From NCBI GenBank assembly GCA_949285455.1, contig CASDXP010000005.1, positions 2,756 through 66,755 of the forward strand: 64,000 nucleotides of DNA. Direction: 5' to 3'. The notes below the pieces were generated by a model. The model saw only the letters and a list, made by a program, of their open reading frames with translations. It ran no database searches and had not been told where the DNA came from. Shown in pieces: positions 1 through 64,000 of this stretch. This stretch comes from an uncultured bacterium (GTDB lineage: Bacteria > Bacillota_I > Bacilli_A > RFN20 > CAG-826). Every line of letters begins with the position of its first letter. Position 1 is the stretch's first letter. Position numbers and translations under genes: made by a program.

Positions 1-73
1 AGAAGCCTTTTTCTTTTTAAAAAATAAATTTGAAAAAAATGAACAAATAAGCGAAGCAATTATCTCTTTAGCC

Positions 74-835
74 ATGCAAGAAATTTTAGAGATAAAAAAC
101 CACGGGAATTTAATTTTAAAGTTCGATAAAAAAATTTCTCATTCTTCTTTAGAAGAAATAATCGATATTTTAAATGAGGTAAATAGTGGTAAACCCATTC
201 AATATGTATTAGGCCATGCCTCATTTTTAGGCCGTGAATTTTACGTTGACTCGAACGTTTTAATTCCTCGCCCTGAAACGGAAGAATTAGTGGACTTAAT
301 TATTAAAAAATATGCAAAGAATAAAAAGCCTCTTACTTTTGTCGATGTCGGTACTGGTAGTGGTGTTATTGCTATTTCTTTAGCGAAAAATTTAAAACAC
401 GCACGCGTGATCGCTATCGACGATGATGAAAAAACTCTACAAGTAGCGGTGCATAACACTTCGATGTTAGACGCAAATGTAGAATTTTATCTAGGTGATT
501 TATTAAATCCTCTAATGAAAAACGATATTAAAGTTGATGTTATAGTTGCAAATCTTCCCTACATCGAAAAGGAAGAAGATGTCGACCCCGTCGTTATTAA
601 TAACGAACCAAAGCATGCTTATTTAATTAAACCCGGTTACATTTTATATGAAAAACTTTTTCAACAAGTTAAAAAAGTCATGCAAGATGAATTAGATATC
701 TATCTAGAAATTCATCATAATCAAAAAGAAATAATGCATAAACTTTGCTTAGATAATTTAAATGCGACTACAATAGAAATTAAGAAAGATATGTCGGGTC
801 ACGATCGATTCGTCTTCATTCATTTATGCAAGTAG
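74..835 (+). CDS. prmC: Release-factor glutamine N5-methyltransferase (PrmC/HemK family AdoMet methyltransferase)
   Basis: 253-aa ORF. AdoMet motif I VDVGTGSGVIAI. NPPY-type substrate motif present as ANLPY (Pro->Leu variant). Start is near the window edge. 10-nt overlap with the next gene. Confidence 0.7.
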   Translation: MQEILEIKNHGNLILKFDKKISHSSLEEIIDILNEVNSGKPIQYVLGHASFLGREFYVDSNVLIPRPETEELVDLIIKKYAKNKKPLTFVDVGTGSGVIAISLAKNLKHARVIAIDDDEKTLQVAVHNTSMLDANVEFYLGDLLNPLMKNDIKVDVIVANLPYIEKEEDVDPVVINNEPKHAYLIKPGYILYEKLFQQVKKVMQDELDIYLEIHHNQKEIMHKLCLDNLNATTIEIKKDMSGHDRFVFIHLCK

Positions 836-1434
836 AACAATTTTTAAAACTAAAAGAAGCGTTATTTAAGCATCAAGTCATCGCCATTCCCACTGAAACA
901 GTATATGGCTTAGCTATTTTATATGATGATGAAATAGCGTTCGATACTTTAGTTAAAATAAAATTACGTCGCCCAGATAAACCTTTCACCTTGATGTTAG
1001 GCGATGTTAAAGATATTGAAAAGTTTGCTATTTTAAATGATTTAGCTAAAATTTTAATTAAACATTTCTTACCAGGCGAATTAACTTTATTACTGCAAGC
1101 TAGAAATGGCTTACCTTGGCAAGTAACATTAGGTACACCAAAGATTGGTATACGCGTAAGTGGAGATGAAACTTTAAGAAATTTTATTACCTACGTTTCT
1201 AAGCCTTTGCTCGTGCCAAGCGCGAACAAGGCTGATATGCCACCAGCGCTTAATGAAGAAGAAGTGAGACTTTATTTTAATGAAGACGAAGTCCAAGCAA
1301 TCGCTAGTGGAAAAATAGTATCAAAAACTCCTTCGACCATCGTCGATGTGAGTGATAATAAATTGAAAATTATTCGTCTTGGAACAATAAAAGAGACGGA
1401 AATTAAGGAGGTTTTAGCAAAATATGACAACTAA
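826..1434 (+). CDS. L-threonylcarbamoyladenylate synthase, Sua5/YciO/YrdC/YwlC family
   Basis: 202-aa ORF. YrdC-fold signatures (..IPTETVYGLA.., ..KPLLVPSANK..). Sits between prmC and rpiB, as in many Firmicutes/Mollicutes. Confidence 0.7.
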   Translation: MQVEQFLKLKEALFKHQVIAIPTETVYGLAILYDDEIAFDTLVKIKLRRPDKPFTLMLGDVKDIEKFAILNDLAKILIKHFLPGELTLLLQARNGLPWQVTLGTPKIGIRVSGDETLRNFITYVSKPLLVPSANKADMPPALNEEEVRLYFNEDEVQAIASGKIVSKTPSTIVDVSDNKLKIIRLGTIKETEIKEVLAKYDN

Positions 1435-1879
1435 AAAAGTATTTATCGCTTCTGATCACGCTGGTTTTGAAAAGAAAGAAATAGTGAAGAAAGCTCTCAT
1501 CCAAGAAGGCTTTAATATCGTTGATGTTGGAACTTACGATACTTCCTCTTGCGATTATCCTAACTTCGCTATTAAGTGTGCGGAAGAAGTAATTAAAAAT
1601 AAAAGTTTTGGTATCTTAATTTGTTCGAGCGGCGAAGGTATTATGATTGCTGCGAATAAAGTTAAGGGCATAAGAGCAGGCATCGGCTATAACGACGATG
1701 TCGCGGCTTTATTACGCGAACATAACGATGCGAACATGATATCTTTCGGCGCGAGTTTTATGCGCGAAGATGATATCATCCATCGCTCGATCATCTTCCT
1801 TACCACTGATTGTTTGGAAGGAAGACATCGTAGAAGAGTTGATTTAATTGAGACTTACGAAAAAGAACATATGAAATAA
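1424..1879 (+). CDS. rpiB: Ribose-5-phosphate isomerase B (RpiB/LacAB family)
   Basis: 151-aa ORF. N-terminus KVFIASDHAGFEKKE and the ..GIGYNDDVAALLREHNDANMISFGA.. region are typical of RpiB. 11-nt overlap with the upstream gene. Confidence 0.8.
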   Translation: MTTKKVFIASDHAGFEKKEIVKKALIQEGFNIVDVGTYDTSSCDYPNFAIKCAEEVIKNKSFGILICSSGEGIMIAANKVKGIRAGIGYNDDVAALLREHNDANMISFGASFMREDDIIHRSIIFLTTDCLEGRHRRRVDLIETYEKEHMK

Positions 1880-1890
1880 ATTTCACGTAT

Positions 1891-3042
1891 TTGTTATATG
1901 TGGACCGTTTTATTTGCCCCATCTGTGGGAATGATGACGAAACTTACTTTTTTAAACGTGGTGAAGTAATTTATTGCCGTCGTTGCATCTCTTTTCAAGG
2001 AGAATTAGCCTCACCTGATGCTTTTAATGTCGAAGAAGATGATGTTAGTCTAACTTACGCACTAAGTGCGGAACAAAAAGAGATTTCTTCACGATTTTTA
2101 AATTCGTTCAAAGCTCATAAAAACACTTTGATTCATGCCGTGTGTGGAGCGGGTAAAACAGAAATTGTTTATGAGACTATTTCCTATGCTTTACATAAGC
2201 ATATGCACGTCGGTTTCGCCACGCCTAGAAAAGATGTAGTCATCGAATTATTGCCTCGTTTTCAAGAAGCCTTTAAAAAGGCTAGAATCGTCGCTTTATA
2301 TGGTGGGCACACGAGTGAATTATATGGTGATATAATTTTGCTTACCACTCATCAACTGTTTCGTTATCACAACTACTTTGATTTACTTATTATCGACGAA
2401 GTAGATGCTTTTCCTTTCAAAGGAAATGAAACTTTAGAACACATTGCCTTAAATAGTGTCAAAGGTAATTATTGCTACATGTCTGCGACTCCTGATGAAA
2501 ATTTGATCTCTTCCTTTCAAAATGAGAATTCTACTTTTTTAGAATTATTTGTTAGATTTCATAAAAAAGCTATACCAGTACCCAAATTAGTGTGGGCTGT
2601 AGGAATTATTAAATATATCATTTTAATTTATAAATTAAAAAAATATCAAAAAAATCATTTGCCATGTCTTATCTTTTGCCCGACGATTGGGCTAAGTAAA
2701 AAACTTTATTCTTTTTTGAAGTGGTTTATTCCTCAAGGTACTTCTGTCTCTTCAAAAGATGAAGCAAGGATGCAAAAAGTACAAGATTTTAAAGATGGTA
2801 AATATATGTTTTTATGTACGACTTCTATCTTAGAAAGAGGTGTGACAATAAAAGATTTACAAGTCATCGTCTTCAACGCACATCATCCTTTATATAACAG
2901 ATACGCTTTAGTGCAAATCGCTGGAAGGGTAGGAAGAAAGATGGGGCATGAAAGAGGGGAGGTGATCTTTCTTGGACATAGAATTGATGAAGAAATGGTT
3001 CAAGCCAAAAAAGACATCGAAGCCGCGAACAAACATTTGTAG
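1891..3042 (+). CDS. comFA: ComFA-like DEAD/DEAH-box helicase with N-terminal Cys4 zinc finger (competence-type)
   Basis: 383-aa ORF. N-terminal CPICGN..CRRC zinc ribbon. Walker A CGAGKTE, DEAD-like IIDEVD, helicase C-terminal motif QIAGRVGRK. Confidence 0.6.
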   Translation: MLYVDRFICPICGNDDETYFFKRGEVIYCRRCISFQGELASPDAFNVEEDDVSLTYALSAEQKEISSRFLNSFKAHKNTLIHAVCGAGKTEIVYETISYALHKHMHVGFATPRKDVVIELLPRFQEAFKKARIVALYGGHTSELYGDIILLTTHQLFRYHNYFDLLIIDEVDAFPFKGNETLEHIALNSVKGNYCYMSATPDENLISSFQNENSTFLELFVRFHKKAIPVPKLVWAVGIIKYIILIYKLKKYQKNHLPCLIFCPTIGLSKKLYSFLKWFIPQGTSVSSKDEARMQKVQDFKDGKYMFLCTTSILERGVTIKDLQVIVFNAHHPLYNRYALVQIAGRVGRKMGHERGEVIFLGHRIDEEMVQAKKDIEAANKHL

Positions 3043-3637
3043 ATTGTGTTTAAAACCACTGAAACGTTATGGCTTAGTGATGAATTTAAAAGATGTGCAT
3101 GTGTGCCATCAATGCTACGCTAAATTTAAACCTATTTTTAAACATTTTAAATTTGAAAATTGTCACGCTTTAGCGATTTATGAATACGATGATTTTATTC
3201 GCTCATTAATTTATCAATACAAAACTAATTTAGATATTGCTTTAGGGCCAATATTTTTAGAGCGTTACCTCCATTTAAAATATTTTTATTTAGGTTACAA
3301 AGTCGCTTTAGCCCCATCGCATGTTTCGCACGATTTAGAAAGAGGCTTTCGCCCCGTAGAAGAAATGTTTAAAGCGCTAGGGCTGCCTCTAATTGATCCT
3401 TTTGAAAAGACGAGCCCAATTAAGCAAGTTGAATTGAACGTCGAAGAAAGAAAAAAAGTTAGTAAGCATATTAAATTAAAAAAAGATATCAATTTGAAAA
3501 ATCAAAAAATTTTGCTTGTCGATGATATTATGACGACCGGTTCCACTTTGAAAGCGATGGTGGAAATTTTAAAGGAAGAAAAAGTGAAAAAAATCAAAAT
3601 TTTAGTTGTAGCAAAAACTATGTTGAATGAAAAATAG
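2987..3637 (+). CDS. comFC: ComFC/ComF-family phosphoribosyltransferase-domain protein
   Basis: ORF 2972..3637. N-terminal CRLC..CHQC zinc finger. C-terminal PRTase motif ILLVDDIMTTGSTL. Start codon ambiguous (M at 2972 or 2987). Overlaps the comFA 3' end. Confidence 0.65.
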   Translation: MKKWFKPKKTSKPRTNICRLCLKPLKRYGLVMNLKDVHVCHQCYAKFKPIFKHFKFENCHALAIYEYDDFIRSLIYQYKTNLDIALGPIFLERYLHLKYFYLGYKVALAPSHVSHDLERGFRPVEEMFKALGLPLIDPFEKTSPIKQVELNVEERKKVSKHIKLKKDINLKNQKILLVDDIMTTGSTLKAMVEILKEEKVKKIKILVVAKTMLNEK

Positions 3638-3670
3638 GCATTTTGAGAACAGAACTTAACTTTTTTAATT

Positions 3671-3722
3671 TGAACTCGTGAAAATTTGTCGATATTTGAA
3701 AAATGAACTAGTGAAATTTTGT
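3671..3722. repeat. Imperfect 19-bp direct repeat TGAACTCGTGAAAATTTGT / TGAACTAGTGAAATTTTGT upstream of the DUF4143 ATPase gene
   Basis: Copies at 3671..3689 and 3704..3722 (16/19 identical), 44-95 nt upstream of the 3766 start. Confidence 0.45.
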
Positions 3723-3765
3723 AAGATTTTCTTTAAAAAATATGAAAATTAGATAAAATGGAGGT

Positions 3766-5124
3766 GTGAAAAAAATCGTGTTTCCAAGAAAAATTTACGC
3801 TAAGTTGAAGGAGTGGAAAGAAACTTCTAAGGGAAGAAGCGCTCTTTTGATTGAAGGGGCGAGGCGAGTTGGAAAAACATTCGTTGCCACAACTTTTGCT
3901 AAAAATGAATTTTATGAATATGCTCTTATCGACTTTTCTATTGTAGATGATAAATTTAAAAACATTTTTAACGATTTGTCTCATATTGAAAACTTCTTCA
4001 GAGATTTATTTTTAGCCTTAGATCGTAAGCCTTTGAAAAAGGGAAGTTTAATAATATTTGATGAAGTGCAATTTTGCCCAAAAGCTAGGCAGGCTATTAA
4101 GGCTCTCGTCGCGGATGCAAGATATTATTACATCGAAACTGGTTCACTAGTGTCCATCAAAGAAAACACTAGAGATATTTTGCTACCTTCTGAAGAAGAA
4201 GCGATACAAATGCATCCGCTTGATTATGAAGAATTTTTATTGGCAATTGATCAGACTTACGAATTAGAGATATTGAAGGAAGCATATAAAAATCACCAGC
4301 AAATTTCTAATAATTTACATCAAAAATTTATGAAAAATTATCGTTTATATCTTTCCGTCGGAGGGATGCCGCAAGCGGTATTAGCCTATCTTACCAGCAA
4401 GGATTTTTTCCTCGTCGAACGTATCAAATCAAATATCTTAAAACTTTACGAAGATGATTTAAAAAAGATTGATCAAACTTATGGGACTTTTTGTTATAGC
4501 ATCTATTCTCAAATTCCTACAATGCTAACAAAACATTCTTTCAAATTCAAAAATTGTTCAGTTTCATCACGAGTAGATTCCTATGTTTTTAAAAATAGTA
4601 TGAATAAATTAATTGAATCAAAAATTGTCATTCCAGTTTATCGTTGTTTAGATCCGCAAGGCGGTTTTCTACTTAGCAAGGATGATTCGAATTTTAAATT
4701 ATATTTGCTCGATGTAGGTTTATTTACTTCTTTAATTTACGCAAAGGGGCATAACAACCAAGATAGTATCTATCAAAAATTAATTTTAGACGATACGCAC
4801 TTAAATCTAGGAATGCTATATGAAAACGCTATCGCACAAACTCTCGTGGCTAATAATTTCATTCCTTATTACTATCTTTGGATCGATTTAAATGGCAACA
4901 ACACCCCGCATTATTACGAGTTAGATTTCCTTGTTCAAAAGGGTTATAAAATTGTTCCCATTGAAGTAAAATCAAGTCGTAGTTTTGCGATAAAATCTTT
5001 AGATTTATTTGAGAAAAAATATTCTAAAAATATCTTTCATCGTTACTGTATTTCGCCCAAACCAATTAAATATGAAAGTAGTTTAACTTACTTGCCTTTC
5101 TATTTAAGTTTTTGTTTAGAATGA
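3766..5124 (+). CDS. AAA+ ATPase with C-terminal DUF4143 / PD-(D/E)xK-like nuclease-fold domain
   Basis: 452-aa ORF. P-loop GARRVGKT, Walker B IIFDEVQ. C-terminal ELDFLV..IEVKSS is a D..ExK motif. GTG start sits very close to a GGAGG, so the exact start is uncertain. Paralogous to 50168..51463. Confidence 0.65.
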   Translation: MKKIVFPRKIYAKLKEWKETSKGRSALLIEGARRVGKTFVATTFAKNEFYEYALIDFSIVDDKFKNIFNDLSHIENFFRDLFLALDRKPLKKGSLIIFDEVQFCPKARQAIKALVADARYYYIETGSLVSIKENTRDILLPSEEEAIQMHPLDYEEFLLAIDQTYELEILKEAYKNHQQISNNLHQKFMKNYRLYLSVGGMPQAVLAYLTSKDFFLVERIKSNILKLYEDDLKKIDQTYGTFCYSIYSQIPTMLTKHSFKFKNCSVSSRVDSYVFKNSMNKLIESKIVIPVYRCLDPQGGFLLSKDDSNFKLYLLDVGLFTSLIYAKGHNNQDSIYQKLILDDTHLNLGMLYENAIAQTLVANNFIPYYYLWIDLNGNNTPHYYELDFLVQKGYKIVPIEVKSSRSFAIKSLDLFEKKYSKNIFHRYCISPKPIKYESSLTYLPFYLSFCLE

Positions 5125-5179
5125 TAAGATTTAAGACCTTGTTTTTAACTTTTACGTATTAATTATTTAGGAGGAACAT

Positions 5180-5506
5180 ATGGCTATTACAATCAACATT
5201 TATTACGAAGGTAAAAATAAAAGCGCACATAAGTTTGTCAAAGAAATGTATGCTTTAGGTTTAGTGGATAAGATAAGACGAGAAGAAGGCAATTTAAAAT
5301 ATGCTTATCATTTTTCTTTGGAAAATGATGAAGTCATTCTTCTCATCGATCAATGGTCCGATCAAGAAGCATTAGACAAACATCATCTTTCACCTATTAT
5401 GGAAGAAATTGCTAGATTAAGAGAAAAGTATGATTTAAAGATGAAAGTGGAAAGATACGTCGAGGATATAAGCGACGTTAACGATGAAAAATATATTCGT
5501 AAATGA
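5180..5506 (+). CDS. ABM (antibiotic-biosynthesis-monooxygenase-like) domain protein
   Basis: 108-aa ORF. Size and ferredoxin-like pattern (..LLIDQWSDQEALDKHHLSP..) match the ABM/ActVA-Orf6-like family. Confidence 0.5.
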   Translation: MAITINIYYEGKNKSAHKFVKEMYALGLVDKIRREEGNLKYAYHFSLENDEVILLIDQWSDQEALDKHHLSPIMEEIARLREKYDLKMKVERYVEDISDVNDEKYIRK

Positions 5507-5610
5507 ACCAGTTTACTTAAATAAATAGTATTATTAGTTTGTATTTGCTAATATAAATAAACGTAACACAAAATTAATAATAATTTTATAGATGAAAGAA
5601 GGTACATCCC

Positions 5611-8013
5611 ATGAGTGCAATTGAACGAATTCTTGGTTTCGATCGTAGGCGTATCAAACGTTATAGCAAGAAAGCTGATAAAGTTTTAGCTTACGAAGAA
5701 ACGATGAAAAATCTTAGCGATGAAGAACTTAAGGCTAAGACTCCTTATTTCAAAGAACAATTGAAAAATGGTAAAACTTTAGAAGATATCAAATACGAAG
5801 CTTTCGCTGTTGCAAGAGAAGCCGCAAGAAGAACATTAGGTCAATTTCCTTACAAAGTACAAGTCATGGGAGCGCTCGTGCTCCACGATGGTGATGTCGC
5901 GGAAATGAAAACTGGTGAAGGTAAAACTTTAACTGCAACGATGACGATTTATTTGAATGCTTTAAATGGCGAAGGGGCGCACGTCGTCACCGTCAACGAA
6001 TATTTAGCGAAACGTGATGCTGAATGGATGGGCCAAATTTATCGTTTCCTAGGCTTAAGCGTCGGCTGTAACTTACGCGAATTAACGCCTTCTGAAAAGA
6101 AGGAAGCTTACTTATGCGATATCACTTACACGACGAATTCAGAAGTTGGCTTCGATTACTTAAGAGATAATATGGTGCAAAACGCTGATAGGCGTGTTTT
6201 AAGAGGGCTAAAGTATGCTGTCATCGACGAAGCTGACTCCATTTTAATCGATGAAAGTAGAACCCCTCTCATCATCTCTGGTGGAGCCAAAGCTGCCCCA
6301 TCGCAATACACGGTCGCTGATCGATTTGTCAAAACTTTGAAAAAAGATAGGGATTTTACCATCGATATTAAATCTAAGACTTGTTCCTTAACTGATGCCG
6401 GTAACGATAAAGCTTGCCGTATGTTCGGAGTAAAAAATATTTACGATCCACAATACTCTGACCTAGTGCATAGAATTCATCAAGCTTTGAAAGCTAACTA
6501 CATCATGCAACGCGATGTTGAATATATGGTGGACGCCGATAATGAAATTCAACTTATCGATCAATTCACTGGTCGTATCCTAAAAGGAAGAGAATATTCT
6601 GATGGTTTACATCAAGCTATTCAAGCGAAAGAAAACGTTCAAATTAAGCAAGAGACGGTGACGATGGCCACTATCACCTATCAAAATTTCTTTAGATTAT
6701 ATAAAAAGTTGTCCGGTATGACTGGTACCGCTAAGACGGAAGAAGAAGAATTCCGTAAGATTTATAATATGCGCGTCGTCCAAATTCCACCTAACCTTCC
6801 AGTTAAACGTATCGACGCGGTCGATTATATGTACGTATCACATGATGCAAAACTTCGTGCTTTGATTAACGAAGTGAAAGAAAGACATGAGAAAGGTCAA
6901 CCAATCCTCATAGGTACAGTCTCGGTCGAATCGAGTGAAGAAGTTTCTAATTTGCTCGATAAGGCTGGTTTAAAACATGAGGTGTTAAATGCGAAAAATC
7001 ACGCAAGAGAAGCAGAAATTATTTCCCATGCTGGAGAAAAAGGCGCTATTACTCTTGCGACGAATATGGCAGGACGTGGTACTGACATTAAAATCGATGA
7101 CGAAGTTAAGAAATTAGGAGGCTTATGTGTCTTCGGTACAGAAAGACATGAATCGAGACGTATCGATAACCAGTTAAGAGGTCGAAGTGGACGTCAAGGT
7201 GATCCTGGTTTCTCTAGATTCTACACATCTTTAGATGACCAATTAATTGTTCGTTTCGGCGATGCCTTTTCAGAAAGATTACGTTCAGTCTTCAAAGGTA
7301 ATGAAGACGAACCGCTCGAAAGTAAGATGATGACTTCTATCACTACTTCCGCTCAAAAGCGTATCGAAGGACAAAACTTTGATATTCGTAAGAATTTACT
7401 CGATTACGATGACGTTTTAAGTAAACAAAGACAAGCAATTTACGATATTCGTGATCGTATCTTACTTGGTGGTAGCATCCAAGAAACACTACGTGAATTT
7501 TTCACTAATACTGGTCTATTCTTAGCAAAAAAATCTTTGATGCCTGATAATCCTCACCTCGTCTCCGGTGAATTACTTAAAAAGCAATGTGAACCGCGCT
7601 TCCTTCCTGACGGTAGCATCAAACCACAATTTTATGATGAAGCGCCTATTGAAGAAGTGGGGCAAGATTTAGGCGAAGCCTTATACGCTCGTTACCTTAA
7701 GCGTAAGGATGAATGGCCGAAGGAAATTGCTGATAAAGTAGAAAGAGAAATCGCTTTAATTTGTATCGATCGTAACTGGACGAAACATATCGATACGATG
7801 GCAAGACTACGTGACTCGATCGGTTTAAGAAGTTACGGCGGTACGAACCCATTACAAGCTTACGTCAACGAAGGTTATGACCATTACCGAGAAATGCTTG
7901 AAACCGCTTCGACGGATACAGTTTTAAATTTACTTAATGCCAAAATTAATTTAGAACCAAAACCGGAAGAAAAGAAAGAAGAAGAAAAATCTTCTAGTGA
8001 AGATAAGAAATAG
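5611..8013 (+). CDS. secA: Preprotein translocase ATPase SecA
   Basis: 800-aa ORF. Canonical SecA N-terminus MSAIERILG. Walker A KTGEGKTL. DEAD-like VIDEADSILIDE. Lys/Glu-rich C-terminal tail. Confidence 0.95.
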   Translation: MSAIERILGFDRRRIKRYSKKADKVLAYEETMKNLSDEELKAKTPYFKEQLKNGKTLEDIKYEAFAVAREAARRTLGQFPYKVQVMGALVLHDGDVAEMKTGEGKTLTATMTIYLNALNGEGAHVVTVNEYLAKRDAEWMGQIYRFLGLSVGCNLRELTPSEKKEAYLCDITYTTNSEVGFDYLRDNMVQNADRRVLRGLKYAVIDEADSILIDESRTPLIISGGAKAAPSQYTVADRFVKTLKKDRDFTIDIKSKTCSLTDAGNDKACRMFGVKNIYDPQYSDLVHRIHQALKANYIMQRDVEYMVDADNEIQLIDQFTGRILKGREYSDGLHQAIQAKENVQIKQETVTMATITYQNFFRLYKKLSGMTGTAKTEEEEFRKIYNMRVVQIPPNLPVKRIDAVDYMYVSHDAKLRALINEVKERHEKGQPILIGTVSVESSEEVSNLLDKAGLKHEVLNAKNHAREAEIISHAGEKGAITLATNMAGRGTDIKIDDEVKKLGGLCVFGTERHESRRIDNQLRGRSGRQGDPGFSRFYTSLDDQLIVRFGDAFSERLRSVFKGNEDEPLESKMMTSITTSAQKRIEGQNFDIRKNLLDYDDVLSKQRQAIYDIRDRILLGGSIQETLREFFTNTGLFLAKKSLMPDNPHLVSGELLKKQCEPRFLPDGSIKPQFYDEAPIEEVGQDLGEALYARYLKRKDEWPKEIADKVEREIALICIDRNWTKHIDTMARLRDSIGLRSYGGTNPLQAYVNEGYDHYREMLETASTDTVLNLLNAKINLEPKPEEKKEEEKSSSEDKK

Positions 8014-8016
8014 TTT

Positions 8017-9127
8017 ATGACAGATTTAAATACGATTAAGACATCATTAAGCGAAGACAAAACTATCATCCAAAAGTTAGGTGATTCACTTTGACCTGCC
8101 TAAATTAGAAGCACAAATTGAAGCATTAAATAAACAAGTGAATGACGATCATTTTTGGGATGACCGAAATGTGGCAGTGAAAGTCATCGATGAATTGAAT
8201 GAACTAAAAGATATCGTCGAAAACTATCATCAACTAATTGGGGATAGCGAGACGTTGAGCGATCTTTTATCATTAGTGGATGAAAATGATTTGTCTTTGA
8301 TGAATGAAATAGAAAAAGAATGGAAGAAATTTAAGAAAAATTATGATGAATTTCGTCTTAATATTTTATTTCAAGGTGAATATGATCATTTAAACGCTAT
8401 ATGTGAAATTCATCCTGGGGCCGGGGGAACTGAGTCACAGGATTGGGCGGATATGCTCTATCGTATGTATACAAGATATGCTGAAAAGCATCATTTTAAA
8501 GTCTCAATTTTAAATTATGAAGATGGGGATGAAGCTGGTATCAAATCAGTAACTTTCCGCGTGGAAGGTAAAAATGCCTACGGCTTATTAAAATGTGAAA
8601 AAGGGGTGCATCGTCTCGTAAGAATTTCTCCTTTTGATGCAAATAAAAGAAGACATACTTCTTTTGCTTCTTTTACTGCGACTCCAGAATTTAAAGGCGA
8701 CATCGATGTTAAAATCGATGAAAAAGATTTACGCATCGATACTTATCGTAGTGGTGGAGCGGGCGGTCAAAACGTCAATAAAGTAGAGACAGCTGTGCGT
8801 ATCACGCACTTACCGACTGGTATCGTTACCCAATGTCAAATTGAACGCAGCCAACTAGCGAATAAGGAATACGCGATGCGTATGCTCAAAGCTAAACTTT
8901 ACGAACGCGAACTAGAAATTAAGAAAAAGAATTTAAATGATATAATTGGAGATAAGAAAAATATCGAATGGGGAAGCCAGATTAGATCTTACGTCTTCTG
9001 TCCTTATACCTTAGTGAAAGATAATCGCACTGGTCATGAAGAAAGCGATGTCTACAAAGTGATGGATGGTGAGATTGATGGCTTTATTACCGCTATGTTA
9101 GAAAAGGAGGTAAAAGATCATGCTTAA
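8017..9127 (+). CDS. prfB: Peptide chain release factor 2, expressed via programmed +1 frameshift at CTT TGA C (8089..8095)
   Basis: Frame-0 ORF ATG 8017..TGA 8092 encodes [25 protein letters not shown]. The +1 frame continues DLPKLEAQ.. to 9127. It contains GGQ ([11 protein letters not shown]) and SPF (RISPFDANK) motifs. AGGTGA SD-like element lies just upstream of the slippery CUU. Confidence 0.85.
8089..8095 (+). other. Programmed +1 ribosomal frameshift site CTTTGAC of prfB
   Basis: Exact CUU UGA C heptamer in frame with the upstream 25-codon ORF, preceded by an internal SD-like AGGTGA. This is the classic RF2 autoregulatory site. Confidence 0.85.
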
Positions 9128-10109
9128 AAAGTATTTTGCTAACGCAAAAGCAGACATCTTAGATTTACTTCCTCGTTCTAAAAGAGATGCGAAAAGATTT
9201 ATCTTTCATATTTTACTTATTATCCTTGGTAGTTTTTTATTAGCGTTTGGAACGGTCATATTTTTAGAACCACTAAACATCGTCGCAGGTGGTTTAAGCG
9301 GTATTGCCATCATCTTCGCTCATTTCTTTGGTGAAGGTTGGTTCGACACGATTATTTTAATTGCTCAGTGGGTCTTATTTTTTATCGGTCTTATTTTCTT
9401 AGGTGTCAAATTTTCTTTCAATACCCTAGTGGCCACGATCGTTTATCCTTTAGCTTTGATGCTTTTTTATCGCGTACCGTGGTTCGATGAAAATCTCATC
9501 AGTCAAATCGTACCTGATCCTGCTTTAGCCGATACCGGCACGATTATTTTATGCGGTCTATTTGGTGGAGTTTTCGTCGGAGCAGGATGCGCTTTAACTT
9601 TCTTAGGCAATGGTACGACTGGCGGGGTCGACATTCTTGCCTTCATCGCAAGAAAATATTTACGTATTCGTCAATCTATCGCTTCTTTTGTTATCGATGC
9701 GACAATTATTATTTTTGGGATGTTTCTTATTCCTAACAACCTTGTTCAAGGCCTCGTCGGTGTCATTTCAGCCTTCGTCACGGCTTTGATGATCGAAATT
9801 ATCTATATTAAAGTGATGCACACTTCTTTAATTGCAGAAATTATTTCAACAGAATGGGAAGCGATTAATCGCTTCTTACAAGATGAAGTGGGCAGAGGTA
9901 CGACTATCGTCATCATCAAAGGCGGTTATAAGCAAGTTGAACATACGATGATTAAAGTCGTCTTTTCAAGACGTGAATACGCCCAAATTAAAGAAGGTAT
10001 CGCTCGTATTGATCCTTTTGCTTTCGTCACTTACACATCATCTGAAGCAGTTTATGGTGAAGGTTTTCAAGACCATTCTAAACGTAAAAAAGATAAAAGG
10101 AAAAAATAA
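9120..10109 (+). CDS. YitT-family membrane protein (DUF161 transmembrane region + C-terminal DUF2179)
   Basis: 329-aa ORF with multiple hydrophobic helices and a soluble C-terminal domain (..[16 protein letters not shown]..). 8-nt overlap with prfB. Confidence 0.7.
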
Positions 10110-10111
10110 AG

Positions 10112-12085
10112 ATGAACGAAGAACATCTTTTTCAAATTGTTTCTTCCTATAAGCCGACCGGCGATCAGCCTACCGCCATCGCTTCTTTAGTGAAAGGAAT
10201 TAGGGAAGGAAAACGCCTTCAAGTGCTTTTAGGTGCGACTGGCACTGGCAAAACTTTTAGCGTCGCAAATGTCATTGAAAGAGTGCAAAAACCAACTATA
10301 GTGTTGGTTCACAATAAAACCCTAGCGGGACAACTTTACGCGGAATTTAAGGAGCTTTTTCCTCATAACCGCGTCGAATATTTCGTTTCTAACTTCGATT
10401 TTTATCAACCTGAAGCTTACCTTCCTAAAACGGACACACACATCGATAAAAATGCTGTGATGAATGAAGAAATTGAAATGCTTAGAACGAGTGCAATTAA
10501 TTCTTTATTAGAAAGAAAAGATACGATTATTGTTGCAAGTGTGGCTTCTATTTATGGTTTAACTGATCCACAAGAATATCGTGACTTAGTGTTCTCAATT
10601 CGGGTTGGAGAGACGCTCGATCGCAAAAATGTTTTTAAGATGCTTGTGGATGCACAATACGTAAGGAACAATATGGAACTAAAGCCTGGAAGTTTTAGAG
10701 TAAGAGGAGACATCATCGAAATTATGCCTCCTAATAGTGATGAACTCATCGTTAGAATCGATACATTCGGCGATGAAGTGGAATCTATTCATAGCGTCGA
10801 TTCCCTCACCGGTGTCGTCAAAGAAAAACTCAACGCTTACTTTGTCTTTCCAGCTTATGAACACGCTTCGACGAGAGCGAGAATTAATAAAGCTTTAAAA
10901 GGTATCGAAGAAGAATTAGAAGAAAGATTGAAATTCTTTGAAAAAGAAAATAAACCATTAGAAAAAGAAAGATTGGAACTTAGAACGAGGCAAGATATCG
11001 AATCTTTAAGAGAATTTGGGATGTGCCCAGGTATCGAAAATTATTCACGTCATATCGATGGAAGAAAAGAAGGGGAAAGACCTTTTTGTCTATTAGATTA
11101 CTTTCCGAAAGATTTCTTATTAGTCATCGATGAATCGCACGTCACCTTGCCGCAAGTACGCGGTATGTACAATGGCGATAGATCAAGAAAATTAACGCTT
11201 GTGGAATATGGTTTTAGATTACCTAGCGCTTTAGATAATCGCCCTCTTTCATTCGAGGAATTTGAATCCTTAATGCCTTTAACTATCTGTACTTCCGCCA
11301 CCCCGGGCGATTACGAATTAGAAAAATCAAATGAAGAAGTCATCGAACAAATTATTCGACCGACAGGTTTGCTTGATCCACAAATCATAGTTAGACCAAG
11401 TTTAGGACAAATTGATGATTTGATATATGAAATTAAAAAGCGTATCGAAGTAGGGGAAAGAGTCATCGTCTGTACTCTTACAATTCGTATGGCTGAAGAT
11501 TTATCAAAATATTTAAAAGATCGAGAAATTAAAACAGTATATCTACATAACGAAACGAAAACATTGGAGCGAAGTCAAATTATTTACGAAGTAAGAAAAG
11601 GTAAATATGACGTCTTAGTGGGCATCAATTTATTAAGAGAAGGTCTAGATATACCAGAAGTTTCTTTAATCGCTATTTTAGATGCTGATAAAGAAGGCTT
11701 TTTAAGATCGACAAGGTCACTTATTCAAATTGTTGGTAGAGCTGCAAGAAATGAACATGGAACGGTCATTATGTATGCGGGTAACATGACTAAGAGCATG
11801 AATGAAACGATCGAAGAAACGAACCGAAGAAGAAACATTCAAATGCGTTACAATGACGAGAATGGTATTATTCCTCAAACAATTAAAAAAGAAATATACG
11901 CTCCAATTCATTACTATGAAAAAGATGAAGAAGATGTCGTTAAGAGACGCGCGAAGATGACTAAATCTGAATTAGATAAAGAAATTAAACGTTTAGAAAA
12001 AGCGATGCGTGAAGCTGCAAAAAATTACGATTTTGAAAAAGCTATCGAAATACGCGACATCTTATTTGAATTAAAAAGCCAATAA
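10112..12085 (+). CDS. uvrB: Excinuclease ABC subunit B
   Basis: 657-aa ORF. Walker [10 protein letters not shown]. Helicase motifs. C-terminal UvrB/UvrC-interaction motif ..[13 protein letters not shown].. Confidence 0.95.
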
Positions 12086-12211
12086 TAAAATTAATTACAA
12101 TTTTTTAACACATTGTAAAGATAATAAACAAAATTTAGTCAAAAATTTATTTATTTCATAATTTAATTGTTTTATTATTTTGTTAGTGTTTGGATAAAGG
12201 AGTTAAATATT

Positions 12212-13240
12212 ATGCCAAAACTTATGATTGTTGGTGGGACTGGTTTACTTGGCCATCACACCGCCTTAGAAGCTTTAAAACAAGGTTTTGAAGTCTCTTC
12301 ATTATCTATTGACGATGCGGACGTCGATGAAGAATTTAAAAAGAAAGTCGATATTCATATCCTCGATGTTTTCAAAGCTTCGCAAGAAGAAATTGCGAAA
12401 GCATTGAAAGGTTACGATTACATGATTTATTCGGTGGGACCGGATGATCGCGTAACCCCTAAAGCACCTGCTGATAAATTTTTCCACCAGCACTTAGTGG
12501 AAGACGCAGCGAAAGTTTTTAGAGCAGCAAGAGATGCGGGTGTGAAGAAATCTGTTTTATACAATTCTTATTTTGCTTACTTTGATCGCGAGATGCCTGA
12601 ACTTAAATTATATGAACGTCATCCATATGTTCGCGCACGAGTTGATCAAGCGAAGAAGGTGAATGAAGAAAAAGGTAAAATGGAAGTAGTAGTGCTTGAA
12701 CTTCCTTACATCTTCGGCACAGTTTATGGTCGTTCACCCCTTTGGAGAGATGTTTTCTTAGATCGTTTCATCAAAGGTAAGAGCATGCTTTTCTTCCCTA
12801 AAGGAAAAACGACGATGACAACTGTTAAACACATTGGTGAATCTGGTGTCGGTGCAGTCTTATACGGCAAGGATGGTATGCGTTATCCTATCGGCGATGA
12901 AAATAAAGATTATCACTACATGCTCAATACGATGTTAGATGAACTTTATAAAGGTACAGGTAAAAAACCACATAAAGTTCATAATGCACCGAGATGTTTT
13001 ATCGTCATGGGCGGAAAAGCGATCATGAAAGCTGAACTTAAAAAAGGTTTAGAACCAGGATTAAATTTTGGTTACATCATGAAAGATATTATGACTCGTG
13101 ATGTCGTCGTTCCAGAAGCGGTGTTAGATAAAGTTGCAAATGAACTTCATCTTACCCGTGGGGGACTAGATGAAGCTATTAGAGAAACCGCAAGAGCATG
13201 TTATCCTAATGGTTCATTCTTTGAAAAACCTAAAAAATAA
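12212..13240 (+). CDS. NAD(P)-binding Rossmann-fold oxidoreductase (NmrA/epimerase-like)
   Basis: N-terminal MIVGGTGLLGHH dinucleotide-binding motif. ATG at 12212 lies 9 nt after AAGGAG and is preferred over the longer ORF start at 12167. Confidence 0.55.
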   Translation: MPKLMIVGGTGLLGHHTALEALKQGFEVSSLSIDDADVDEEFKKKVDIHILDVFKASQEEIAKALKGYDYMIYSVGPDDRVTPKAPADKFFHQHLVEDAAKVFRAARDAGVKKSVLYNSYFAYFDREMPELKLYERHPYVRARVDQAKKVNEEKGKMEVVVLELPYIFGTVYGRSPLWRDVFLDRFIKGKSMLFFPKGKTTMTTVKHIGESGVGAVLYGKDGMRYPIGDENKDYHYMLNTMLDELYKGTGKKPHKVHNAPRCFIVMGGKAIMKAELKKGLEPGLNFGYIMKDIMTRDVVVPEAVLDKVANELHLTRGGLDEAIRETARACYPNGSFFEKPKK

Positions 13241-13260
13241 TTGATTGGGAATTTGAACCT

Positions 13261-14193
13261 ATGCCTAAATGTTTACTTTACGTCTTTTCAGGAACCGGAA
13301 ATACCTATTTAGCGGCTTCCTTTCTTAAAGACGAATTAGAAAAATTACATTACGAAGTTGATATCAAAAAAATGGAAGGTGATATTACTTCGCTTGACGT
13401 CAATGCTTACGATGTCGTAGGCATAGGTTTTCCAATCTATGGATTCAATCCTCCACAAGTCGTGCCAAAGTTTGTTAAAAAGATTGAAACGCCAAAAGAA
13501 AAGAAAAAATTATTTTTCTTTCGTACATCAGGTGAACCATTCATGTGGAATGATGTCGCCGCAAGAAGACTAGCAAAACGTTTAAGAAAAAGAAATTTTG
13601 AACTTATTTTAGATAAGCATTTTCTCATGCCTTATAACATTATGTTTAGGTATAAAGATGCTTTAGCGAAGCAACTTTATTTATATTTAAAATCACTTTG
13701 CAAGTTATTAGCGATGCAAATTCAAAATGAAGAAAATGAAGGTACGAATTACGCTTGGTATAAAAGACCATTATCGTTCGTCGCAAGACTAGTCTACGTC
13801 GTTCCTTACGTCAATAAAGCTTTTTACGTCCACGTGAATAAAAAGAAATGTAACAATTGTAATTTATGCATCAATTCTTGTCCTACGAACGCTATTTATC
13901 GTAATAAGAAAGGCAAGATTAAATTTAATACAAAATGCACCGTTTGCATGCGTTGTTCCATGTTTTGCCCGCAAGATGCCGTGCGTTTTGGCATGTTATC
14001 GCATTGGAGAGTTAACGGAGCCTACAATTTTAAGAAGTTAGAAAAAGATGAAAATATCAACCCGAATTTCATCAATAAAAACACGAAAGGATACTTCAAA
14101 TTATTTAAAAAGTATTTTAAAGAACAAAATGCCCTCCTACGAGAGCATCAAATTCCTTTACCGATCGAATTTAAAGAAGACGAAGTCTTATGA
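13261..14193 (+). CDS. Flavodoxin-like / 2x[4Fe-4S] ferredoxin fusion (EFR1-family ferredoxin)
   Basis: N-terminus LLYVFSGTGNTYLAA is flavodoxin-like. Two CxxCxxCxxxCP clusters (CNNCNLCINSCP, CTVCMRCSMFCP). Confidence 0.6.
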   Translation: MPKCLLYVFSGTGNTYLAASFLKDELEKLHYEVDIKKMEGDITSLDVNAYDVVGIGFPIYGFNPPQVVPKFVKKIETPKEKKKLFFFRTSGEPFMWNDVAARRLAKRLRKRNFELILDKHFLMPYNIMFRYKDALAKQLYLYLKSLCKLLAMQIQNEENEGTNYAWYKRPLSFVARLVYVVPYVNKAFYVHVNKKKCNNCNLCINSCPTNAIYRNKKGKIKFNTKCTVCMRCSMFCPQDAVRFGMLSHWRVNGAYNFKKLEKDENINPNFINKNTKGYFKLFKKYFKEQNALLREHQIPLPIEFKEDEVL

Positions 14194-14664
14194 TCTTAAG
14201 TATTGTTCTTTACGTTTTTCTTCTTTAATTGAAGAAAACATCAATGATGCTGCGGAAGCATCAAATAATTCCATAATACCGATAAGAGCAGGCGTCTTAG
14301 GGACGCTTTTTTCTTTTTCCCAGTTGAAGACACTTTGATAAGGAATCTTTAGAAGATTCGCAACTTCTTTTTGCGTTAATTTTTTCGATTCTCTTAAATA
14401 CTTAAAGTTTTTAGCAAATAATGTGGGGGAGAAAGTTTGGACTTCTGCGAAATCGTTTTCTTTCTTACTCTCGCAACGTAATAAAGAATCGACGTCAACT
14501 TTTAAAACTTTCGCCATCGGGGCTAGAGAAGATGATGATAAAGAAGATAACCCTTTTTCATATTTAGAGATTGCTTGCACCGTATAATTTAAGGCGTCCG
14601 CGACGTCTTTTTGCGTCAACCCTAATTCTTTTCTTCTAATTTGAATATATTCGTTTAATTTCAT
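14188..14664 (-). CDS. XRE-family transcriptional regulator with two tandem HTH domains
   Basis: 158-aa ORF. Two Cro/C1-type HTH units (..LTQKDVADALNYTVQAISKYEKG.. and ..LTQKEVANLLKIPYQSVFNWEKE..). Divergent from the YccF gene. Confidence 0.65.
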   Translation of the reverse strand: MKLNEYIQIRRKELGLTQKDVADALNYTVQAISKYEKGLSSLSSSSLAPMAKVLKVDVDSLLRCESKKENDFAEVQTFSPTLFAKNFKYLRESKKLTQKEVANLLKIPYQSVFNWEKEKSVPKTPALIGIMELFDASAASLMFSSIKEEKRKEQYLRS

Positions 14665-14870
14665 TTTTGTTTCCTTTATAGATTAATAGTATGCAAAGAA
14701 TAGCATATTTAGTCAAGTTAAAGGCTCTTTGTTCAAGATAACTTATACAACATTGATACTATTTGTTTTTCTTATGAACATAAGCGAGTTAGATTTTTAA
14801 CACTTTAGGTAATTTTGCTAGTAATTATTGAATAGCAAACTATAATGAGTAATAGGAGGTTTAAAACATT

Positions 14871-15236
14871 ATGAAGACGATAGGTAACATCTTATGGTTT
14901 ATCTTTGGTGGAGTCGAAATGGCTATCGCACAATTTCTTGCCGGTGCTTTATTTTGTATCACCATCATCGGTATTCCCATTGGGCTTCAACTTTTTAAGA
15001 TGGCGAAGTTCACTATCTGGCCTTTTGGAAAAACTGTAAACAAAGTAAAACCATCCGGATTAAAAGCTGTTCTTAACATCATTTGGGCAATTTTCTTCGG
15101 TTGGGAAATGGCACTTATTTACTTATTCATCGGCGCTATCTACTGCATTACTATCATCGGTATTCCTTTTGGCCGTCAATGGTTCAAGATGGCACATTTT
15201 ATCCTTTTACCACTAGGCAATGATTTTACTAAATAA
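14871..15236 (+). CDS. YccF-domain inner-membrane protein (two YccF repeats)
   Basis: 121-aa ORF. Duplicated ..ITIIGIP(I/F)G.Q.FKMA.F...P.G. motif characteristic of YccF. Confidence 0.65.
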   Translation: MKTIGNILWFIFGGVEMAIAQFLAGALFCITIIGIPIGLQLFKMAKFTIWPFGKTVNKVKPSGLKAVLNIIWAIFFGWEMALIYLFIGAIYCITIIGIPFGRQWFKMAHFILLPLGNDFTK

Positions 15237-15256
15237 GTAGAATAATGCAATTTTTA

Positions 15257-15286
15257 AAAGAAGGATTTATCCTTCTTTTTTTGTGC
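15257..15286 (+). terminator. Rho-independent terminator (10-bp perfect stem AAAGAAGGAT/ATCCTTCTTT + T-run)
   Basis: Perfect inverted repeat followed by TTTTTT immediately after the YccF gene. Confidence 0.7.
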
Positions 15287-15329
15287 AACAATTTTAAAAT
15301 AATTAGATGTCTATGATATAAATATAAAT

Positions 15330-15833
15330 ATGAAAAAAATTAAAAAAATATTTGCCATTTTATTTTCCTTTATCATTTTTACTCTCACTACTTCTTGTGA
15401 TGTTCCTATTCCTCCAAAAGAAATTACTACCGGCTTCTTTGGTGAAAGAGAATATCACGATTACGATTATTATGCAGAAATTTATTTAATGCACGATAGA
15501 TTTTATTTATTATGTTGGGAATATAATCATACTTGGGAAAGCGCATTAGTCACTGGCGGAATTTCTGGAGTAAGGGCTCACCCTGACGATGCTTATTACT
15601 GTCAAAAATATTATCCTTGTCCATTCCCTATTATGAAGGAAATTTTGAATGAGCGGCTTGAAAGCGGAACGAAACCTCCATTTAATGGCTTTCCAGAAGT
15701 TATTATTACTTCTTATCCTGCAACTAGAGATGAGTTAAATTCAGGGGTTACCTCTAGCGGCAGCGATATCGAATTATACAAAAAAATATACGAATATTTT
15801 GATTTGTATTGGAAGTATGGTAGTTATGAATAA
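15330..15833 (+). CDS. Putative lipoprotein (signal peptide + lipobox LTTSC)
   Basis: 167-aa ORF. N-terminus MKKIKKIFAILFSFIIFTLTTSCD. No recognisable catalytic motif. Confidence 0.45.
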   Translation: MKKIKKIFAILFSFIIFTLTTSCDVPIPPKEITTGFFGEREYHDYDYYAEIYLMHDRFYLLCWEYNHTWESALVTGGISGVRAHPDDAYYCQKYYPCPFPIMKEILNERLESGTKPPFNGFPEVIITSYPATRDELNSGVTSSGSDIELYKKIYEYFDLYWKYGSYE

Positions 15834-15834
15834 T

Positions 15835-16542
15835 ATGAAAAGATTAGTGTTGTTTTTAACTTTATTGCTTCCGCTTGCTGGGTGCGAAAACCAAGATCCG
15901 AATCTAGATTATTTATTTGCTTATTATGATGCAATGGCGCATTTAGGTGATGTTGAAGGTGCGTTAGATTTAGATAATAAACAAAGTTTAGTAAATGTTT
16001 CTTCTATTTACACTTTTTCTGATGGCTCACCTGAAGCGCACATTAGACAAGATTATGATTTAGATAATTATTATTATCATGAACTTACCACACAAGGTGA
16101 TTCGTTCATGGAAGTGTGGTTATATAAGAAAAACGAATTAGACATATTGTTCGTCATAAAGACTGATTACGGTCTTAATCGCTACTTCATTAAAGAATGT
16201 TCTAGTGAAGAAGAATTCAATCAAATGTTTGAAAAATATTCTATTAGATATATTCCCTTGATGCTTAGAGATTACGCTAATTATTCTTATGACAAAATTT
16301 ACGAAGTAAGAGAACTTCTAAACAATGAAACAGGTGTTTCTTTTAATAAAGATACGAAACATATTGGTATCAACTATACGTCTTACTCCTATGATTGGCT
16401 ATTTAATGAATTTGGTTTAATGTCTCAATCTTATAGTTGTGAAGAATATAGTTATGAACAAACATTTACTTTTGAAACTTTTGAACAAGTAGAAGCGGAT
16501 TATTCTAATTGTACTGATATAGGAGGGGTATTCTATGATTAA
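15835..16542 (+). CDS. Putative lipoprotein (lipobox LPLAGC)
   Basis: ORF track starts at 15799. ATG at 15835 (MKRLVLFLTLLLPLAGC) follows directly after the upstream stop and gives a canonical lipoprotein signal. Asp/Tyr-rich. Confidence 0.45.
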   Translation: MKRLVLFLTLLLPLAGCENQDPNLDYLFAYYDAMAHLGDVEGALDLDNKQSLVNVSSIYTFSDGSPEAHIRQDYDLDNYYYHELTTQGDSFMEVWLYKKNELDILFVIKTDYGLNRYFIKECSSEEEFNQMFEKYSIRYIPLMLRDYANYSYDKIYEVRELLNNETGVSFNKDTKHIGINYTSYSYDWLFNEFGLMSQSYSCEEYSYEQTFTFETFEQVEADYSNCTDIGGVFYD

Positions 16543-18172
16543 ATTAAAATTTTTATTATGCCCCATCATTTTGCTTAGCCTCATCGGCTGTTCAAATGAA
16601 GATGTGATGAATTTACCTTCTAATATCATAATAGATGAAGGGCAATCGACGATGTACTTAGAAATTGGCGATGCACAAAGATTGAAATGCTATAACGGAG
16701 AAAAAACGATAGACGATATTTCTTGGCATTCATCAAATTATAATGTTGTAAGCGTCGATATTTTTGGTAATATCGAAGCTTTGCATAAAGGAAAAGCCAC
16801 CATTACAGCTTCTACAGAAGGAAGAGATGAACATAATAATAAAACGACACTGGAAACAAAATTACAGATAGTTGTCAATCCATCTTATAATGACATTTTA
16901 GATGAACTCACTAACGACTTAGCGTTTTCCGCAGTTGTAAGAAAAAAAGGTAACAATGCTTCTTACGATGAACGATATTACATTGATACTTACTACTACA
17001 ATCGCGATTATAAGCAATATCATAGACAAGTTTCAAGAGTAAGTTTTTACACTTTATTACGAGACGGAATTTCTTCTTTGAACTATGTTTTTCTCGACGA
17101 ATTTTCTTCTTTCTTCGCAGATGAAAATGGCTATGCAATTACTAATTATTTAGATAGCAATAACGTCTTACATAATGATGTTATTTTAGATGAATTAGGA
17201 AACCCTATCATCTTTGATGAGGTGGCCATCTCACCATTTAAATATCTTAGTTCTGCTAATTTGTATTTTGCTGACGATTATACATTGAAGCTACTAGATT
17301 CAAACGAAAATAAAGTTAATTTTTTCAATGCCATTTATAATTGCAATATTGCTCTTGTTTCAGACATTGTTATTACCTACGATGATTTAGGCTTTCTTGA
17401 TACTTTATATTGTAATGGTGTGACGCTTGATTTGGCTGAATTTGAAATGTTAGGTACATTTACTTCTAGGCACCAGACAGGGGCTCCACGTAGGATTAGT
17501 GAGCCGGTTGAAGAAGAACTTGTCGCATTTTCTGAAGATCAAGAAATAGCGGTTCCAGCCATGTTAGAAGCTTTAAGAAATAAAAATTACACTATTGACA
17601 TCGAAGTGATAGGAGAAGGTGGAGACATCAATCATCAAATGAAAGTTACGCCTGATGGCATTGAAATATTAAAAAATCTTAGCATAGCGGGTAATCCAGA
17701 AACGATTGAAACTTACGCTCAAATAGATGATTTAGGTTTGATGCCAGTAGAAGTCGTTAATGAAAACAATGTCACTTATCTACAAGGTTTAAGCAATGAA
17801 AGTATTGCAAGTGACATCTACACTCTTAATCCAGTTGATTTTAATTCAAATTTATTTTTCTATCGTTATTCAGCCTATACGACAGAAGGTGGCCTTTATG
17901 GTGGTTTAGATAAGGCGAGTGGTCGCTTATTAGGTTTAGATCCACTTTATCCATTCTTCGATGAAGAAAGTAAGATTATCGATATTAATAAAGTTGCTTT
18001 TAATATTAGATTAAATTACGACTATGAGATGGAATATTTTCAATTATTCTACGCGAGTGGGGATGAATATGGTCTTAGTTCGACCGCTAGAAACGTCGGT
18101 TTAAAAATATATAATATTGGAACGACTTCTTTCTCATATAATGGTGCAACTTTTGTCCCTTTTAGTGAATGA
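16535..18172 (+). CDS. Surface lipoprotein with Big_2 (bacterial Ig-like) domain; paralog of 39661..42237
   Basis: 545-aa ORF. Lipobox LIGCSN. Big_2 signature ..ISWHSSNYNVVSVDIFGNIEALHKGKATITAST.. C-terminal region shares NPVDF..NLF, LLGLDP and ITNIGTT motifs with the 858-aa lipoprotein at 39661. Confidence 0.55.
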   Translation: MIKLKFLLCPIILLSLIGCSNEDVMNLPSNIIIDEGQSTMYLEIGDAQRLKCYNGEKTIDDISWHSSNYNVVSVDIFGNIEALHKGKATITASTEGRDEHNNKTTLETKLQIVVNPSYNDILDELTNDLAFSAVVRKKGNNASYDERYYIDTYYYNRDYKQYHRQVSRVSFYTLLRDGISSLNYVFLDEFSSFFADENGYAITNYLDSNNVLHNDVILDELGNPIIFDEVAISPFKYLSSANLYFADDYTLKLLDSNENKVNFFNAIYNCNIALVSDIVITYDDLGFLDTLYCNGVTLDLAEFEMLGTFTSRHQTGAPRRISEPVEEELVAFSEDQEIAVPAMLEALRNKNYTIDIEVIGEGGDINHQMKVTPDGIEILKNLSIAGNPETIETYAQIDDLGLMPVEVVNENNVTYLQGLSNESIASDIYTLNPVDFNSNLFFYRYSAYTTEGGLYGGLDKASGRLLGLDPLYPFFDEESKIIDINKVAFNIRLNYDYEMEYFQLFYASGDEYGLSSTARNVGLKIYNIGTTSFSYNGATFVPFSE

Positions 18173-18221
18173 TTGATTATTAATCTTTGTTTCTTAAATA
18201 ACTTATCACTATAATAGTGAT

Positions 18222-18926
18222 ATGGCTATCGCAGGTGTTTCTAATTTATCGCTCGTGGATTATGATGGTTATCTAACTTATACCATCTTCTTTAGTGGTT
18301 GTAATTTTCTTTGCCCTTTTTGCCATAATTCAATTATCGTCACAAGTGTAATAAAAGAAGATGAAATGTCTTTTGAAACGATTGTCAAAGATTTAAAAAC
18401 ACGCGTGAACAAGATAGATGCAGTCTGCTTTAGCGGTGGTGAACCTACCTTAGAGCCAAGACTTAAAGAATTTATTAAGCAAGTAAAAGAACTTGGCTTT
18501 TTAATTAAATTAGATACAAACGGGACAAGACCTGAAGTAGTGAAAGATTTATTAGATGATCATCTATTAGATTATATAGCGATGGATATTAAATCATCAT
18601 TAGATGATAAATATAATTTAGCAATTGGTAAAACCTTCGATTTAACACCAATAAAAAAGACAATTAATTTATTAAAAAATAGTTCTATCGATTTTGAATT
18701 TAGAACAACTTTAGTAAATGAATTACATGATGAAAAAACACTTATTCATATGATCGAATATTTAAAACCTTTTCCTAAATTAGTGTTTCAACATTTTGAA
18801 GATAGGGGTAGAAATATAAAAAATGGGCTCCACTCATTTCCTTATGACGAAGTAAAGAAAATTATTGATAGATACCCAAATTTAAATATTGAAACAAGAG
18901 GTTATGACTCGAGTGAGTCAAGATAA
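18222..18926 (+). CDS. nrdG: Anaerobic ribonucleoside-triphosphate reductase activating protein (radical SAM)
   Basis: 234-aa ORF. Radical-SAM cluster motif SGCNFLCPFCHN. Convergent with trxB and adjacent to nrdD. 25-nt 3' overlap with trxB. Confidence 0.75.
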   Translation: MAIAGVSNLSLVDYDGYLTYTIFFSGCNFLCPFCHNSIIVTSVIKEDEMSFETIVKDLKTRVNKIDAVCFSGGEPTLEPRLKEFIKQVKELGFLIKLDTNGTRPEVVKDLLDDHLLDYIAMDIKSSLDDKYNLAIGKTFDLTPIKKTINLLKNSSIDFEFRTTLVNELHDEKTLIHMIEYLKPFPKLVFQHFEDRGRNIKNGLHSFPYDEVKKIIDRYPNLNIETRGYDSSESR

Positions 18927-19819
18927 TCTAAACAATAGAAAGCTGCGATTGAACCATCGCTAGTAGCGGTGGTGACTTGTCTAATTTCTTTGACGCGCGT
19001 ATCACCAATAGCGAAGATACCGGGGACGTTAGTCATCATTCTTTCATTAGTGATAATGAAACCTTTTTCATTTAAATTAACTAAGTTTTTAAAAGCTTCG
19101 TTATGTGGAACTTGTCCGACCGCAATAAATATACCTTTCGCTTTAAAAGAACGTAATTCATGTGTTTTAGTATTTTCAAAGATAGCTTCATTAAAATCAG
19201 GCTCACCTTTTAGCTCTTTTAAATTGTAATTATAAAATACTTCGATGTTTTCTTTCGCTTTCATCCTTTTAATTAACGATAAGTCAGCGAACAATTTATC
19301 GAAGAGGGCCACTAAGTAAACTTTTTTAGAAGTAAGGGCTAACATATTAGCGTATTGTAAAGCTGTATTCGCGTCACCGACGACGATGACATCTTCATCA
19401 GCAAAGAACGCTCCATCACATGTCGCACAATATGATAAACCATGTCCGACATAATCATCTTCTTTTGCCACGCCAATCTTACGATGGCTTACTCCGTTTG
19501 CAATGATGACCGCTTTAGCGTGATGTTTACTTGTATCAGTGGTAACTTCAAAACCATCTTTCGTCTCTTCGATCGATAAAACATTTTCTAATTCAAATTC
19601 TGCTCCTAAGTCCATCACTTGCGTGAAAAAATTATCGATAAATTCTAGGCCAGAAATTTCTTTGATACCAGGAAGATTTTCGACGCGTGGCGATTTAGCG
19701 ATTTGCCCACCTAAAGATTCTTTTTCTAAGATGAGCACGCTCTTATCGTTACGTAATAAATTTAAAGCAGCGCTTAAGCCAGCTGGGCCAGCACCTATGA
19801 CGACGACATCTACATTCAT
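18902..19819 (-). CDS. trxB: Thioredoxin-disulfide reductase
   Basis: 305-aa ORF. FAD motif VVVIGAGPAGLSAA. Redox-active CATCDGAFF. NADPH site. Start lies 5 nt downstream of the nrdD stop. Confidence 0.85.
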   Translation of the reverse strand: MNVDVVVIGAGPAGLSAALNLLRNDKSVLILEKESLGGQIAKSPRVENLPGIKEISGLEFIDNFFTQVMDLGAEFELENVLSIEETKDGFEVTTDTSKHHAKAVIIANGVSHRKIGVAKEDDYVGHGLSYCATCDGAFFADEDVIVVGDANTALQYANMLALTSKKVYLVALFDKLFADLSLIKRMKAKENIEVFYNYNLKELKGEPDFNEAIFENTKTHELRSFKAKGIFIAVGQVPHNEAFKNLVNLNEKGFIITNERMMTNVPGIFAIGDTRVKEIRQVTTATSDGSIAAFYCLDYLDSLES

Positions 19820-19824
19820 AAACG

Positions 19825-22224
19825 TTAATTTTTCATCGAATCGATGTAGCCTTTGATATTGGAGGCGTTTTGATAATAGACGTAGCCATCTCCTTCTTTG
19901 CTTGGAACAAGTAAGGTTGGAGCTTGTTTAATATTATAAGATAATGTTTTTTCTTTTTCTTCTTCCGCGTCGATAGTGACGTAAGGAATATGATTCTTAT
20001 CTAACATCATTTTGACGATTTTACAATTTGGACAAGATTTCGTCGTAAAGAGCAGTAATGATTTATTTGTGTTCTTGTCATTAGTGACGACGTAATGCTC
20101 ATTTTCTTGATGACAATCTGTCGCGCGGTTCAATTCGATGTTTGAAATGCTCGCGGGGCTTACGAGGTAAGTCTTACGATCTTTAAATTCTTGTGCCTTG
20201 CCATCGTTCCAATTTTGTACAGGTCGATAATAACCAGTGATACGAGAATAAACTTCAGTCTTTTCGTGGCAGTGTGGACATTCATAGACTTCGCCTTTGA
20301 TGTAACCATGTTCCTTACATACTGAATAAGTAGGAGAAATAGTGTAATAAGGAAGTTTATAATTGTAAGCAATTTTTCTCACTAAGTTTTTCGTCGCTTG
20401 CCAAGAAGGCATCTTTTCGCCTAGGAAAGTATGGAAAACGGTTCCTGAGGTATAAAGTGGTTGAAGTTTATCTTGAATATCTAAAGCTTTAAAAATGTCA
20501 TCAGTGAAGCCGACTGGTAAGTGACTTGAATTCGTATAATATGGAGTCTTATTATCATCTGAAGCAGTGATGATGTCTGGATATAGTTTCTTATCGTGCT
20601 TAGCTAGACGATAGGCAGTCGATTCTGCCGGAGTAGCTTCAAGATTATATAAATCACCATATTGTTCTTGATAATCTTTAAGTTTTTCACGCATAAAATT
20701 AAGGGTTTTTACCGCGAAATCTTGTGCTTCTTCATGCGTTAAGTCACATCTTAACCATCTAGCGTTCAAACACGCTTCATTCATTCCTACCAAACCGATA
20801 GTGGAGAAGTGGTTATTAAAAGTACCGAGGTAACGTTTGGTGTAAGGATATAATCCAGCATTTAATAAACGAGTGATCGTATCTCTTTTAATTTTTAATG
20901 ATCTTGCACTTAAATTCATTAACTTAGTTAAACGATCATAGAAATCATTTTCATCCGTGGCAAGATAAGCAATACGCGGTAAGTTGATTGTGACGACACC
21001 AACTGAACCAGTCGATTCACCGCTTCCAAAGAAGCCGCCTGATTTTCTTCTTAATTCTCTTAAATCGAGTCTAAGACGGCAACACATCGAACGAACATCG
21101 CTTGGTTCCATATCAGAATTAATATAGTTTGAGAAATATGGGGTGCCATATTTCGCAGTCATCTCAAATAATAACTTATTATTTTCCGTATCAGACCAAT
21201 CGAAGTCGCGAGTAATAGAATATGTTGGGATCGGATATTGGAAACCACGACCATTTGCGTCACCTTCAATCATAATTTCGATGAAAGCACGGTTGACCAT
21301 ATCCATTTCTTTTTTACAATCACCATAGGTGAAATCGCATTCTTTACCACCTACGATCGCAGGCATATTTTTCATGTCGTTAGGAACGACCCAATCTAAT
21401 GTAATGTTAGAAAATGGTGCTTGCGTACCCCAACGTGATGGAGTGTTCACGCCGTAGACGAAAGATTGAATGCATTGTTTAACTTCTTTATAAGTTAAAT
21501 TATCTTTTTTAGCAAAAGGAGCAAGATAAGTATCAAAGCTTGAGAAGGCTTGCGCGCCTGCCCATTCATTTTGCATAATACCTAAAAAGTTGACCATTTG
21601 GTTACATAAAGTCGAAAGGTGAGATGCAGGGCTAGAAGTAATTTTACCAGGTACGCCGCCTAAACCTTCTTGAATAAGTTGCTTTAATGACCAACCAGCG
21701 CAGTAACCTGAAAGCATCGACAAGTCGTGGATATGGATGGCCCCGCTACGATGAGCTTGTTCAATTTCAGAATCATAAATTTCTGAAAGCCAATAATTCG
21801 CAGTCATCGCTCCAGAGTTAGAAAGAATAAGACCACCGACGGAATAAGTGACAGTGGAATTTTCTTTGACGCGCCAGTCATTGATTTTTAAATAATCATT
21901 AACCGTTTGAGCGTAATCTAATTCCGTCTTCTTAATTTGTCTTAAAGATTCATGTCTTTTACGATAGATAATATAAGATTTAGCAATATCGATATAGCCA
22001 CCTTGAATTAAAGCAATTTCGACTGCGTCTTGAATATCTTCGACATCGATGATGTCATCTTTAATTTTATTGTTGAACACCGCAGTTGTGTTAAGAGCTA
22101 ATAAACTAATAATATTATCATCATAATATTTGTTCTCTGCTTTAAACGCTCTTTCAATAGCGTTTTTAATCTTATTTAAGTCAAATTCTACAATCGATTC
22201 ATCTCTTTTTCTTACTTTGATCAT
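19825..22224 (-). CDS. nrdD: Anaerobic (class III) ribonucleoside-triphosphate reductase with N-terminal ATP-cone and C-terminal glutaredoxin/NrdH-like CxxC domain
   Basis: 799-aa ORF. ATP-cone (MIKVRKRDESIVEFDLNKI..). Glycine-radical motif RITGYYRP with CPHC zinc ribbon. A ~120-aa extension carries TKSCPNCKIVKMML, a thioredoxin-fold CPxC motif. Confidence 0.9.
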   Translation of the reverse strand: MIKVRKRDESIVEFDLNKIKNAIERAFKAENKYYDDNIISLLALNTTAVFNNKIKDDIIDVEDIQDAVEIALIQGGYIDIAKSYIIYRKRHESLRQIKKTELDYAQTVNDYLKINDWRVKENSTVTYSVGGLILSNSGAMTANYWLSEIYDSEIEQAHRSGAIHIHDLSMLSGYCAGWSLKQLIQEGLGGVPGKITSSPASHLSTLCNQMVNFLGIMQNEWAGAQAFSSFDTYLAPFAKKDNLTYKEVKQCIQSFVYGVNTPSRWGTQAPFSNITLDWVVPNDMKNMPAIVGGKECDFTYGDCKKEMDMVNRAFIEIMIEGDANGRGFQYPIPTYSITRDFDWSDTENNKLLFEMTAKYGTPYFSNYINSDMEPSDVRSMCCRLRLDLRELRRKSGGFFGSGESTGSVGVVTINLPRIAYLATDENDFYDRLTKLMNLSARSLKIKRDTITRLLNAGLYPYTKRYLGTFNNHFSTIGLVGMNEACLNARWLRCDLTHEEAQDFAVKTLNFMREKLKDYQEQYGDLYNLEATPAESTAYRLAKHDKKLYPDIITASDDNKTPYYTNSSHLPVGFTDDIFKALDIQDKLQPLYTSGTVFHTFLGEKMPSWQATKNLVRKIAYNYKLPYYTISPTYSVCKEHGYIKGEVYECPHCHEKTEVYSRITGYYRPVQNWNDGKAQEFKDRKTYLVSPASISNIELNRATDCHQENEHYVVTNDKNTNKSLLLFTTKSCPNCKIVKMMLDKNHIPYVTIDAEEEKEKTLSYNIKQAPTLLVPSKEGDGYVYYQNASNIKGYIDSMKN

Positions 22225-22391
22225 AATGCCTCCTCAGGTGATAAAAAAAGAACGCTTACTTCTATAAAAGAAGTTAACTTTTTGCAAGACATATTTTATA
22301 TAAATATATAGTTATATTAGAAGTGTTTTGCTCAAATTTTTTTGACTTTTACAAAACCATATTATTTAAGTAGAAAATTAGTAGTTTCAAT

Positions 22392-22829
22392 TTATTCTAC
22401 TTCGTAAAATTTTACTTGAATTTGTTTACTTTCTAGCGTGACGATAGCGTAACTTCCTAAACTTCCATCTCTTGGATAATCTAATGAACCAGGATTGATG
22501 AAGTGAATACCATCATGGACACGGTAATCCTTCTTGTGCGTATGGCCAGAAATAACGATCTTAATATTTTTATCGTAAAGATCATTCAATGAATATTGTA
22601 AGATGTGACGCATTATTAAACTACCAAAAGGCGTAGGGTGCACGTACTCTTTTTGCATTTCAAATAAATAATCTCTATTACCTTTGACAGTAATGAAAGG
22701 AAATAGCTCGTCTGGTGAAAGTTCGCTATCACCAGCGTGCAAATATAAATCCATCTTCGGATGTTTTATTAAGAGCTTTTTTAAATTATCAATTTCACCA
22801 TGCGTATCGCTTACTACTAAGATTTTCAT
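22392..22829 (-). CDS. YfcE/MJ0936-family metallophosphoesterase
   Basis: 145-aa ORF. MKILVVSDTHGE..GD..GNRD..GHTH motifs of calcineurin-like phosphoesterases. Confidence 0.7.
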   Translation of the reverse strand: MKILVVSDTHGEIDNLKKLLIKHPKMDLYLHAGDSELSPDELFPFITVKGNRDYLFEMQKEYVHPTPFGSLIMRHILQYSLNDLYDKNIKIVISGHTHKKDYRVHDGIHFINPGSLDYPRDGSLGSYAIVTLESKQIQVKFYEVE

Positions 22830-22938
22830 ACTTATATCTTACATAAATCACACAATTTTTAAAATCAAAGATTTTATTTGACACATAAAATTAAATAATT
22901 AAAAATTTTAAATTATAAATAATTTATATAAAATATTT

Positions 22939-22965
22939 TTAGCACTCTATGTTGACAAGTGCTAA
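22939..22965 (+). promoter_or_regulatory. CIRCE (HrcA operator) inverted repeat TTAGCACTC-N9-AAGTGCTAA overlapping the clpB -35
   Basis: Matches consensus TTAGCACTC-N9-GAGTGCTAA with one mismatch. Lies 43 nt upstream of the clpB start. Confidence 0.75.
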
Positions 22966-22980
22966 ATAGATATTTATAAT
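22952..22980 (+). promoter_or_regulatory. Consensus sigma-A promoter of clpB (TTGACA-17 nt-TATAAT)
   Basis: Perfect -35 TTGACA (22952..22957), 17-nt spacer, perfect -10 TATAAT (22975..22980). AGGAGGTGA SD at 22997..23005. Confidence 0.75.
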
Positions 22981-23007
22981 GATGTCACTGAATAATAGGA
23001 GGTGATA

Positions 23008-25122
23008 ATGATGGAACAACCAATTGATTATTCAAAAGATGAAAAAGTTTTAGAAAAATTTGGACGTAATATTACTGAGCAAGTAAAACTTGGTAAAGTT
23101 GATCCTGTCATCGGTCGAAATGACGAAATAAGAAAAATCATCGAAATTTTAGCAAGAAAGACGAAAAATAATGTCATTCTCATCGGTGAACCTGGTGTCG
23201 GTAAAACTGCTATTTTAGAAGGGCTTGCTGAACGTATCGTCAAAAACGATGTGCCTGATTCATTAAAAGATAAAGAAATATTTGAACTTGATATGGGCGC
23301 GCTTGTCGCAGGGGCAAAATATCGTGGTGAATTCGAAGAGAGACTAAAAGCTGTTTTAAATAAAATTAAAGCAAGCGAAGGAAAGATTATTCTTTTCATC
23401 GATGAAATTCATCTCATCGTCGGTGCAGGTCGTACGGATGGAGCATTAGATGCTTCTAATATGCTTAAACCTATGCTTGCGAGAGGCGAAATTGATTGCA
23501 TTGGTGCGACAACTTTAAATGAATATCGTGAATACATTGAAAAAGATCGTGCTTTGGAAAGAAGATTTCAACCAGTCTTAATTAATGAACCAACTGTAGA
23601 AGATACAATTTCTATTTTACGTGGTTTAAAAGAACGATTCGAATCATATCATGGCGTCACTATTATGGATAACGCTCTCGTGGCGGCGGCGACTTTATCA
23701 AATCGTTACATCACTAATAGATTTTTGCCTGATAAAGCTATCGACTTAGTGGATGAAGCATGCGCCTCTATCAAAGTGGAAATTGAATCGATGCCAACGG
23801 AACTTGATGAAACTTTAAGACGTATTCGTCGTCTTGAAATTGAAAAAGCAGCGTTAAGTAAAGAAAATGATGAATCTTCGAAGAAACGCCTTATTGCTCT
23901 AAGTGAAGAACTTGATAAAGAAAATAAAATTAAACAAGAACTTGAATCACGTTGGGTAAATGAAAAGAAAGACATCGAAGAAGCTAAGAACATTAAAAAA
24001 GACATTGAACAGGCTCGTTTTAACTTAGATAAGTACTTACAAAAAGGTGATTACGTTAAGGCGAGTGAAATTCAATATGAAAAAATTCCTAATTTAGAAA
24101 AAAGATTAAAAGAATTAGAAGCAAAAGACGATAGTCATAAACGCTTACTTTCCGAAGTAGTGGATGAAGAAGAAATTGCTCGTATCGTTTCTAAGATGAC
24201 TAACATCCCAGTTTCTAGAATCGCTAAAGGGGATAAAGAAAAAGTTTTAGACTTGCCTAACATCTTAAAAAGAAGAGTGAAAGGGCAAGATGAAGCTATT
24301 AAGCTTGTAAGCGATGCGATCATTAGACAAAGAGCGGGTATCAAAGATCAAAATAAGCCTATTGGTTCATTCCTTTTCTTAGGACCAACTGGTGTTGGCA
24401 AGACTGAAGTGGCAAGAACATTAGCGGAAGCGCTTTTCGATAGCGAACATCATATCATTCGTATCGATATGAGCGAATATATGGAAAAGTTTAGCGTCTC
24501 GCGTCTTATCGGCGCGCCTCCAGGCTATGTCGGTTATGAAGAAGGTGGCCAATTAACGGAAAAAGTCCGTAGAAATCCATATAGTATCGTTTTATTTGAT
24601 GAAATTGAAAAAGCTCATCCTGAAGTATTTAATCTCTTACTTCAAGTTTTAGATGAAGGAAGACTTACTGATTCGCAAGGAAGAGTTGTCGATTTTAAAA
24701 ATACTGTCATCATCATGACTTCTAACTTAGGAAGTGAATATTTGCTCCACGGTGAACAAGAAAAAGTTGAACAACTATTGCATCGAACATTTAGACCTGA
24801 ATTCTTAAATAGAATAGATGAAATTGTTTACTTCCATCCTTTAAATAAAGAAGTGCAACTTCAAGTCGTAAGTAAGATGCTCGATGACTTAGTGAGAAGA
24901 CTTAATGAAATCTATTATTCGTTTAGTTTTACAGCAGAAGCGAAGAAGAAAATTCTTGACGATGCTTATTCTCCTGAATTTGGAGCAAGGCCTTTAAAAC
25001 GTTACATTCAAAATGAAGTTGAAACGATGTTAGCGAAGAAAATTATGGCTAATGAAGTGGACACTAAACACGCTTACGTCGTCGATGTGAAAGATGATCA
25101 ATTCGTCGTTTTAACAAAATAA
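23008..25122 (+). CDS. clpB: ClpB-type AAA+ disaggregase chaperone lacking the N-terminal domain (Mollicutes-type short ClpB)
   Basis: About 704 aa. Two AAA modules (GEPGVGKT and GPTGVGKT Walker A). Coiled-coil middle domain. Begins at the ..[19 protein letters not shown].. region, i.e. no N-domain. ATG 23008 preferred over GTG 23002. Confidence 0.9.
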
Positions 25123-25137
25123 TTTTTCTAAATATTG

Positions 25138-25175
25138 ATAAGATGCTTTCATCTAAGAAGGCATCTTTTTTCATT
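25138..25175 (+). terminator. Rho-independent terminator after clpB
   Basis: AAGATGC...GCATCTT stem followed by TTTTT. Confidence 0.6.
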
Positions 25176-25235
25176 AAAAAATATATTTATTTTCTCCAAT
25201 AAATCCAATATAATTGTATTATCAGGAGCAAAAAG

Positions 25236-25829
25236 ATGATTGTTACAGTTAATATTTTAAAAAATAAATATCAAAATTATCGAAATGTATTAGATAAGAT
25301 TAAAAGAGAAGTAGATAATGGCACTTTAATACGCATTAAAAATGGCTTATATGAAACCGATAGAAATGTTGAACCATATTACCTTGCTTCTTCTATCGTT
25401 TCTCGTTCTTATCTAAGTTTTGAATGGGCTTTATCTATCTATGGTCTTATCCCTGAAAGAGTCTATACATTTACTTCAGCTTCTTATAACCTAAGAAAAA
25501 ATAAAACGTATGTTAATTACTTCGGCTGTTTTGAATTTTATGATGTACCTAAAAATATTTTTTATGAAGGAGTGAATTCTTATCTAGAAAAAGGTTACAT
25601 TTACAAAATTGCTACAAAAGAGAAAGCTATTTGTGATTGTTTGGCTAAGTGGCCAGTTGTCCATTCTATTAAACAACTTAAAATTTTATTGTTCGAAGAT
25701 AAAAGAATTTATGAAAACGAATTTAATAAATGTGATTTTAAAGCAATGTCGAACCTTGCAAGTTTGTATCATAAGACAAATTTAAAACTTTTAGTTGAAT
25801 TAATAAATAAGGAGTATTTATATGCCTAA
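25236..25829 (+). CDS. abiEi: AbiEi-family antitoxin/transcriptional regulator (type IV TA/abortive infection)
   Basis: 197-aa ORF. 8-nt overlap with the downstream nucleotidyltransferase gene. Sequence pattern ..IKNGLYET..YLSFEWALSIYGL.. is shared with the second copy at 57070. Confidence 0.65.
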   Translation: MIVTVNILKNKYQNYRNVLDKIKREVDNGTLIRIKNGLYETDRNVEPYYLASSIVSRSYLSFEWALSIYGLIPERVYTFTSASYNLRKNKTYVNYFGCFEFYDVPKNIFYEGVNSYLEKGYIYKIATKEKAICDCLAKWPVVHSIKQLKILLFEDKRIYENEFNKCDFKAMSNLASLYHKTNLKLLVELINKEYLYA

Positions 25830-26688
25830 CACACTTGAATTAATGCTTGCAAAATACGATTTAAAATCTCAATTAGACAAAGAAAACGCTATTAAGGAAA
25901 TAATGCAAGAAATTGCTTTAGCAGGCTTAGCAAACACTAATTTTTTCACTAAAGCGGCATTTTATGGAGGAACTTGTCTTCGCATTTTCTACGGTTTAGA
26001 TCGATTTAGCGAAGATTTAGATTTTGCACTTTTAAATAAAGATGAAAATTTCGATTTATCAAATTATTTCGAACCATTAAAAAATGAATTTAACATGTAT
26101 GGTATTAATCTAGATATTGAATATATAACGAAGAAAAATAGTGATGTGGAAAGTGCTTTTATTAGTGCGAATACGGCGACTCTTATGCTTCATTTTTATC
26201 ACGATAATAGCGAAGTAAAAAGTATCATCCATAATCAAAAAATTAAAATTAAATTTGAAATAGATATGAATAATCCACCTGGTGGTAAAGTAGAATTTAG
26301 ATATCAAACTCTACCGGAACCTTACGAAATTCAAATATTCGATGAATCTAGTTTATTTGCAGGAAAGATACATGCTATTTTATGTCGTAATTATCTTCAT
26401 CGTGTGAAAGGGCGCGATTATTTTGATTATCTATTTTTTATTTCTAGTGGCACGAAATTTAATCTTAAATATTTAGAAAATAAACTAAAAAATACTGGCG
26501 GGATAATCGATTCAAAAGAAGCGTTAACTTTAGATAAAGTGAAAGAACTTCTTTACGCCAAGTTTAGCCATGTCGATTATCCTTTAATGGTTGAAGATGT
26601 GTCTAAATTTATTCCTAATAAAGAACAATTGAAAACTTATAAAAAAGAATTATTTTTATCTACCTTAAATAAATTGGAATGCACGTAA
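25822..26688 (+). CDS. abiEii: AbiEii-family nucleotidyltransferase toxin (DUF1814)
   Basis: 288-aa ORF. Nucleotidyltransferase motif GGTCLRIFYGLDRFSEDLDF (GS/GG..DxD). Translationally coupled to abiEi. Confidence 0.7.
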   Translation: MPNTLELMLAKYDLKSQLDKENAIKEIMQEIALAGLANTNFFTKAAFYGGTCLRIFYGLDRFSEDLDFALLNKDENFDLSNYFEPLKNEFNMYGINLDIEYITKKNSDVESAFISANTATLMLHFYHDNSEVKSIIHNQKIKIKFEIDMNNPPGGKVEFRYQTLPEPYEIQIFDESSLFAGKIHAILCRNYLHRVKGRDYFDYLFFISSGTKFNLKYLENKLKNTGGIIDSKEALTLDKVKELLYAKFSHVDYPLMVEDVSKFIPNKEQLKTYKKELFLSTLNKLECT

Positions 26689-26741
26689 TTTTTCATTATT
26701 TCTTTATTGTTAAATAAAGTGTGATTATTTATCATAAAAAT

Positions 26742-27836
26742 ATGAAAAGGAAATTACTTCTACTCACAGCATTAATATTGCCGTTAGCAAGTTGCGATTT
26801 CTTTAAGCAATTTTTGCCTGACCCACCTTCACCTCCTAATCCCCCAGTGGAAGGTGATCAATTAAATATAATCGCCCTTGAGATGAAAGGAAGATATGGC
26901 GATAGTCTCATCATTAAATATAACGATTACGACATCTTAGTGGATGCTGGAACGGAAAGCGATGAAGATACAGTACAAGAGGCTTTAGTAAAATATGTGA
27001 CAGATAAAACAATCGATTTATTAATTCTCACTCATCTTCATAGTGACCACATCGGGGCGATGCAAGATGTAAGCTTTTTTAAATCGATTGGAATGAATGT
27101 TAAAACTTTCATCGATCCTGATACTTTACCAACTTCTAAAACGGCAGAAAATTATGTTGATATGCGCGAAGCTTTCGTTAGCGAGGGCAGCGATTACATT
27201 TCGTATTATGATTTAATTAATATTACAGAATATAAAAGAAAGATTTATTTGAGCGAAGAAGATAATATTTATCTAGAGTTCTTTGATACAGGCGCGGTAG
27301 CGAAACCAAAAGAAGAAGTAAGTGATTTAAATTCTTCGAGCATCGCTTGTGTTTTAAATTATTCTAATAGTAAAGTTTTCATGGCTGGTGATTTACCATC
27401 TAGCGAAGAAGAAGCTTTAATAAATAGTATGGATGCTTCGCAAAGAAATTATTTTAAAGAAGAAAATCAAGTGTTATATAAGACGTGTCATCACGGAAGT
27501 ATTACTTCCAATGGCGATGAACTTTTAACATATGTTAAACCAGATACCATTTTTTCTATGTCTGGTATTTTATCAAGCAATCAAGAAAACGCACCTTTAG
27601 AAGACCAACATCCTTACATAGCCGCTATTAACCGTATGGCTAAATATTCTAAAGATATTTATTGGACTTCCATTAACGGAACGACAGTTTTTTCTTCTAA
27701 AGGCGATATATTTACTAAAACATTCGCTGGCCGCACGGTGGATTATTACCTCGATGGTAAGATAGTAAGTAGAGAAGAAGAAAAAGATATTACTTTTTTA
27801 AATAGTGCTTGGTATAAACAATTAAGTCAGACATAA
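26742..27836 (+). CDS. Metallo-beta-lactamase-fold hydrolase lipoprotein (ComEC C-terminal-domain-like)
   Basis: Lipobox LPLASC. HxHxDH motif LTHLHSDHIG. ATG 26742 preferred (MKRKLLLLTALILPLASC). Confidence 0.55.
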   Translation: MKRKLLLLTALILPLASCDFFKQFLPDPPSPPNPPVEGDQLNIIALEMKGRYGDSLIIKYNDYDILVDAGTESDEDTVQEALVKYVTDKTIDLLILTHLHSDHIGAMQDVSFFKSIGMNVKTFIDPDTLPTSKTAENYVDMREAFVSEGSDYISYYDLINITEYKRKIYLSEEDNIYLEFFDTGAVAKPKEEVSDLNSSSIACVLNYSNSKVFMAGDLPSSEEEALINSMDASQRNYFKEENQVLYKTCHHGSITSNGDELLTYVKPDTIFSMSGILSSNQENAPLEDQHPYIAAINRMAKYSKDIYWTSINGTTVFSSKGDIFTKTFAGRTVDYYLDGKIVSREEEKDITFLNSAWYKQLSQT

Positions 27837-28066
27837 ATAAGACTTATAGTCTCAAAGTTGTTTTCATAGCTATTGCTTATTACTTTTTTATTTGCTTAGA
27901 TATATTTTATATCCGCATGTGAGCCTTATATTCGTAAATTAATAATTAAAAATACACATCATTTTTAATAATATTTTCTTTAAATTTGTGAAAAACTCAC
28001 AAAAACAAAAATAATATATGTAAAAATAAGGAATATTTTTCTATAATATATTAGGAGGTAAAAAAT

Positions 28067-29248
28067 ATGTTATTACAATTTTCAACGGTGAATTTTAAAT
28101 CATTTAAAAACGAAGTAACTTTAAATTTGGTAGCTAACAATTTTAAAGAACACGAAGAACGCATTATTTATTTTAATAATGAAAGAGTGCTGCCTCTCGT
28201 CGGTGTTTTTGGTGCGAATGCTTCAGGTAAAAGCAATTTATTAGAAGCTTTTTTCTTCGCTGTCAATTTGATAAGAAATTCTTTATCTTCTCAAACATCA
28301 GAAGAACTTTTTAATATAAAGCCTTTCATGTTTGATGATTCTAAAGATAATTCGCCTTCATCCTTCGATTTTATTTTTGTTAAAGATGGGGTGAAATATG
28401 AATATGGTTTTGCTATTGATAAGAAGTGTGTTATTGAAGAATATTTATATGTATATAAAAGCCAAAAACCATCTTTAGTTTTTGAAAGAAAAAATGTCAA
28501 TGAATATCATTTTAGAGATTATGCTCGTCACGAATTATCGCCGATTGTGTCAAGAACTCTGCCTAATAAATTGTTTTTATCGGTCGCCGCAAATTTCAAC
28601 GCCAAACTTGTCAAAGCTTGTTTTGATTGGTTTAAGAACGATATCAATTTCTATTTTGAACAAGCGATTGAGGAAAAGGCAATTCTAGATGCTATTAAAG
28701 ATGAAAAGATGAATAAATTTATCGCTGATTTTTTAAATCACGCTGATATCAATATATCAAATATTAAATGGCAAATTGCTAAAATAAATAATCAACAAAA
28801 GATTAATTTTAAGACCATGCATCTCATCAGAGCTAATGGGGAATTAAAAGAGTTTTCCTTAGATATAAAAGATGAATCACACGGCACACAAAAATTGCTT
28901 TCATACGCGCCTTTGTTTTATAAAGCGCTAAACTTTGGCGGAGTGGTCGTCATCGATGAGATAGATAATGCTATCCACGTTGAGCTCATGAAATACATCA
29001 TCTCGTTATTTAACGACCCGTTAATAAACAAAACCTCTGCCCAACTTATTTTCAACGCTCAAAATGCCCTCTTGTTAGATTTAGATATTATGCGTCGTGA
29101 TCAAATTTGTTTTGTCGAAAAAAACTTCCTTACTGGTGTTTCTTCTCTTTATTCGCTCGATGAATTTAAGGTGCGCCTGGATGATAAAGTACTAAAAAAA
29201 TATCTAGAAGGAAGATATGGAGCATTACCGAACATCATTTATGAATGA
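28067..29248 (+). CDS. AAA_15/AAA_21-type ATPase (AbiLi/RloA-like abortive-infection ATPase)
   Basis: 393-aa ORF. Walker A GANASGKSNLLEA. Walker B VVIDEIDNAIH. ABC/SMC-like architecture. Stop overlaps the downstream start (ATGAATGA). Confidence 0.6.
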   Translation: MLLQFSTVNFKSFKNEVTLNLVANNFKEHEERIIYFNNERVLPLVGVFGANASGKSNLLEAFFFAVNLIRNSLSSQTSEELFNIKPFMFDDSKDNSPSSFDFIFVKDGVKYEYGFAIDKKCVIEEYLYVYKSQKPSLVFERKNVNEYHFRDYARHELSPIVSRTLPNKLFLSVAANFNAKLVKACFDWFKNDINFYFEQAIEEKAILDAIKDEKMNKFIADFLNHADINISNIKWQIAKINNQQKINFKTMHLIRANGELKEFSLDIKDESHGTQKLLSYAPLFYKALNFGGVVVIDEIDNAIHVELMKYIISLFNDPLINKTSAQLIFNAQNALLLDLDIMRRDQICFVEKNFLTGVSSLYSLDEFKVRLDDKVLKKYLEGRYGALPNIIYE

Positions 29249-29864
29249 AATTATAGTTGGACAAAAGAGGCGAAAATTAAATTCTCGTCTCGATAAAAAA
29301 CTTATCCTCCTAGGTGTAGAAGGAAAAAATAGCACCGAAGCGTCCTATTTTCTTAATTTTAATCGCCTGCAAAATACTTATCGTATCAAAATCGCTAAGG
29401 GGCGAGATACGCATCTATTAAGTATAATAGATGAATTAAATTTGTGCCGTAAAGACACCGATTTTAAAAAAGGAGATTTAATGTATTGTATTTTCGACTT
29501 AGATAATGATCCATATAAAATAAAAGTAGCGGATGAGTTGATAAAAAAATATCGTAAGCAAGACATTATTTTTCTTTATTCTAATCCTTGTTTTGAATTA
29601 TTTTTTCTTTGGCATTTTATTTATTCGACGAAGCCTTATTCAAATAGTCGTAAAGTTATTACTGATTTAAAAAAACACATGCCATATTACGAAAAGAACA
29701 TTAATTGTTTTCACTCATTATTTTCTAAAATTGAAATAGGGATTAGAAACAGTGAAAACATAATGTTTTATCATAGTAGGCATAAACAGTTTGGTATTTA
29801 TTTAAATCCAGTAACTAAAGTTCATGTATTAGTAAAATTATTATTTTCTTTTATACAACGTTAA
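29241..29864 (+). CDS. RloB-like (TOPRIM-like) protein, AbiLii-like partner of the upstream ATPase
   Basis: N-terminal LILLGVEGKNSTEASYF matches the RloB signature (..CEGxKTExxYF). ATG 29241 overlaps the ATPase stop. The ORF track start at 29217 is also possible. Confidence 0.55.
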   Translation: MNEIIVGQKRRKLNSRLDKKLILLGVEGKNSTEASYFLNFNRLQNTYRIKIAKGRDTHLLSIIDELNLCRKDTDFKKGDLMYCIFDLDNDPYKIKVADELIKKYRKQDIIFLYSNPCFELFFLWHFIYSTKPYSNSRKVITDLKKHMPYYEKNINCFHSLFSKIEIGIRNSENIMFYHSRHKQFGIYLNPVTKVHVLVKLLFSFIQR

Positions 29865-30660
29865 TTGGAATAACTTCTAAAGCGAGCATAATCATAAAAC
29901 CAATAATAAAGGCCCATAAGCCAAAATGAATAGCTTTGCCTTTTCTTGCTTCAGGTAAAAGTTCGTCGACTGTAACATAAATCATCGCTCCGCTAGCGAA
30001 GCTAAGTAGCCAAGGAAGAAGTGGCTCTAAATAGAAAGCTAAAAATAAGCTAACGATAGCGAAAATTGGTTCGACTATGCCTGTTAAAGTTGCCATAAGA
30101 AAGGCTTTGACCTTACTCATTCCATTCGCATATAAAGGCACTGAAATTGCAAAAGATTCAGGAATGTTTTGAATAGTGATGCCAATCGCTAGTGAAAGCG
30201 CGGCTAAAGAAGTTTCTAAACTAGGGGTGGCTAAGGCTAATCCGCAAGCAAAACCAACCGCTAAACCTTCCGGTACGTTATGAATTAAAACAGCAAAAAA
30301 TAATTTTGTATGCTTTCCCAATTTGTTCGTTTTAATACCTTCTTCTTCTGAACCTTCATGATGTAAGTGAGGAACAAGTTTATCAATTAAATAAAGTAAA
30401 ATACAACCTATAAAGAAACCAATTAAAACAGGAACGTAAGGGAAAGAAGCATAGGTAGGGGAAGCTTTAGCTTCTTCAATCGAAGGCAAGAGTAAGCCAA
30501 AAATACCTGCCGCTATCATGATGCCGCTTGCAAAGCCTAGAACAAGATTATTAGTTTTATCACTTAAATCCTTTTTAAAAAGAAATACTAAGGCTGAACC
30601 TAATAATGAGCCTAAGAAGATGATAGTAATTGAAATTATTGCATAATGAATCGGTTCCAT
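29851..30660 (-). CDS. ZIP-family divalent-metal (zinc) transporter
   Basis: 269-aa polytopic ORF. His-rich loop HLHHEGSEEEG. Conserved HNxPEG motif (HNVPEGLAVG). Confidence 0.8.
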   Translation of the reverse strand: MEPIHYAIISITIIFLGSLLGSALVFLFKKDLSDKTNNLVLGFASGIMIAAGIFGLLLPSIEEAKASPTYASFPYVPVLIGFFIGCILLYLIDKLVPHLHHEGSEEEGIKTNKLGKHTKLFFAVLIHNVPEGLAVGFACGLALATPSLETSLAALSLAIGITIQNIPESFAISVPLYANGMSKVKAFLMATLTGIVEPIFAIVSLFLAFYLEPLLPWLLSFASGAMIYVTVDELLPEARKGKAIHFGLWAFIIGFMIMLALEVIPINVV

Positions 30661-30741
30661 AGGTTAATTATCATAATAGCGTTAGATATAGCATGCAAGA
30701 AATATGCATGTACGTTAATGTTTTGCTAATTAAAAAAATTG

Positions 30742-31299
30742 CTATAACGTCAAAGTAAAAACAAAAGCAAATATAATTGCGTTAAGCGACGCTAAAATTG
30801 AATAAATTTCGATAGGAATACTTTTAATTTTTTCTTCATTTTGTTCTTTTTCCTCATTTTCTTCTTCATCACTTTCAATCGATTCTAAAGGTTTAGAAAT
30901 AGTTCGCCCTCTTCTTTTAAAATGTTTCATTCTTGTTTGCTGATATAAATATCTTGCTAGCCAAATTATCGTTACCGTAACAAAAAGCAAAACTATAAAA
31001 CTTGGAATATCTAGTGGTTCGTTGATATCAAGATTTAATTTGTAAGTATATTCAACGTAAGCAAAAAGGATGATATCTATGATTAAAATTATGATAGAAA
31101 TGGGAAGCATATAGGTATATTCTCTTTTAGTCATTTTCTTTCTAATTTGATCTTTAGTTAACGCTCCTACTTTATTATCGATATGAAGCCATTTCTTCTT
31201 AAATATTTCTATCAATATAGAGGGATATAAAATCTGAAATAAACTTAATCCTATAATTGCGTATAAATATGAATACATTGATGATTGCCTACCCTTCAA
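30742..31299 (-). CDS. Small polytopic membrane protein, paralog of 31303..31848 (orphan immunity-protein candidate)
   Basis: 185-aa ORF, 3-4 predicted TM helices. N-terminal ~55 aa are closely similar to the neighbouring gene, then diverge. Acidic C-terminal tail. Confidence 0.4.
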   Translation of the reverse strand: MKGRQSSMYSYLYAIIGLSLFQILYPSILIEIFKKKWLHIDNKVGALTKDQIRKKMTKREYTYMLPISIIILIIDIILFAYVEYTYKLNLDINEPLDIPSFIVLLFVTVTIIWLARYLYQQTRMKHFKRRGRTISKPLESIESDEEENEEKEQNEEKIKSIPIEIYSILASLNAIIFAFVFTLTL

Positions 31300-31302
31300 C
31301 GA

Positions 31303-31848
31303 TTAATACAATATTAGAATTGGTATGAGGATGAAACTATTGAACAAAATAATTGAAGTATATAGTGTCATTGCAGCATTTTTGCCTGATTCATTCAAAA
31401 CCCATTTCATTCTTTTCCATCTCTCTCGTGCAGTATGCCGCCCATGGGCTAAATAACCCCCATCGACGGCTTTTATATTTCTTCCAAATATTTTTTTTCT
31501 TGCTTCGTAATAAACGTCAATAATTGCAGAAGCAAGAACAGCAAAGACAAAAAGCAATATTATTATGGAAGCAGCTACTATTAATGGCTTATCCATTGTA
31601 ATTGTGTATTGAAAAGCACAAAAACAATAAATTAGAAGAGTAGCGTTTATTATTAGAATTGGCAAAGAAACTAGAGTTAGAAAAATATGTTCCCTTTTTC
31701 CCATTTTATTTCTTACTTCTCTTTTAGATAAAGTTCCATTTTCATTATCGATATGGAACCATCGTTTTTTAAAAATAGTTATCAACAAAATGGGGAATAA
31801 AATTAGAAATAAACTTAACCCTATAATTGTATATAAATATGGATACAT
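31303..31848 (-). CDS. Small polytopic membrane protein immediately downstream of the RHS toxin gene (cognate immunity-protein candidate)
   Basis: 181-aa ORF beginning 22 nt after the RHS stop on the same strand. Hydrophobic helices. Confidence 0.4.
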   Translation of the reverse strand: MYPYLYTIIGLSLFLILFPILLITIFKKRWFHIDNENGTLSKREVRNKMGKREHIFLTLVSLPILIINATLLIYCFCAFQYTITMDKPLIVAASIIILLFVFAVLASAIIDVYYEARKKIFGRNIKAVDGGYLAHGRHTARERWKRMKWVLNESGKNAAMTLYTSIILFNSFILIPILILY

Positions 31849-31869
31849 TAGATTGCCTACCTGTTTCTA

Positions 31870-34800
31870 TTAATTTTTATTATTTTCTATTATTCCATAC
31901 ATTGATGAATTAAGGAAATCGCTTATTAAATTTTCGAATTTGTCTGAAATTATTTCTAGAAATTTAGGAGTTATAGATGTGCCTAACCTTGCTATTAGCC
32001 TCCCAAATATTTTATCCATTCCATTAGTGAGCTCTCCAAATATGTTAGTACTTATTCCGCTTACAACTCCGTTCATAAAAGAAGTAAAGAGATCCATATC
32101 AGTACCATACGTTAAAAAATCAGTAACTATTGAACCAATAATTTCGCCTGCAAAGGTAGCAACCACATCTACAATAAGCCTGGTGATTTTATAATATATA
32201 TGATTCAAACTAACAGCAGCAAATAATCCGCTTATAAATCCGCTTACAAATGCACCTAAATATTCTTGCCATGATGACCATTTCCATCTAGAAAAATCTA
32301 ATTGGTAATTGATTAGGTTCATTATGATATCTGTGACAAATAATGTAGCGACGCTTATTGCTGCAAATATTATTCCATATAGTAGTGCGGTTAATATCCA
32401 AATCCTTCCGCTTGAATCAACGTACTTAATAGGATTGTTTCTACAATAGATGTATAAATTTAAACCATTAAGTTGAGTTTTAGTTTCATCTAAGATTGAT
32501 AATTCATCACGTGAAATAAATCTAGCGAAGAAGGGACTATAATATCTTGCATTTAGATAATATAAATTAGATTCAGCGTCATAATAATAACTACGATATC
32601 TAAATGGGTTAATATTACCTATATTTTCTGAAGTGTGATTAATAACCTCGTGATTACCAAAAGCATCATATTCATAACTTGCAACTAGAGTTAAATCATC
32701 TTGCTTATAAATGTTTATAATGTCACCAAAAATATTTTTCTCATAAATGTAACTAGTGCCATTATGAGTAAAACCTATTAACGATTTATTCAAGTAATGG
32801 TATTCAATATCTTTCGAACTAGATTTTTCTCTTAAAATAAGATTATTTGATAAATAATATGTTGTTTTTTCACCATTTATTGTTTTTGAAGTTCTAATAC
32901 CGTTTAAATTATAAGTGTAACTAACATTATCAAAATTAATTAAATGCGATTCATTATTCCAAACGAAGGTATGATTATCATATGAAGTAAGTCTTCCTAA
33001 GGCATCGAAAGTTACATCTTTATCATTGACTCTTCTTAAGATATCTTTATTTGATGAAACGTTATAATAGAAGTTATCTACATGCGTGGAATCTAATAAT
33101 ATTTCATCTTCGTGAGTGTAATCATAAGTTGTTCTATTAACTAAATTACCATTTGCATCATAACTATACGTTATCGTTTTATTTAGTTCTTTATTATCTT
33201 CTCTAATTAAACGATCAACTTTATCGTATTTATAATAAGTATTACCAATATCACTTTTTACTTTGGTGACGTTAAGAAGTTTATCGTAATCGTAAGAATA
33301 ACGATGATAAACATTACTTCCAATAATATTTTCTAGCAATTTAATATTTGTAAGAGTCTTTTTGTCAGTGGTGAAATAATTTAAATTCTGTCTTAATAAA
33401 ACATTAGAATTAGTGTCCTTTATTTCGTTATATGTAAGACGACCAAAAACATCAGATTTTAAATTCGCTAAATAGTTAGATGAAGTGATAGAAGTTAATC
33501 TTAAGGTTTTACTATCATAAGAATAACTAGAAGATATAGTCTTATCGCCTAGATTGATACTTTCACTATCCAAACAATTTTTATTAGCGAAAGAATAAGT
33601 GTGAATAACATTAAGTTCATCGTAAGCATCAATTTCTTTAGTTAATCTATCGTAATCATCGTAAGTATATGAAATCGATTCTTCACCTTTTTCAATTTTT
33701 ATCAATCTTTTCTTATCATCATAAGTATAGTTAATAGTGGAATTATCGCTTCTCGTCGATTTTATTAAATTACTATCTTTATCATAAATTGAAGAAATCG
33801 TGTAGTTTAACGGACTAATCGTAGTGACTATCTTTTCCCCGTTAGTGACTAAATCGTCGCTGTAATTGCTAGTGTAGGCAAATGAATATAAAGACGATTC
33901 TCCAATTTTTATGTGGGTTTTACGGTGCTTATAATCATAAGAATAAGTATAAATTATTCCATCTTGCTCCATGGAAGTTAATAAATCCGATGTATAGTTA
34001 AATTTGATTGGATTAATTAAACCATCATCGTTATAAGAAAGATCCACTAGTTTTTGTGAATAGATATCGTAGCCTAATGATAATGTAGAATTATTTGGCC
34101 CGATGATAGTAGTAGGATATCTTGAATTAGAAAGATAATTAATCTGATAATCATCCTCATTTGTGAGTCTTCCTAATTCATCATAAACACTAGTTTTTTC
34201 TTGTTTTAAAGAAGGGGAATCTAAATTATATTGATAAGTTTTGTTCTTAAAACCTAATTCATCATAATTTATTTCTTTAACGTTATTTAAATTATCTATC
34301 GTACGAATTAATCGATTGTAATTATCGTAATCGTATTTCTTTTGAGCTGTAACACCGTAGATATCGTTAGAGACTTCCCTTACCAGATTTGAGTTTCTAT
34401 ATTCGTAATCTATTACGTTAGATGGGCTTAATTTTCTTAGTAAATGTAAGTCGTCATCATAAATATTAATTTCACCAATGACTTCATAAATTTTCACTTC
34501 TAAGTTAGTAAAGAAAGAAGAAGGAATTTCTAAATCAGAAGTAATTTTGATCGTTACCTTACTAACTAAATTATTGAAGAAAACCGGAATAGCTATTTGA
34601 GGGGTGATTCTATCGTAATGAATAGTGTAACTCGCTAGGTCGCCGGTCGCTATTATTTCAATCGATAATTCATTTTCATTATTGATATCAAAATTTGTTA
34701 TATTTGAAAAATCTATGATCGTGGCGGCAAGCAAATATTTTTTTGCAAAATCAATTTCACTTTTTAAAATTTGTAAAGTAAAACTACCATTTGAATAACT

Positions 34801-37800
34801 AACGTTTGTGTAGTTTTTAGTTGCAAGTAAATTTCTTTCTTCATAGCTTACATCGAATACGATATTTCTTTCGTTATAACTTTTATAAGAGGAAGAAGAA
34901 GTGAGCAAATCTAAATCTATGTTTTTTCGATAGATGATGTCACCGTTTTTATTGACGTAAACTGTCGTTTTATTATTGTTTATATTATCTTCAGCGGTAA
35001 TTTCAAAATTGTTCGCATTGACTCCCACATCTTCGATACTAGAATTGTCTACAATTTTATTTGTGATAAGGCCATCTTCAATACGAAGAGTTTTATTCGT
35101 GATATTGTATCCTTTAAATTTCATTTCGCTCCAAATGAAATTAATCTTTTCAGAGTTTGAATTCTCGACGGAGGTAAGATTTTTATAAGTATCGTAGGTA
35201 AATGTTAGTTTTTCCTCGTTTCCTTTATAGCCTTTAAAAATAATTTCATCTTGACCATCGCCTAATGTAAGAAGTCTAGTCATCTTAAATTTAGTTTCGA
35301 TTAGATTAGGATCGATGATGGAAGATAGAAGACCATTTTCATCGTAATTGATAGTAATTGTTTGCACAGATGAAGCAATTTCTACAAGGTTATCGTCGAT
35401 GTATTTAAGAGTTATTTCGTTTTCATTTAAATCGGAAATATAAATTAATCTTCCATAGTAATCAAATCCAAAGATTAAACCCTCTTCGCTTAAAAGGAAA
35501 TCTTGTGCATTATCTTTTTGCGCTAAGACTTCATTAGCCTTCAAAGTTCTATAATAATCGATATCTTTTTTATATCGATCGATTCTTTCTAATATGTCTT
35601 TGATAGAAAGTTTAATCGATTCAATTTGATGATTGTAACTTACGCTTGTGGAATTGAATGAATTAATTTGTGAGGCAGTTATTTGTTCTTCATTATTTAT
35701 CAGTTCACTAAAAACAGAATTCATCGTTTCCATTTGATTAGCGGTTTCTTCTTCCATTTGTTTTAAAGATAATAAGTATTGTTGAGCTTGTTTTGTTAAA
35801 TCTTTTAAAGTCGATTCATATTGTTCAATGGTACTTTCGATAGAAACTATATTTTCATTTTCATAGTAATCAGGTTTAATGTAAGTTTCATCGATATTTT
35901 TTGCATAATAATGATTTAACTCTAACTCGTTCGTAGCAATAGAATAAGCTTCCTTATTGTTAGTATTTAATTTGTAATAATATTTTGGTATGAGCGCAAA
36001 GTATTGTTCTTCTTTTATAGCGATAGAACAATTAATTAAGATAGGATTAACTTTTGTATTAGAGGATTTTAAATAATAACTGCCATTCTTATATTCGACT
36101 TCATTAGGAAAGTAGACAGCATATTGTAAAATTGCCTCATTCTGAGCATAAGTAACATCATTGAAATACATTGATAATAAAGAACGAACTTCGCTTTCAT
36201 CGTCAATTCTCGCCTTTGCTTGACCAATAAAACTAGTAATTTTAATTTGTCCGTTTTCATCTACTACCTTATCAATTGTTTCTAGCGGATCATCGTAAGT
36301 GAAGTGGTGGGTTAGTTTGACTTCTTTTTTCGAAGCCATATTTAAACTGTTCGCAGAGGAAATATAAGTAAGCCCATTAGAACTTATGACTTCGTAAGTT
36401 ACTTCGTGGACGTTACCGTGTCCATCTTTAAATTTATATTTTTGATCGCTATCTAGATAGACACTTTTATTGCTCACTAGATGATAAGAGCCGTCATTAT
36501 TTAAGTAGTACCATTTTTCGTAGAATGTATGAATATTTCCATTTCCATCAATGTAATGAATTTCATTTTGTAGTGCATCGATGTTATTTTGCTTACTTTT
36601 AATTAATCGAGAAGATAAGTTAAAAGCCCAACCTTTTGGAAGCCCCTTAATTTTATCTGCTGCTCTAAATAAATTTCTCGAATCATAATAAAAATTAAGA
36701 TTTACGCTCAATGCGTTAGAAGCGATGCTCGTCAGTGGAATTTCATAATGCAAATTACTTGTATATAAATTAGCCCTAAATGAAGAATTGTGACTAAAAT
36801 TATGCGAGATAATTACATTATTTTTATCATCACCAATACTTTGATATTTTGAAGTTATATTGGGGGTATTCTCACTATCGAAGCTAGTTTCATTAGTGAT
36901 AGCGATAAAAGGATTATTTTCTTTATTGTCAGCGACATATTCTAACGTTAATGTAATTGGTTCAATCGTTACATTTTCTTCTTTACGCTTAACGTCATCG
37001 TTAACGAAAGACGAAATATCGATTCGTAATAAATTATGAGAAGAATTGATAGGAACATTAGCGATGATAGTTTCACCATAAGACACTTTTATGTAATCGA
37101 GATCACTCACATTATCGCTAGCGTCAAATTTGATGTTAATAAACGATAAAAAATGTTCATTGCCTCTATCTTTTAATAATGAGGTAATTTCATCCATGTT
37201 GAGATTAATTTTTGTTAAGTTATTAACGCTATCTATGTAACCGCATATAGTTTTACCAGGATAGACATAATTATCGTTCGAATCTTTTATTTCTATAAGC
37301 GAAACATAGTTATATCTAAAATAAAGTTTAAGATTGACGCTTTGATTGGTGCTTAGATAAGCACTATTTGCTGTAATTATGATAGTTTTAGAAGATGTAA
37401 GATTATTAACTACTTGCACGTCAAAATCTTCACACGATATTTCCCCATCATTAGTCTCTAAATATGGTTCTAATATAAATCCATTATCAGTTCCAAAGAA
37501 ATTAACTTTTTTATCATCAACCTCCATTAATAGCGATGTAACAAAGCCAAGTGAGACTACACTATCACCAGTTTTTAAAGGTATTGTTAACAAGCACCCA
37601 TCGTTCGTAGATATAAGTGTATAGGCGGGACCAGGAATTGTGCCGCTTGTAGTTATTGTAGTTGGTCCATTGAAATAAACTATGGGAGATGGTCTGCTAG
37701 CAGTAGCAGAACTATTAACTCCATAAATTTGTTTATATATAGAGCACGTTAATGAAACAGAATCTTTATTTAAACTAAATGAAAAAGAATTATGTATAGT

Positions 37801-38106
37801 AGAACCATCACTAGCGATATAGGGAGTAGATATTTTTACATTTTTATTCAATGCTGAAATTGTTCGACTTTGTCCAGATAAGTTTTTGGCTAGAAGAAAA
37901 CTATTTTGAATAGGGACAACACTATTAGAAATATTAATAAAAGAAACTGGATGAGTGTATAATTTTATGTCAAGTTCATTAATTTCTTTAGAATAAATAC
38001 TAGATAATGAAAGTTTTAAGTCCTTATTTTTGTAATCGCCCATATAAGGAATATTCGCGTGATTCTTTTTTAAAAAGATGTCTTTAAAATTAAATTTATT
38101 TTGCAT
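31870..38106 (-). CDS. RHS/YD-repeat polymorphic toxin (2078 aa) with hydrophobic C-terminal extension
   Basis: Very long ORF. Many YD repeats (YTYDDKKRL, YTYDDYDRLTKE, YDANGNLVNRTTYDY). Terminal core ends in the ..NNPIKYVDSSGR.. motif, followed by a 177-aa hydrophobic tail. No N-terminal signal peptide seen. Confidence 0.85.
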   Translation of the reverse strand: MQNKFNFKDIFLKKNHANIPYMGDYKNKDLKLSLSSIYSKEINELDIKLYTHPVSFINISNSVVPIQNSFLLAKNLSGQSRTISALNKNVKISTPYIASDGSTIHNSFSFSLNKDSVSLTCSIYKQIYGVNSSATASRPSPIVYFNGPTTITTSGTIPGPAYTLISTNDGCLLTIPLKTGDSVVSLGFVTSLLMEVDDKKVNFFGTDNGFILEPYLETNDGEISCEDFDVQVVNNLTSSKTIIITANSAYLSTNQSVNLKLYFRYNYVSLIEIKDSNDNYVYPGKTICGYIDSVNNLTKINLNMDEITSLLKDRGNEHFLSFINIKFDASDNVSDLDYIKVSYGETIIANVPINSSHNLLRIDISSFVNDDVKRKEENVTIEPITLTLEYVADNKENNPFIAITNETSFDSENTPNITSKYQSIGDDKNNVIISHNFSHNSSFRANLYTSNLHYEIPLTSIASNALSVNLNFYYDSRNLFRAADKIKGLPKGWAFNLSSRLIKSKQNNIDALQNEIHYIDGNGNIHTFYEKWYYLNNDGSYHLVSNKSVYLDSDQKYKFKDGHGNVHEVTYEVISSNGLTYISSANSLNMASKKEVKLTHHFTYDDPLETIDKVVDENGQIKITSFIGQAKARIDDESEVRSLLSMYFNDVTYAQNEAILQYAVYFPNEVEYKNGSYYLKSSNTKVNPILINCSIAIKEEQYFALIPKYYYKLNTNNKEAYSIATNELELNHYYAKNIDETYIKPDYYENENIVSIESTIEQYESTLKDLTKQAQQYLLSLKQMEEETANQMETMNSVFSELINNEEQITASQINSFNSTSVSYNHQIESIKLSIKDILERIDRYKKDIDYYRTLKANEVLAQKDNAQDFLLSEEGLIFGFDYYGRLIYISDLNENEITLKYIDDNLVEIASSVQTITINYDENGLLSSIIDPNLIETKFKMTRLLTLGDGQDEIIFKGYKGNEEKLTFTYDTYKNLTSVENSNSEKINFIWSEMKFKGYNITNKTLRIEDGLITNKIVDNSSIEDVGVNANNFEITAEDNINNNKTTVYVNKNGDIIYRKNIDLDLLTSSSSYKSYNERNIVFDVSYEERNLLATKNYTNVSYSNGSFTLQILKSEIDFAKKYLLAATIIDFSNITNFDINNENELSIEIIATGDLASYTIHYDRITPQIAIPVFFNNLVSKVTIKITSDLEIPSSFFTNLEVKIYEVIGEINIYDDDLHLLRKLSPSNVIDYEYRNSNLVREVSNDIYGVTAQKKYDYDNYNRLIRTIDNLNNVKEINYDELGFKNKTYQYNLDSPSLKQEKTSVYDELGRLTNEDDYQINYLSNSRYPTTIIGPNNSTLSLGYDIYSQKLVDLSYNDDGLINPIKFNYTSDLLTSMEQDGIIYTYSYDYKHRKTHIKIGESSLYSFAYTSNYSDDLVTNGEKIVTTISPLNYTISSIYDKDSNLIKSTRSDNSTINYTYDDKKRLIKIEKGEESISYTYDDYDRLTKEIDAYDELNVIHTYSFANKNCLDSESINLGDKTISSSYSYDSKTLRLTSITSSNYLANLKSDVFGRLTYNEIKDTNSNVLLRQNLNYFTTDKKTLTNIKLLENIIGSNVYHRYSYDYDKLLNVTKVKSDIGNTYYKYDKVDRLIREDNKELNKTITYSYDANGNLVNRTTYDYTHEDEILLDSTHVDNFYYNVSSNKDILRRVNDKDVTFDALGRLTSYDNHTFVWNNESHLINFDNVSYTYNLNGIRTSKTINGEKTTYYLSNNLILREKSSSKDIEYHYLNKSLIGFTHNGTSYIYEKNIFGDIINIYKQDDLTLVASYEYDAFGNHEVINHTSENIGNINPFRYRSYYYDAESNLYYLNARYYSPFFARFISRDELSILDETKTQLNGLNLYIYCRNNPIKYVDSSGRIWILTALLYGIIFAAISVATLFVTDIIMNLINYQLDFSRWKWSSWQEYLGAFVSGFISGLFAAVSLNHIYYKITRLIVDVVATFAGEIIGSIVTDFLTYGTDMDLFTSFMNGVVSGISTNIFGELTNGMDKIFGRLIARLGTSITPKFLEIISDKFENLISDFLNSSMYGIIENNKN

Positions 38107-38259
38107 GTTTCCCCTTTCTTATATGATAAATGATTTTATTGATAAAATGAATGAAAATAGGATTAAGTTAAATGTTTTTAATCATTTATGAAGTAATTAT
38201 TTACTTCTTTAGTTATAATGTAGTTGTTTTAAAAGAAAAGAAAGGTAGAAATAAATAAT

Positions 38260-39456
38260 ATGCATTGCGTAAGAAAAGTTAATGAATCGCTCACGTGGGT
38301 CGGTGCGGATGACCGTAAAATTCATATTTTTGAAGGTGTCTATCCTTTAAAAAGAGGAATGTCTTATAATTCTTACTTACTAAAGGATGAGAAGACGGTT
38401 TTGTTAGACACTGTCGATAAAGCTTGCTTAGAGACTTTTTTAGAAAACGTTAAGTATGCACTAGATGGAAGAAAATTAGATTATATTATCGTCCATCATA
38501 TGGAACCTGATCATTCCGCTACTTTAAAAATTTTATTAGATTATTATCCTGAGGCTACAGTCGTTTGTAACCAAAAGATTTTAAACATGATTTATCAATT
38601 CTTTGGTAGCGATTTAAAACTTCAAACGTTGATCGTTAATGAAGGGGACACTTTAAATGTTGGCGAACATACTTTTCATTTTGTAAACGCTCCAATGGTG
38701 CACTGGCCAGAAGTGATGATGAGTTATGAAAGTAAAGATAAAATTTTATTTTCCGCAGATGCTTTTGGCACTTTTGGTGCTTTAAATGGGGCTTTATTTT
38801 CTGATGAAGTGGAATATGAACATAATTATTTAGATGAAGCGAGAAGATATTACACAAATATTGTTGGAAAATATGGTCCACAAGTGCAAGCGGTCTTAAA
38901 GAAAGCAAGTGCTTTAGACATTAAACTCATTTGCCCATTACATGGTTTCGTCTTTAGAAAAGATTTAGATAAAATTATCGATAAATATTTGAAGTGGAGT
39001 TCTTATACACCAGAAGAAAAAGGTGTTTTATTAGTTTATAGTTCAGTTTATGGTCACACGGAAAATGCCGCGAATATTTTAGCGTGCCAACTGGTGGAAA
39101 AAGGATTGAGAGTCGAAATGTTCGACTTATCTTTAACTGATGTGTCAGAAGTAGTGGCGAATGCTTTTAAATATTCACATATCGTTTTAGCCTCCACAAC
39201 ATACAATATGGGTATATTCTTACTCATGGATAATTTATTACATGATTTAATTGCGCATAATTTACAAAATAGAATTGTTGCTATTATGGAAAATGGTAGT
39301 TGGGCTCCTCAAGCGGGTAAACTTATGAAAGAAGAAGTGATGAAGATGAAAAATATGACCATCTTAGAAAATAGTGTCACGATCAAATCGAGCGTGGATG
39401 AATCTTCTTTAACACAAATTGTTTCTCTTGCGGACGCTATAGCGAAAACTTTTTAA
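38260..39456 (+). CDS. Flavodiiron protein (FprA-type; MBL-like diiron domain + flavodoxin domain)
   Basis: 398-aa ORF. N-terminal HxExDH-type diiron motif (HHMEPDHSA). C-terminal flavodoxin-like domain (LLVYSSVYGHTE). Confidence 0.7.
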   Translation: MHCVRKVNESLTWVGADDRKIHIFEGVYPLKRGMSYNSYLLKDEKTVLLDTVDKACLETFLENVKYALDGRKLDYIIVHHMEPDHSATLKILLDYYPEATVVCNQKILNMIYQFFGSDLKLQTLIVNEGDTLNVGEHTFHFVNAPMVHWPEVMMSYESKDKILFSADAFGTFGALNGALFSDEVEYEHNYLDEARRYYTNIVGKYGPQVQAVLKKASALDIKLICPLHGFVFRKDLDKIIDKYLKWSSYTPEEKGVLLVYSSVYGHTENAANILACQLVEKGLRVEMFDLSLTDVSEVVANAFKYSHIVLASTTYNMGIFLLMDNLLHDLIAHNLQNRIVAIMENGSWAPQAGKLMKEEVMKMKNMTILENSVTIKSSVDESSLTQIVSLADAIAKTF

Positions 39457-39493
39457 TCGAATAAAATAATATTTTTTAATGAAGAGCCTAAAA

Positions 39494-39519
39494 ACGATTT
39501 AGGCTTTTTCTTATATTTT
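39494..39519 (+). terminator. Rho-independent terminator after the flavodiiron gene
   Basis: AGCCTAAA/TTTAGGCT 8-bp stem followed by TTTTT. Confidence 0.65.
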
Positions 39520-39660
39520 AGAAATTCATATTATTAGTATACGTGTATGCATACTGTACACACGCAAAAAACTTGTTAAAAAATTTTTAAAAAAACTATT
39601 GCAATTAAACGCTTAAACGCATATCTTAACGCATATATAGTAATAGAAAGGAGATTACAC

Positions 39661-42237
39661 ATGAATTTAAAGAAATTTGTTCTATTACCTCTAGCTGCTT
39701 TAGTTCTTGCTAGCTGTGGTCCTAATGTCGTTCCTCCCGAAGGCATTTCTGTCGCCGCAGCTGAAACGACTTTAGAGATGGGCGATACGATGACTCTCAC
39801 CGCCACTCTTACGCCTGCAGATGCTGAAGCAGATATCACTTGGTCTTCAAGTGACACCGAAGTTGCCACTGTCGATGCGACAGGTACAGTTACAGCTGTT
39901 GGTTTAGGCGAAGTTGAAATTACGGCGACCGTTGTCAGCGATGACATCATTCTCCGCGATTCCGTTACTTTAGCCGTCAATCCTGATGTGGAAGCAGTGC
40001 TTGCAAGTATCGCAACTGAAATTGCTGTTACTGGTACCGCAAGTCTTGTTGCTCCAGGAGGAAGTCTAGGTTCCTTCGCTTTTGATACTTACCTTAACGT
40101 TAACCAAGGTGAAATGCAATTGTATTGGTCTTCCGAAGGTTCCGTCTATAGCTATTTCGCTGATGAAGAAGGTTATCTTGTCGATTACGTTTTAAATAAT
40201 CATAATGAAGTACAAGTAATTTCTTATACTTCTGGTGGTCAACCAGTCCCCGCTGAAAACTACATCACTTATTCCTTCGGCGCGATCACCGCTTCTGAAG
40301 TGGTAGTTACCACTCCAACCCAATTAGATGTCGCAATTGGTGAAGATCATGGTGCAGTAGATTTAGCAGTCGAATTATCTGGTTACATCTGCGACGTCAC
40401 CGATACTGTTACGATCAATCTTAATAAAGATGGTAGCGTTGCATCTCTTACTGTCGTCGGTCACGGTGTAGCTGAACTTACTGGTGGTTCTACTACCGAT
40501 TACGTTAATACAGTTACCGCAACTGTTACGACCAAAGAAGCCATCGGCGCTCCAAATAAAGCTACACCAATGCCAGAATTAACTGGTGATGATGCCGCTA
40601 TTGTCAATTCATTCCTTACCGGTTTAGAAAATGAAAACTACACATTAGACATCGTCGATACTGGTGAAAGTATTGGTGAAGTTGTCGTCACTGACGACGG
40701 CGTCATTGCCGATGGTACAGTTTTTGCTTTAACGACTGATGGTGTCTATGAAGTTACAGTTGATGAAGAAGCTGGTACGATGACTGCTACTAGCGCAGAA
40801 GCTATTGCTGCTGCAGTTTCAGAACTTCTCAATCCAGTTGATTTCTCACCAAACTTATTTATTCCACAAGGTAATAATGTCTATAAATTAGCTGGTGGTT
40901 TAACTGATAATGTATTACTTGGTCTTGATCCAGCCTTAGTCTTCATTGGTGACTATTATTTAATTCCAAGTATCAATTCAGTTGAAATTACTTTAACCGT
41001 CGAAGGTGCGACCGTTACAGGTGCAACTCTCTCTTATACCTATGATTATTATGGATTAGGTTGGATTATGGGTGATTTAGTCATTACTATCACTAATATT
41101 GGTACGACTGCTTTCCCATATGCTGACTTAGAATTCGTCGAATACGTTCCACCAACTGCTTGGAGTGATGTTACTGGTGACGAAAATTGGTATCAAACTG
41201 CTACTGAAGCTTTAGGCGAAGAAGTTGATAACGTTCCATTCATCGTAGCTGATTGGTATGGTTATGCTGACACTGAAGATTCTGAATTTGGTGTTCAAGC
41301 TTCATTTACTTCTCAAACTGACGCTGTTAATTTAGTTAATTCTTATCTTGCTATTCTTGCGGCTGCTGGTTGGACCGATAGTGGCTTAGTAGATCCTTAT
41401 GGTTCCGTTGCCTACACTAATGGAACGAGCGCAATCTATGTTTCCACAGATGCTTGGTCAAGCGGTTATGACTATATCACCGATATTATCTTCTGGTCCG
41501 TCGATAGCTTAGCACCTGCTGTTACTCAGTGGAGTGATCTTGACGCTGCTTGGGCTGAAGGAATTAACACTACTACCGGTGGCGATATCGATACCGTTCC
41601 ATTCACGGACTTAGGTTGGCAATTAATGAGTGGAAACTACGCTATTGGTGGTGTTACTACAGATGTATATGATGCCTCTTACAATGCTTATTATTTAGAA
41701 TATGCACTCACAGAAGCTGGTTGGACGCAAACTGGATTAATTGATCCAGCAACCGAAAATGAAGTGTGGACATTAGAAGGTAATCCAATTGCTGTATCCG
41801 TTTATCTAGTTACAGTTACTATGACAGATGGTAGCACAGGCTACGCCGTCAAAGTTGATTTCCTTGCTGCTAGCAGTTGTGTTATGCCGCCTGCTGCCAC
41901 TTCTTGGTCTGAATATGATGCTGATTTTGCCGCTTCTATGGAAGCAGCAGGAATTGATGTTGATCTTGTTCCATTCTTAGACGCTGAATGGGCATGCGAT
42001 GCATCTACATCTTCCGCTTACGTCTACACTGATCCAACAACCGCACAAGAAATTTATGACGCTTACGTCGCTCTTTTAGAAGAAGCTGGTTGGACCGCTG
42101 CTGGTGAAGCTGATGAAAGCGGCATCACAACCTTCACTAACCCAGATACAAACGTTACAATTGGTGTTCAATTAGACGTTAGAACTACTTCTGTTGCTTA
42201 CGTTAACTTATACTGGGGCACTAGTGCTGCTGAATAA
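39661..42237 (+). CDS. Large Ala/Thr/Gly/Asp-rich surface lipoprotein: Big_2 domain + shared middle domain + three ~100-aa C-terminal repeats
   Basis: 858-aa ORF. Lipobox LASCG. Big_2 signature ..ITWSSSDTEVATVDATGTVTAVGLGEVEITA.. Three repeats of the pattern W-S-D/E...VPF...Y..LE.AGWT..G. Nucleotide composition is visibly more G+C-rich than its surroundings. Confidence 0.6.
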   Translation: MNLKKFVLLPLAALVLASCGPNVVPPEGISVAAAETTLEMGDTMTLTATLTPADAEADITWSSSDTEVATVDATGTVTAVGLGEVEITATVVSDDIILRDSVTLAVNPDVEAVLASIATEIAVTGTASLVAPGGSLGSFAFDTYLNVNQGEMQLYWSSEGSVYSYFADEEGYLVDYVLNNHNEVQVISYTSGGQPVPAENYITYSFGAITASEVVVTTPTQLDVAIGEDHGAVDLAVELSGYICDVTDTVTINLNKDGSVASLTVVGHGVAELTGGSTTDYVNTVTATVTTKEAIGAPNKATPMPELTGDDAAIVNSFLTGLENENYTLDIVDTGESIGEVVVTDDGVIADGTVFALTTDGVYEVTVDEEAGTMTATSAEAIAAAVSELLNPVDFSPNLFIPQGNNVYKLAGGLTDNVLLGLDPALVFIGDYYLIPSINSVEITLTVEGATVTGATLSYTYDYYGLGWIMGDLVITITNIGTTAFPYADLEFVEYVPPTAWSDVTGDENWYQTATEALGEEVDNVPFIVADWYGYADTEDSEFGVQASFTSQTDAVNLVNSYLAILAAAGWTDSGLVDPYGSVAYTNGTSAIYVSTDAWSSGYDYITDIIFWSVDSLAPAVTQWSDLDAAWAEGINTTTGGDIDTVPFTDLGWQLMSGNYAIGGVTTDVYDASYNAYYLEYALTEAGWTQTGLIDPATENEVWTLEGNPIAVSVYLVTVTMTDGSTGYAVKVDFLAASSCVMPPAATSWSEYDADFAASMEAAGIDVDLVPFLDAEWACDASTSSAYVYTDPTTAQEIYDAYVALLEEAGWTAAGEADESGITTFTNPDTNVTIGVQLDVRTTSVAYVNLYWGTSAAE

Positions 42238-42271
42238 TTAAATATTTATTTCAATAGCAATAAAATTACAA

Positions 42272-42304
42272 GGGTCTTGCTTCCTAAAGCAAGGCTCTTT
42301 TTAA
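42272..42304 (+). terminator. Rho-independent terminator after the 858-aa lipoprotein gene
   Basis: CTTGCTT...AAGCAAG stem followed by CTCTTTTT. Confidence 0.6.
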
Positions 42305-42501
42305 TTGCTTATAACTACTATATTAACCTGGGAAATTCCGGTAAATGTACCTAGAAAATTCCGAATTTTCATAAAATCATGAACGTTTTACATAGTAAAC
42401 AAACTAAGAATATTAACAACAATTATAAAATTTTCTAGTTTACACTAGAGTGAAAAGAATGTAATATATATAGCGTTATCGAAAGAAAGGGATAAAAAGA
42501 T

Positions 42502-42732
42502 ATGGAATGGTATGACATCATCTTCTTAATCGTTGGTATCATCGCTATCATCTTATCGCTCATGCAAGGTGGTAAATCACAAGGTGCCTCTGGTGCGATT
42601 ACCGGTGGTGGTCTCAATATCTTTGTTAAAACGAAAGAAAGAGGTATTGAAAAAGTTATTTCTATTCTCACTTTAATCGTCGATATTGCCTTCATGACAA
42701 TCGCTATTCTTATCAACGCTTACGCTGGTTAA
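42502..42732 (+). CDS. secG: Preprotein translocase subunit SecG
   Basis: 76-aa two-helix protein. Gly-rich loop LMQGGKSQGASGAITGGG is typical of SecG. Confidence 0.65.
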   Translation: MEWYDIIFLIVGIIAIILSLMQGGKSQGASGAITGGGLNIFVKTKERGIEKVISILTLIVDIAFMTIAILINAYAG

Positions 42733-42760
42733 GCAATAGTTTATTAAGAAACAATCTTCT

Positions 42761-42786
42761 AAGTCCTCTCGTAGGACTTTTTTCTT
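42761..42786 (+). terminator. Rho-independent terminator after secG
   Basis: AAGTCCT ctcgt AGGACTT stem followed by TTTTTC. Confidence 0.65.
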
Positions 42787-42838
42787 TTATTTGATAAATG
42801 CTTATCATTAATAATGATATTGCTATATAATGTGATAT

Positions 42839-43648
42839 ATGAATTTAATAAGTGTCAAAGATTATGTCAAATTAAGAAAAGAAGAAATAAAAAAGGAAAT
42901 CATTTCTCTTTTACGTAAGCCAAAACTTGTCATCATTCAAATGAATGATGATGTCGCCTCTAATTCTTACGTTAAAGGGAAACTAAAAGACGCAGAAGAA
43001 TTAGGCATCGATGCATCACTAATAAAATTAGATGAATCTTTAAATGAAGAGCAATTATTAAAGATAATTGATGAAGTTAATAACCATGAAACTGTCGATG
43101 GTTTAATCGTCCAACTCCCGTTACCGAAACATATCTCTGAAAGTAAAATTAAAGAGAGCATTAATCCTAAGAAAGATGTCGATGGCTTTCATCCTCTTTC
43201 TAAATTTAAAGCTTGCACTCCGAAAGGTATCATTTCTTATTTGACTTATCTTGGCTTTAATTTCGTCGGCAAGAATGTCGTCATTATCGGAAGAAGTAAT
43301 ATTGTTGGTCGTCCGCTTGCGAAGCTTCTTTTAGATTTGAGTATGAACGTGACAGTTTTACATTCTAAAACGTCTATAGAAGATCGTAATTTTTATTTAA
43401 AACACGCGGATTTAGTTGTTTTAGCGGTGGGAAAACCTTATTTATTAACGAAAGATGTTCCTTTAAAAAAAGACGCTATTCTCGTAGATGTTGGTATTTC
43501 TAGATTAGATGGTCACTTAGTGGGCGATATCGAACCAAGAGAAGATGTTTTATTACAAACACCAGTTCCTGGAGGAGTGGGATTACTTACACGATTAAGT
43601 TTGATGGAAAATGTATTGGAGGCATATGAAGATGGAATTTCATGTTGA
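42839..43648 (+). CDS. folD: Bifunctional methylenetetrahydrofolate dehydrogenase/methenyl-THF cyclohydrolase
   Basis: 269-aa ORF. FolD motifs (..YVKGKLKDAEELGI.., ..VIIGRSNIVGRPLA.., PVPGGVG). Confidence 0.85.
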   Translation: MNLISVKDYVKLRKEEIKKEIISLLRKPKLVIIQMNDDVASNSYVKGKLKDAEELGIDASLIKLDESLNEEQLLKIIDEVNNHETVDGLIVQLPLPKHISESKIKESINPKKDVDGFHPLSKFKACTPKGIISYLTYLGFNFVGKNVVIIGRSNIVGRPLAKLLLDLSMNVTVLHSKTSIEDRNFYLKHADLVVLAVGKPYLLTKDVPLKKDAILVDVGISRLDGHLVGDIEPREDVLLQTPVPGGVGLLTRLSLMENVLEAYEDGISC

Positions 43649-44216
43649 TCATGTTGAAGTTTATGGCTTAGCTAAAGCCATTAAGGCAAGCGGGAATCCG
43701 ATGCGCACAGAAATTAATAATGGCCCGGTGGATGAAAAAGATTTGGCAAGAGCCATTAAATTAGGTACGACTCCGAAAGGGGAAGGGCATGATAATTTCT
43801 TAAAAGGTATCATCGTCCAATTTGATGTTTATGCACCTCTTTATTGGTGGAAACAAGCCCAAAGATATCATTGGTTAGATTTCATTTCTTCGCAATCGAC
43901 GATGCATTCGCTTTTAAAATTTGATGTTAAATCACAATGTGTATCTGATACGAGTGAAGAAGTATTAAATATCGTTCAAAAGATGATCGATGAATATAAG
44001 AATTTAGAAGATGAAGAACAAAAGAAAGTTCTTTGGCGAAAGATTGTCGCTTCTTTACCTTGTGGCTTTTGTTTAGGGGCTTCTATGACCACAAATTATC
44101 AACAATTAAAAACTATTTATTTTCAAAGAAGATTCCATAAATTAAAAGAATGGCACATCTTCTGCGAGATGATTTTAAATCTTCCTAAATTCAAAGAATT
44201 AGTGATTAAAGAATAA
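43626..44216 (+). CDS. Divergent ThyX-like (flavin-dependent thymidylate-synthase fold) protein, overlapping the folD 3' end
   Basis: About 197 aa. Segment FDVYAPLYWWKQAQRYHWLDFISSQSTMHS parallels the ThyX core [27 protein letters not shown], but RHR is replaced by RYH. GGAGG lies before the ATG. 23-nt overlap with folD. Confidence 0.4.
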   Translation: MKMEFHVDHVEVYGLAKAIKASGNPMRTEINNGPVDEKDLARAIKLGTTPKGEGHDNFLKGIIVQFDVYAPLYWWKQAQRYHWLDFISSQSTMHSLLKFDVKSQCVSDTSEEVLNIVQKMIDEYKNLEDEEQKKVLWRKIVASLPCGFCLGASMTTNYQQLKTIYFQRRFHKLKEWHIFCEMILNLPKFKELVIKE

Positions 44217-44479
44217 TTTTTAATTATTATTACCATCTGGTATTGTTTTATCGTACTTAAGAATTAAATCTTTTAATGTTTCATTAAATAATTCTTTTTT
44301 CATTATTTTTTAGTTGATTACACTAGTTGATAAAATCATTAATAAAATCCAAGATGTTAGTGTGAATAGATTTAGCTATGTTACTGTTCTTGGTGAGCAT
44401 AGGCCAAAGTCCATCGCTAAATCCAAATGGAAGCAAATGACACATTATAATATTAAAAAAAGGGAGCAAATGTAAAACT

Positions 44480-44848
44480 ATGACAGAACAAAAATATATT
44501 AACGGTTATAAGTGTATTATCGCGGCATTAAGTAAGGATGTAGATTACGATAATTATGATTTAGATGATCCTAACATTAAAATTTACGAATTAAATGATC
44601 CTATTAAATTTAAAAAGTACACCAACGCTAAATTTATTGACGAAATTGTGACGCAATGCGATGCTGATTGGTTAGATGATTATGAAGAACAAACTTTATT
44701 TCCTAATGTGTTACCAAAAGCAATTGATATTGTTTCAAAAGCGATAGCGCAAAAGGAAAACGCTGATATTATCGATTACTTATTGAAAACTAGAGAATTG
44801 ATGGAAATTGCTTTAAAAAATGATACCTTTATGGAGTTTTGTTTCTAA
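44480..44848 (+). CDS. Small acidic hypothetical protein
   Basis: 122-aa ORF, Asp/Glu/Tyr-rich, no recognisable motif. Followed by a strong bidirectional terminator. Confidence 0.35.
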   Translation: MTEQKYINGYKCIIAALSKDVDYDNYDLDDPNIKIYELNDPIKFKKYTNAKFIDEIVTQCDADWLDDYEEQTLFPNVLPKAIDIVSKAIAQKENADIIDYLLKTRELMEIALKNDTFMEFCF

Positions 44849-44851
44849 TAA

Positions 44852-44887
44852 AAAATACCCCATCTAATTTAGAGTTTGGGGTATTTT
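44852..44887. terminator. Bidirectional rho-independent terminator (AAAATACCCCA...TGGGGTATTTT)
   Basis: 11-bp stem flanked by an A-run upstream and a T-run downstream. Serves the convergent genes at 44480..44848 (+) and 44916..45479 (-). Confidence 0.7.
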
Positions 44888-44915
44888 ATTGTTCGATTAA
44901 TTAAATGAACTTTAA

Positions 44916-45479
44916 TTATTTTTGTTTTTCTCTCGCTAGTGCGATACTTGAAGTGATGATGAGCATCAAACCCGCAAGGGCGATAGCAGCGCCGACGATC
45001 GTTAATAATATATTAGCGATTTGAGAATTATCAATAATTCCTAAGACGATGAAGGTGATACCTACTGCTAAAGCAAGAGCGAAGATGGAAAAATCGAAGG
45101 CGATGAGAGATGGTCTTAATTTTTCTTTCACATCTTTAATTCCTCTAGCGAGGAAAAATAAAGATAAGGCACATAAGACGGAACCGACGAGTAGAGGTAA
45201 GAAACTTACGACTAATTCAGGCATGAGGAACAATAAGATTGCTACACCCATCAAGGCTCCACCGACGAGAATTGAAGTATCGAATTCAAGACGACGTGCG
45301 AAAAGTGGCATGAGCATGAACAAGGCTGCGTCGAGTAAGATGAAGATGCCGATGACGATACCAATAAATGAATTGAAATTAGGCATCCAGCAGCAAATTG
45401 CTAAGACGAGGCCGAACACTAAAAGAAGTGCACCTTCAATAATTTGTAGCCATTTCCAACGTGTGAAGATTGATTTCAT
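44916..45479 (-). CDS. DUF308/HdeD-like small membrane protein
   Basis: 187-aa ORF with 5-6 hydrophobic helices. N-terminus MKSIFTRWKWLQIIEGALLLVFG is typical of HdeD-family proteins. Confidence 0.5.
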   Translation of the reverse strand: MKSIFTRWKWLQIIEGALLLVFGLVLAICCWMPNFNSFIGIVIGIFILLDAALFMLMPLFARRLEFDTSILVGGALMGVAILLFLMPELVVSFLPLLVGSVLCALSLFFLARGIKDVKEKLRPSLIAFDFSIFALALAVGITFIVLGIIDNSQIANILLTIVGAAIALAGLMLIITSSIALAREKQK

Positions 45480-45575
45480 AGTATGAGCTCCTTTCTTACT
45501 TAATTATGTTGTTAAAACTTTAAAAATGCAAGATTTTGCATTAAGCAAATAATAAATAATGTTATAATAAACTAT

Positions 45576-46478
45576 ATGCTGAAGAAATTTCTTAATTTGA
45601 AACTAAAATCTCTCTACGTTTTAGACCTCATAATCGTCGGCGTTATCGCTATTGCACTTTTGCTTGTCGGAACGTTTTGCGATTTTGATTTTTCTAGTTT
45701 AGTTGCGATGAACGATAATGTGGGGTGGATGACTTTATCATTTATTTTTACTATTCCGCTCTACGTCGCTTTAGCGATCGCTATCGATGCATTGATTATT
45801 ATTTTCTTAGCGAAAAATAAAATTAAACCTTGGTTCTATATTGGTGGGGCAATCATCATCTTTTTAGTAAGTATTGTGTTGATGGTCATGGATTTAGAAG
45901 AATTATTAGAAGGATCACATGCGATCGCTTCCACTAGCGTCATCTATCTTGTATCTATCTTAATTGCTTTGACGTTAGAAGTCGTTTTCTTAGTTTTAGC
46001 CTCATTTATTTTGAAAAATAAAAACATCGATCAACTTTTCCGCATCGCGATGTTTTTAATTATTTCCATCGCTATTTCCATCGCCTTAACGTTACTTATT
46101 AAATACGTATGGGGAAGACCTCGATATAACGATATTTTAAATGATGGTGTCGCGTTCCAAGATTGGTTTAAACCTAATTTTGAATATGCCTTCACTTATA
46201 AATCTTTCCCGAGCGGACACGTAACAAAAGCGATGGCTATCTTCCCTTTAGTGTCCACGCTTATCATCTTACATCCAAGATTAAGTAAAGGACTTTACGT
46301 ACGCTTATTAACTTATGGTTCGCTCATCTTCGTCTTATTGCTCGCTTTCATTCGTATCTTAAGCGGAAACCATTTCATCAGCGATATTTCGATGTCTATC
46401 ATCCTTTCTTTAATAACTTACATTATCACAGCTTATTTCACTTACGTCTTTCATTATCAAAAGAAAGTTTCAGATTAG
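45576..46478 (+). CDS. PAP2-family membrane phosphatase
   Basis: All three PAP2 motifs present: KYVWGRPR (KxxxxxxRP), SFPSGH (PSGH), RILSGNHFISD (SRxxxxxHxxxD). Confidence 0.65.
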   Translation: MLKKFLNLKLKSLYVLDLIIVGVIAIALLLVGTFCDFDFSSLVAMNDNVGWMTLSFIFTIPLYVALAIAIDALIIIFLAKNKIKPWFYIGGAIIIFLVSIVLMVMDLEELLEGSHAIASTSVIYLVSILIALTLEVVFLVLASFILKNKNIDQLFRIAMFLIISIAISIALTLLIKYVWGRPRYNDILNDGVAFQDWFKPNFEYAFTYKSFPSGHVTKAMAIFPLVSTLIILHPRLSKGLYVRLLTYGSLIFVLLLAFIRILSGNHFISDISMSIILSLITYIITAYFTYVFHYQKKVSD

Positions 46479-47645
46479 ATGAACATTATTAAATATGTCG
46501 AAAAATGGGGGCAAGTTTCCTTTCATAAAAGGCCGTTAAATGAAGTGGATAGTTTAATTTTATCTTGCTTATCTTATTTTCATTGGGAAGAGCTCGTCCC
46601 GCATATCGACGAAGATAAGCCTGGTTTATTAATTGGTGATATTTTCGCTAATAAGAAAACATTCGAGACGCTTATCGCTGGTTCGATGATGAATCCTAAA
46701 AAAGACCAAAAACTCTTGTTAGCCTTGATGCATTCGCCAAGATTTTCTCACCTAAAACTTAATTATTATCAATCGATTTTTAATAAAGATAATAATGAAC
46801 AATTCGCCGCTATTACTTTCGTTTACGAAGATTTCTTCCTCATCGCTTTTAGAGGAACAGATCAAACATTAACGGGTTGGAAAGAAGATTTTGAAATGGC
46901 GATATTAAATGAAGTGCCTGCGCAGGCGGATGCTTTAAATTATGTTCGCAAAGTTGCTTCTAAAGAAAAATTGCAAGAGATGAAATTTTATATGTCCGGC
47001 CATTCTAAAGGTGGGAATTTAGTCATGTATGCGGCGACGAAGATGGATTTAGATTTAAAAGAAAGATTAATCATGGCTAGGTCGCACGATGGTCCAGGCT
47101 TCAAAGATTACGATGCGCATATCGATAATTTAATTCCTATCATCAATAAGACTTCTTCAACTGTACCTTATTCTTCTTTAATTGGAACTTTATTAGGTTT
47201 TAGAAGAGATTCAAAAATTGTCGATGCAAAATCTTATTTTATTTTGCAACATATTCCTTACACATGGAAAATTAATAGAAAAACAGGAGATTTTGTCTAT
47301 TTAACTTATCGATCTAAAACGTCTTATAAAGCTGAAATATCGATGACCCGTTTCATCCATTCTTTAAGCGAGGAAGAAAAGAAGAAATTTATCGACATTG
47401 TTTTTTACGTTTTGGATAATGAAAACAATTCTTTAAGCGCAATATTAAAAAAGCCATTTAGAAGTGCGATTAATATGCGTAAGCACTATAAAAAATTAAG
47501 CGAGGAAGAAAGACAATTTGTCAAATTTGTCTTGAAGCGTTTAAGAATGTATTGGAAAGAAGCATTCTTAGATAAATTAACTTATAAGAAAAAACCGATA
47601 GATAAAGCATATCGTGATTTCGTCATTTTCGATGAATGGAATTAA
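46479..47645 (+). CDS. DUF2974/Mbeg1-like alpha/beta-hydrolase (lipase-like) protein
   Basis: 388-aa ORF. GHSxG nucleophile elbow (MSGHSKGG). Confidence 0.5.
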   Translation: MNIIKYVEKWGQVSFHKRPLNEVDSLILSCLSYFHWEELVPHIDEDKPGLLIGDIFANKKTFETLIAGSMMNPKKDQKLLLALMHSPRFSHLKLNYYQSIFNKDNNEQFAAITFVYEDFFLIAFRGTDQTLTGWKEDFEMAILNEVPAQADALNYVRKVASKEKLQEMKFYMSGHSKGGNLVMYAATKMDLDLKERLIMARSHDGPGFKDYDAHIDNLIPIINKTSSTVPYSSLIGTLLGFRRDSKIVDAKSYFILQHIPYTWKINRKTGDFVYLTYRSKTSYKAEISMTRFIHSLSEEEKKKFIDIVFYVLDNENNSLSAILKKPFRSAINMRKHYKKLSEEERQFVKFVLKRLRMYWKEAFLDKLTYKKKPIDKAYRDFVIFDEWN

Positions 47646-47714
47646 ATAATTGCTATAATATAAGTTGGTTTTAAAATTATTCACTATATTTCTGAAAGGA
47701 GTTAAGAAAAAAAT

Positions 47715-48461
47715 ATGATGAAATTAGTGCTCATCCGCCATGGCGAAAGCTTATGGAACAAAGAAAATTTATTTACAGGTTGGACCGATGTCGACCTATC
47801 GCCAACCGGAGTGGAAGAAGCTAAAGGAGCGGGTCGTCTTTTAAAACAATTAGGCTACGATTTTGATATTTGTTACACCTCCTATTTAAAAAGAGCGATT
47901 CACACCTTAAATCACGTCTTAGATGAATTAGATAGGGATTGGCTTCCGGTCGTCAAAAACTGGCGATTAAATGAAAAACATTACGGAGCGTTACAAGGCT
48001 TAAATAAAGCTGAAACAGCGACAAAATATGGCGAAGCTCAAGTGAAGCTTTGGCGACGTTCTTTCGACGTTTGTCCACCGGCTTTAGAAGAAGATGATCC
48101 TCGCTCTCCTTACGTCGCGGATATGTATCGTAACGAAGATAAGAAAGATTTGCCTTTAACTGAATCTTTAAAAGAAACTATTACTAGAACAGTACCATAT
48201 TTTAATGAAGTGATTAAAAAGGATATGGAAAAAGGCAAGAGAGTTTTAATCGTTGCACATGGAAATTCATTGAGATCGCTCGTCAAATATTTTGATAAAT
48301 TAAGCGATGCAGAAATAATCGATGTCAACATTCCTACTGGCGTTCCTCTCGTCTACGAATTCGATGATAAATTTAACGTCACTAAAAAATATTATCTTGG
48401 TGATCAAGAAGAACTAGCGAAGAAGATGAATGCTGTTAAAAATCAAGGAAAAGCTAAATGA
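47715..48461 (+). CDS. gpmA: 2,3-bisphosphoglycerate-dependent phosphoglycerate mutase
   Basis: 248-aa ORF. N-terminal [10 protein letters not shown] catalytic His motif. Conserved dPGM core. Confidence 0.9.
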
Positions 48462-49930
48462 TGAAAAAAGTTCCCCCTCTCGTTTTATTTGCAACTTTAT
48501 TAACGAGCGTTTCTAGTTGCGGGCCAAGCCCCTTACCAGATCCAGATGTTCCACCTGAAGGGAAAGCTTACATCGACATCTTACAAATTAATGATTTCCA
48601 TGGCAAGATGGTTCGAGATGAAGAATCTAAAGATCCAGGAATTGCCCGCATTTCACGTTATATTAAAGCAAGGAAGGCGAGAAACCCTGATGGTTTAGTG
48701 CTCCTAAGTGGGGGCGATATGTGGCAAGGTTCAAGTGCCTCTAATTCGAATAAAGGCAAACTTGTCAATGAATGGATGAACCTCATGGAATTTGACGCTA
48801 TGACGCTTGGCAACCATGAATTCGATTGGGGCATCGATAATATTAAAGCTATAAAAGAAGAGGCAAATTTTCCTTTCTTAGGGGCAAATATTATCGATTA
48901 TGAAACGAAAGAAAGACTCGATTTTGTCGAACCTTACACTATCATCGAAAGACTCGGTTTTAAAATTGGTGTCATCGGCATCATCGGCGAGGACCAATGG
49001 GAAGATATTTATTCTCAATATGTCGTCGATTTAGAATTTGCGACACCTGTTAGTTACGTTCAAGAACTTTCTTCAACTTTAAAAGAAGAGAAAGATTGTG
49101 ACATCGTCGTCTTAAGCATGCATGAAGGGCACGGCACATCTTATATCAACCAATACGTGAATATGGTCGATGTCATTCTATGCGCGCATGACCATGAAAC
49201 TTATCTTTCGAATGAAAAAGGTGTTTACGTCATCAATTGTGGGGTGGATGGACATCATATGTCCGCGATTCGTTTCGAAGTTGATTTAGCGAGTAAAGAA
49301 TTTAATGTCATCGAAGATGAAACGATGTATACACCAGATGATTATCTATATGAATATGACGCAGATCCTGATGTCGATGCATGGTTTAAAGAAAGATATG
49401 ATACTTCGATTGACAAAGAAGTGATTGGAAGGCTAGAAGATGGCGAATTGAGTGATACTGGTGCTTCTGATTTAAGTGTCTTAGCCATCTATGACCACGT
49501 CAAAAATGATTTAGGTTACGATGTCGTTTACGCTTTCGATACACGCGCACAGAGAGGTACGATTTATGAAGGTGATATCACTTATGAAAGACTTTATAAA
49601 GTCATGCCTTTCGATAACGATATCGTCATCTTATCTTTAACTGGTAGCCAAATAAATTCTTTGAAGAGCGGGAATGCATTCTATCGCCCAGAAAAGATAA
49701 CTTTTGAAAGTGATAAAACTTATCTCGTCGCTTCTTCCAATTTCATCGCTTATCGGATGTCAGAAAATAGAAATTATACTGGTATTCCTAATTTTGATCC
49801 TGCGACGCAAGTAGTGGAATATTTAGAAGGAACTTATCCACGTGAGCTAGTTAAATCTTATTTAAAAGAACACGGAAGCGTTTCGAAAAAAGATTTCTCT
49901 AATTTTCACTTCAGTGATTTCTATCTTTGA
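48458..49930 (+). CDS. Bifunctional metallophosphatase/5'-nucleotidase-family lipoprotein
   Basis: 490-aa ORF. Lipobox VSSCG. Calcineurin-like motifs (DFHG, GGDMWQG, GNHEFD). C-terminal 5'-nucleotidase substrate-binding domain. Confidence 0.7.
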
Positions 49931-49956
49931 TCCTTTATCTTTAAAAAAATAATTTT

Positions 49957-49985
49957 AAGTCTCACTTAACAAAGTGGGACTTTTT
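49957..49985 (+). terminator. Rho-independent terminator after the 5'-nucleotidase gene
   Basis: AAGTCTCAC...GTGGGACTT stem with one G-U pair, followed by TTTTT. Confidence 0.6.
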
Positions 49986-50030
49986 CTTAAAATTAAAAAT
50001 TTGCTACTTTAACTTAGGAAGCGAAATATC

Positions 50031-50036
50031 TATAAT
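50031..50036 (+). promoter_or_regulatory. Candidate -10 element (TATAAT) for tRNA-His
   Basis: Perfect TATAAT ends 10 nt before the tRNA 5' end. No convincing -35 element. Confidence 0.35.
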
Positions 50037-50046
50037 ATTATTCACT

Positions 50047-50124
50047 GGCGAATGTGGTGAAGTGGTTAACACAACCGGCTGTGAACCGGTCATTTCGCGG
50101 GTTCAACTCCCGTCGTTCGCCCCA
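50047..50124 (+). tRNA. tRNA-His (anticodon GTG) with encoded G-1 and 3' CCA
   Basis: Cloverleaf folded by hand. 8-bp acceptor stem GGCGAATG/CGTTCGCC (G-1:C73, one G-U). Anticodon stem CCGG/CCGG with loop CTGTGAA. T-arm GCGGG-TTCAACT-CCCGT. CCA at 50122..50124. Confidence 0.8.
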
Positions 50125-50135
50125 AATAGTATATT

Positions 50136-50159
50136 ATCTAGGCTTTGCCTAGATTTTTA
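50136..50159. terminator. Bidirectional terminator (ATCTAGGC ttt GCCTAGAT + T-run) shared by tRNA-His and the convergent ATPase gene
   Basis: 8-bp perfect stem. T-run on the plus strand and A-run upstream (T-run for the minus strand). Confidence 0.65.
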
Positions 50160-50167
50160 TTAAAATT

Positions 50168-51463
50168 TTAGATACAAAACGCTGCGTAAAGAGGAATTGT
50201 TTTATTATCATCTTCAAAGGCAAAATTTTTACTCGATAGTTTGATAGCGTAAGCGGGCTTATAAGCATCCATATAAACTTTTAATCTTTTAGCTTTGCTA
50301 TTATCAGCGGATTTGACTTCGATGGGAATAAGTTTACCTTCACGTTGAATGATAAAATCTATTTCCGCTCCACGGTCGGATTCCCAATAGTAGGTGTTAT
50401 ATCCGTTGATGGAAAGTTGGACGTTAGCGTAGTTTTCAGCCATACCTCCTTTGAAGTCATTTAATTCCGGAGTCATATAAAAAATATCGTCAGGAGTTAA
50501 ATCTTTCTTCGCGGAAAGTAAACCTAAATCCGATACGTAAATCTTGAAGGCATCGATGTCACGATAATTTTCTAAAGGTTTTTTAATTTGTTCGACTTTA
50601 TAAACTTTCGATACGATACCAGTTAAACTAAGCCATTCGATAGCGTTTTCAAGCTCGGAAGCTCGACCGCCTTTTTTGACTAACTTATATTGAAAACGAG
50701 TATTTTTCTTAGAGAGTTGGACCGTAATGTTATCGTAGACGAGTCTAGTTTTTTTAATTTCATTTAAGTTGTTATATTTGCTCATATCATCAAGATAACT
50801 TGTAAGGATATTATCTTGCGTATGGCGTACAAGAATATAGTCTTTCGTCTCCACGAATTGTCTGACGCACTCTGGCATTCCACCTACGATGAGATATTGG
50901 CGGTAGAGTTCCATCGCCTTATTGTGAAGAGCGGAAGGCATAGGTGAATTAGTGTTAAAATACTTTTTAATTTGCGTTACAAGATCATCTTCTTTCATCG
51001 CGATCATAAATTCTTCCATGTCCATAGGATACATAGTTTTCATATCGACTTTACCGACGGGAAAAGAAAATTTTGAACGATTGACCGCCACACCCAAAAG
51101 ACTTCCAGCGACGATAATGTGATAATCAGGGGCCTCTTCGCAAAAATATTTTAATGAGGTCAAAGCTCTTTCACAAAGTTGTATCTCATCGAACACGATG
51201 AGCGTTTTTTCTTTGACGATCGTTTGCCCGGCAATATGAGATAAAATCGGTATCAAATATGTAGGGCTAATATTTTCTTCAAAAGTTTCATTTAGCTTGG
51301 GATTAGTTTCAAAATTAAAGTAGGCGACATTTTCATAATGGCTACGCCCAAACTCTAAAATAGAGTAGGTTTTACCTACTTGCCTCGCTCCTTGTAAAAT
51401 GAGAGGCTTACGATATTTGCTTTCTTTCCACGCTTCTAAAAAGTCGATGATTTTTCTATACAT
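50168..51463 (-). CDS. AAA+ ATPase with C-terminal DUF4143/PD-(D/E)xK-like domain (paralog of 3766..5124)
   Basis: 431-aa ORF. P-loop GARQVGKT, Walker B IVFDEIQ. C-terminal EIDFII..IEVKSA is a D..ExK motif. Confidence 0.65.
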   Translation of the reverse strand: MYRKIIDFLEAWKESKYRKPLILQGARQVGKTYSILEFGRSHYENVAYFNFETNPKLNETFEENISPTYLIPILSHIAGQTIVKEKTLIVFDEIQLCERALTSLKYFCEEAPDYHIIVAGSLLGVAVNRSKFSFPVGKVDMKTMYPMDMEEFMIAMKEDDLVTQIKKYFNTNSPMPSALHNKAMELYRQYLIVGGMPECVRQFVETKDYILVRHTQDNILTSYLDDMSKYNNLNEIKKTRLVYDNITVQLSKKNTRFQYKLVKKGGRASELENAIEWLSLTGIVSKVYKVEQIKKPLENYRDIDAFKIYVSDLGLLSAKKDLTPDDIFYMTPELNDFKGGMAENYANVQLSINGYNTYYWESDRGAEIDFIIQREGKLIPIEVKSADNSKAKRLKVYMDAYKPAYAIKLSSKNFAFEDDNKTIPLYAAFCI

Positions 51464-51826
51464 AATCTAGTTTCCTCGAATGTAATATAAAACATATTCG
51501 TGTAGAAATCAATGTTTTTTATTTCAGTTTTTACATTAAAATGCACGAATATTTTTAAAAATTATACATTATTTGACACGAATATTACATGGAATAATTA
51601 CTACACTTATAATTAAGTGTGTTAATCATAGTATTGTGTTTGTGTGATGATTTGAATAATCTTTTCAAAGTGCGTGAAGAAAATATAATGAGTTTATGAT
51701 CAAGAAAATTGATGTTGGTACTTTATAAAAACGATATCGATAAGTATTCTCATTATTAAAAATTAGTAAAGTTTAATCATTTATTTTTTAAAATATTATA
51801 TATTATAGTTAAATTAGATATGTAAA

Positions 51827-51894
51827 AGTTTTAGGAATGAAATCCAAAAACTTGTAAAAAAGAAGAAGTTTTAGGAATGTAATCCAAAAACTTG
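51827..51894. repeat. Two tandem 28-bp copies (40-bp period) of an imperfect palindrome AGTTTTAGGAATG[A/T]AATCCAAAAACTTG
   Basis: Copies at 51827..51854 and 51867..51894 differ at one position. Each has 10-bp arms AGTTTTAGGA/TCCAAAAACT with one mismatch. Lies 47-114 nt upstream of the ATPase gene at 51941, in the divergent intergenic region. Confidence 0.6.
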
Positions 51895-51940
51895 AAAAAA
51901 TAATTTATTTGATTATATTATTTATTAGGAGGGCAAAAGT

Positions 51941-53149
51941 GTGAAAATTGAGCGAAAAGATTATTTAGAAAAATTAATTGCACTTAAAGATAAGCATCTT
52001 ATCAAAATCATCACTGGCGTGCGTCGATGCGGTAAGTCGACATTGTTTGAAATTTATCAAGATTATCTTCTCACCCATGGCGTTTTAGAAGATCAAATCA
52101 TCAGCATCAATTTTGAAGATTACGATTACGAAGCTTTGAAGGAGCCTAAAAAACTATATGATTACATCAAAGATAGACTGATTGATGATAAGAAAATGTA
52201 CATATTTTTAGATGAAATTCAAAATGTGAAAGATTTTCATAAAGTCGTCGATAGTTTGTTCATTAATAAGAATGTTGATCTCTACATTACTGGCTCGAAT
52301 GCTTACTTGCTTTCGTCTGAGATTGCTACTTTAATTTCTGGGCGTTACATCGAAATAAAAATGTTACCTCTTTCATTTAAAGAATATGTTTCTAGTAGCG
52401 GTAGTGAAATTGATTTAGCAAATAAATATCGAAAATACATTGAATTTAGTTCTTTTCCTTACGTTTTAGAATTAGATGAAAATAAGGATATTATTAAAGA
52501 TTATTTAGAAGGCTTATTAAATACAATTGTTTTAAAAGATGTCGTTCAGAGAAATAAAATATCGAACATTTTACTATTCAAAAGTGTTTTACGTTTTATC
52601 TTTGATAATATTGGTTCTCAATTATCTAGTAAAAAGATTGCGGATACGTTAACCTCAAGCGGAAGAAAAGTGGATTCTAAGACGGTTGAAAAATATCTTC
52701 AAGCGTTGATGGAGTGTTACGTAATTTATCAAGCGAGTCGCTACAACATCAAAGGAAAAGAATACTTAAAAACACTAGATAAATATTATGTTGTGGATAT
52801 TGGCTTAAGATATTCTTTATTAGGCACGAGTTTTCGCGATAGCGGACATATATTAGAAAATGTCGTTTATTTAGAACTATTAAGAAGGGGACAAGAAGTT
52901 TATATTGGTAAAATTAACGATTTAGAAGTCGATTTTGTTGCGATGTCTAAAAACAACATGACTTACATCCAAGTAGCGGCTTCTATCAAAGATGAAAAAA
53001 CGTTAGAAAGAGAACTTATCCCATTAGAAAAAATTGATGATTCATATCCTAAATATATTTTGACGTTAGATGATGCGCCAGAGGCTAATTATAAAGGAAT
53101 TAAGATCGTCAATGCTTTGGATTGGTTACTAGGTAAAGTTTGGCCTTAA
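51941..53149 (+). CDS. AAA+ ATPase (AAA_14-like) with C-terminal DUF4143/PD-(D/E)xK-like domain, distinct subfamily
   Basis: 402-aa ORF. GTG start 7 nt after AGGAGGG. P-loop GVRRCGKST, Walker B IFLDEIQ. C-terminal DLEVDFV...IQVAAS. Confidence 0.65.
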   Translation: MKIERKDYLEKLIALKDKHLIKIITGVRRCGKSTLFEIYQDYLLTHGVLEDQIISINFEDYDYEALKEPKKLYDYIKDRLIDDKKMYIFLDEIQNVKDFHKVVDSLFINKNVDLYITGSNAYLLSSEIATLISGRYIEIKMLPLSFKEYVSSSGSEIDLANKYRKYIEFSSFPYVLELDENKDIIKDYLEGLLNTIVLKDVVQRNKISNILLFKSVLRFIFDNIGSQLSSKKIADTLTSSGRKVDSKTVEKYLQALMECYVIYQASRYNIKGKEYLKTLDKYYVVDIGLRYSLLGTSFRDSGHILENVVYLELLRRGQEVYIGKINDLEVDFVAMSKNNMTYIQVAASIKDEKTLERELIPLEKIDDSYPKYILTLDDAPEANYKGIKIVNALDWLLGKVWP

Positions 53150-53247
53150 TTAAGTCAAAAATATTATTAAAAAATTTATGAATTAAAATTCTAATTAAGG
53201 AAAATGGCAGCGATTTTACTTTTTGTTATACTTATAAAATGAAACAT

Positions 53248-53541
53248 TTATGCCTTTAAACACCCTATTGGGACAACTTTTATTCCATCTTCTCTTGTAT
53301 ATGCTATTTCTCCACCAGTGATGATCATGAGCAAATCTGGTTCTTTGATATTTTTGTTCTCGTTTTTTGCATTTGAAATTAGCTCTTTTAACTTTAAAAG
53401 ATGCTTTGCGCTTTCTTCAATTTGTTTATTACCTAATTTAAACTCAATCAAGGCGTAGCAGCCAACAATCAAAACTGCGCCAACACTATCTAGCATTTCT
53501 TCTAATATATTGTCTAAATATCTAGGGAAATATTGTTCCAT
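53248..53541 (-). CDS. Small PD-(D/E)xK-like protein (possible nuclease-domain remnant)
   Basis: 97-aa ORF. ..D-x13-IEFK.. (D..ExK-like) motif resembling the C-terminal domain of the neighbouring DUF4143 ATPases. No upstream ATPase part. Confidence 0.3.
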   Translation of the reverse strand: MEQYFPRYLDNILEEMLDSVGAVLIVGCYALIEFKLGNKQIEESAKHLLKLKELISNAKNENKNIKEPDLLMIITGGEIAYTREDGIKVVPIGCLKA

Positions 53542-53595
53542 TTTAAAAAATCACCCAACAAATTAACAACAAATTGATAATGAAAAGTTAACACA

Positions 53596-53657
53596 AATGT
53601 AGTTTTTTTCTGTAATTCAATGTAGTTTTTTTCTGTAATTCAATGTATATTTTTTCC
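53596..53657. repeat. Tandem direct repeat AATGTAGTTTTTTTCTGTAATTC x2 plus a partial third copy
   Basis: Perfect 23-bp units at 53596..53618 and 53619..53641, then a degenerate AATGTATATTTTTTCC. Lies upstream of the minus-strand ORF at 53541. Confidence 0.55.
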
Positions 53658-53756
53658 CATTTTAAGATTTTATTTAAAAATTTAGAAATATATCTATGAG
53701 TTTAAATATAATGTCTTGTTTGTAAGTTAAATCGCGTTTTATTTATAAGTAATTAA

Positions 53757-55169
53757 CTAAATATCTTTAATTAAATTCTTATTTTTCCAATTTCCTTTTT
53801 TCCAACGAATATAGAATGCGAGTGCGCGAATACATTCATCTAGACACGCACCGATGAAGGCACCATATATGCCTAGATTACAAACGATAGAAAGTAAAGC
53901 GCTTAACCCAACTGTAAAAAGCCAAGAAGTGGAAACGCTCATGATGACAGGAAAAGCAATGTCACCTGCAGTTTCTAAGCCTTTAACGTACACTAGATTT
54001 GTCGCTCTTCCTTGCTCTAATAAAACATTTATCGATAAACATATAAGTGCAGCGATACCGCAATATATCAAGCTCATTCCCTCGGTATTAATTGTTGGGT
54101 TATCGATAGCGGGAGCCATAATGGAAGTGAAGACAGGATAAGCGATAGCGAGAACAATTAAAGATAAGAAAAAAGAAATGAGACGCGACATACGTCCGAC
54201 ATCATAAACGATCTTATTTGCCGCTTCCTTATTATTTTCTCCAAGTAATGTTCCTTCTATGACTTGCATTGCAAGTCCTACTCCTTGTGCAAATAGATAA
54301 ATAATAGAAGTAAAAGTCATGATGTAAGTGCGAAGATTTTGATCGAGAACACTACAAGAATAATTAATGATGATCATCAAAACGAATTGAGAAAGATTAT
54401 AAGATAAAGTTTCTCCGGCGGTAGGAAGACCAATTTTTAATTGCCTTTTTAAAAGTAAAGAAGGGAAGGGCTTAAGTTCTTTTAAAGATATTTTGGTTTT
54501 AACTTTCACTTTAAAAAATATGTAAGAAATAATAAGCGATAAAAAGCGTGAGATAAAAGTAGCTAGACCTACCCCAATGATTTTTCCATCTAAATCTAAG
54601 TTTGGTATACCCCACAAGACAATTGCGACGATGATAATATTGATGACACCCATAAATATGGAAATAAGAGTTGGTTCAATCATTCTTTTATTCGCTCTTA
54701 AAAAATTAGAAAAAGCTTGATTTAAGGAATAAAAAATAAGTGATGGAGCGCTCACATATAAATATAACTTCGCATAAGGAATAATATTTATATCCACCTG
54801 CATCCAATCGAAAATAAATGGAGCAATAGCGATTAAAATAATAGCCACTAAAATGCCTAATATTAAGTTTAAGAAAATGGTTAACGGATAGATTTTTTTA
54901 ATGCCACTTTCATTATGTGCACCGCGAAGTTGAGCGATAAGAATAAGTGACGATGTAGCGAGGACGCTAAAAGAGACGATAAAAATATTTGATATTTGAT
55001 TCACTTGACCAATTGCGTTCGTGCCTTCAGGAAAAGAAGCGAACATGAATTGGTTAATATAACCAATGCCAACGGTTAAAATTAACTCGACGATGATAGG
55101 CAAGGCGAGTTTTAAGACATTTTTATTTTCTTTAAATAATTTGATGTAGTGAAAGCCATGCGTCTTCAT
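53757..55169 (-). CDS. MATE-family multidrug/oligosaccharidyl-lipid efflux transporter
   Basis: 470-aa ORF with 12 predicted TM helices in a two-lobe MATE-like arrangement. Confidence 0.75.
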   Translation of the reverse strand: MKTHGFHYIKLFKENKNVLKLALPIIVELILTVGIGYINQFMFASFPEGTNAIGQVNQISNIFIVSFSVLATSSLILIAQLRGAHNESGIKKIYPLTIFLNLILGILVAIILIAIAPFIFDWMQVDINIIPYAKLYLYVSAPSLIFYSLNQAFSNFLRANKRMIEPTLISIFMGVINIIIVAIVLWGIPNLDLDGKIIGVGLATFISRFLSLIISYIFFKVKVKTKISLKELKPFPSLLLKRQLKIGLPTAGETLSYNLSQFVLMIIINYSCSVLDQNLRTYIMTFTSIIYLFAQGVGLAMQVIEGTLLGENNKEAANKIVYDVGRMSRLISFFLSLIVLAIAYPVFTSIMAPAIDNPTINTEGMSLIYCGIAALICLSINVLLEQGRATNLVYVKGLETAGDIAFPVIMSVSTSWLFTVGLSALLSIVCNLGIYGAFIGACLDECIRALAFYIRWKKGNWKNKNLIKDI

Positions 55170-55414
55170 AGAATAAAGATTTTAGCAACATATTTTATAT
55201 TAGCAATAGCAAATATAAGAAAAAGTGAAAAAATATAATTGATAAATTCATCTATAACACGTTTTACAAAAAAGAAAAATTTAACCGCAAAAATATTTAA
55301 AAATAAAAGTTTTGCGATTTAACTAAAAATTAAAGTCCTTAAGATTAAATCATTTTCTTTTGCATAAATAAAAGATTAAGTTATATGTTCTAATTGTTGA
55401 AAGGAAGAAAAAAT

Positions 55415-56107
55415 ATGATTGAACGTGCTTTTGTTACTTGTCACATGTATGTTCCAATGGATGACAAAATTGAAACGGAAATCAAAGATTATCCTGATTG
55501 TGAAGTCGCTGGTGAAATTTATGATCAAATTACTTTTTCATCATCGAAGGCGTGGGGATGTGGAATAGCTACTTTTCAATATCTAAGTGACGAAGTAGCG
55601 TCTTTAGAAAGCTATGAACCTTACGCAGGTGAATTAAAAGATCACTTCATCAAAGATGAAATCTATTGTTTTGCTTTCGATAGATTAGGTAAATTATTTT
55701 TTAAAGATACTTATAATGATTACGCTAATAAGAAGTCACGTTTCGTTTCCGTTTTGACGCATAATGTCGATCGGCGTTTCATCACTTATTTAAATAAGAA
55801 AGGTATTTCATATATTTTTGCTGGTGAAAAAGATTTGGACTTACCCTTATTTTTAAAGAAAATCTACGATTTAGGAATAAAGCATTTTTATCTTTGCGGT
55901 GGGGCTCAAATAAATGCATTATTTATGGAACAAGATTTAATTGATGAAATTTCTTTAATAATCGCACCTGGAGTGCAAGGCGGAAGAAAAGAAGTGACGT
56001 TCGTAGGAACGGAGGACGTGTCTAAATTTCCTAAATACTTTAAAATAAAAGAAGTTAAAGTTTTAGATGGTGATACAGTTCATCTCATTTACGAAAGGAA
56101 GGATTAA
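55415..56107 (+). CDS. RibD C-terminal domain / dihydrofolate-reductase-like family protein
   Basis: ATG 55415 after AAAGGAAG. Rossmann-like ..HFYLCGGAQINALFMEQDLIDEISLIIAPGVQGG.. pattern of the RibD_C/DHFR-like family. Confidence 0.55.
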   Translation: MIERAFVTCHMYVPMDDKIETEIKDYPDCEVAGEIYDQITFSSSKAWGCGIATFQYLSDEVASLESYEPYAGELKDHFIKDEIYCFAFDRLGKLFFKDTYNDYANKKSRFVSVLTHNVDRRFITYLNKKGISYIFAGEKDLDLPLFLKKIYDLGIKHFYLCGGAQINALFMEQDLIDEISLIIAPGVQGGRKEVTFVGTEDVSKFPKYFKIKEVKVLDGDTVHLIYERKD

Positions 56108-56110
56108 CTT

Positions 56111-56575
56111 ATGAAAATTCTTATCACTTACGTCTCTTTTTCTGGCGTTACAAAAAAAGTTGCTTTACGTTTAAAAGAAATGTTAGGGGCGGATGAAGAA
56201 GAAATTGTTCCAAGCAAGGCTTATATTTTAGAAGATTTAAACTGGAACGATAAATATTCTCGCTCATCCATGGAGATGAACGATGAAAAATCTCGCCCTA
56301 GTTTTAAACCGTTAACATTAGACCCCTTAGCCTATGATGTTATCTTCATCGGCTATCCTATTTGGTGGTACGTCGAACCACGTCTCATCGATACATTTTT
56401 AGACTATTACGATTTAAAAAATAAAATAATTGTTCCTTTTGCCACAAGCGGGAGCAGTGGGATTGCTGGAAGTCTTACCCACCTGCGTAATTTATATCCA
56501 TCTTTAAATATCAAAGAAGGATTATTACTTAACGATTACATCGATGAAAATAAAATTAGAGCTTTGATGTCATGA
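56111..56575 (+). CDS. Flavodoxin-like protein
   Basis: 154-aa ORF. N-terminus MKILITYVSFSGVTKKVA is a flavodoxin FMN-binding loop. Confidence 0.55.
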   Translation: MKILITYVSFSGVTKKVALRLKEMLGADEEEIVPSKAYILEDLNWNDKYSRSSMEMNDEKSRPSFKPLTLDPLAYDVIFIGYPIWWYVEPRLIDTFLDYYDLKNKIIVPFATSGSSGIAGSLTHLRNLYPSLNIKEGLLLNDYIDENKIRALMS

Positions 56576-57000
56576 AAAAAATATTTGCTTTTGCCTTACT
56601 AAGCACTTTTGCTTTGATGAGTTGTTATAATGCGAATTTAAAAGAAGAAATGGTCATAGAAATTGCTGGTGAAAGAAGAACCTTAACCTTAGAAAATAAT
56701 GATAGCGTTAATGCATTAATTTCTTTAATATCCACGAACGACGGAAAATTAAGCCTCACTTTTAGCGATTATGGGGGCTTTGAAAAACTTACTAATCTTA
56801 ATACAACTCTTCCTTCAAATGACGTTAAAGTCGTCACTGAACCTGGCGACATCGTCTTATATCAAAGTTCACATTTAGTCATCTTCTATGGCTCTAATAG
56901 TTGGTCGTATACACGCATAGGAAAAATTGATGATACTTCGGACTTATCTTCATTTTTAAAAGAAGGGGAAGAAGTAAATATCGATTTTCTTTGCGTTTAG
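56572..57000 (+). CDS. Cyclophilin-like-fold lipoprotein (DUF-type, commonly paired with flavodoxin genes)
   Basis: 142-aa ORF. Lipobox LMSCY. ..IEIAGERRTLTLENNDSVNALISL..GDIVLYQSSHLVIFYGSNSWSYTRIGKID.. matches the cyclophilin-like family. 4-nt overlap with the flavodoxin gene. Confidence 0.5.
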   Translation: MKKIFAFALLSTFALMSCYNANLKEEMVIEIAGERRTLTLENNDSVNALISLISTNDGKLSLTFSDYGGFEKLTNLNTTLPSNDVKVVTEPGDIVLYQSSHLVIFYGSNSWSYTRIGKIDDTSDLSSFLKEGEEVNIDFLCV

Positions 57001-57069
57001 ATTTCAAGAAGAGAATTTATCGATATTTGTACTAAAAAATAAATTTAACTTGCCATATTTGAACAGTTA

Positions 57070-57819
57070 TTGTTTAATTTAGGTATGAAAGTCTTACCAA
57101 TTTTATTTTCATATGATGATATAAAAGATAAATATCCAAACGTTAATGGTTTCTATTCGTTTTTGAAGCGTTCGATAAAAAAAGGCACTATCAAGCAAGT
57201 TAAAAAAGGACTTTATGCTTTAATAGATCCATCTACTGGAAACATATATGCGACGAAGTTTCAAGTCGCTAGTGCTCTTTTTGATGATTCTTATTTTTCA
57301 TATCATGAAGCTTTGGAGTATTATGGCTTAGCATCGCAATCATTTATTTCACAATTTATTTATCTAAGTAAAAATCACGCAAACGATTTTGAATTTGAAG
57401 ACGTTATTTACCATTCAAAAATAAGTCGATGCAATTTAGAAATTGAAGATCATATGAAGGAAAATGCTATAAGAGTAGTGTCTTTAGAACGTGCGATAGT
57501 GGATTCAATCGACAATTTTCATTTAAGTGGTGGGCTAGAAGAAGTGGAACTTGCGTTAGATAGTTGTCCTAAACTTGATACTCGAAGAGTGATGTCACTT
57601 CTAAAATTTTATGATAAAATTTTCCTATATCAAAAAGTAGGCTATCTATTCGAAAAACATTTTGGTGACGCTATCCCGCGATCATTCTACGAAGAATGTT
57701 CATCTAAAATAGGCACTAAAAAAGTGTATTTAGAGTGTGCGCCTGGAAAATCAAAATTTATATCCAAATGGAATTTATTTATTGAAGACAAAGGAGAAAC
57801 ACCTAATGAATTATTCTAA
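57070..57819 (+). CDS. AbiEi-like antitoxin (second copy)
   Basis: 249-aa ORF. ..VKKGLYALID..YFSYHEALEYYGL.. parallels the AbiEi at 25236. Overlaps the downstream nucleotidyltransferase pseudogene by 14 nt. Confidence 0.55.
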   Translation: MFNLGMKVLPILFSYDDIKDKYPNVNGFYSFLKRSIKKGTIKQVKKGLYALIDPSTGNIYATKFQVASALFDDSYFSYHEALEYYGLASQSFISQFIYLSKNHANDFEFEDVIYHSKISRCNLEIEDHMKENAIRVVSLERAIVDSIDNFHLSGGLEEVELALDSCPKLDTRRVMSLLKFYDKIFLYQKVGYLFEKHFGDAIPRSFYEECSSKIGTKKVYLECAPGKSKFISKWNLFIEDKGETPNELF

Positions 57820-58747
57820 AATTTACGTAAGTGAAATTTCAAAGAGAACAGGATTCATTGCAAGTAACGTCGAAAAAGCGATCCGACTCCTCGACGTTCT
57901 AGATTTTATTTTTAATAAAAGTAGTTTTTGCGATGCTCTCACCCTCAAGGGAGGCACGGCAATTAATCTCATATACACTAATTTAAAGCGTCTTTCTGTG
58001 GATATTGATTTGGATTACCATCGTTATTTAGAGAAAGAAAAAGTCGAAAAAGATAGACAACTTATCATTGGAGAACTTGATGAGTATATGAAAAAAGAAG
58101 GCTATTTTGCTAAGTCTGTTAGAGATAGCGCAATTTCATCATCTAGAATTTAGGCGTACTTAAACACCTTTGGAAACAATGACAATATAAAAGTGGAAAT
58201 TAATTTTATTAATCGAATTAGCCTTTATCCTACTATTACAACCATCGTTAATTATTTTAATAAAGAAGTGCGCGTTAATGTATTAAGAAAAGAAGAATTG
58301 TACGGAATGAAAATTGCCGCTTTGATTGATAGAAGTAAGCCAAGAGATTTATTTGATATTGCTTATCTAATCGATAATTTAAAAGATGTAGACATGTGTA
58401 TTCTTGCAAAAGCAGCTATTTTTTATCTCTCGCTAGACGGCATTTATACTATCGACAATTCAATTTGTGATGGAATCAAAAGCATAACTTATCAAGCGGT
58501 AAAAAAAGAATTATTGCCGGTATTAAAAAAAGGTGAAAGATTCGATGTTGTTATTGTTAAGGAAAAAGTTATAAAAAATGTTTGTTCCCTATTAACTAAG
58601 AATCAAGACAACTTATCTTATTTAAAAGAATTTTCCGAAGGAAATTTTAACCCATACATATTATTTGATAGTAAGCTGCTAATAGAGCAACAAAACATCC
58701 CATGGCTCAATGGAAAATTTCAAATATTAAATAATTATCCAAATTAG
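57806..58747 (+). pseudogene. AbiEii-like nucleotidyltransferase interrupted by an in-frame TAG (58151..58153)
   Basis: ATG 57806 after AAGGAGA. N-terminal part carries the nucleotidyltransferase motif LKGGTAINLIY..RLSVDIDLDY. ORFs 57737..58153 and 58193..58747 are in the same frame, separated only by one TAG codon. Confidence 0.5.
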
Positions 58748-58835
58748 TATTAGATTAAAAAAATACTCATTTTAAACTTAGGGGAAAAGTTCCCTAACTT
58801 TTAAATAATAAATTATTTATAGATGAAATTTCATT

Positions 58836-58866
58836 AAAAATAGGAGCGGTTAACTCCTATTTTTTA
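58836..58866. terminator. Bidirectional terminator AATAGGAG cggttaa CTCCTATT flanked by A- and T-runs
   Basis: Perfect 8-bp stem. Serves the convergent AbiE remnant (+) and Mrp gene (-). Confidence 0.65.
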
Positions 58867-58884
58867 AATTCTTAGTGTTATAAG

Positions 58885-59712
58885 TTAATTAACTTCTTTC
58901 TTAATAAGTTCGACAAGTTCATCAAAATAATGATCTTGTACTAGTTCAATTTTACCTTCATCGCACAGCTTAGCGATATCTTGTTCAATTGGTAAAGTAA
59001 CTAATACTTTCGCTTCGACCTTATCTTTTAATTCTTTAGAAGCGCTGGGGAAAAGATAAATCTTCTCTTTACAGTGTGGGCAAATCGCGTAACTCATATT
59101 CTCGACGATACTTAAGATGGGAATGTTCATCTCTTTTGCCATGTTGATGGCTTTCATGACGATCATCGAGACGAGGTCTTGAGGGGTGGTGACGACAATT
59201 ATTCCATCTAATGGGATAGATTGATAAATTGTTAAAGGAACATCTCCTGTGCCTGGAGGTAAATCGATCAATAAGACATCTAGTTCATCCCAGACGACAT
59301 CTTCGTAAAATTGTTTAACTACACCTCCGATGATAGGGCCTCTCCAAATGAGAGGGGTTTCTTCGTCATCCAATAAGTTATTAATAGATATAACTTTAAT
59401 TTCTAAGTTAGTTAAAACAGGTAAAATTAATTTTTCATTTAAAGCAGAAGCCTTTTCTTTTAAACCGAACATCTTAGGGATAGAAGGACCGGTAACATCT
59501 GCGTCTAAAATACCTACTTTTAGACCTGATTTCGCTAAAGAGGTGGTGAGGTGAGAAGTGACCATCGATTTACCAACCCCGCCTTTACCAGACATCACAG
59601 CATATATTTTCTTAATGTGACTTAATTCATTCAGATGTGCGTGGAAATCAACTTCTCTTTCACTACAATTTTCGACGTTACAACCAGCACATTGATGATT
59701 ACAATCGCTCAT
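58885..59712 (-). CDS. Mrp/ApbC-family Fe-S cluster carrier ATPase
   Basis: 275-aa ORF. Deviant Walker A SGKGGVGKS. Conserved CxxC (CPHC). N-terminal Cys-rich segment. Confidence 0.8.
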   Translation of the reverse strand: MSDCNHQCAGCNVENCSEREVDFHAHLNELSHIKKIYAVMSGKGGVGKSMVTSHLTTSLAKSGLKVGILDADVTGPSIPKMFGLKEKASALNEKLILPVLTNLEIKVISINNLLDDEETPLIWRGPIIGGVVKQFYEDVVWDELDVLLIDLPPGTGDVPLTIYQSIPLDGIIVVTTPQDLVSMIVMKAINMAKEMNIPILSIVENMSYAICPHCKEKIYLFPSASKELKDKVEAKVLVTLPIEQDIAKLCDEGKIELVQDHYFDELVELIKKEVN

Positions 59713-59833
59713 ATATATTTTTCTCCTTTTCTAGTCATTAAAATTATACGCTTAAATGTTTAAAAATTTAACGAAATGCTCATATTTACTAATTTATTAG
59801 GATTTGATATCTTGAAAGTGTGAGGTGCTAAAT

Positions 59834-60406
59834 ATGAAAAATAAGTTAAAAACTTTCGTCTTTTTACCTATCATTCTTTTGACGCTTTCTTCCTGTGGAG
59901 AAAGTAAGCCTTCAATTTTTGTCGCCTCCACTGGTTTACGTGCGGTTTTAGAAACGGTGGAAGAACTTTCTTTTAGCGTAAGAGTCTACTTTGGCCGTAC
60001 GGATGACTTTGTAAAATTTTATCAAGAAAATTATGAATTTAATGAAATTCCTAAAGACGGAATATATGTCATCGAAAGAGCAATTTATGATAATTACAAT
60101 ACTTTGATGGATAGACTTATTACCCCGATTGAAGATTTCGTTTCTAACGACGATTATTTCATGGATTATTACTATCATGAGGAAAACGATATAGTGGGTC
60201 ATTATGTTTTCGATCATTATTATCTAGACGTTATCGACCTTAGTAATATTCATTGTAATGAAGGTCACATAAATTATTTATTAAAATACGTTCGCGCGAG
60301 CGATTATACTGAATATGATAGGAGTTATTTATTAGGTGGAACTTATCAAGATGGTGATATGAGTTTTGATATCGAAGAATCAATCTTGGAAGTTTCTTTA
60401 ACGTAA
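59834..60406 (+). CDS. Putative lipoprotein (lipobox LSSCG)
   Basis: ATG 59834 after TGAGGTG. MKNKLKTFVFLPIILLTLSSCG signal. Asp/Tyr-rich, no catalytic motif. Confidence 0.45.
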   Translation: MKNKLKTFVFLPIILLTLSSCGESKPSIFVASTGLRAVLETVEELSFSVRVYFGRTDDFVKFYQENYEFNEIPKDGIYVIERAIYDNYNTLMDRLITPIEDFVSNDDYFMDYYYHEENDIVGHYVFDHYYLDVIDLSNIHCNEGHINYLLKYVRASDYTEYDRSYLLGGTYQDGDMSFDIEESILEVSLT

Positions 60407-60558
60407 AGTTATTTAATAATAAATATTAATAGACATATTTTTTTATCTTTGTTCACTAATTCAGTTAGTTTTCTTTTAAACATATAAAATTGCATTTGAC
60501 AATTGCATTATCTTTCATTATCTTATTAGTCAATATTAAAGAAAGGAGGAATACACTC

Positions 60559-62481
60559 ATGTCGAAAACAAAATTAATGTTACTCCCTCTCGCCGCTCTC
60601 GCGTTAGGCGCTTGTGCTCCTGAAACTCCAACTGATTGGACGGAAGAAGATAAAGCGACGATGGTCGAAGTGCTAGGGGAAGGACATTATTTACCCTTCA
60701 TGCATATTCCCGGTTACAATTTAAGCGTCGAAGGCGATCACCTCATCTTATTAGCGAAAGGCACGCAAGAAACGTTAGATTCTTACGCAGTTGTCTTAGA
60801 AGATGCTGGTTACACCTTAGAAGGTGAAAATTACGTCTTACCAATCGAAGAAACTGATACGGCCTTAAATGATATTGTCGTCGCTCTCAGTTTAGAAAAT
60901 GAAATCTTCGAAATTGACGCAAGTGTGGATCCAACTCCTAAATTCGCTTGGACGGCAGAAGATCTAGAAGCGATGGAACTCACTCTTCCTGGTATCGTCT
61001 TACCTGGCATTCAAGAATTTGCAGGTTACGATTATATAGCAGGCGCTTACCAAGATGAAACATCTCCAACTGGTGGTATGTTCCAATTCGTCATCTACTT
61101 AGATCATAATGCGGAAGGCGCTGCCACTGCGCAACAACTTAACAGTTTATATCAAACTGCATTACTTGAAGCATTCCCTGGCGAATTAGAACTTGGCACA
61201 CAATATACGAACGGTAATGAATATCTTTCTCATTACACTTCTACATCTGCTGCTTATACTTCGATGAATTGGACTGTGACGAGTTTCTATCGAAATAACA
61301 CGATGGGCGATGAAACTTATTTCTGTATCCAAGCTGGTGTCACCCAATTCTTACCTTGGGAAGATCCAGACGCGGAAGGTGCAACTGATAACATCGAAGA
61401 AATTAAAGCCTTAAATGAAGATGGCACAGCTGTCCTCGAAGGTGAAGAAGTCGTCATCCGTGGTACTGTTGCTTCCATCAGTGGAAGAAACTTCGTCTTA
61501 AAAGGAAGAAACGATCTTGATACGTCCTTCAACGACGGTATCTTAATTAAAGATCTCGATGCTTCTATCACTATGCCAGAACTTAATACCTTCGTCCGTG
61601 TTACGGCAACTGTTCATACAAGTGAAGGCTTACCATATCTCACCGCAAGTGCAGTTGAACTCATCCAAGAAGATGGACAAAAATTCTATAGTGATTTACT
61701 CTACGTCACCTATAAAGAAGAACTTGTCGACAAAACTTATTATGGTCTTCCAGTGAGTTACATGGGCTACTTCGTCGGCATCGATGCTGGTAGCGTCGTC
61801 GAAGAAGGCGTCGCTGCAACAGTGAGCTTAGCAGCTGATATGACCTACAATGAAGAAACTGGCGAATACTCTTGGGATGAAAGTCAAGTTATGACGCTTT
61901 ATCTCAATCCTGAAAACACTGATGTTAGCGTCCTCATCAATTCACTTAACGTTTACGTCTTAGGTGACGTCGTCACCGTGACGAATGCGATGGTGGATTA
62001 CGATGAAAATGGCGAAGCTAGACTTACCGCTCATGAAGGTACGATCGTTTCACCATATGTCACGCTTGGCACGAAGTGGTCTAAAGATGTCGTCACCTCA
62101 TTATACGATTCTTACGCTGGTTATGGCGAAGGTGCGGCTATGAACCCATTCCCTGCTACGTTACCTGCTAGCATTGCTAATTTGACTGGATTTGAATATC
62201 TCGTCATGGATGGTGCATACATAGATGCCCAATATGGTCAATCTGGCGATCCAAGAGTTATGATTGAAATTCACTCTAATGATATCACCTCTGAAAACGC
62301 TCAAACTTACGTCGATGATTTCGTCGATGCTCTCGAGCTGATTGCTGGTGGTGCAGCATGGATTTATGATAGCGATCGTTATTGGCTCATCGACGCTGAC
62401 GGTCAATCTGTCAATAACATCCAAATGATCGTTGAAGCAGATGCTGGTTATCTCTACGCTCTCTACTTCTTCATGGTCTAA
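60559..62481 (+). CDS. Acidic Ala/Thr/Gly/Glu-rich surface lipoprotein sharing the ~100-aa W..(E/D)D..LPF..AG(W/Y)T repeat module with 39661..42237
   Basis: ATG 60559 after AAAGGAGG. Lipobox LGACAP. Two N-terminal copies of the repeat (TDWTEEDKATM...LPF...LEDAGYTLEG and KFAWTAEDLEAM...LP...). G+C-richer codon usage than neighbouring genes. Confidence 0.55.
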   Translation: MSKTKLMLLPLAALALGACAPETPTDWTEEDKATMVEVLGEGHYLPFMHIPGYNLSVEGDHLILLAKGTQETLDSYAVVLEDAGYTLEGENYVLPIEETDTALNDIVVALSLENEIFEIDASVDPTPKFAWTAEDLEAMELTLPGIVLPGIQEFAGYDYIAGAYQDETSPTGGMFQFVIYLDHNAEGAATAQQLNSLYQTALLEAFPGELELGTQYTNGNEYLSHYTSTSAAYTSMNWTVTSFYRNNTMGDETYFCIQAGVTQFLPWEDPDAEGATDNIEEIKALNEDGTAVLEGEEVVIRGTVASISGRNFVLKGRNDLDTSFNDGILIKDLDASITMPELNTFVRVTATVHTSEGLPYLTASAVELIQEDGQKFYSDLLYVTYKEELVDKTYYGLPVSYMGYFVGIDAGSVVEEGVAATVSLAADMTYNEETGEYSWDESQVMTLYLNPENTDVSVLINSLNVYVLGDVVTVTNAMVDYDENGEARLTAHEGTIVSPYVTLGTKWSKDVVTSLYDSYAGYGEGAAMNPFPATLPASIANLTGFEYLVMDGAYIDAQYGQSGDPRVMIEIHSNDITSENAQTYVDDFVDALELIAGGAAWIYDSDRYWLIDADGQSVNNIQMIVEADAGYLYALYFFMV

Positions 62482-62508
62482 TTGGTAAATTCGATCAATT
62501 TATCTTTG

Positions 62509-62540
62509 AAAGGTATGCCCGCAAGGGTGTACCTTTTTTC
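62509..62540 (+). terminator. Rho-independent terminator with GCAA tetraloop after the lipoprotein gene
   Basis: AAAGGTATGCCC-GCAA-GGGTGTACCTTT stem (with G-U pairs) followed by TTTTC. Confidence 0.55.
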
Positions 62541-62544
62541 TATC

Positions 62545-64000
62545 TTAAAGATAGATTATGTCAATTCTAAGCGAAAATGTCCCAACATTTTTATAAACAT
62601 TAACGTAGAGAATAACGATTATTTTTGAACGCTTCTTGAAAGGAATCATAATTTGGATATCTCCATGGATGATCCATAGGTGGTATCCAATTTTTCTTTT
62701 TATTTTTACATTTGACTCCCTCGTCAAATGTTGAGGATACATCTTTGTTTTTGTTAATTTTCTTTAAGACATATGTTTTGTCAAAGACATTTCCATATAA
62801 TTCACCATTAAATGTTTCTACAACAATACATTTAGTTTTATTACTAGGATAAATTCTTTTGTCATTTTCATCATAAAATGCATAATATTGATTTTTAAAA
62901 GAAATAGAACATCCTTTATCAACAAGCCTTCTAGATACTTTTGATAAATAATAATCGATACTTGATTCTTCTATATCTGCGAATACTGAATTATAACCTT
63001 TATTAGAAAGTGAAAACTCCTTGATGTATTCTGGAATAAAAACATTAATGAGATATTCATTAGCCATTTCAATCGTATTGATATTTTTTAATGTTAATTC
63101 GGCTTTTAAACGATCTTGGAATATACCATTATATCGTTCAATTTGCCCTTTGGATTGAGCAACACTTGTCGTAGTTAACTCTACACCTAAATTCTTACAA
63201 GCAAAGGCAAATTGAGTTAATGTATCATCTTCATCTTTCTTTCTACTTTTTGATTCGTAAGTAAAGACTGTTCTTTTATCGGTAAGGAACTTAGCTGGTA
63301 TTCCATATTTTCTTAATATTTGTTTAAACACATGATAATAACCGTTTAATGTTTCTTGATGATCAAAATAAGCTCCTACAGGCATGCCTGTAGCATTATC
63401 TATAGCAAGATGAAGATGCATAAATAAGTCATCATTCCATCTTTGAGAACATGCATCCATCTGAATTAGTTCACCAAAATATTTCGCCTTTTCTTGCCTA
63501 GGATGCGCATCTTCTAAAGCTAGCAAGTGTTCTACCTTCTTTTCTAAAGTTACTTCATCACACTTACTAGCTTTAGAAGCGAGTATTTCTTCTTTTTTGA
63601 ATTTGCGTCTAGTTTTTCTTTGAAGTTTTGGAGAACGAATCTTTTCTTTGATAAGAAGGTCATAAAGAGTTGAATAAGGGATGACGATGTTCTCTTCTTT
63701 AGCAAGTAGTGTTTTAAAATGTTTGTAATTACAAATTAAATAATTTTCCTTATCTCCTTTGTATTTTGTCATTGCTAAATGTATTATTTTATTTGAGAAG
63801 TCTAGTGGGATTTTATTACTGGGTTTTCGATCTCTATTGCCATGTATAAAAGCCTTCTTGCCTTCTCTTTTATATTTATTTAGCAATCGATTAACCTGCC
63901 TAGTAGATATTCCTAATTTAATAGAACATCGTCTTTTTGATATTTTGCCTTCTGAAGTTAGTTTAATGTTTTCATACTTTTCTTGTTCATTCATCTTAAG
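62545..64000 (-). mobile_element. Insertion sequence (partial; the transposase-start side of the IS, near coordinate 64000, is cut by the window edge)
   Basis: Transposase ORF occupies 62600..63994. It begins right after the lipoprotein terminator. Inverted repeats could not be defined because one end lies outside the window. Confidence 0.4.
62600..63994 (-). CDS. DDE transposase, rve/integrase-core superfamily (IS481/ISNCY-IS1202-like) with N-terminal HTH
   Basis: 464-aa ORF. N-terminal HTH (..CSIKLGISTRQVNRLLNKY..). DDE triad context ..QMDAC.., ..FLTDKRTVF.., ..QSKGQIERYNGIFQDRL.. typical of rve-family transposases. Confidence 0.7.
   Translation of the reverse strand: MNEQEKYENIKLTSEGKISKRRCSIKLGISTRQVNRLLNKYKREGKKAFIHGNRDRKPSNKIPLDFSNKIIHLAMTKYKGDKENYLICNYKHFKTLLAKEENIVIPYSTLYDLLIKEKIRSPKLQRKTRRKFKKEEILASKASKCDEVTLEKKVEHLLALEDAHPRQEKAKYFGELIQMDACSQRWNDDLFMHLHLAIDNATGMPVGAYFDHQETLNGYYHVFKQILRKYGIPAKFLTDKRTVFTYESKSRKKDEDDTLTQFAFACKNLGVELTTTSVAQSKGQIERYNGIFQDRLKAELTLKNINTIEMANEYLINVFIPEYIKEFSLSNKGYNSVFADIEESSIDYYLSKVSRRLVDKGCSISFKNQYYAFYDENDKRIYPSNKTKCIVVETFNGELYGNVFDKTYVLKKINKNKDVSSTFDEGVKCKNKKKNWIPPMDHPWRYPNYDSFQEAFKNNRYSLR

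Follow-up and report, generated by a model that had tools for sequence, protein, structure and literature searches.

Solitary AAA_14/DUF4143 ATPase genes and their upstream repeat arrays beside tRNA-His in an uncultured bacterium

What are two divergently transcribed ATPase genes doing directly behind a tRNA-His gene, and do they belong to an island inserted at the tRNA, to the core genes of the lineage, or to the conflict with mobile DNA? The locus lies in a 64-kb stretch of DNA, called the window below, which was compared with five related genomes (L001, L002, L038, L040 and L180). The best explanation, which is judged probable when taken as a whole statement, is that the interval between tRNA-His and an mrp/ParA-like gene is a long-lived variable spot collecting solitary single-gene AAA_14/winged-helix/DUF4143 cassettes, not an integrated island.

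The locus and the family of its ATPase genes

The left landmark of the variable interval is tRNA-His (anticodon GTG; 50048–50124, plus strand), detected by ARAGORN and by the Rfam tRNA model (59 bits), and its far edge is the mrp/ParA-like gene at 58885–59712. The patch begins 44 nt past the tRNA with gene A (431 aa; 50168–51463, minus strand), which is separated by a 477-bp spacer from the divergently transcribed gene B (402 aa; 51941–53149, plus strand), and both products are arranged as AAA_14, winged helix and DUF4143. With the Pfam gathering scores as cut-offs (27 for AAA_14 and 28.1 for DUF4143), gene A scores 90.9 bits (E 9e-26) for AAA_14 and 106.9 bits (E 1e-30) for DUF4143, and gene B scores 119.1 bits (E 2e-34) and 78.5 bits (E 6e-22), respectively, which bears out an earlier note that had placed two divergent DUF4143 AAA+ genes 3′ of tRNA-His. 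The paralog which that note had seen at 3766 is equally real: the gene (452 aa; 3766–5124, plus strand) lies between comFA/comFC-like genes and ABM/secA, contains AAA_14 (74.9 bits) and DUF4143 (56.9 bits) above the same cut-offs, and is 29% identical to gene A (E 9e-50). In addition, gene A and gene B are full-length matches to the PADLOC candidate PDC-S01, A to model PDLC04786 (577 bits, residues 1–431) and B to model PDLC04787 (533 bits, residues 3–398). All members of the family in the window match this candidate, so the idea of a defence role is already in the literature, where PDC-S01 has been described with an ATPase plus PD-(D/E)xK architecture, as in A and B (PMC12988326). The gene neighbours at the patch are ordinary genes (MatE, RibD_C, flavodoxin), and the only known defence genes near it in the window are a degraded AbiE pair 4 kb off.

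The terminator that tRNA-His and gene A were thought to share is a single hairpin (50136–50154, plus strand) followed by TTTTTATT. It sits between the two genes, 13 nt from the stop codon of gene A, and resembles an intrinsic terminator for tRNA-His; its T-run is found on the plus (tRNA) strand only, and the terminator scan of the minus strand called none for gene A.

Alignments show that Walker A, G-x-R-x-x-G-K-(T/S), and Walker B, D-E, are invariant in the A and B subfamilies, and in gene A these correspond to G25..K31 and D92 E93. A D..ExK nuclease motif had been claimed for both genes, and the claim stands for gene A, whose canonical PD-(D/E)xK site (E343, D369 and E382-x-K384) is invariant throughout the alignment, but not for gene B. 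In the B subfamily, E306, E329 and D331 are invariant, and an equally invariant Q344-V-A346 takes the position expected for ExK, as established from the alignment, a profile–profile comparison (hhalign probability 98.6%) and strand beta-3 of the structural model. The nuclease site of gene B is a non-canonical variant in which the canonical catalytic Glu and Lys are missing. The canonical residues are also present in the 3766 paralog, with an intact D..ExK, and in the remnant of a third gene, C, described below.

Variation among relatives and horizontal transfer

A classical genomic island would have been inserted as a unit by site-specific recombination at the 3′ end of tRNA-His. The short distance from the tRNA to the patch and the differing content of the patch between relatives are consistent with such an event, as are B-type homologs elsewhere that directly follow tRNA genes (tRNA-Asp/tRNA-Phe in L183, tRNA-Gln in L067). 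However, no integrase or recombinase was seen in Pfam scans of the ORFs from 50168 to 59712, and no copy of the tRNA-His 3′ end besides the tRNA itself was found in the 64-kb window, either with a 25-mer and a 16-mer at ≤3 mismatches or with a repeat finder. The relatives differ by single-gene indels and decay rather than by presence or absence of a block, and any tRNA lies within 5 kb at only 2 of 60 other family loci, a count on which tRNA proximity as a trait of the family was rejected as well. A tRNA-targeted island, which the earlier note had implied, did not hold up and is regarded as very improbable.

The accessory status of the genes, in turn, is supported by synteny at tRNA-His, which lies at the same place in all five relatives. 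Gene A is absent in two of them (L001 and L180), and gene B is N-terminally truncated in L001. As for gene C, L001 and L040 have it intact, L002 and L180 lack it, and L038 retains a remnant like that of the window. Between tRNA-His and mrp, four ATPase genes, A to D, have been gained, lost or decayed singly, and the content differs among the six genomes of the lineage. The indel of the gene A cassette corresponds to 50179–51823 of the window, and the indel junctions examined showed no sign of target-site duplications or of a transposition or homing apparatus. The unit of change would be a cassette in which a gene comes with a promoter and a set of evenly spaced repeats of its own, and such cassettes would be gained, exchanged, truncated and deleted singly.

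If A and B were instead ordinary core genes of the lineage, serving housekeeping DNA metabolism, their adjacency to tRNA-His in three of the five relatives with no att repeat would be expected, and so would strong purifying selection, which is observed: dN/dS is 0.08–0.11 for both genes, as strong a constraint as on the neighbouring metabolic genes. Against this, relatives without A or with a truncated B refute the core-gene reading, the relatives also differ in the presence or decay of C and D, 85%-identical copies are found in another bacterial class and next to recombinases, and the dS values of A and B disagree with those of the flanking genes; the probability left to this reading is next to nil. 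By comparison, there is high confidence in the family membership, the intact ATPase motifs of A and B, the canonical site of A, the invariant variant (Q-x-A) site of B and the purifying selection.

Thousands of gene A homologs at 84–86% identity were found, and those with a named source come from Clostridiales/Roseburia. The nucleotide homology is limited to the ORF, which has a GC content of 36.7% in a host context of 42.9%, and gene A occurs in at least five contexts, including one beside a large serine recombinase and a transposase and others near tail-fibre-like and integrase genes. Gene A has spread horizontally into Clostridiales, at loci with integration and phage genes, a result held with much confidence, and both A and B move horizontally. 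On IMG/VR contigs family members have 142 distinct immediate neighbours, of which 14 are large serine recombinases, although some of this sequence may be host DNA next to a prophage, which makes "phage-borne" a tentative label. Gene A itself had no match among the PHROG families.

Repeat arrays, predicted fold and possible role

Each of the genes is preceded by its own repeats, and the best three local direct repeats among the 28 intergenic regions of the window all lie upstream of DUF4143 genes. For gene A, the motif ACACGAATAT (51494–51503, minus strand) lies about 40 nt before the start codon, within the 17-bp spacer of a putative promoter whose hexamers, read by eye, are TTGATT (-35) and TATATT (-10). 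Two more copies of this 10-mer, GCACGAATAT (51543–51552) and ACACGAATAT (51576–51585), both given on the plus strand, lie 33 bp apart upstream of the gene, and the exact 10-mer is found nowhere else in the 64-kb window. The motif recurs as ACACGAACAT in the same promoter spacer of an 85%-identical Clostridiales homolog (L044), so that two distant hosts agree. Similarly, the 3766 paralog follows two repeats 33 bp apart, GAACTCGTGAAAATTTG (3672–3688) and GAACTAGTGAAATTTTG (3705–3721). For gene B, two 28-nt imperfect palindromes (AAGTTTTAGGAATGAAATCCAAAAACTT; 51826–51893, plus strand) spaced 40 bp apart abut the putative -35 hexamer (TTGAAA, 51892); they are conserved in L038, L040 and L180, with a single copy in L002, and they also precede a 78% homolog whose genomic context is different (L183 and L185), which indicates that they move with the gene.

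The spacing extends to the wider family. The offset profile of 52 distinct A-type upstream regions has peaks at 33 bp (10.4, with a mean of 3.8) and at 66 bp, and when gene A of the window and the 3766 paralog are included, 35 of 54 regions reach a score of at least 9, compared with 2 of 186 controls; the arrays consist of two to three direct repeats with a 33-bp period. The B-type profile has a single peak at 40 bp (5.6 vs. 3.6), the pattern being two palindromes 40 bp apart, and none of 121 controls reaches a score of 9. Gene-specific, evenly spaced repeat arrays are a family-wide feature, a finding in which confidence is high, although ungapped scoring gave no clear array in about one third of the A-type upstream regions and in the majority of the B-type ones. 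Motif similarity follows protein identity (in a Mantel test, none of 2000 permutations reached the observed value), but the link is visible only above about 60% identity, and shared ancestry could therefore explain it. The upstream 33-bp (A-type) and 40-bp (B-type) arrays are new here, and no mention of them was found in the DUF4143/PDC-S01 literature searched.

The separate promoters and distinct repeats of A and B also bear on whether the two genes form a two-part system, in which B would be a nuclease-dead sensor or regulator and A the cutter under a shared divergent control region. The divergent A–B pair is kept in the window, L002, L038 and L040, and of the two genes only A has the ExK motif, as this reading would predict. 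However, each gene has control elements of its own, homologs of A are solitary in Clostridiales, L180 has B without A, L001 has neither intact, and AAA_14 proteins are only 2 of the 142 immediate neighbours of family members on IMG/VR contigs, and a joint function of A and B is highly improbable.

The presence of its own evenly spaced repeats upstream of each gene points to self-regulating DNA-binding proteins, and self-regulation of the family through these arrays is judged probable. A host regulator, and not the product of the gene itself, could also be the binder of the repeats, and if a nuclease bound its own promoter, it would have to be kept from cutting there.

The predicted structures agree with a DNA-binding ATPase. 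The AlphaFold model of gene A (pLDDT 81) gives Orc1/Cdc6 (2qby_A, E 6e-7) as the top Foldseek match in the PDB, followed by NLRP, ORC, RFC, RuvB, Apaf-1, Avs5 and TnsC, and the top matches of the gene B model (pLDDT 82) are Cdn1 (E 3e-6), Cdc6 (1fnn_A and 2qby, E 8e-6 to 1e-4), Apaf-1, ORC and Can2 (E 4e-4). In both models, an ATPase resembling those of Orc1/Cdc6 and the STAND class is linked to a winged helix and a restriction-endonuclease fold. Orc1/Cdc6 (PDB 2qby and 1fnn) is the best or near-best match to the N-terminal ~300 residues, which comprise a P-loop AAA+ core, a helical lid and a winged helix, but TM-scores are only about 0.3, A and B add the C-terminal restriction-endonuclease fold, and neither matches the Cdc6/ORC families in Pfam or NCBIfam. 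STAND proteins (NLRP, Apaf-1, plant NLRs and Avs5) are also among the fold matches, although the likeness is one of fold only, as A and B are proteins of 400–450 aa that lack the C-terminal repeat sensor domain and end in a nuclease fold. The CARF-nuclease effectors of type III CRISPR (Can2, Card1 and Cdn1) share the logic of a nucleotide-binding alpha/beta sensor followed by a PD-(D/E)xK-type nuclease, whereas A and B have a P-loop ATPase in place of CARF, TM-scores of 0.2–0.3 and no CRISPR association in the window.

The arrays have counterparts in known systems as well. Orc1/Cdc6 proteins bind repeated DNA elements beside their own genes, and MalT, a STAND-type activator, undergoes ATP-dependent assembly on arrays of asymmetric repeated promoter boxes, which the direct 33-bp arrays of A-type genes resemble. 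The controller (C) proteins of restriction-modification and the antitoxin AbiEi use paired dyad-symmetric operators by the promoters of mobile, potentially toxic genes, which are thereby self-regulated through their product; the two palindromes before gene B resemble such operators, but C proteins and AbiEi are small separate proteins, while in A and B the putative DNA-binding domain is part of the ATPase-nuclease itself.

A and B are inferred, with self-regulation as the probable part, to be self-regulated, ATP-switched DNA binders. The winged helix of each protein would bind its own repeats, the Orc1/Cdc6- or STAND-like module would, on binding ATP, drive co-operative assembly on the array, and this assembly would set the expression level of the gene. 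This ATP-switched DNA binding, specific for sequence or structure, would then be turned on foreign DNA, which might be cut by the C-terminal nuclease in A-type proteins and, in B-type proteins, either be cut by the atypical site or only be bound.

Conflict with mobile DNA is the most likely role, whether as anti-phage or anti-plasmid defence or as exclusion carried by mobile elements. A defence role for the family is a tentative candidate whose chances are put just short of even. PDC-S01 is, like A and B, a single-gene, widespread and horizontally transferred type (Pfam AAA_14 plus DUF4143; COG1373), but it was predicted from genes embedded in other defence loci, whereas the window genes lie in no defence system and B-type members lack the ExK motif. 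It has been reported that the family is found embedded in BREX, DISARM and type I restriction-modification loci (bioRxiv 10.1101/2024.01.29.577857), and that a PDC-S01 member, the only one assayed, did not protect E. coli B against T4, T5 or T7 (bioRxiv 10.1101/2024.09.26.614923).

This single negative phage assay would also suit selfish or purely regulatory genes, that is, ATPases that bind DNA, control their own expression and are maintained by horizontal transfer or addiction while giving the host no protection, with a nuclease fold that serves their own maintenance or is vestigial, as in B. Such genes would account for six distinct diverged paralogs (A to E and the 3766 paralog) across the lineage within roughly 60 kb, of which the window has three intact, for solitary genes amid housekeeping neighbourhoods, for a B subfamily without the canonical catalytic Glu and Lys, and for an operator-like array of its own before each gene. 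They would not account for a dN/dS of about 0.1, on par with the metabolic neighbours, for the embedding in known defence loci, or for indel junctions free of transposition or homing apparatus and target-site duplications; a selfish or purely regulatory nature is considered unlikely.

Traces of two further family genes

The 97-aa ORF behind gene B (53248–53541, minus strand), which had been taken for a nuclease-like remnant, is indeed a deletion derivative of a third AAA_14/DUF4143 gene, C. When it is compared by BLASTP with the intact protein of L001 (445 aa), its residues 1–26 align with residues 19–44 and its residues 27–97 with residues 375–445 (96% identity). The junction, located by blastn, marks a 988-bp in-frame internal deletion that spares 26 codons at the start and 71 at the end, and an identical deletion is found in L038. 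Upstream of the remnant lies a perfect 23-nt tandem repeat (53596–53641), which is the top-scoring local direct repeat among the 28 intergenic regions of the window, and related longer repeats precede the intact C genes of L001 and L040.

An orphan pair of palindrome-containing repeats, CCTGGGAAATTCCG and CCTAGAAAATTCCG, 23 bp apart (42327–42363, plus strand), marks the site at which relatives have gene E (426 aa), the fifth of these DUF4143 ATPase genes, next to secG. Gene E follows the repeats in L038, L040 and L180, and in the window about 1.3 kb is replaced by 58 bp of unrelated sequence.

Genes adjoining tRNA-His and their family

The tRNA-His(GTG) gene (50048-50124, +) is the sole tRNA found by ARAGORN in the window, and Rfam agrees with this call. 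Apart from the tRNA, no known RNA was matched by Rfam in 49800-53800 at E values up to 1, so the 477-bp spacer between genes A and B is without a known RNA. Gene A (50168-51463, -) is an ORF of 431 aa and gene B (51941-53149, +) an ORF of 402 aa; they are transcribed in opposite directions, and both carry AAA_14 and DUF4143 domains far over the Pfam thresholds, which bears out the two divergent DUF4143 AAA+ genes that the earlier note had placed 3' of tRNA-His. That note also gave the tRNA and gene A a common terminator, and this held for one strand: the terminator scan found a hairpin followed by a T-run 3' of the tRNA (50136-50154, +), but no terminator was called there on the minus strand. 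BLASTP yielded barely any alignment between A and B; profile-profile comparison found them to be homologous over their entire length (probability 98.6%).

Two further family members had been claimed, and both were recovered. The 97-aa ORF at 53248-53541 (-), which has no family match of its own, matches an intact 445-aa AAA_14/DUF4143 protein of the related genome L001 in two parts, with residues 1-26 corresponding to residues 19-44 and the last 71 residues to residues 375-445 at 96% identity; this two-part match identifies the ORF as what an in-frame deletion has left of a third gene, C. The paralog at 3766-5124, the fourth family member, is 29% identical to A. The observation is sound except for the nuclease motif of B.

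The PADLOC models of the phage defence candidate PDC-S01 match A (577 bits) and B (533 bits) end to end. DUF4143 was assigned to the PD-(D/E)xK superfamily in 2012, its function being unknown at that time (PMC3424549). It has been reported that the PDC systems were predicted from genes inside BREX, DISARM and type I restriction-modification loci and are candidates only (bioRxiv 10.1101/2024.01.29.577857), and that PDC-S01, an ATPase fused to a PD-(D/E)xK domain, awaits validation and ranks fourth by frequency among the 'defence' calls made in prokaryotes, with some 29,000 instances in bacteria and 10,000 in archaea (PMC12988326). One PDC-S01 member gave zero protection against T4, T5 and T7 in E. 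coli B (bioRxiv 10.1101/2024.09.26.614923). The genes in the window are ordinary members of this known candidate family, the locus itself is unsurprising, and a defence role of A and B is likewise a candidate role.

Nuclease motifs and predicted folds

The C-terminal D..ExK motif had been ascribed to both genes, and it holds for A and fails for B. Among 43 A-type sequences, the ATPase motifs (Walker A, G25..G30-K31; Walker B, D92-E93) and the nuclease residues E343, D369 and E382-x-K384 are invariant. The 23 B-type sequences likewise share invariant ATPase motifs, and E306, E329 and D331 do not vary either, but the ExK position is occupied by an equally invariant Q344-V-A346, and in the profile alignment the Q-V-A of B lies under the E-V-K of A. 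The DUF4143 family divides into two subfamilies, one whose nuclease site is canonical and one whose site is a variant, and the B subfamily may not cut DNA at all.

The AlphaFold models of A (pLDDT 81, pTM 0.83) and B (pLDDT 82, pTM 0.85) were judged to be of usable quality. In both models, the C-terminal part runs helix, three strands, helix, strand, which is the order of the restriction-endonuclease fold, and in B the third strand carries Q-V-A. In Foldseek searches against the PDB, the top match of A was the archaeal Orc1/Cdc6 bound to origin DNA, followed by NLR, ORC, RFC, RuvB, Apaf-1, Avs5 and TnsC, while B matched Cdn1, Cdc6, Apaf-1, ORC and Can2. TM-scores are only about 0.3, and these matches show likeness of the ATPase, lid and winged-helix module and not family membership. 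A sequence search of PDB chains returned no solved structure related to A or B (best E 0.2-0.3). For A, NCBIfam gave only a sub-threshold match to YraN, which was rejected, and PHROGs held no matching family.

A variable spot, its exchange and its spread

The note had proposed a search for a direct repeat of the tRNA-His 3' end that would mark an integration boundary; the tRNA-island reading fails. No second copy of that end was found in the 64-kb window with three mismatches allowed, and no integrase was found in 50-59 kb. Comparison of synteny at tRNA-His did confirm the accessory status of the genes: five related genomes have the flanks in common (gpmA, 5'-nucleotidase and tRNA-His on one side, MatE and then flavodoxin and mrp on the other), and the content of the tRNA-His-mrp interval varies gene by gene among them. 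A and B are present and D, a fourth ATPase gene with 46% identity to B, is absent in the window, L038 and L002, where C is a remnant, a remnant and absent, respectively. L040 has A, B, an intact C and D; L001 lacks A, has B without its N-terminus, and contains an intact C and D; and L180 retains B alone of the four. The A indel corresponds to window 50179-51823, that is, the gene with its upstream control region, and the C deletion is the identical 988 bp in the window and L038. A fifth gene, E, adjoins secG in L038, L040 and L180, and the window is without it at 42368-42427. No target-site duplications or terminal repeats were seen at the junctions of the E cassette and the A indel. Among the other loci of the family, a tRNA lies within 5 kb at only 2 of 60. 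The absence of an att-like copy and of an integrase, the single-gene differences and the rarity of tRNAs near the family together mark this as a persistent variable spot and not a tRNA-targeted integration.

B-type homologs in unrelated contexts lie directly 3' of tRNA genes at L183:3478-5198 (tRNA-Asp and tRNA-Phe; this homolog is 78% identical to B) and at L067:4630-6296 (tRNA-Gln). Just 3' of the former, L183:6230-12840 encodes a 1500-aa AAA_11/AAA_12 (Upf1-like) helicase and a 703-aa protein without a family match, which may be another conflict locus. In L001, a 126-aa ORF without a Pfam match (L001:3773-4153; MANKEFKNIEEF...) replaces A and the 5' end of B. The RibD_C gene (window 55394-56107) is replaced by D in L001 and L040, and in L180 it is broken into fragments of 36 and 64 aa. 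In L001, a stretch of about 48 bp (window 55272-55319) aligns on each side of D and may be a flanking direct repeat.

Several neighboring loci also differ. A type IV toxin-antitoxin/abortive-infection pair occupies 57070-58747, in which AbiEi (57070-57819) is intact; AbiEii is divided between ORFs at 57737-58153 and 58193-58747, which align to profile positions 1-106 and 131-299, and is thus probably a pseudogene; this AbiE segment of about 1.8 kb is absent from all five relatives. A Mbeg1-like (PF11187) gene between the PAP2 gene and gpmA (46479-47645) is likewise missing from all five, with a clean junction at 46505/47520. Upstream of the region lie a 2078-aa ORF (31870-38106, -) and an 858-aa Big_2-type surface protein (39661-42237).

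A and B are under purifying-level constraint comparable to that of the adjoining 5'-nucleotidase, with dN/dS of 0.08-0.11. Between L002 and L040, the flanking genes gpmA and 5'-nucleotidase have diverged by a dS of about 0.1, compared with about 0.3 for A and B, and between the window and these two genomes dS is about 0.8 for the flanking pair and 0.26-0.46 for A and B; this disagreement between genes and flanks points to allelic exchange. Separately, a 9-kb block from gpmA to flavodoxin (47520-56582), with A, B and the C remnant inside, is 98% identical to L038, and the flanks on either side are only 82-90% identical, which suggests recent homologous exchange of the whole block between lineages or a chimeric assembly.

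Gene A has also spread horizontally. There are thousands of A homologs at 84-86% identity, and those with a named source are from Clostridiales/Roseburia. In one Clostridiales species, a lone A homolog lies between proS and an ABC transporter; its nucleotide similarity ends at the ORF ends, and its GC of 36.7% is well under the 42.9% of its surroundings. On IMG/VR contigs, the same A gene was found in no fewer than four additional contexts, among them positions adjoining a large serine recombinase plus transposase and positions in the vicinity of integrase and tail-fibre-like genes. Large serine recombinases are by far the commonest family among the distinct immediate neighbors of family members in IMG/VR (14 of 142), compared with only 2 of 142 for further AAA_14 proteins, and the DUF4143 family recurs beside these enzymes, probably as cargo. 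For loci L049-L179 (e.g., L104:1-1500 and L049:2820-4385), where the ATPase gene adjoins the recombinase, the gene may be cargo at an element end or may mark a chromosomal attachment site.

Periodic repeats upstream of the ATPase genes

Reading of the upstream regions revealed that each family gene in the window has its own short repeats. When local direct repeats were ranked over the 28 intergenic regions that are 60 bp or longer, the top three were exactly those preceding C, B and the 3766 paralog. The B-type was represented by 36 distinct 150-nt upstream regions from homologs with 31-56% identity to B. Their mean repeat score, followed by offset, has a lone peak at 40 bp (5.6, background about 3.6), and none of 121 controls from the same loci reached 9 at this offset. 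The B-type units are palindromes with inner bases that vary among homologs; of the two copies, the second lies directly next to the -35 element. The palindromes of window B recur in L038, L040 and L180 and also upstream of the 78% homolog in a different genomic context. Their reading as RNA hairpins or terminators was rejected, since they have no T-run and are positioned before the best promoter match.

For the A-type and paralog-type, 52 distinct upstream regions (homologs 25-88% identical to A) gave a profile that peaks at 33 bp (score 10.4, mean 3.8) and again at 66 bp; scores of at least 9 were reached by 35 of 54 A-type regions, window A and the 3766 paralog included, against 2 of 186 controls. 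The 3766 paralog has two repeat copies 33 bp apart. Similarly, gene A is preceded by two copies of (G/A)CACGAATAT 33 bp apart, with an inverted copy within the spacer of its putative promoter, and within the window the exact 10-mer is confined to these copies. In the Clostridiales homolog, the corresponding promoter spacer contains ACACGAACAT. A CRISPR-like mini-array was also considered and rejected, being at odds with units of 10-28 nt, a copy number of 2-3 and a period of 33 or 40 bp.

In the literature searched, in which DUF4143 appears in 3 papers and PDC-S01 in 7, these periodic arrays are undescribed. Motif similarity climbs with protein identity (Mantel test, observed value reached in 0 of 2000 permutations), a link confined to pairs above about 60% identity, so that spacing is conserved while sequence drifts. 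A host regulator, or shared ancestry alone, could likewise account for the arrays; we favor binding of each array by the winged helix of its own gene product, which would result in self-regulation. The basic activity of the family would then be ATP-dependent assembly on spaced sites, with the nuclease acting as its output on foreign DNA. In its full form, the proposal is tentative and, in our estimate, rather doubtful: DUF4143/PDC-S01 proteins may form a large unrecognized class of ATP-switched, sequence-specific DNA binders that assemble in head-to-tail fashion on sites at regular intervals (33 bp in the A-type; two dyads at a distance of 40 bp in the B-type), similar to Orc1, MalT and plasmid Rep on iterons, each mobile gene carrying its own array for self-control, and the diverged paralogs of a genome providing a repertoire of nuclease-coupled DNA-recognition specificities against invading DNA. 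The arrays give the family a testable mechanism, and an own periodic array for each gene predicts a testable DNA-binding specificity. Should the proteins turn out to bind their own arrays, these would provide an easy way to find the recognition code and the trigger of an abundant family.

At 42327-42363, where relatives have the fifth ATPase gene by secG, the window contains an operator-like repeat pair (CCTGGGAAATTCCG, CCTAGAAAATTCCG). With its gene gone and its repeats kept, this site resembles an orphan control region.
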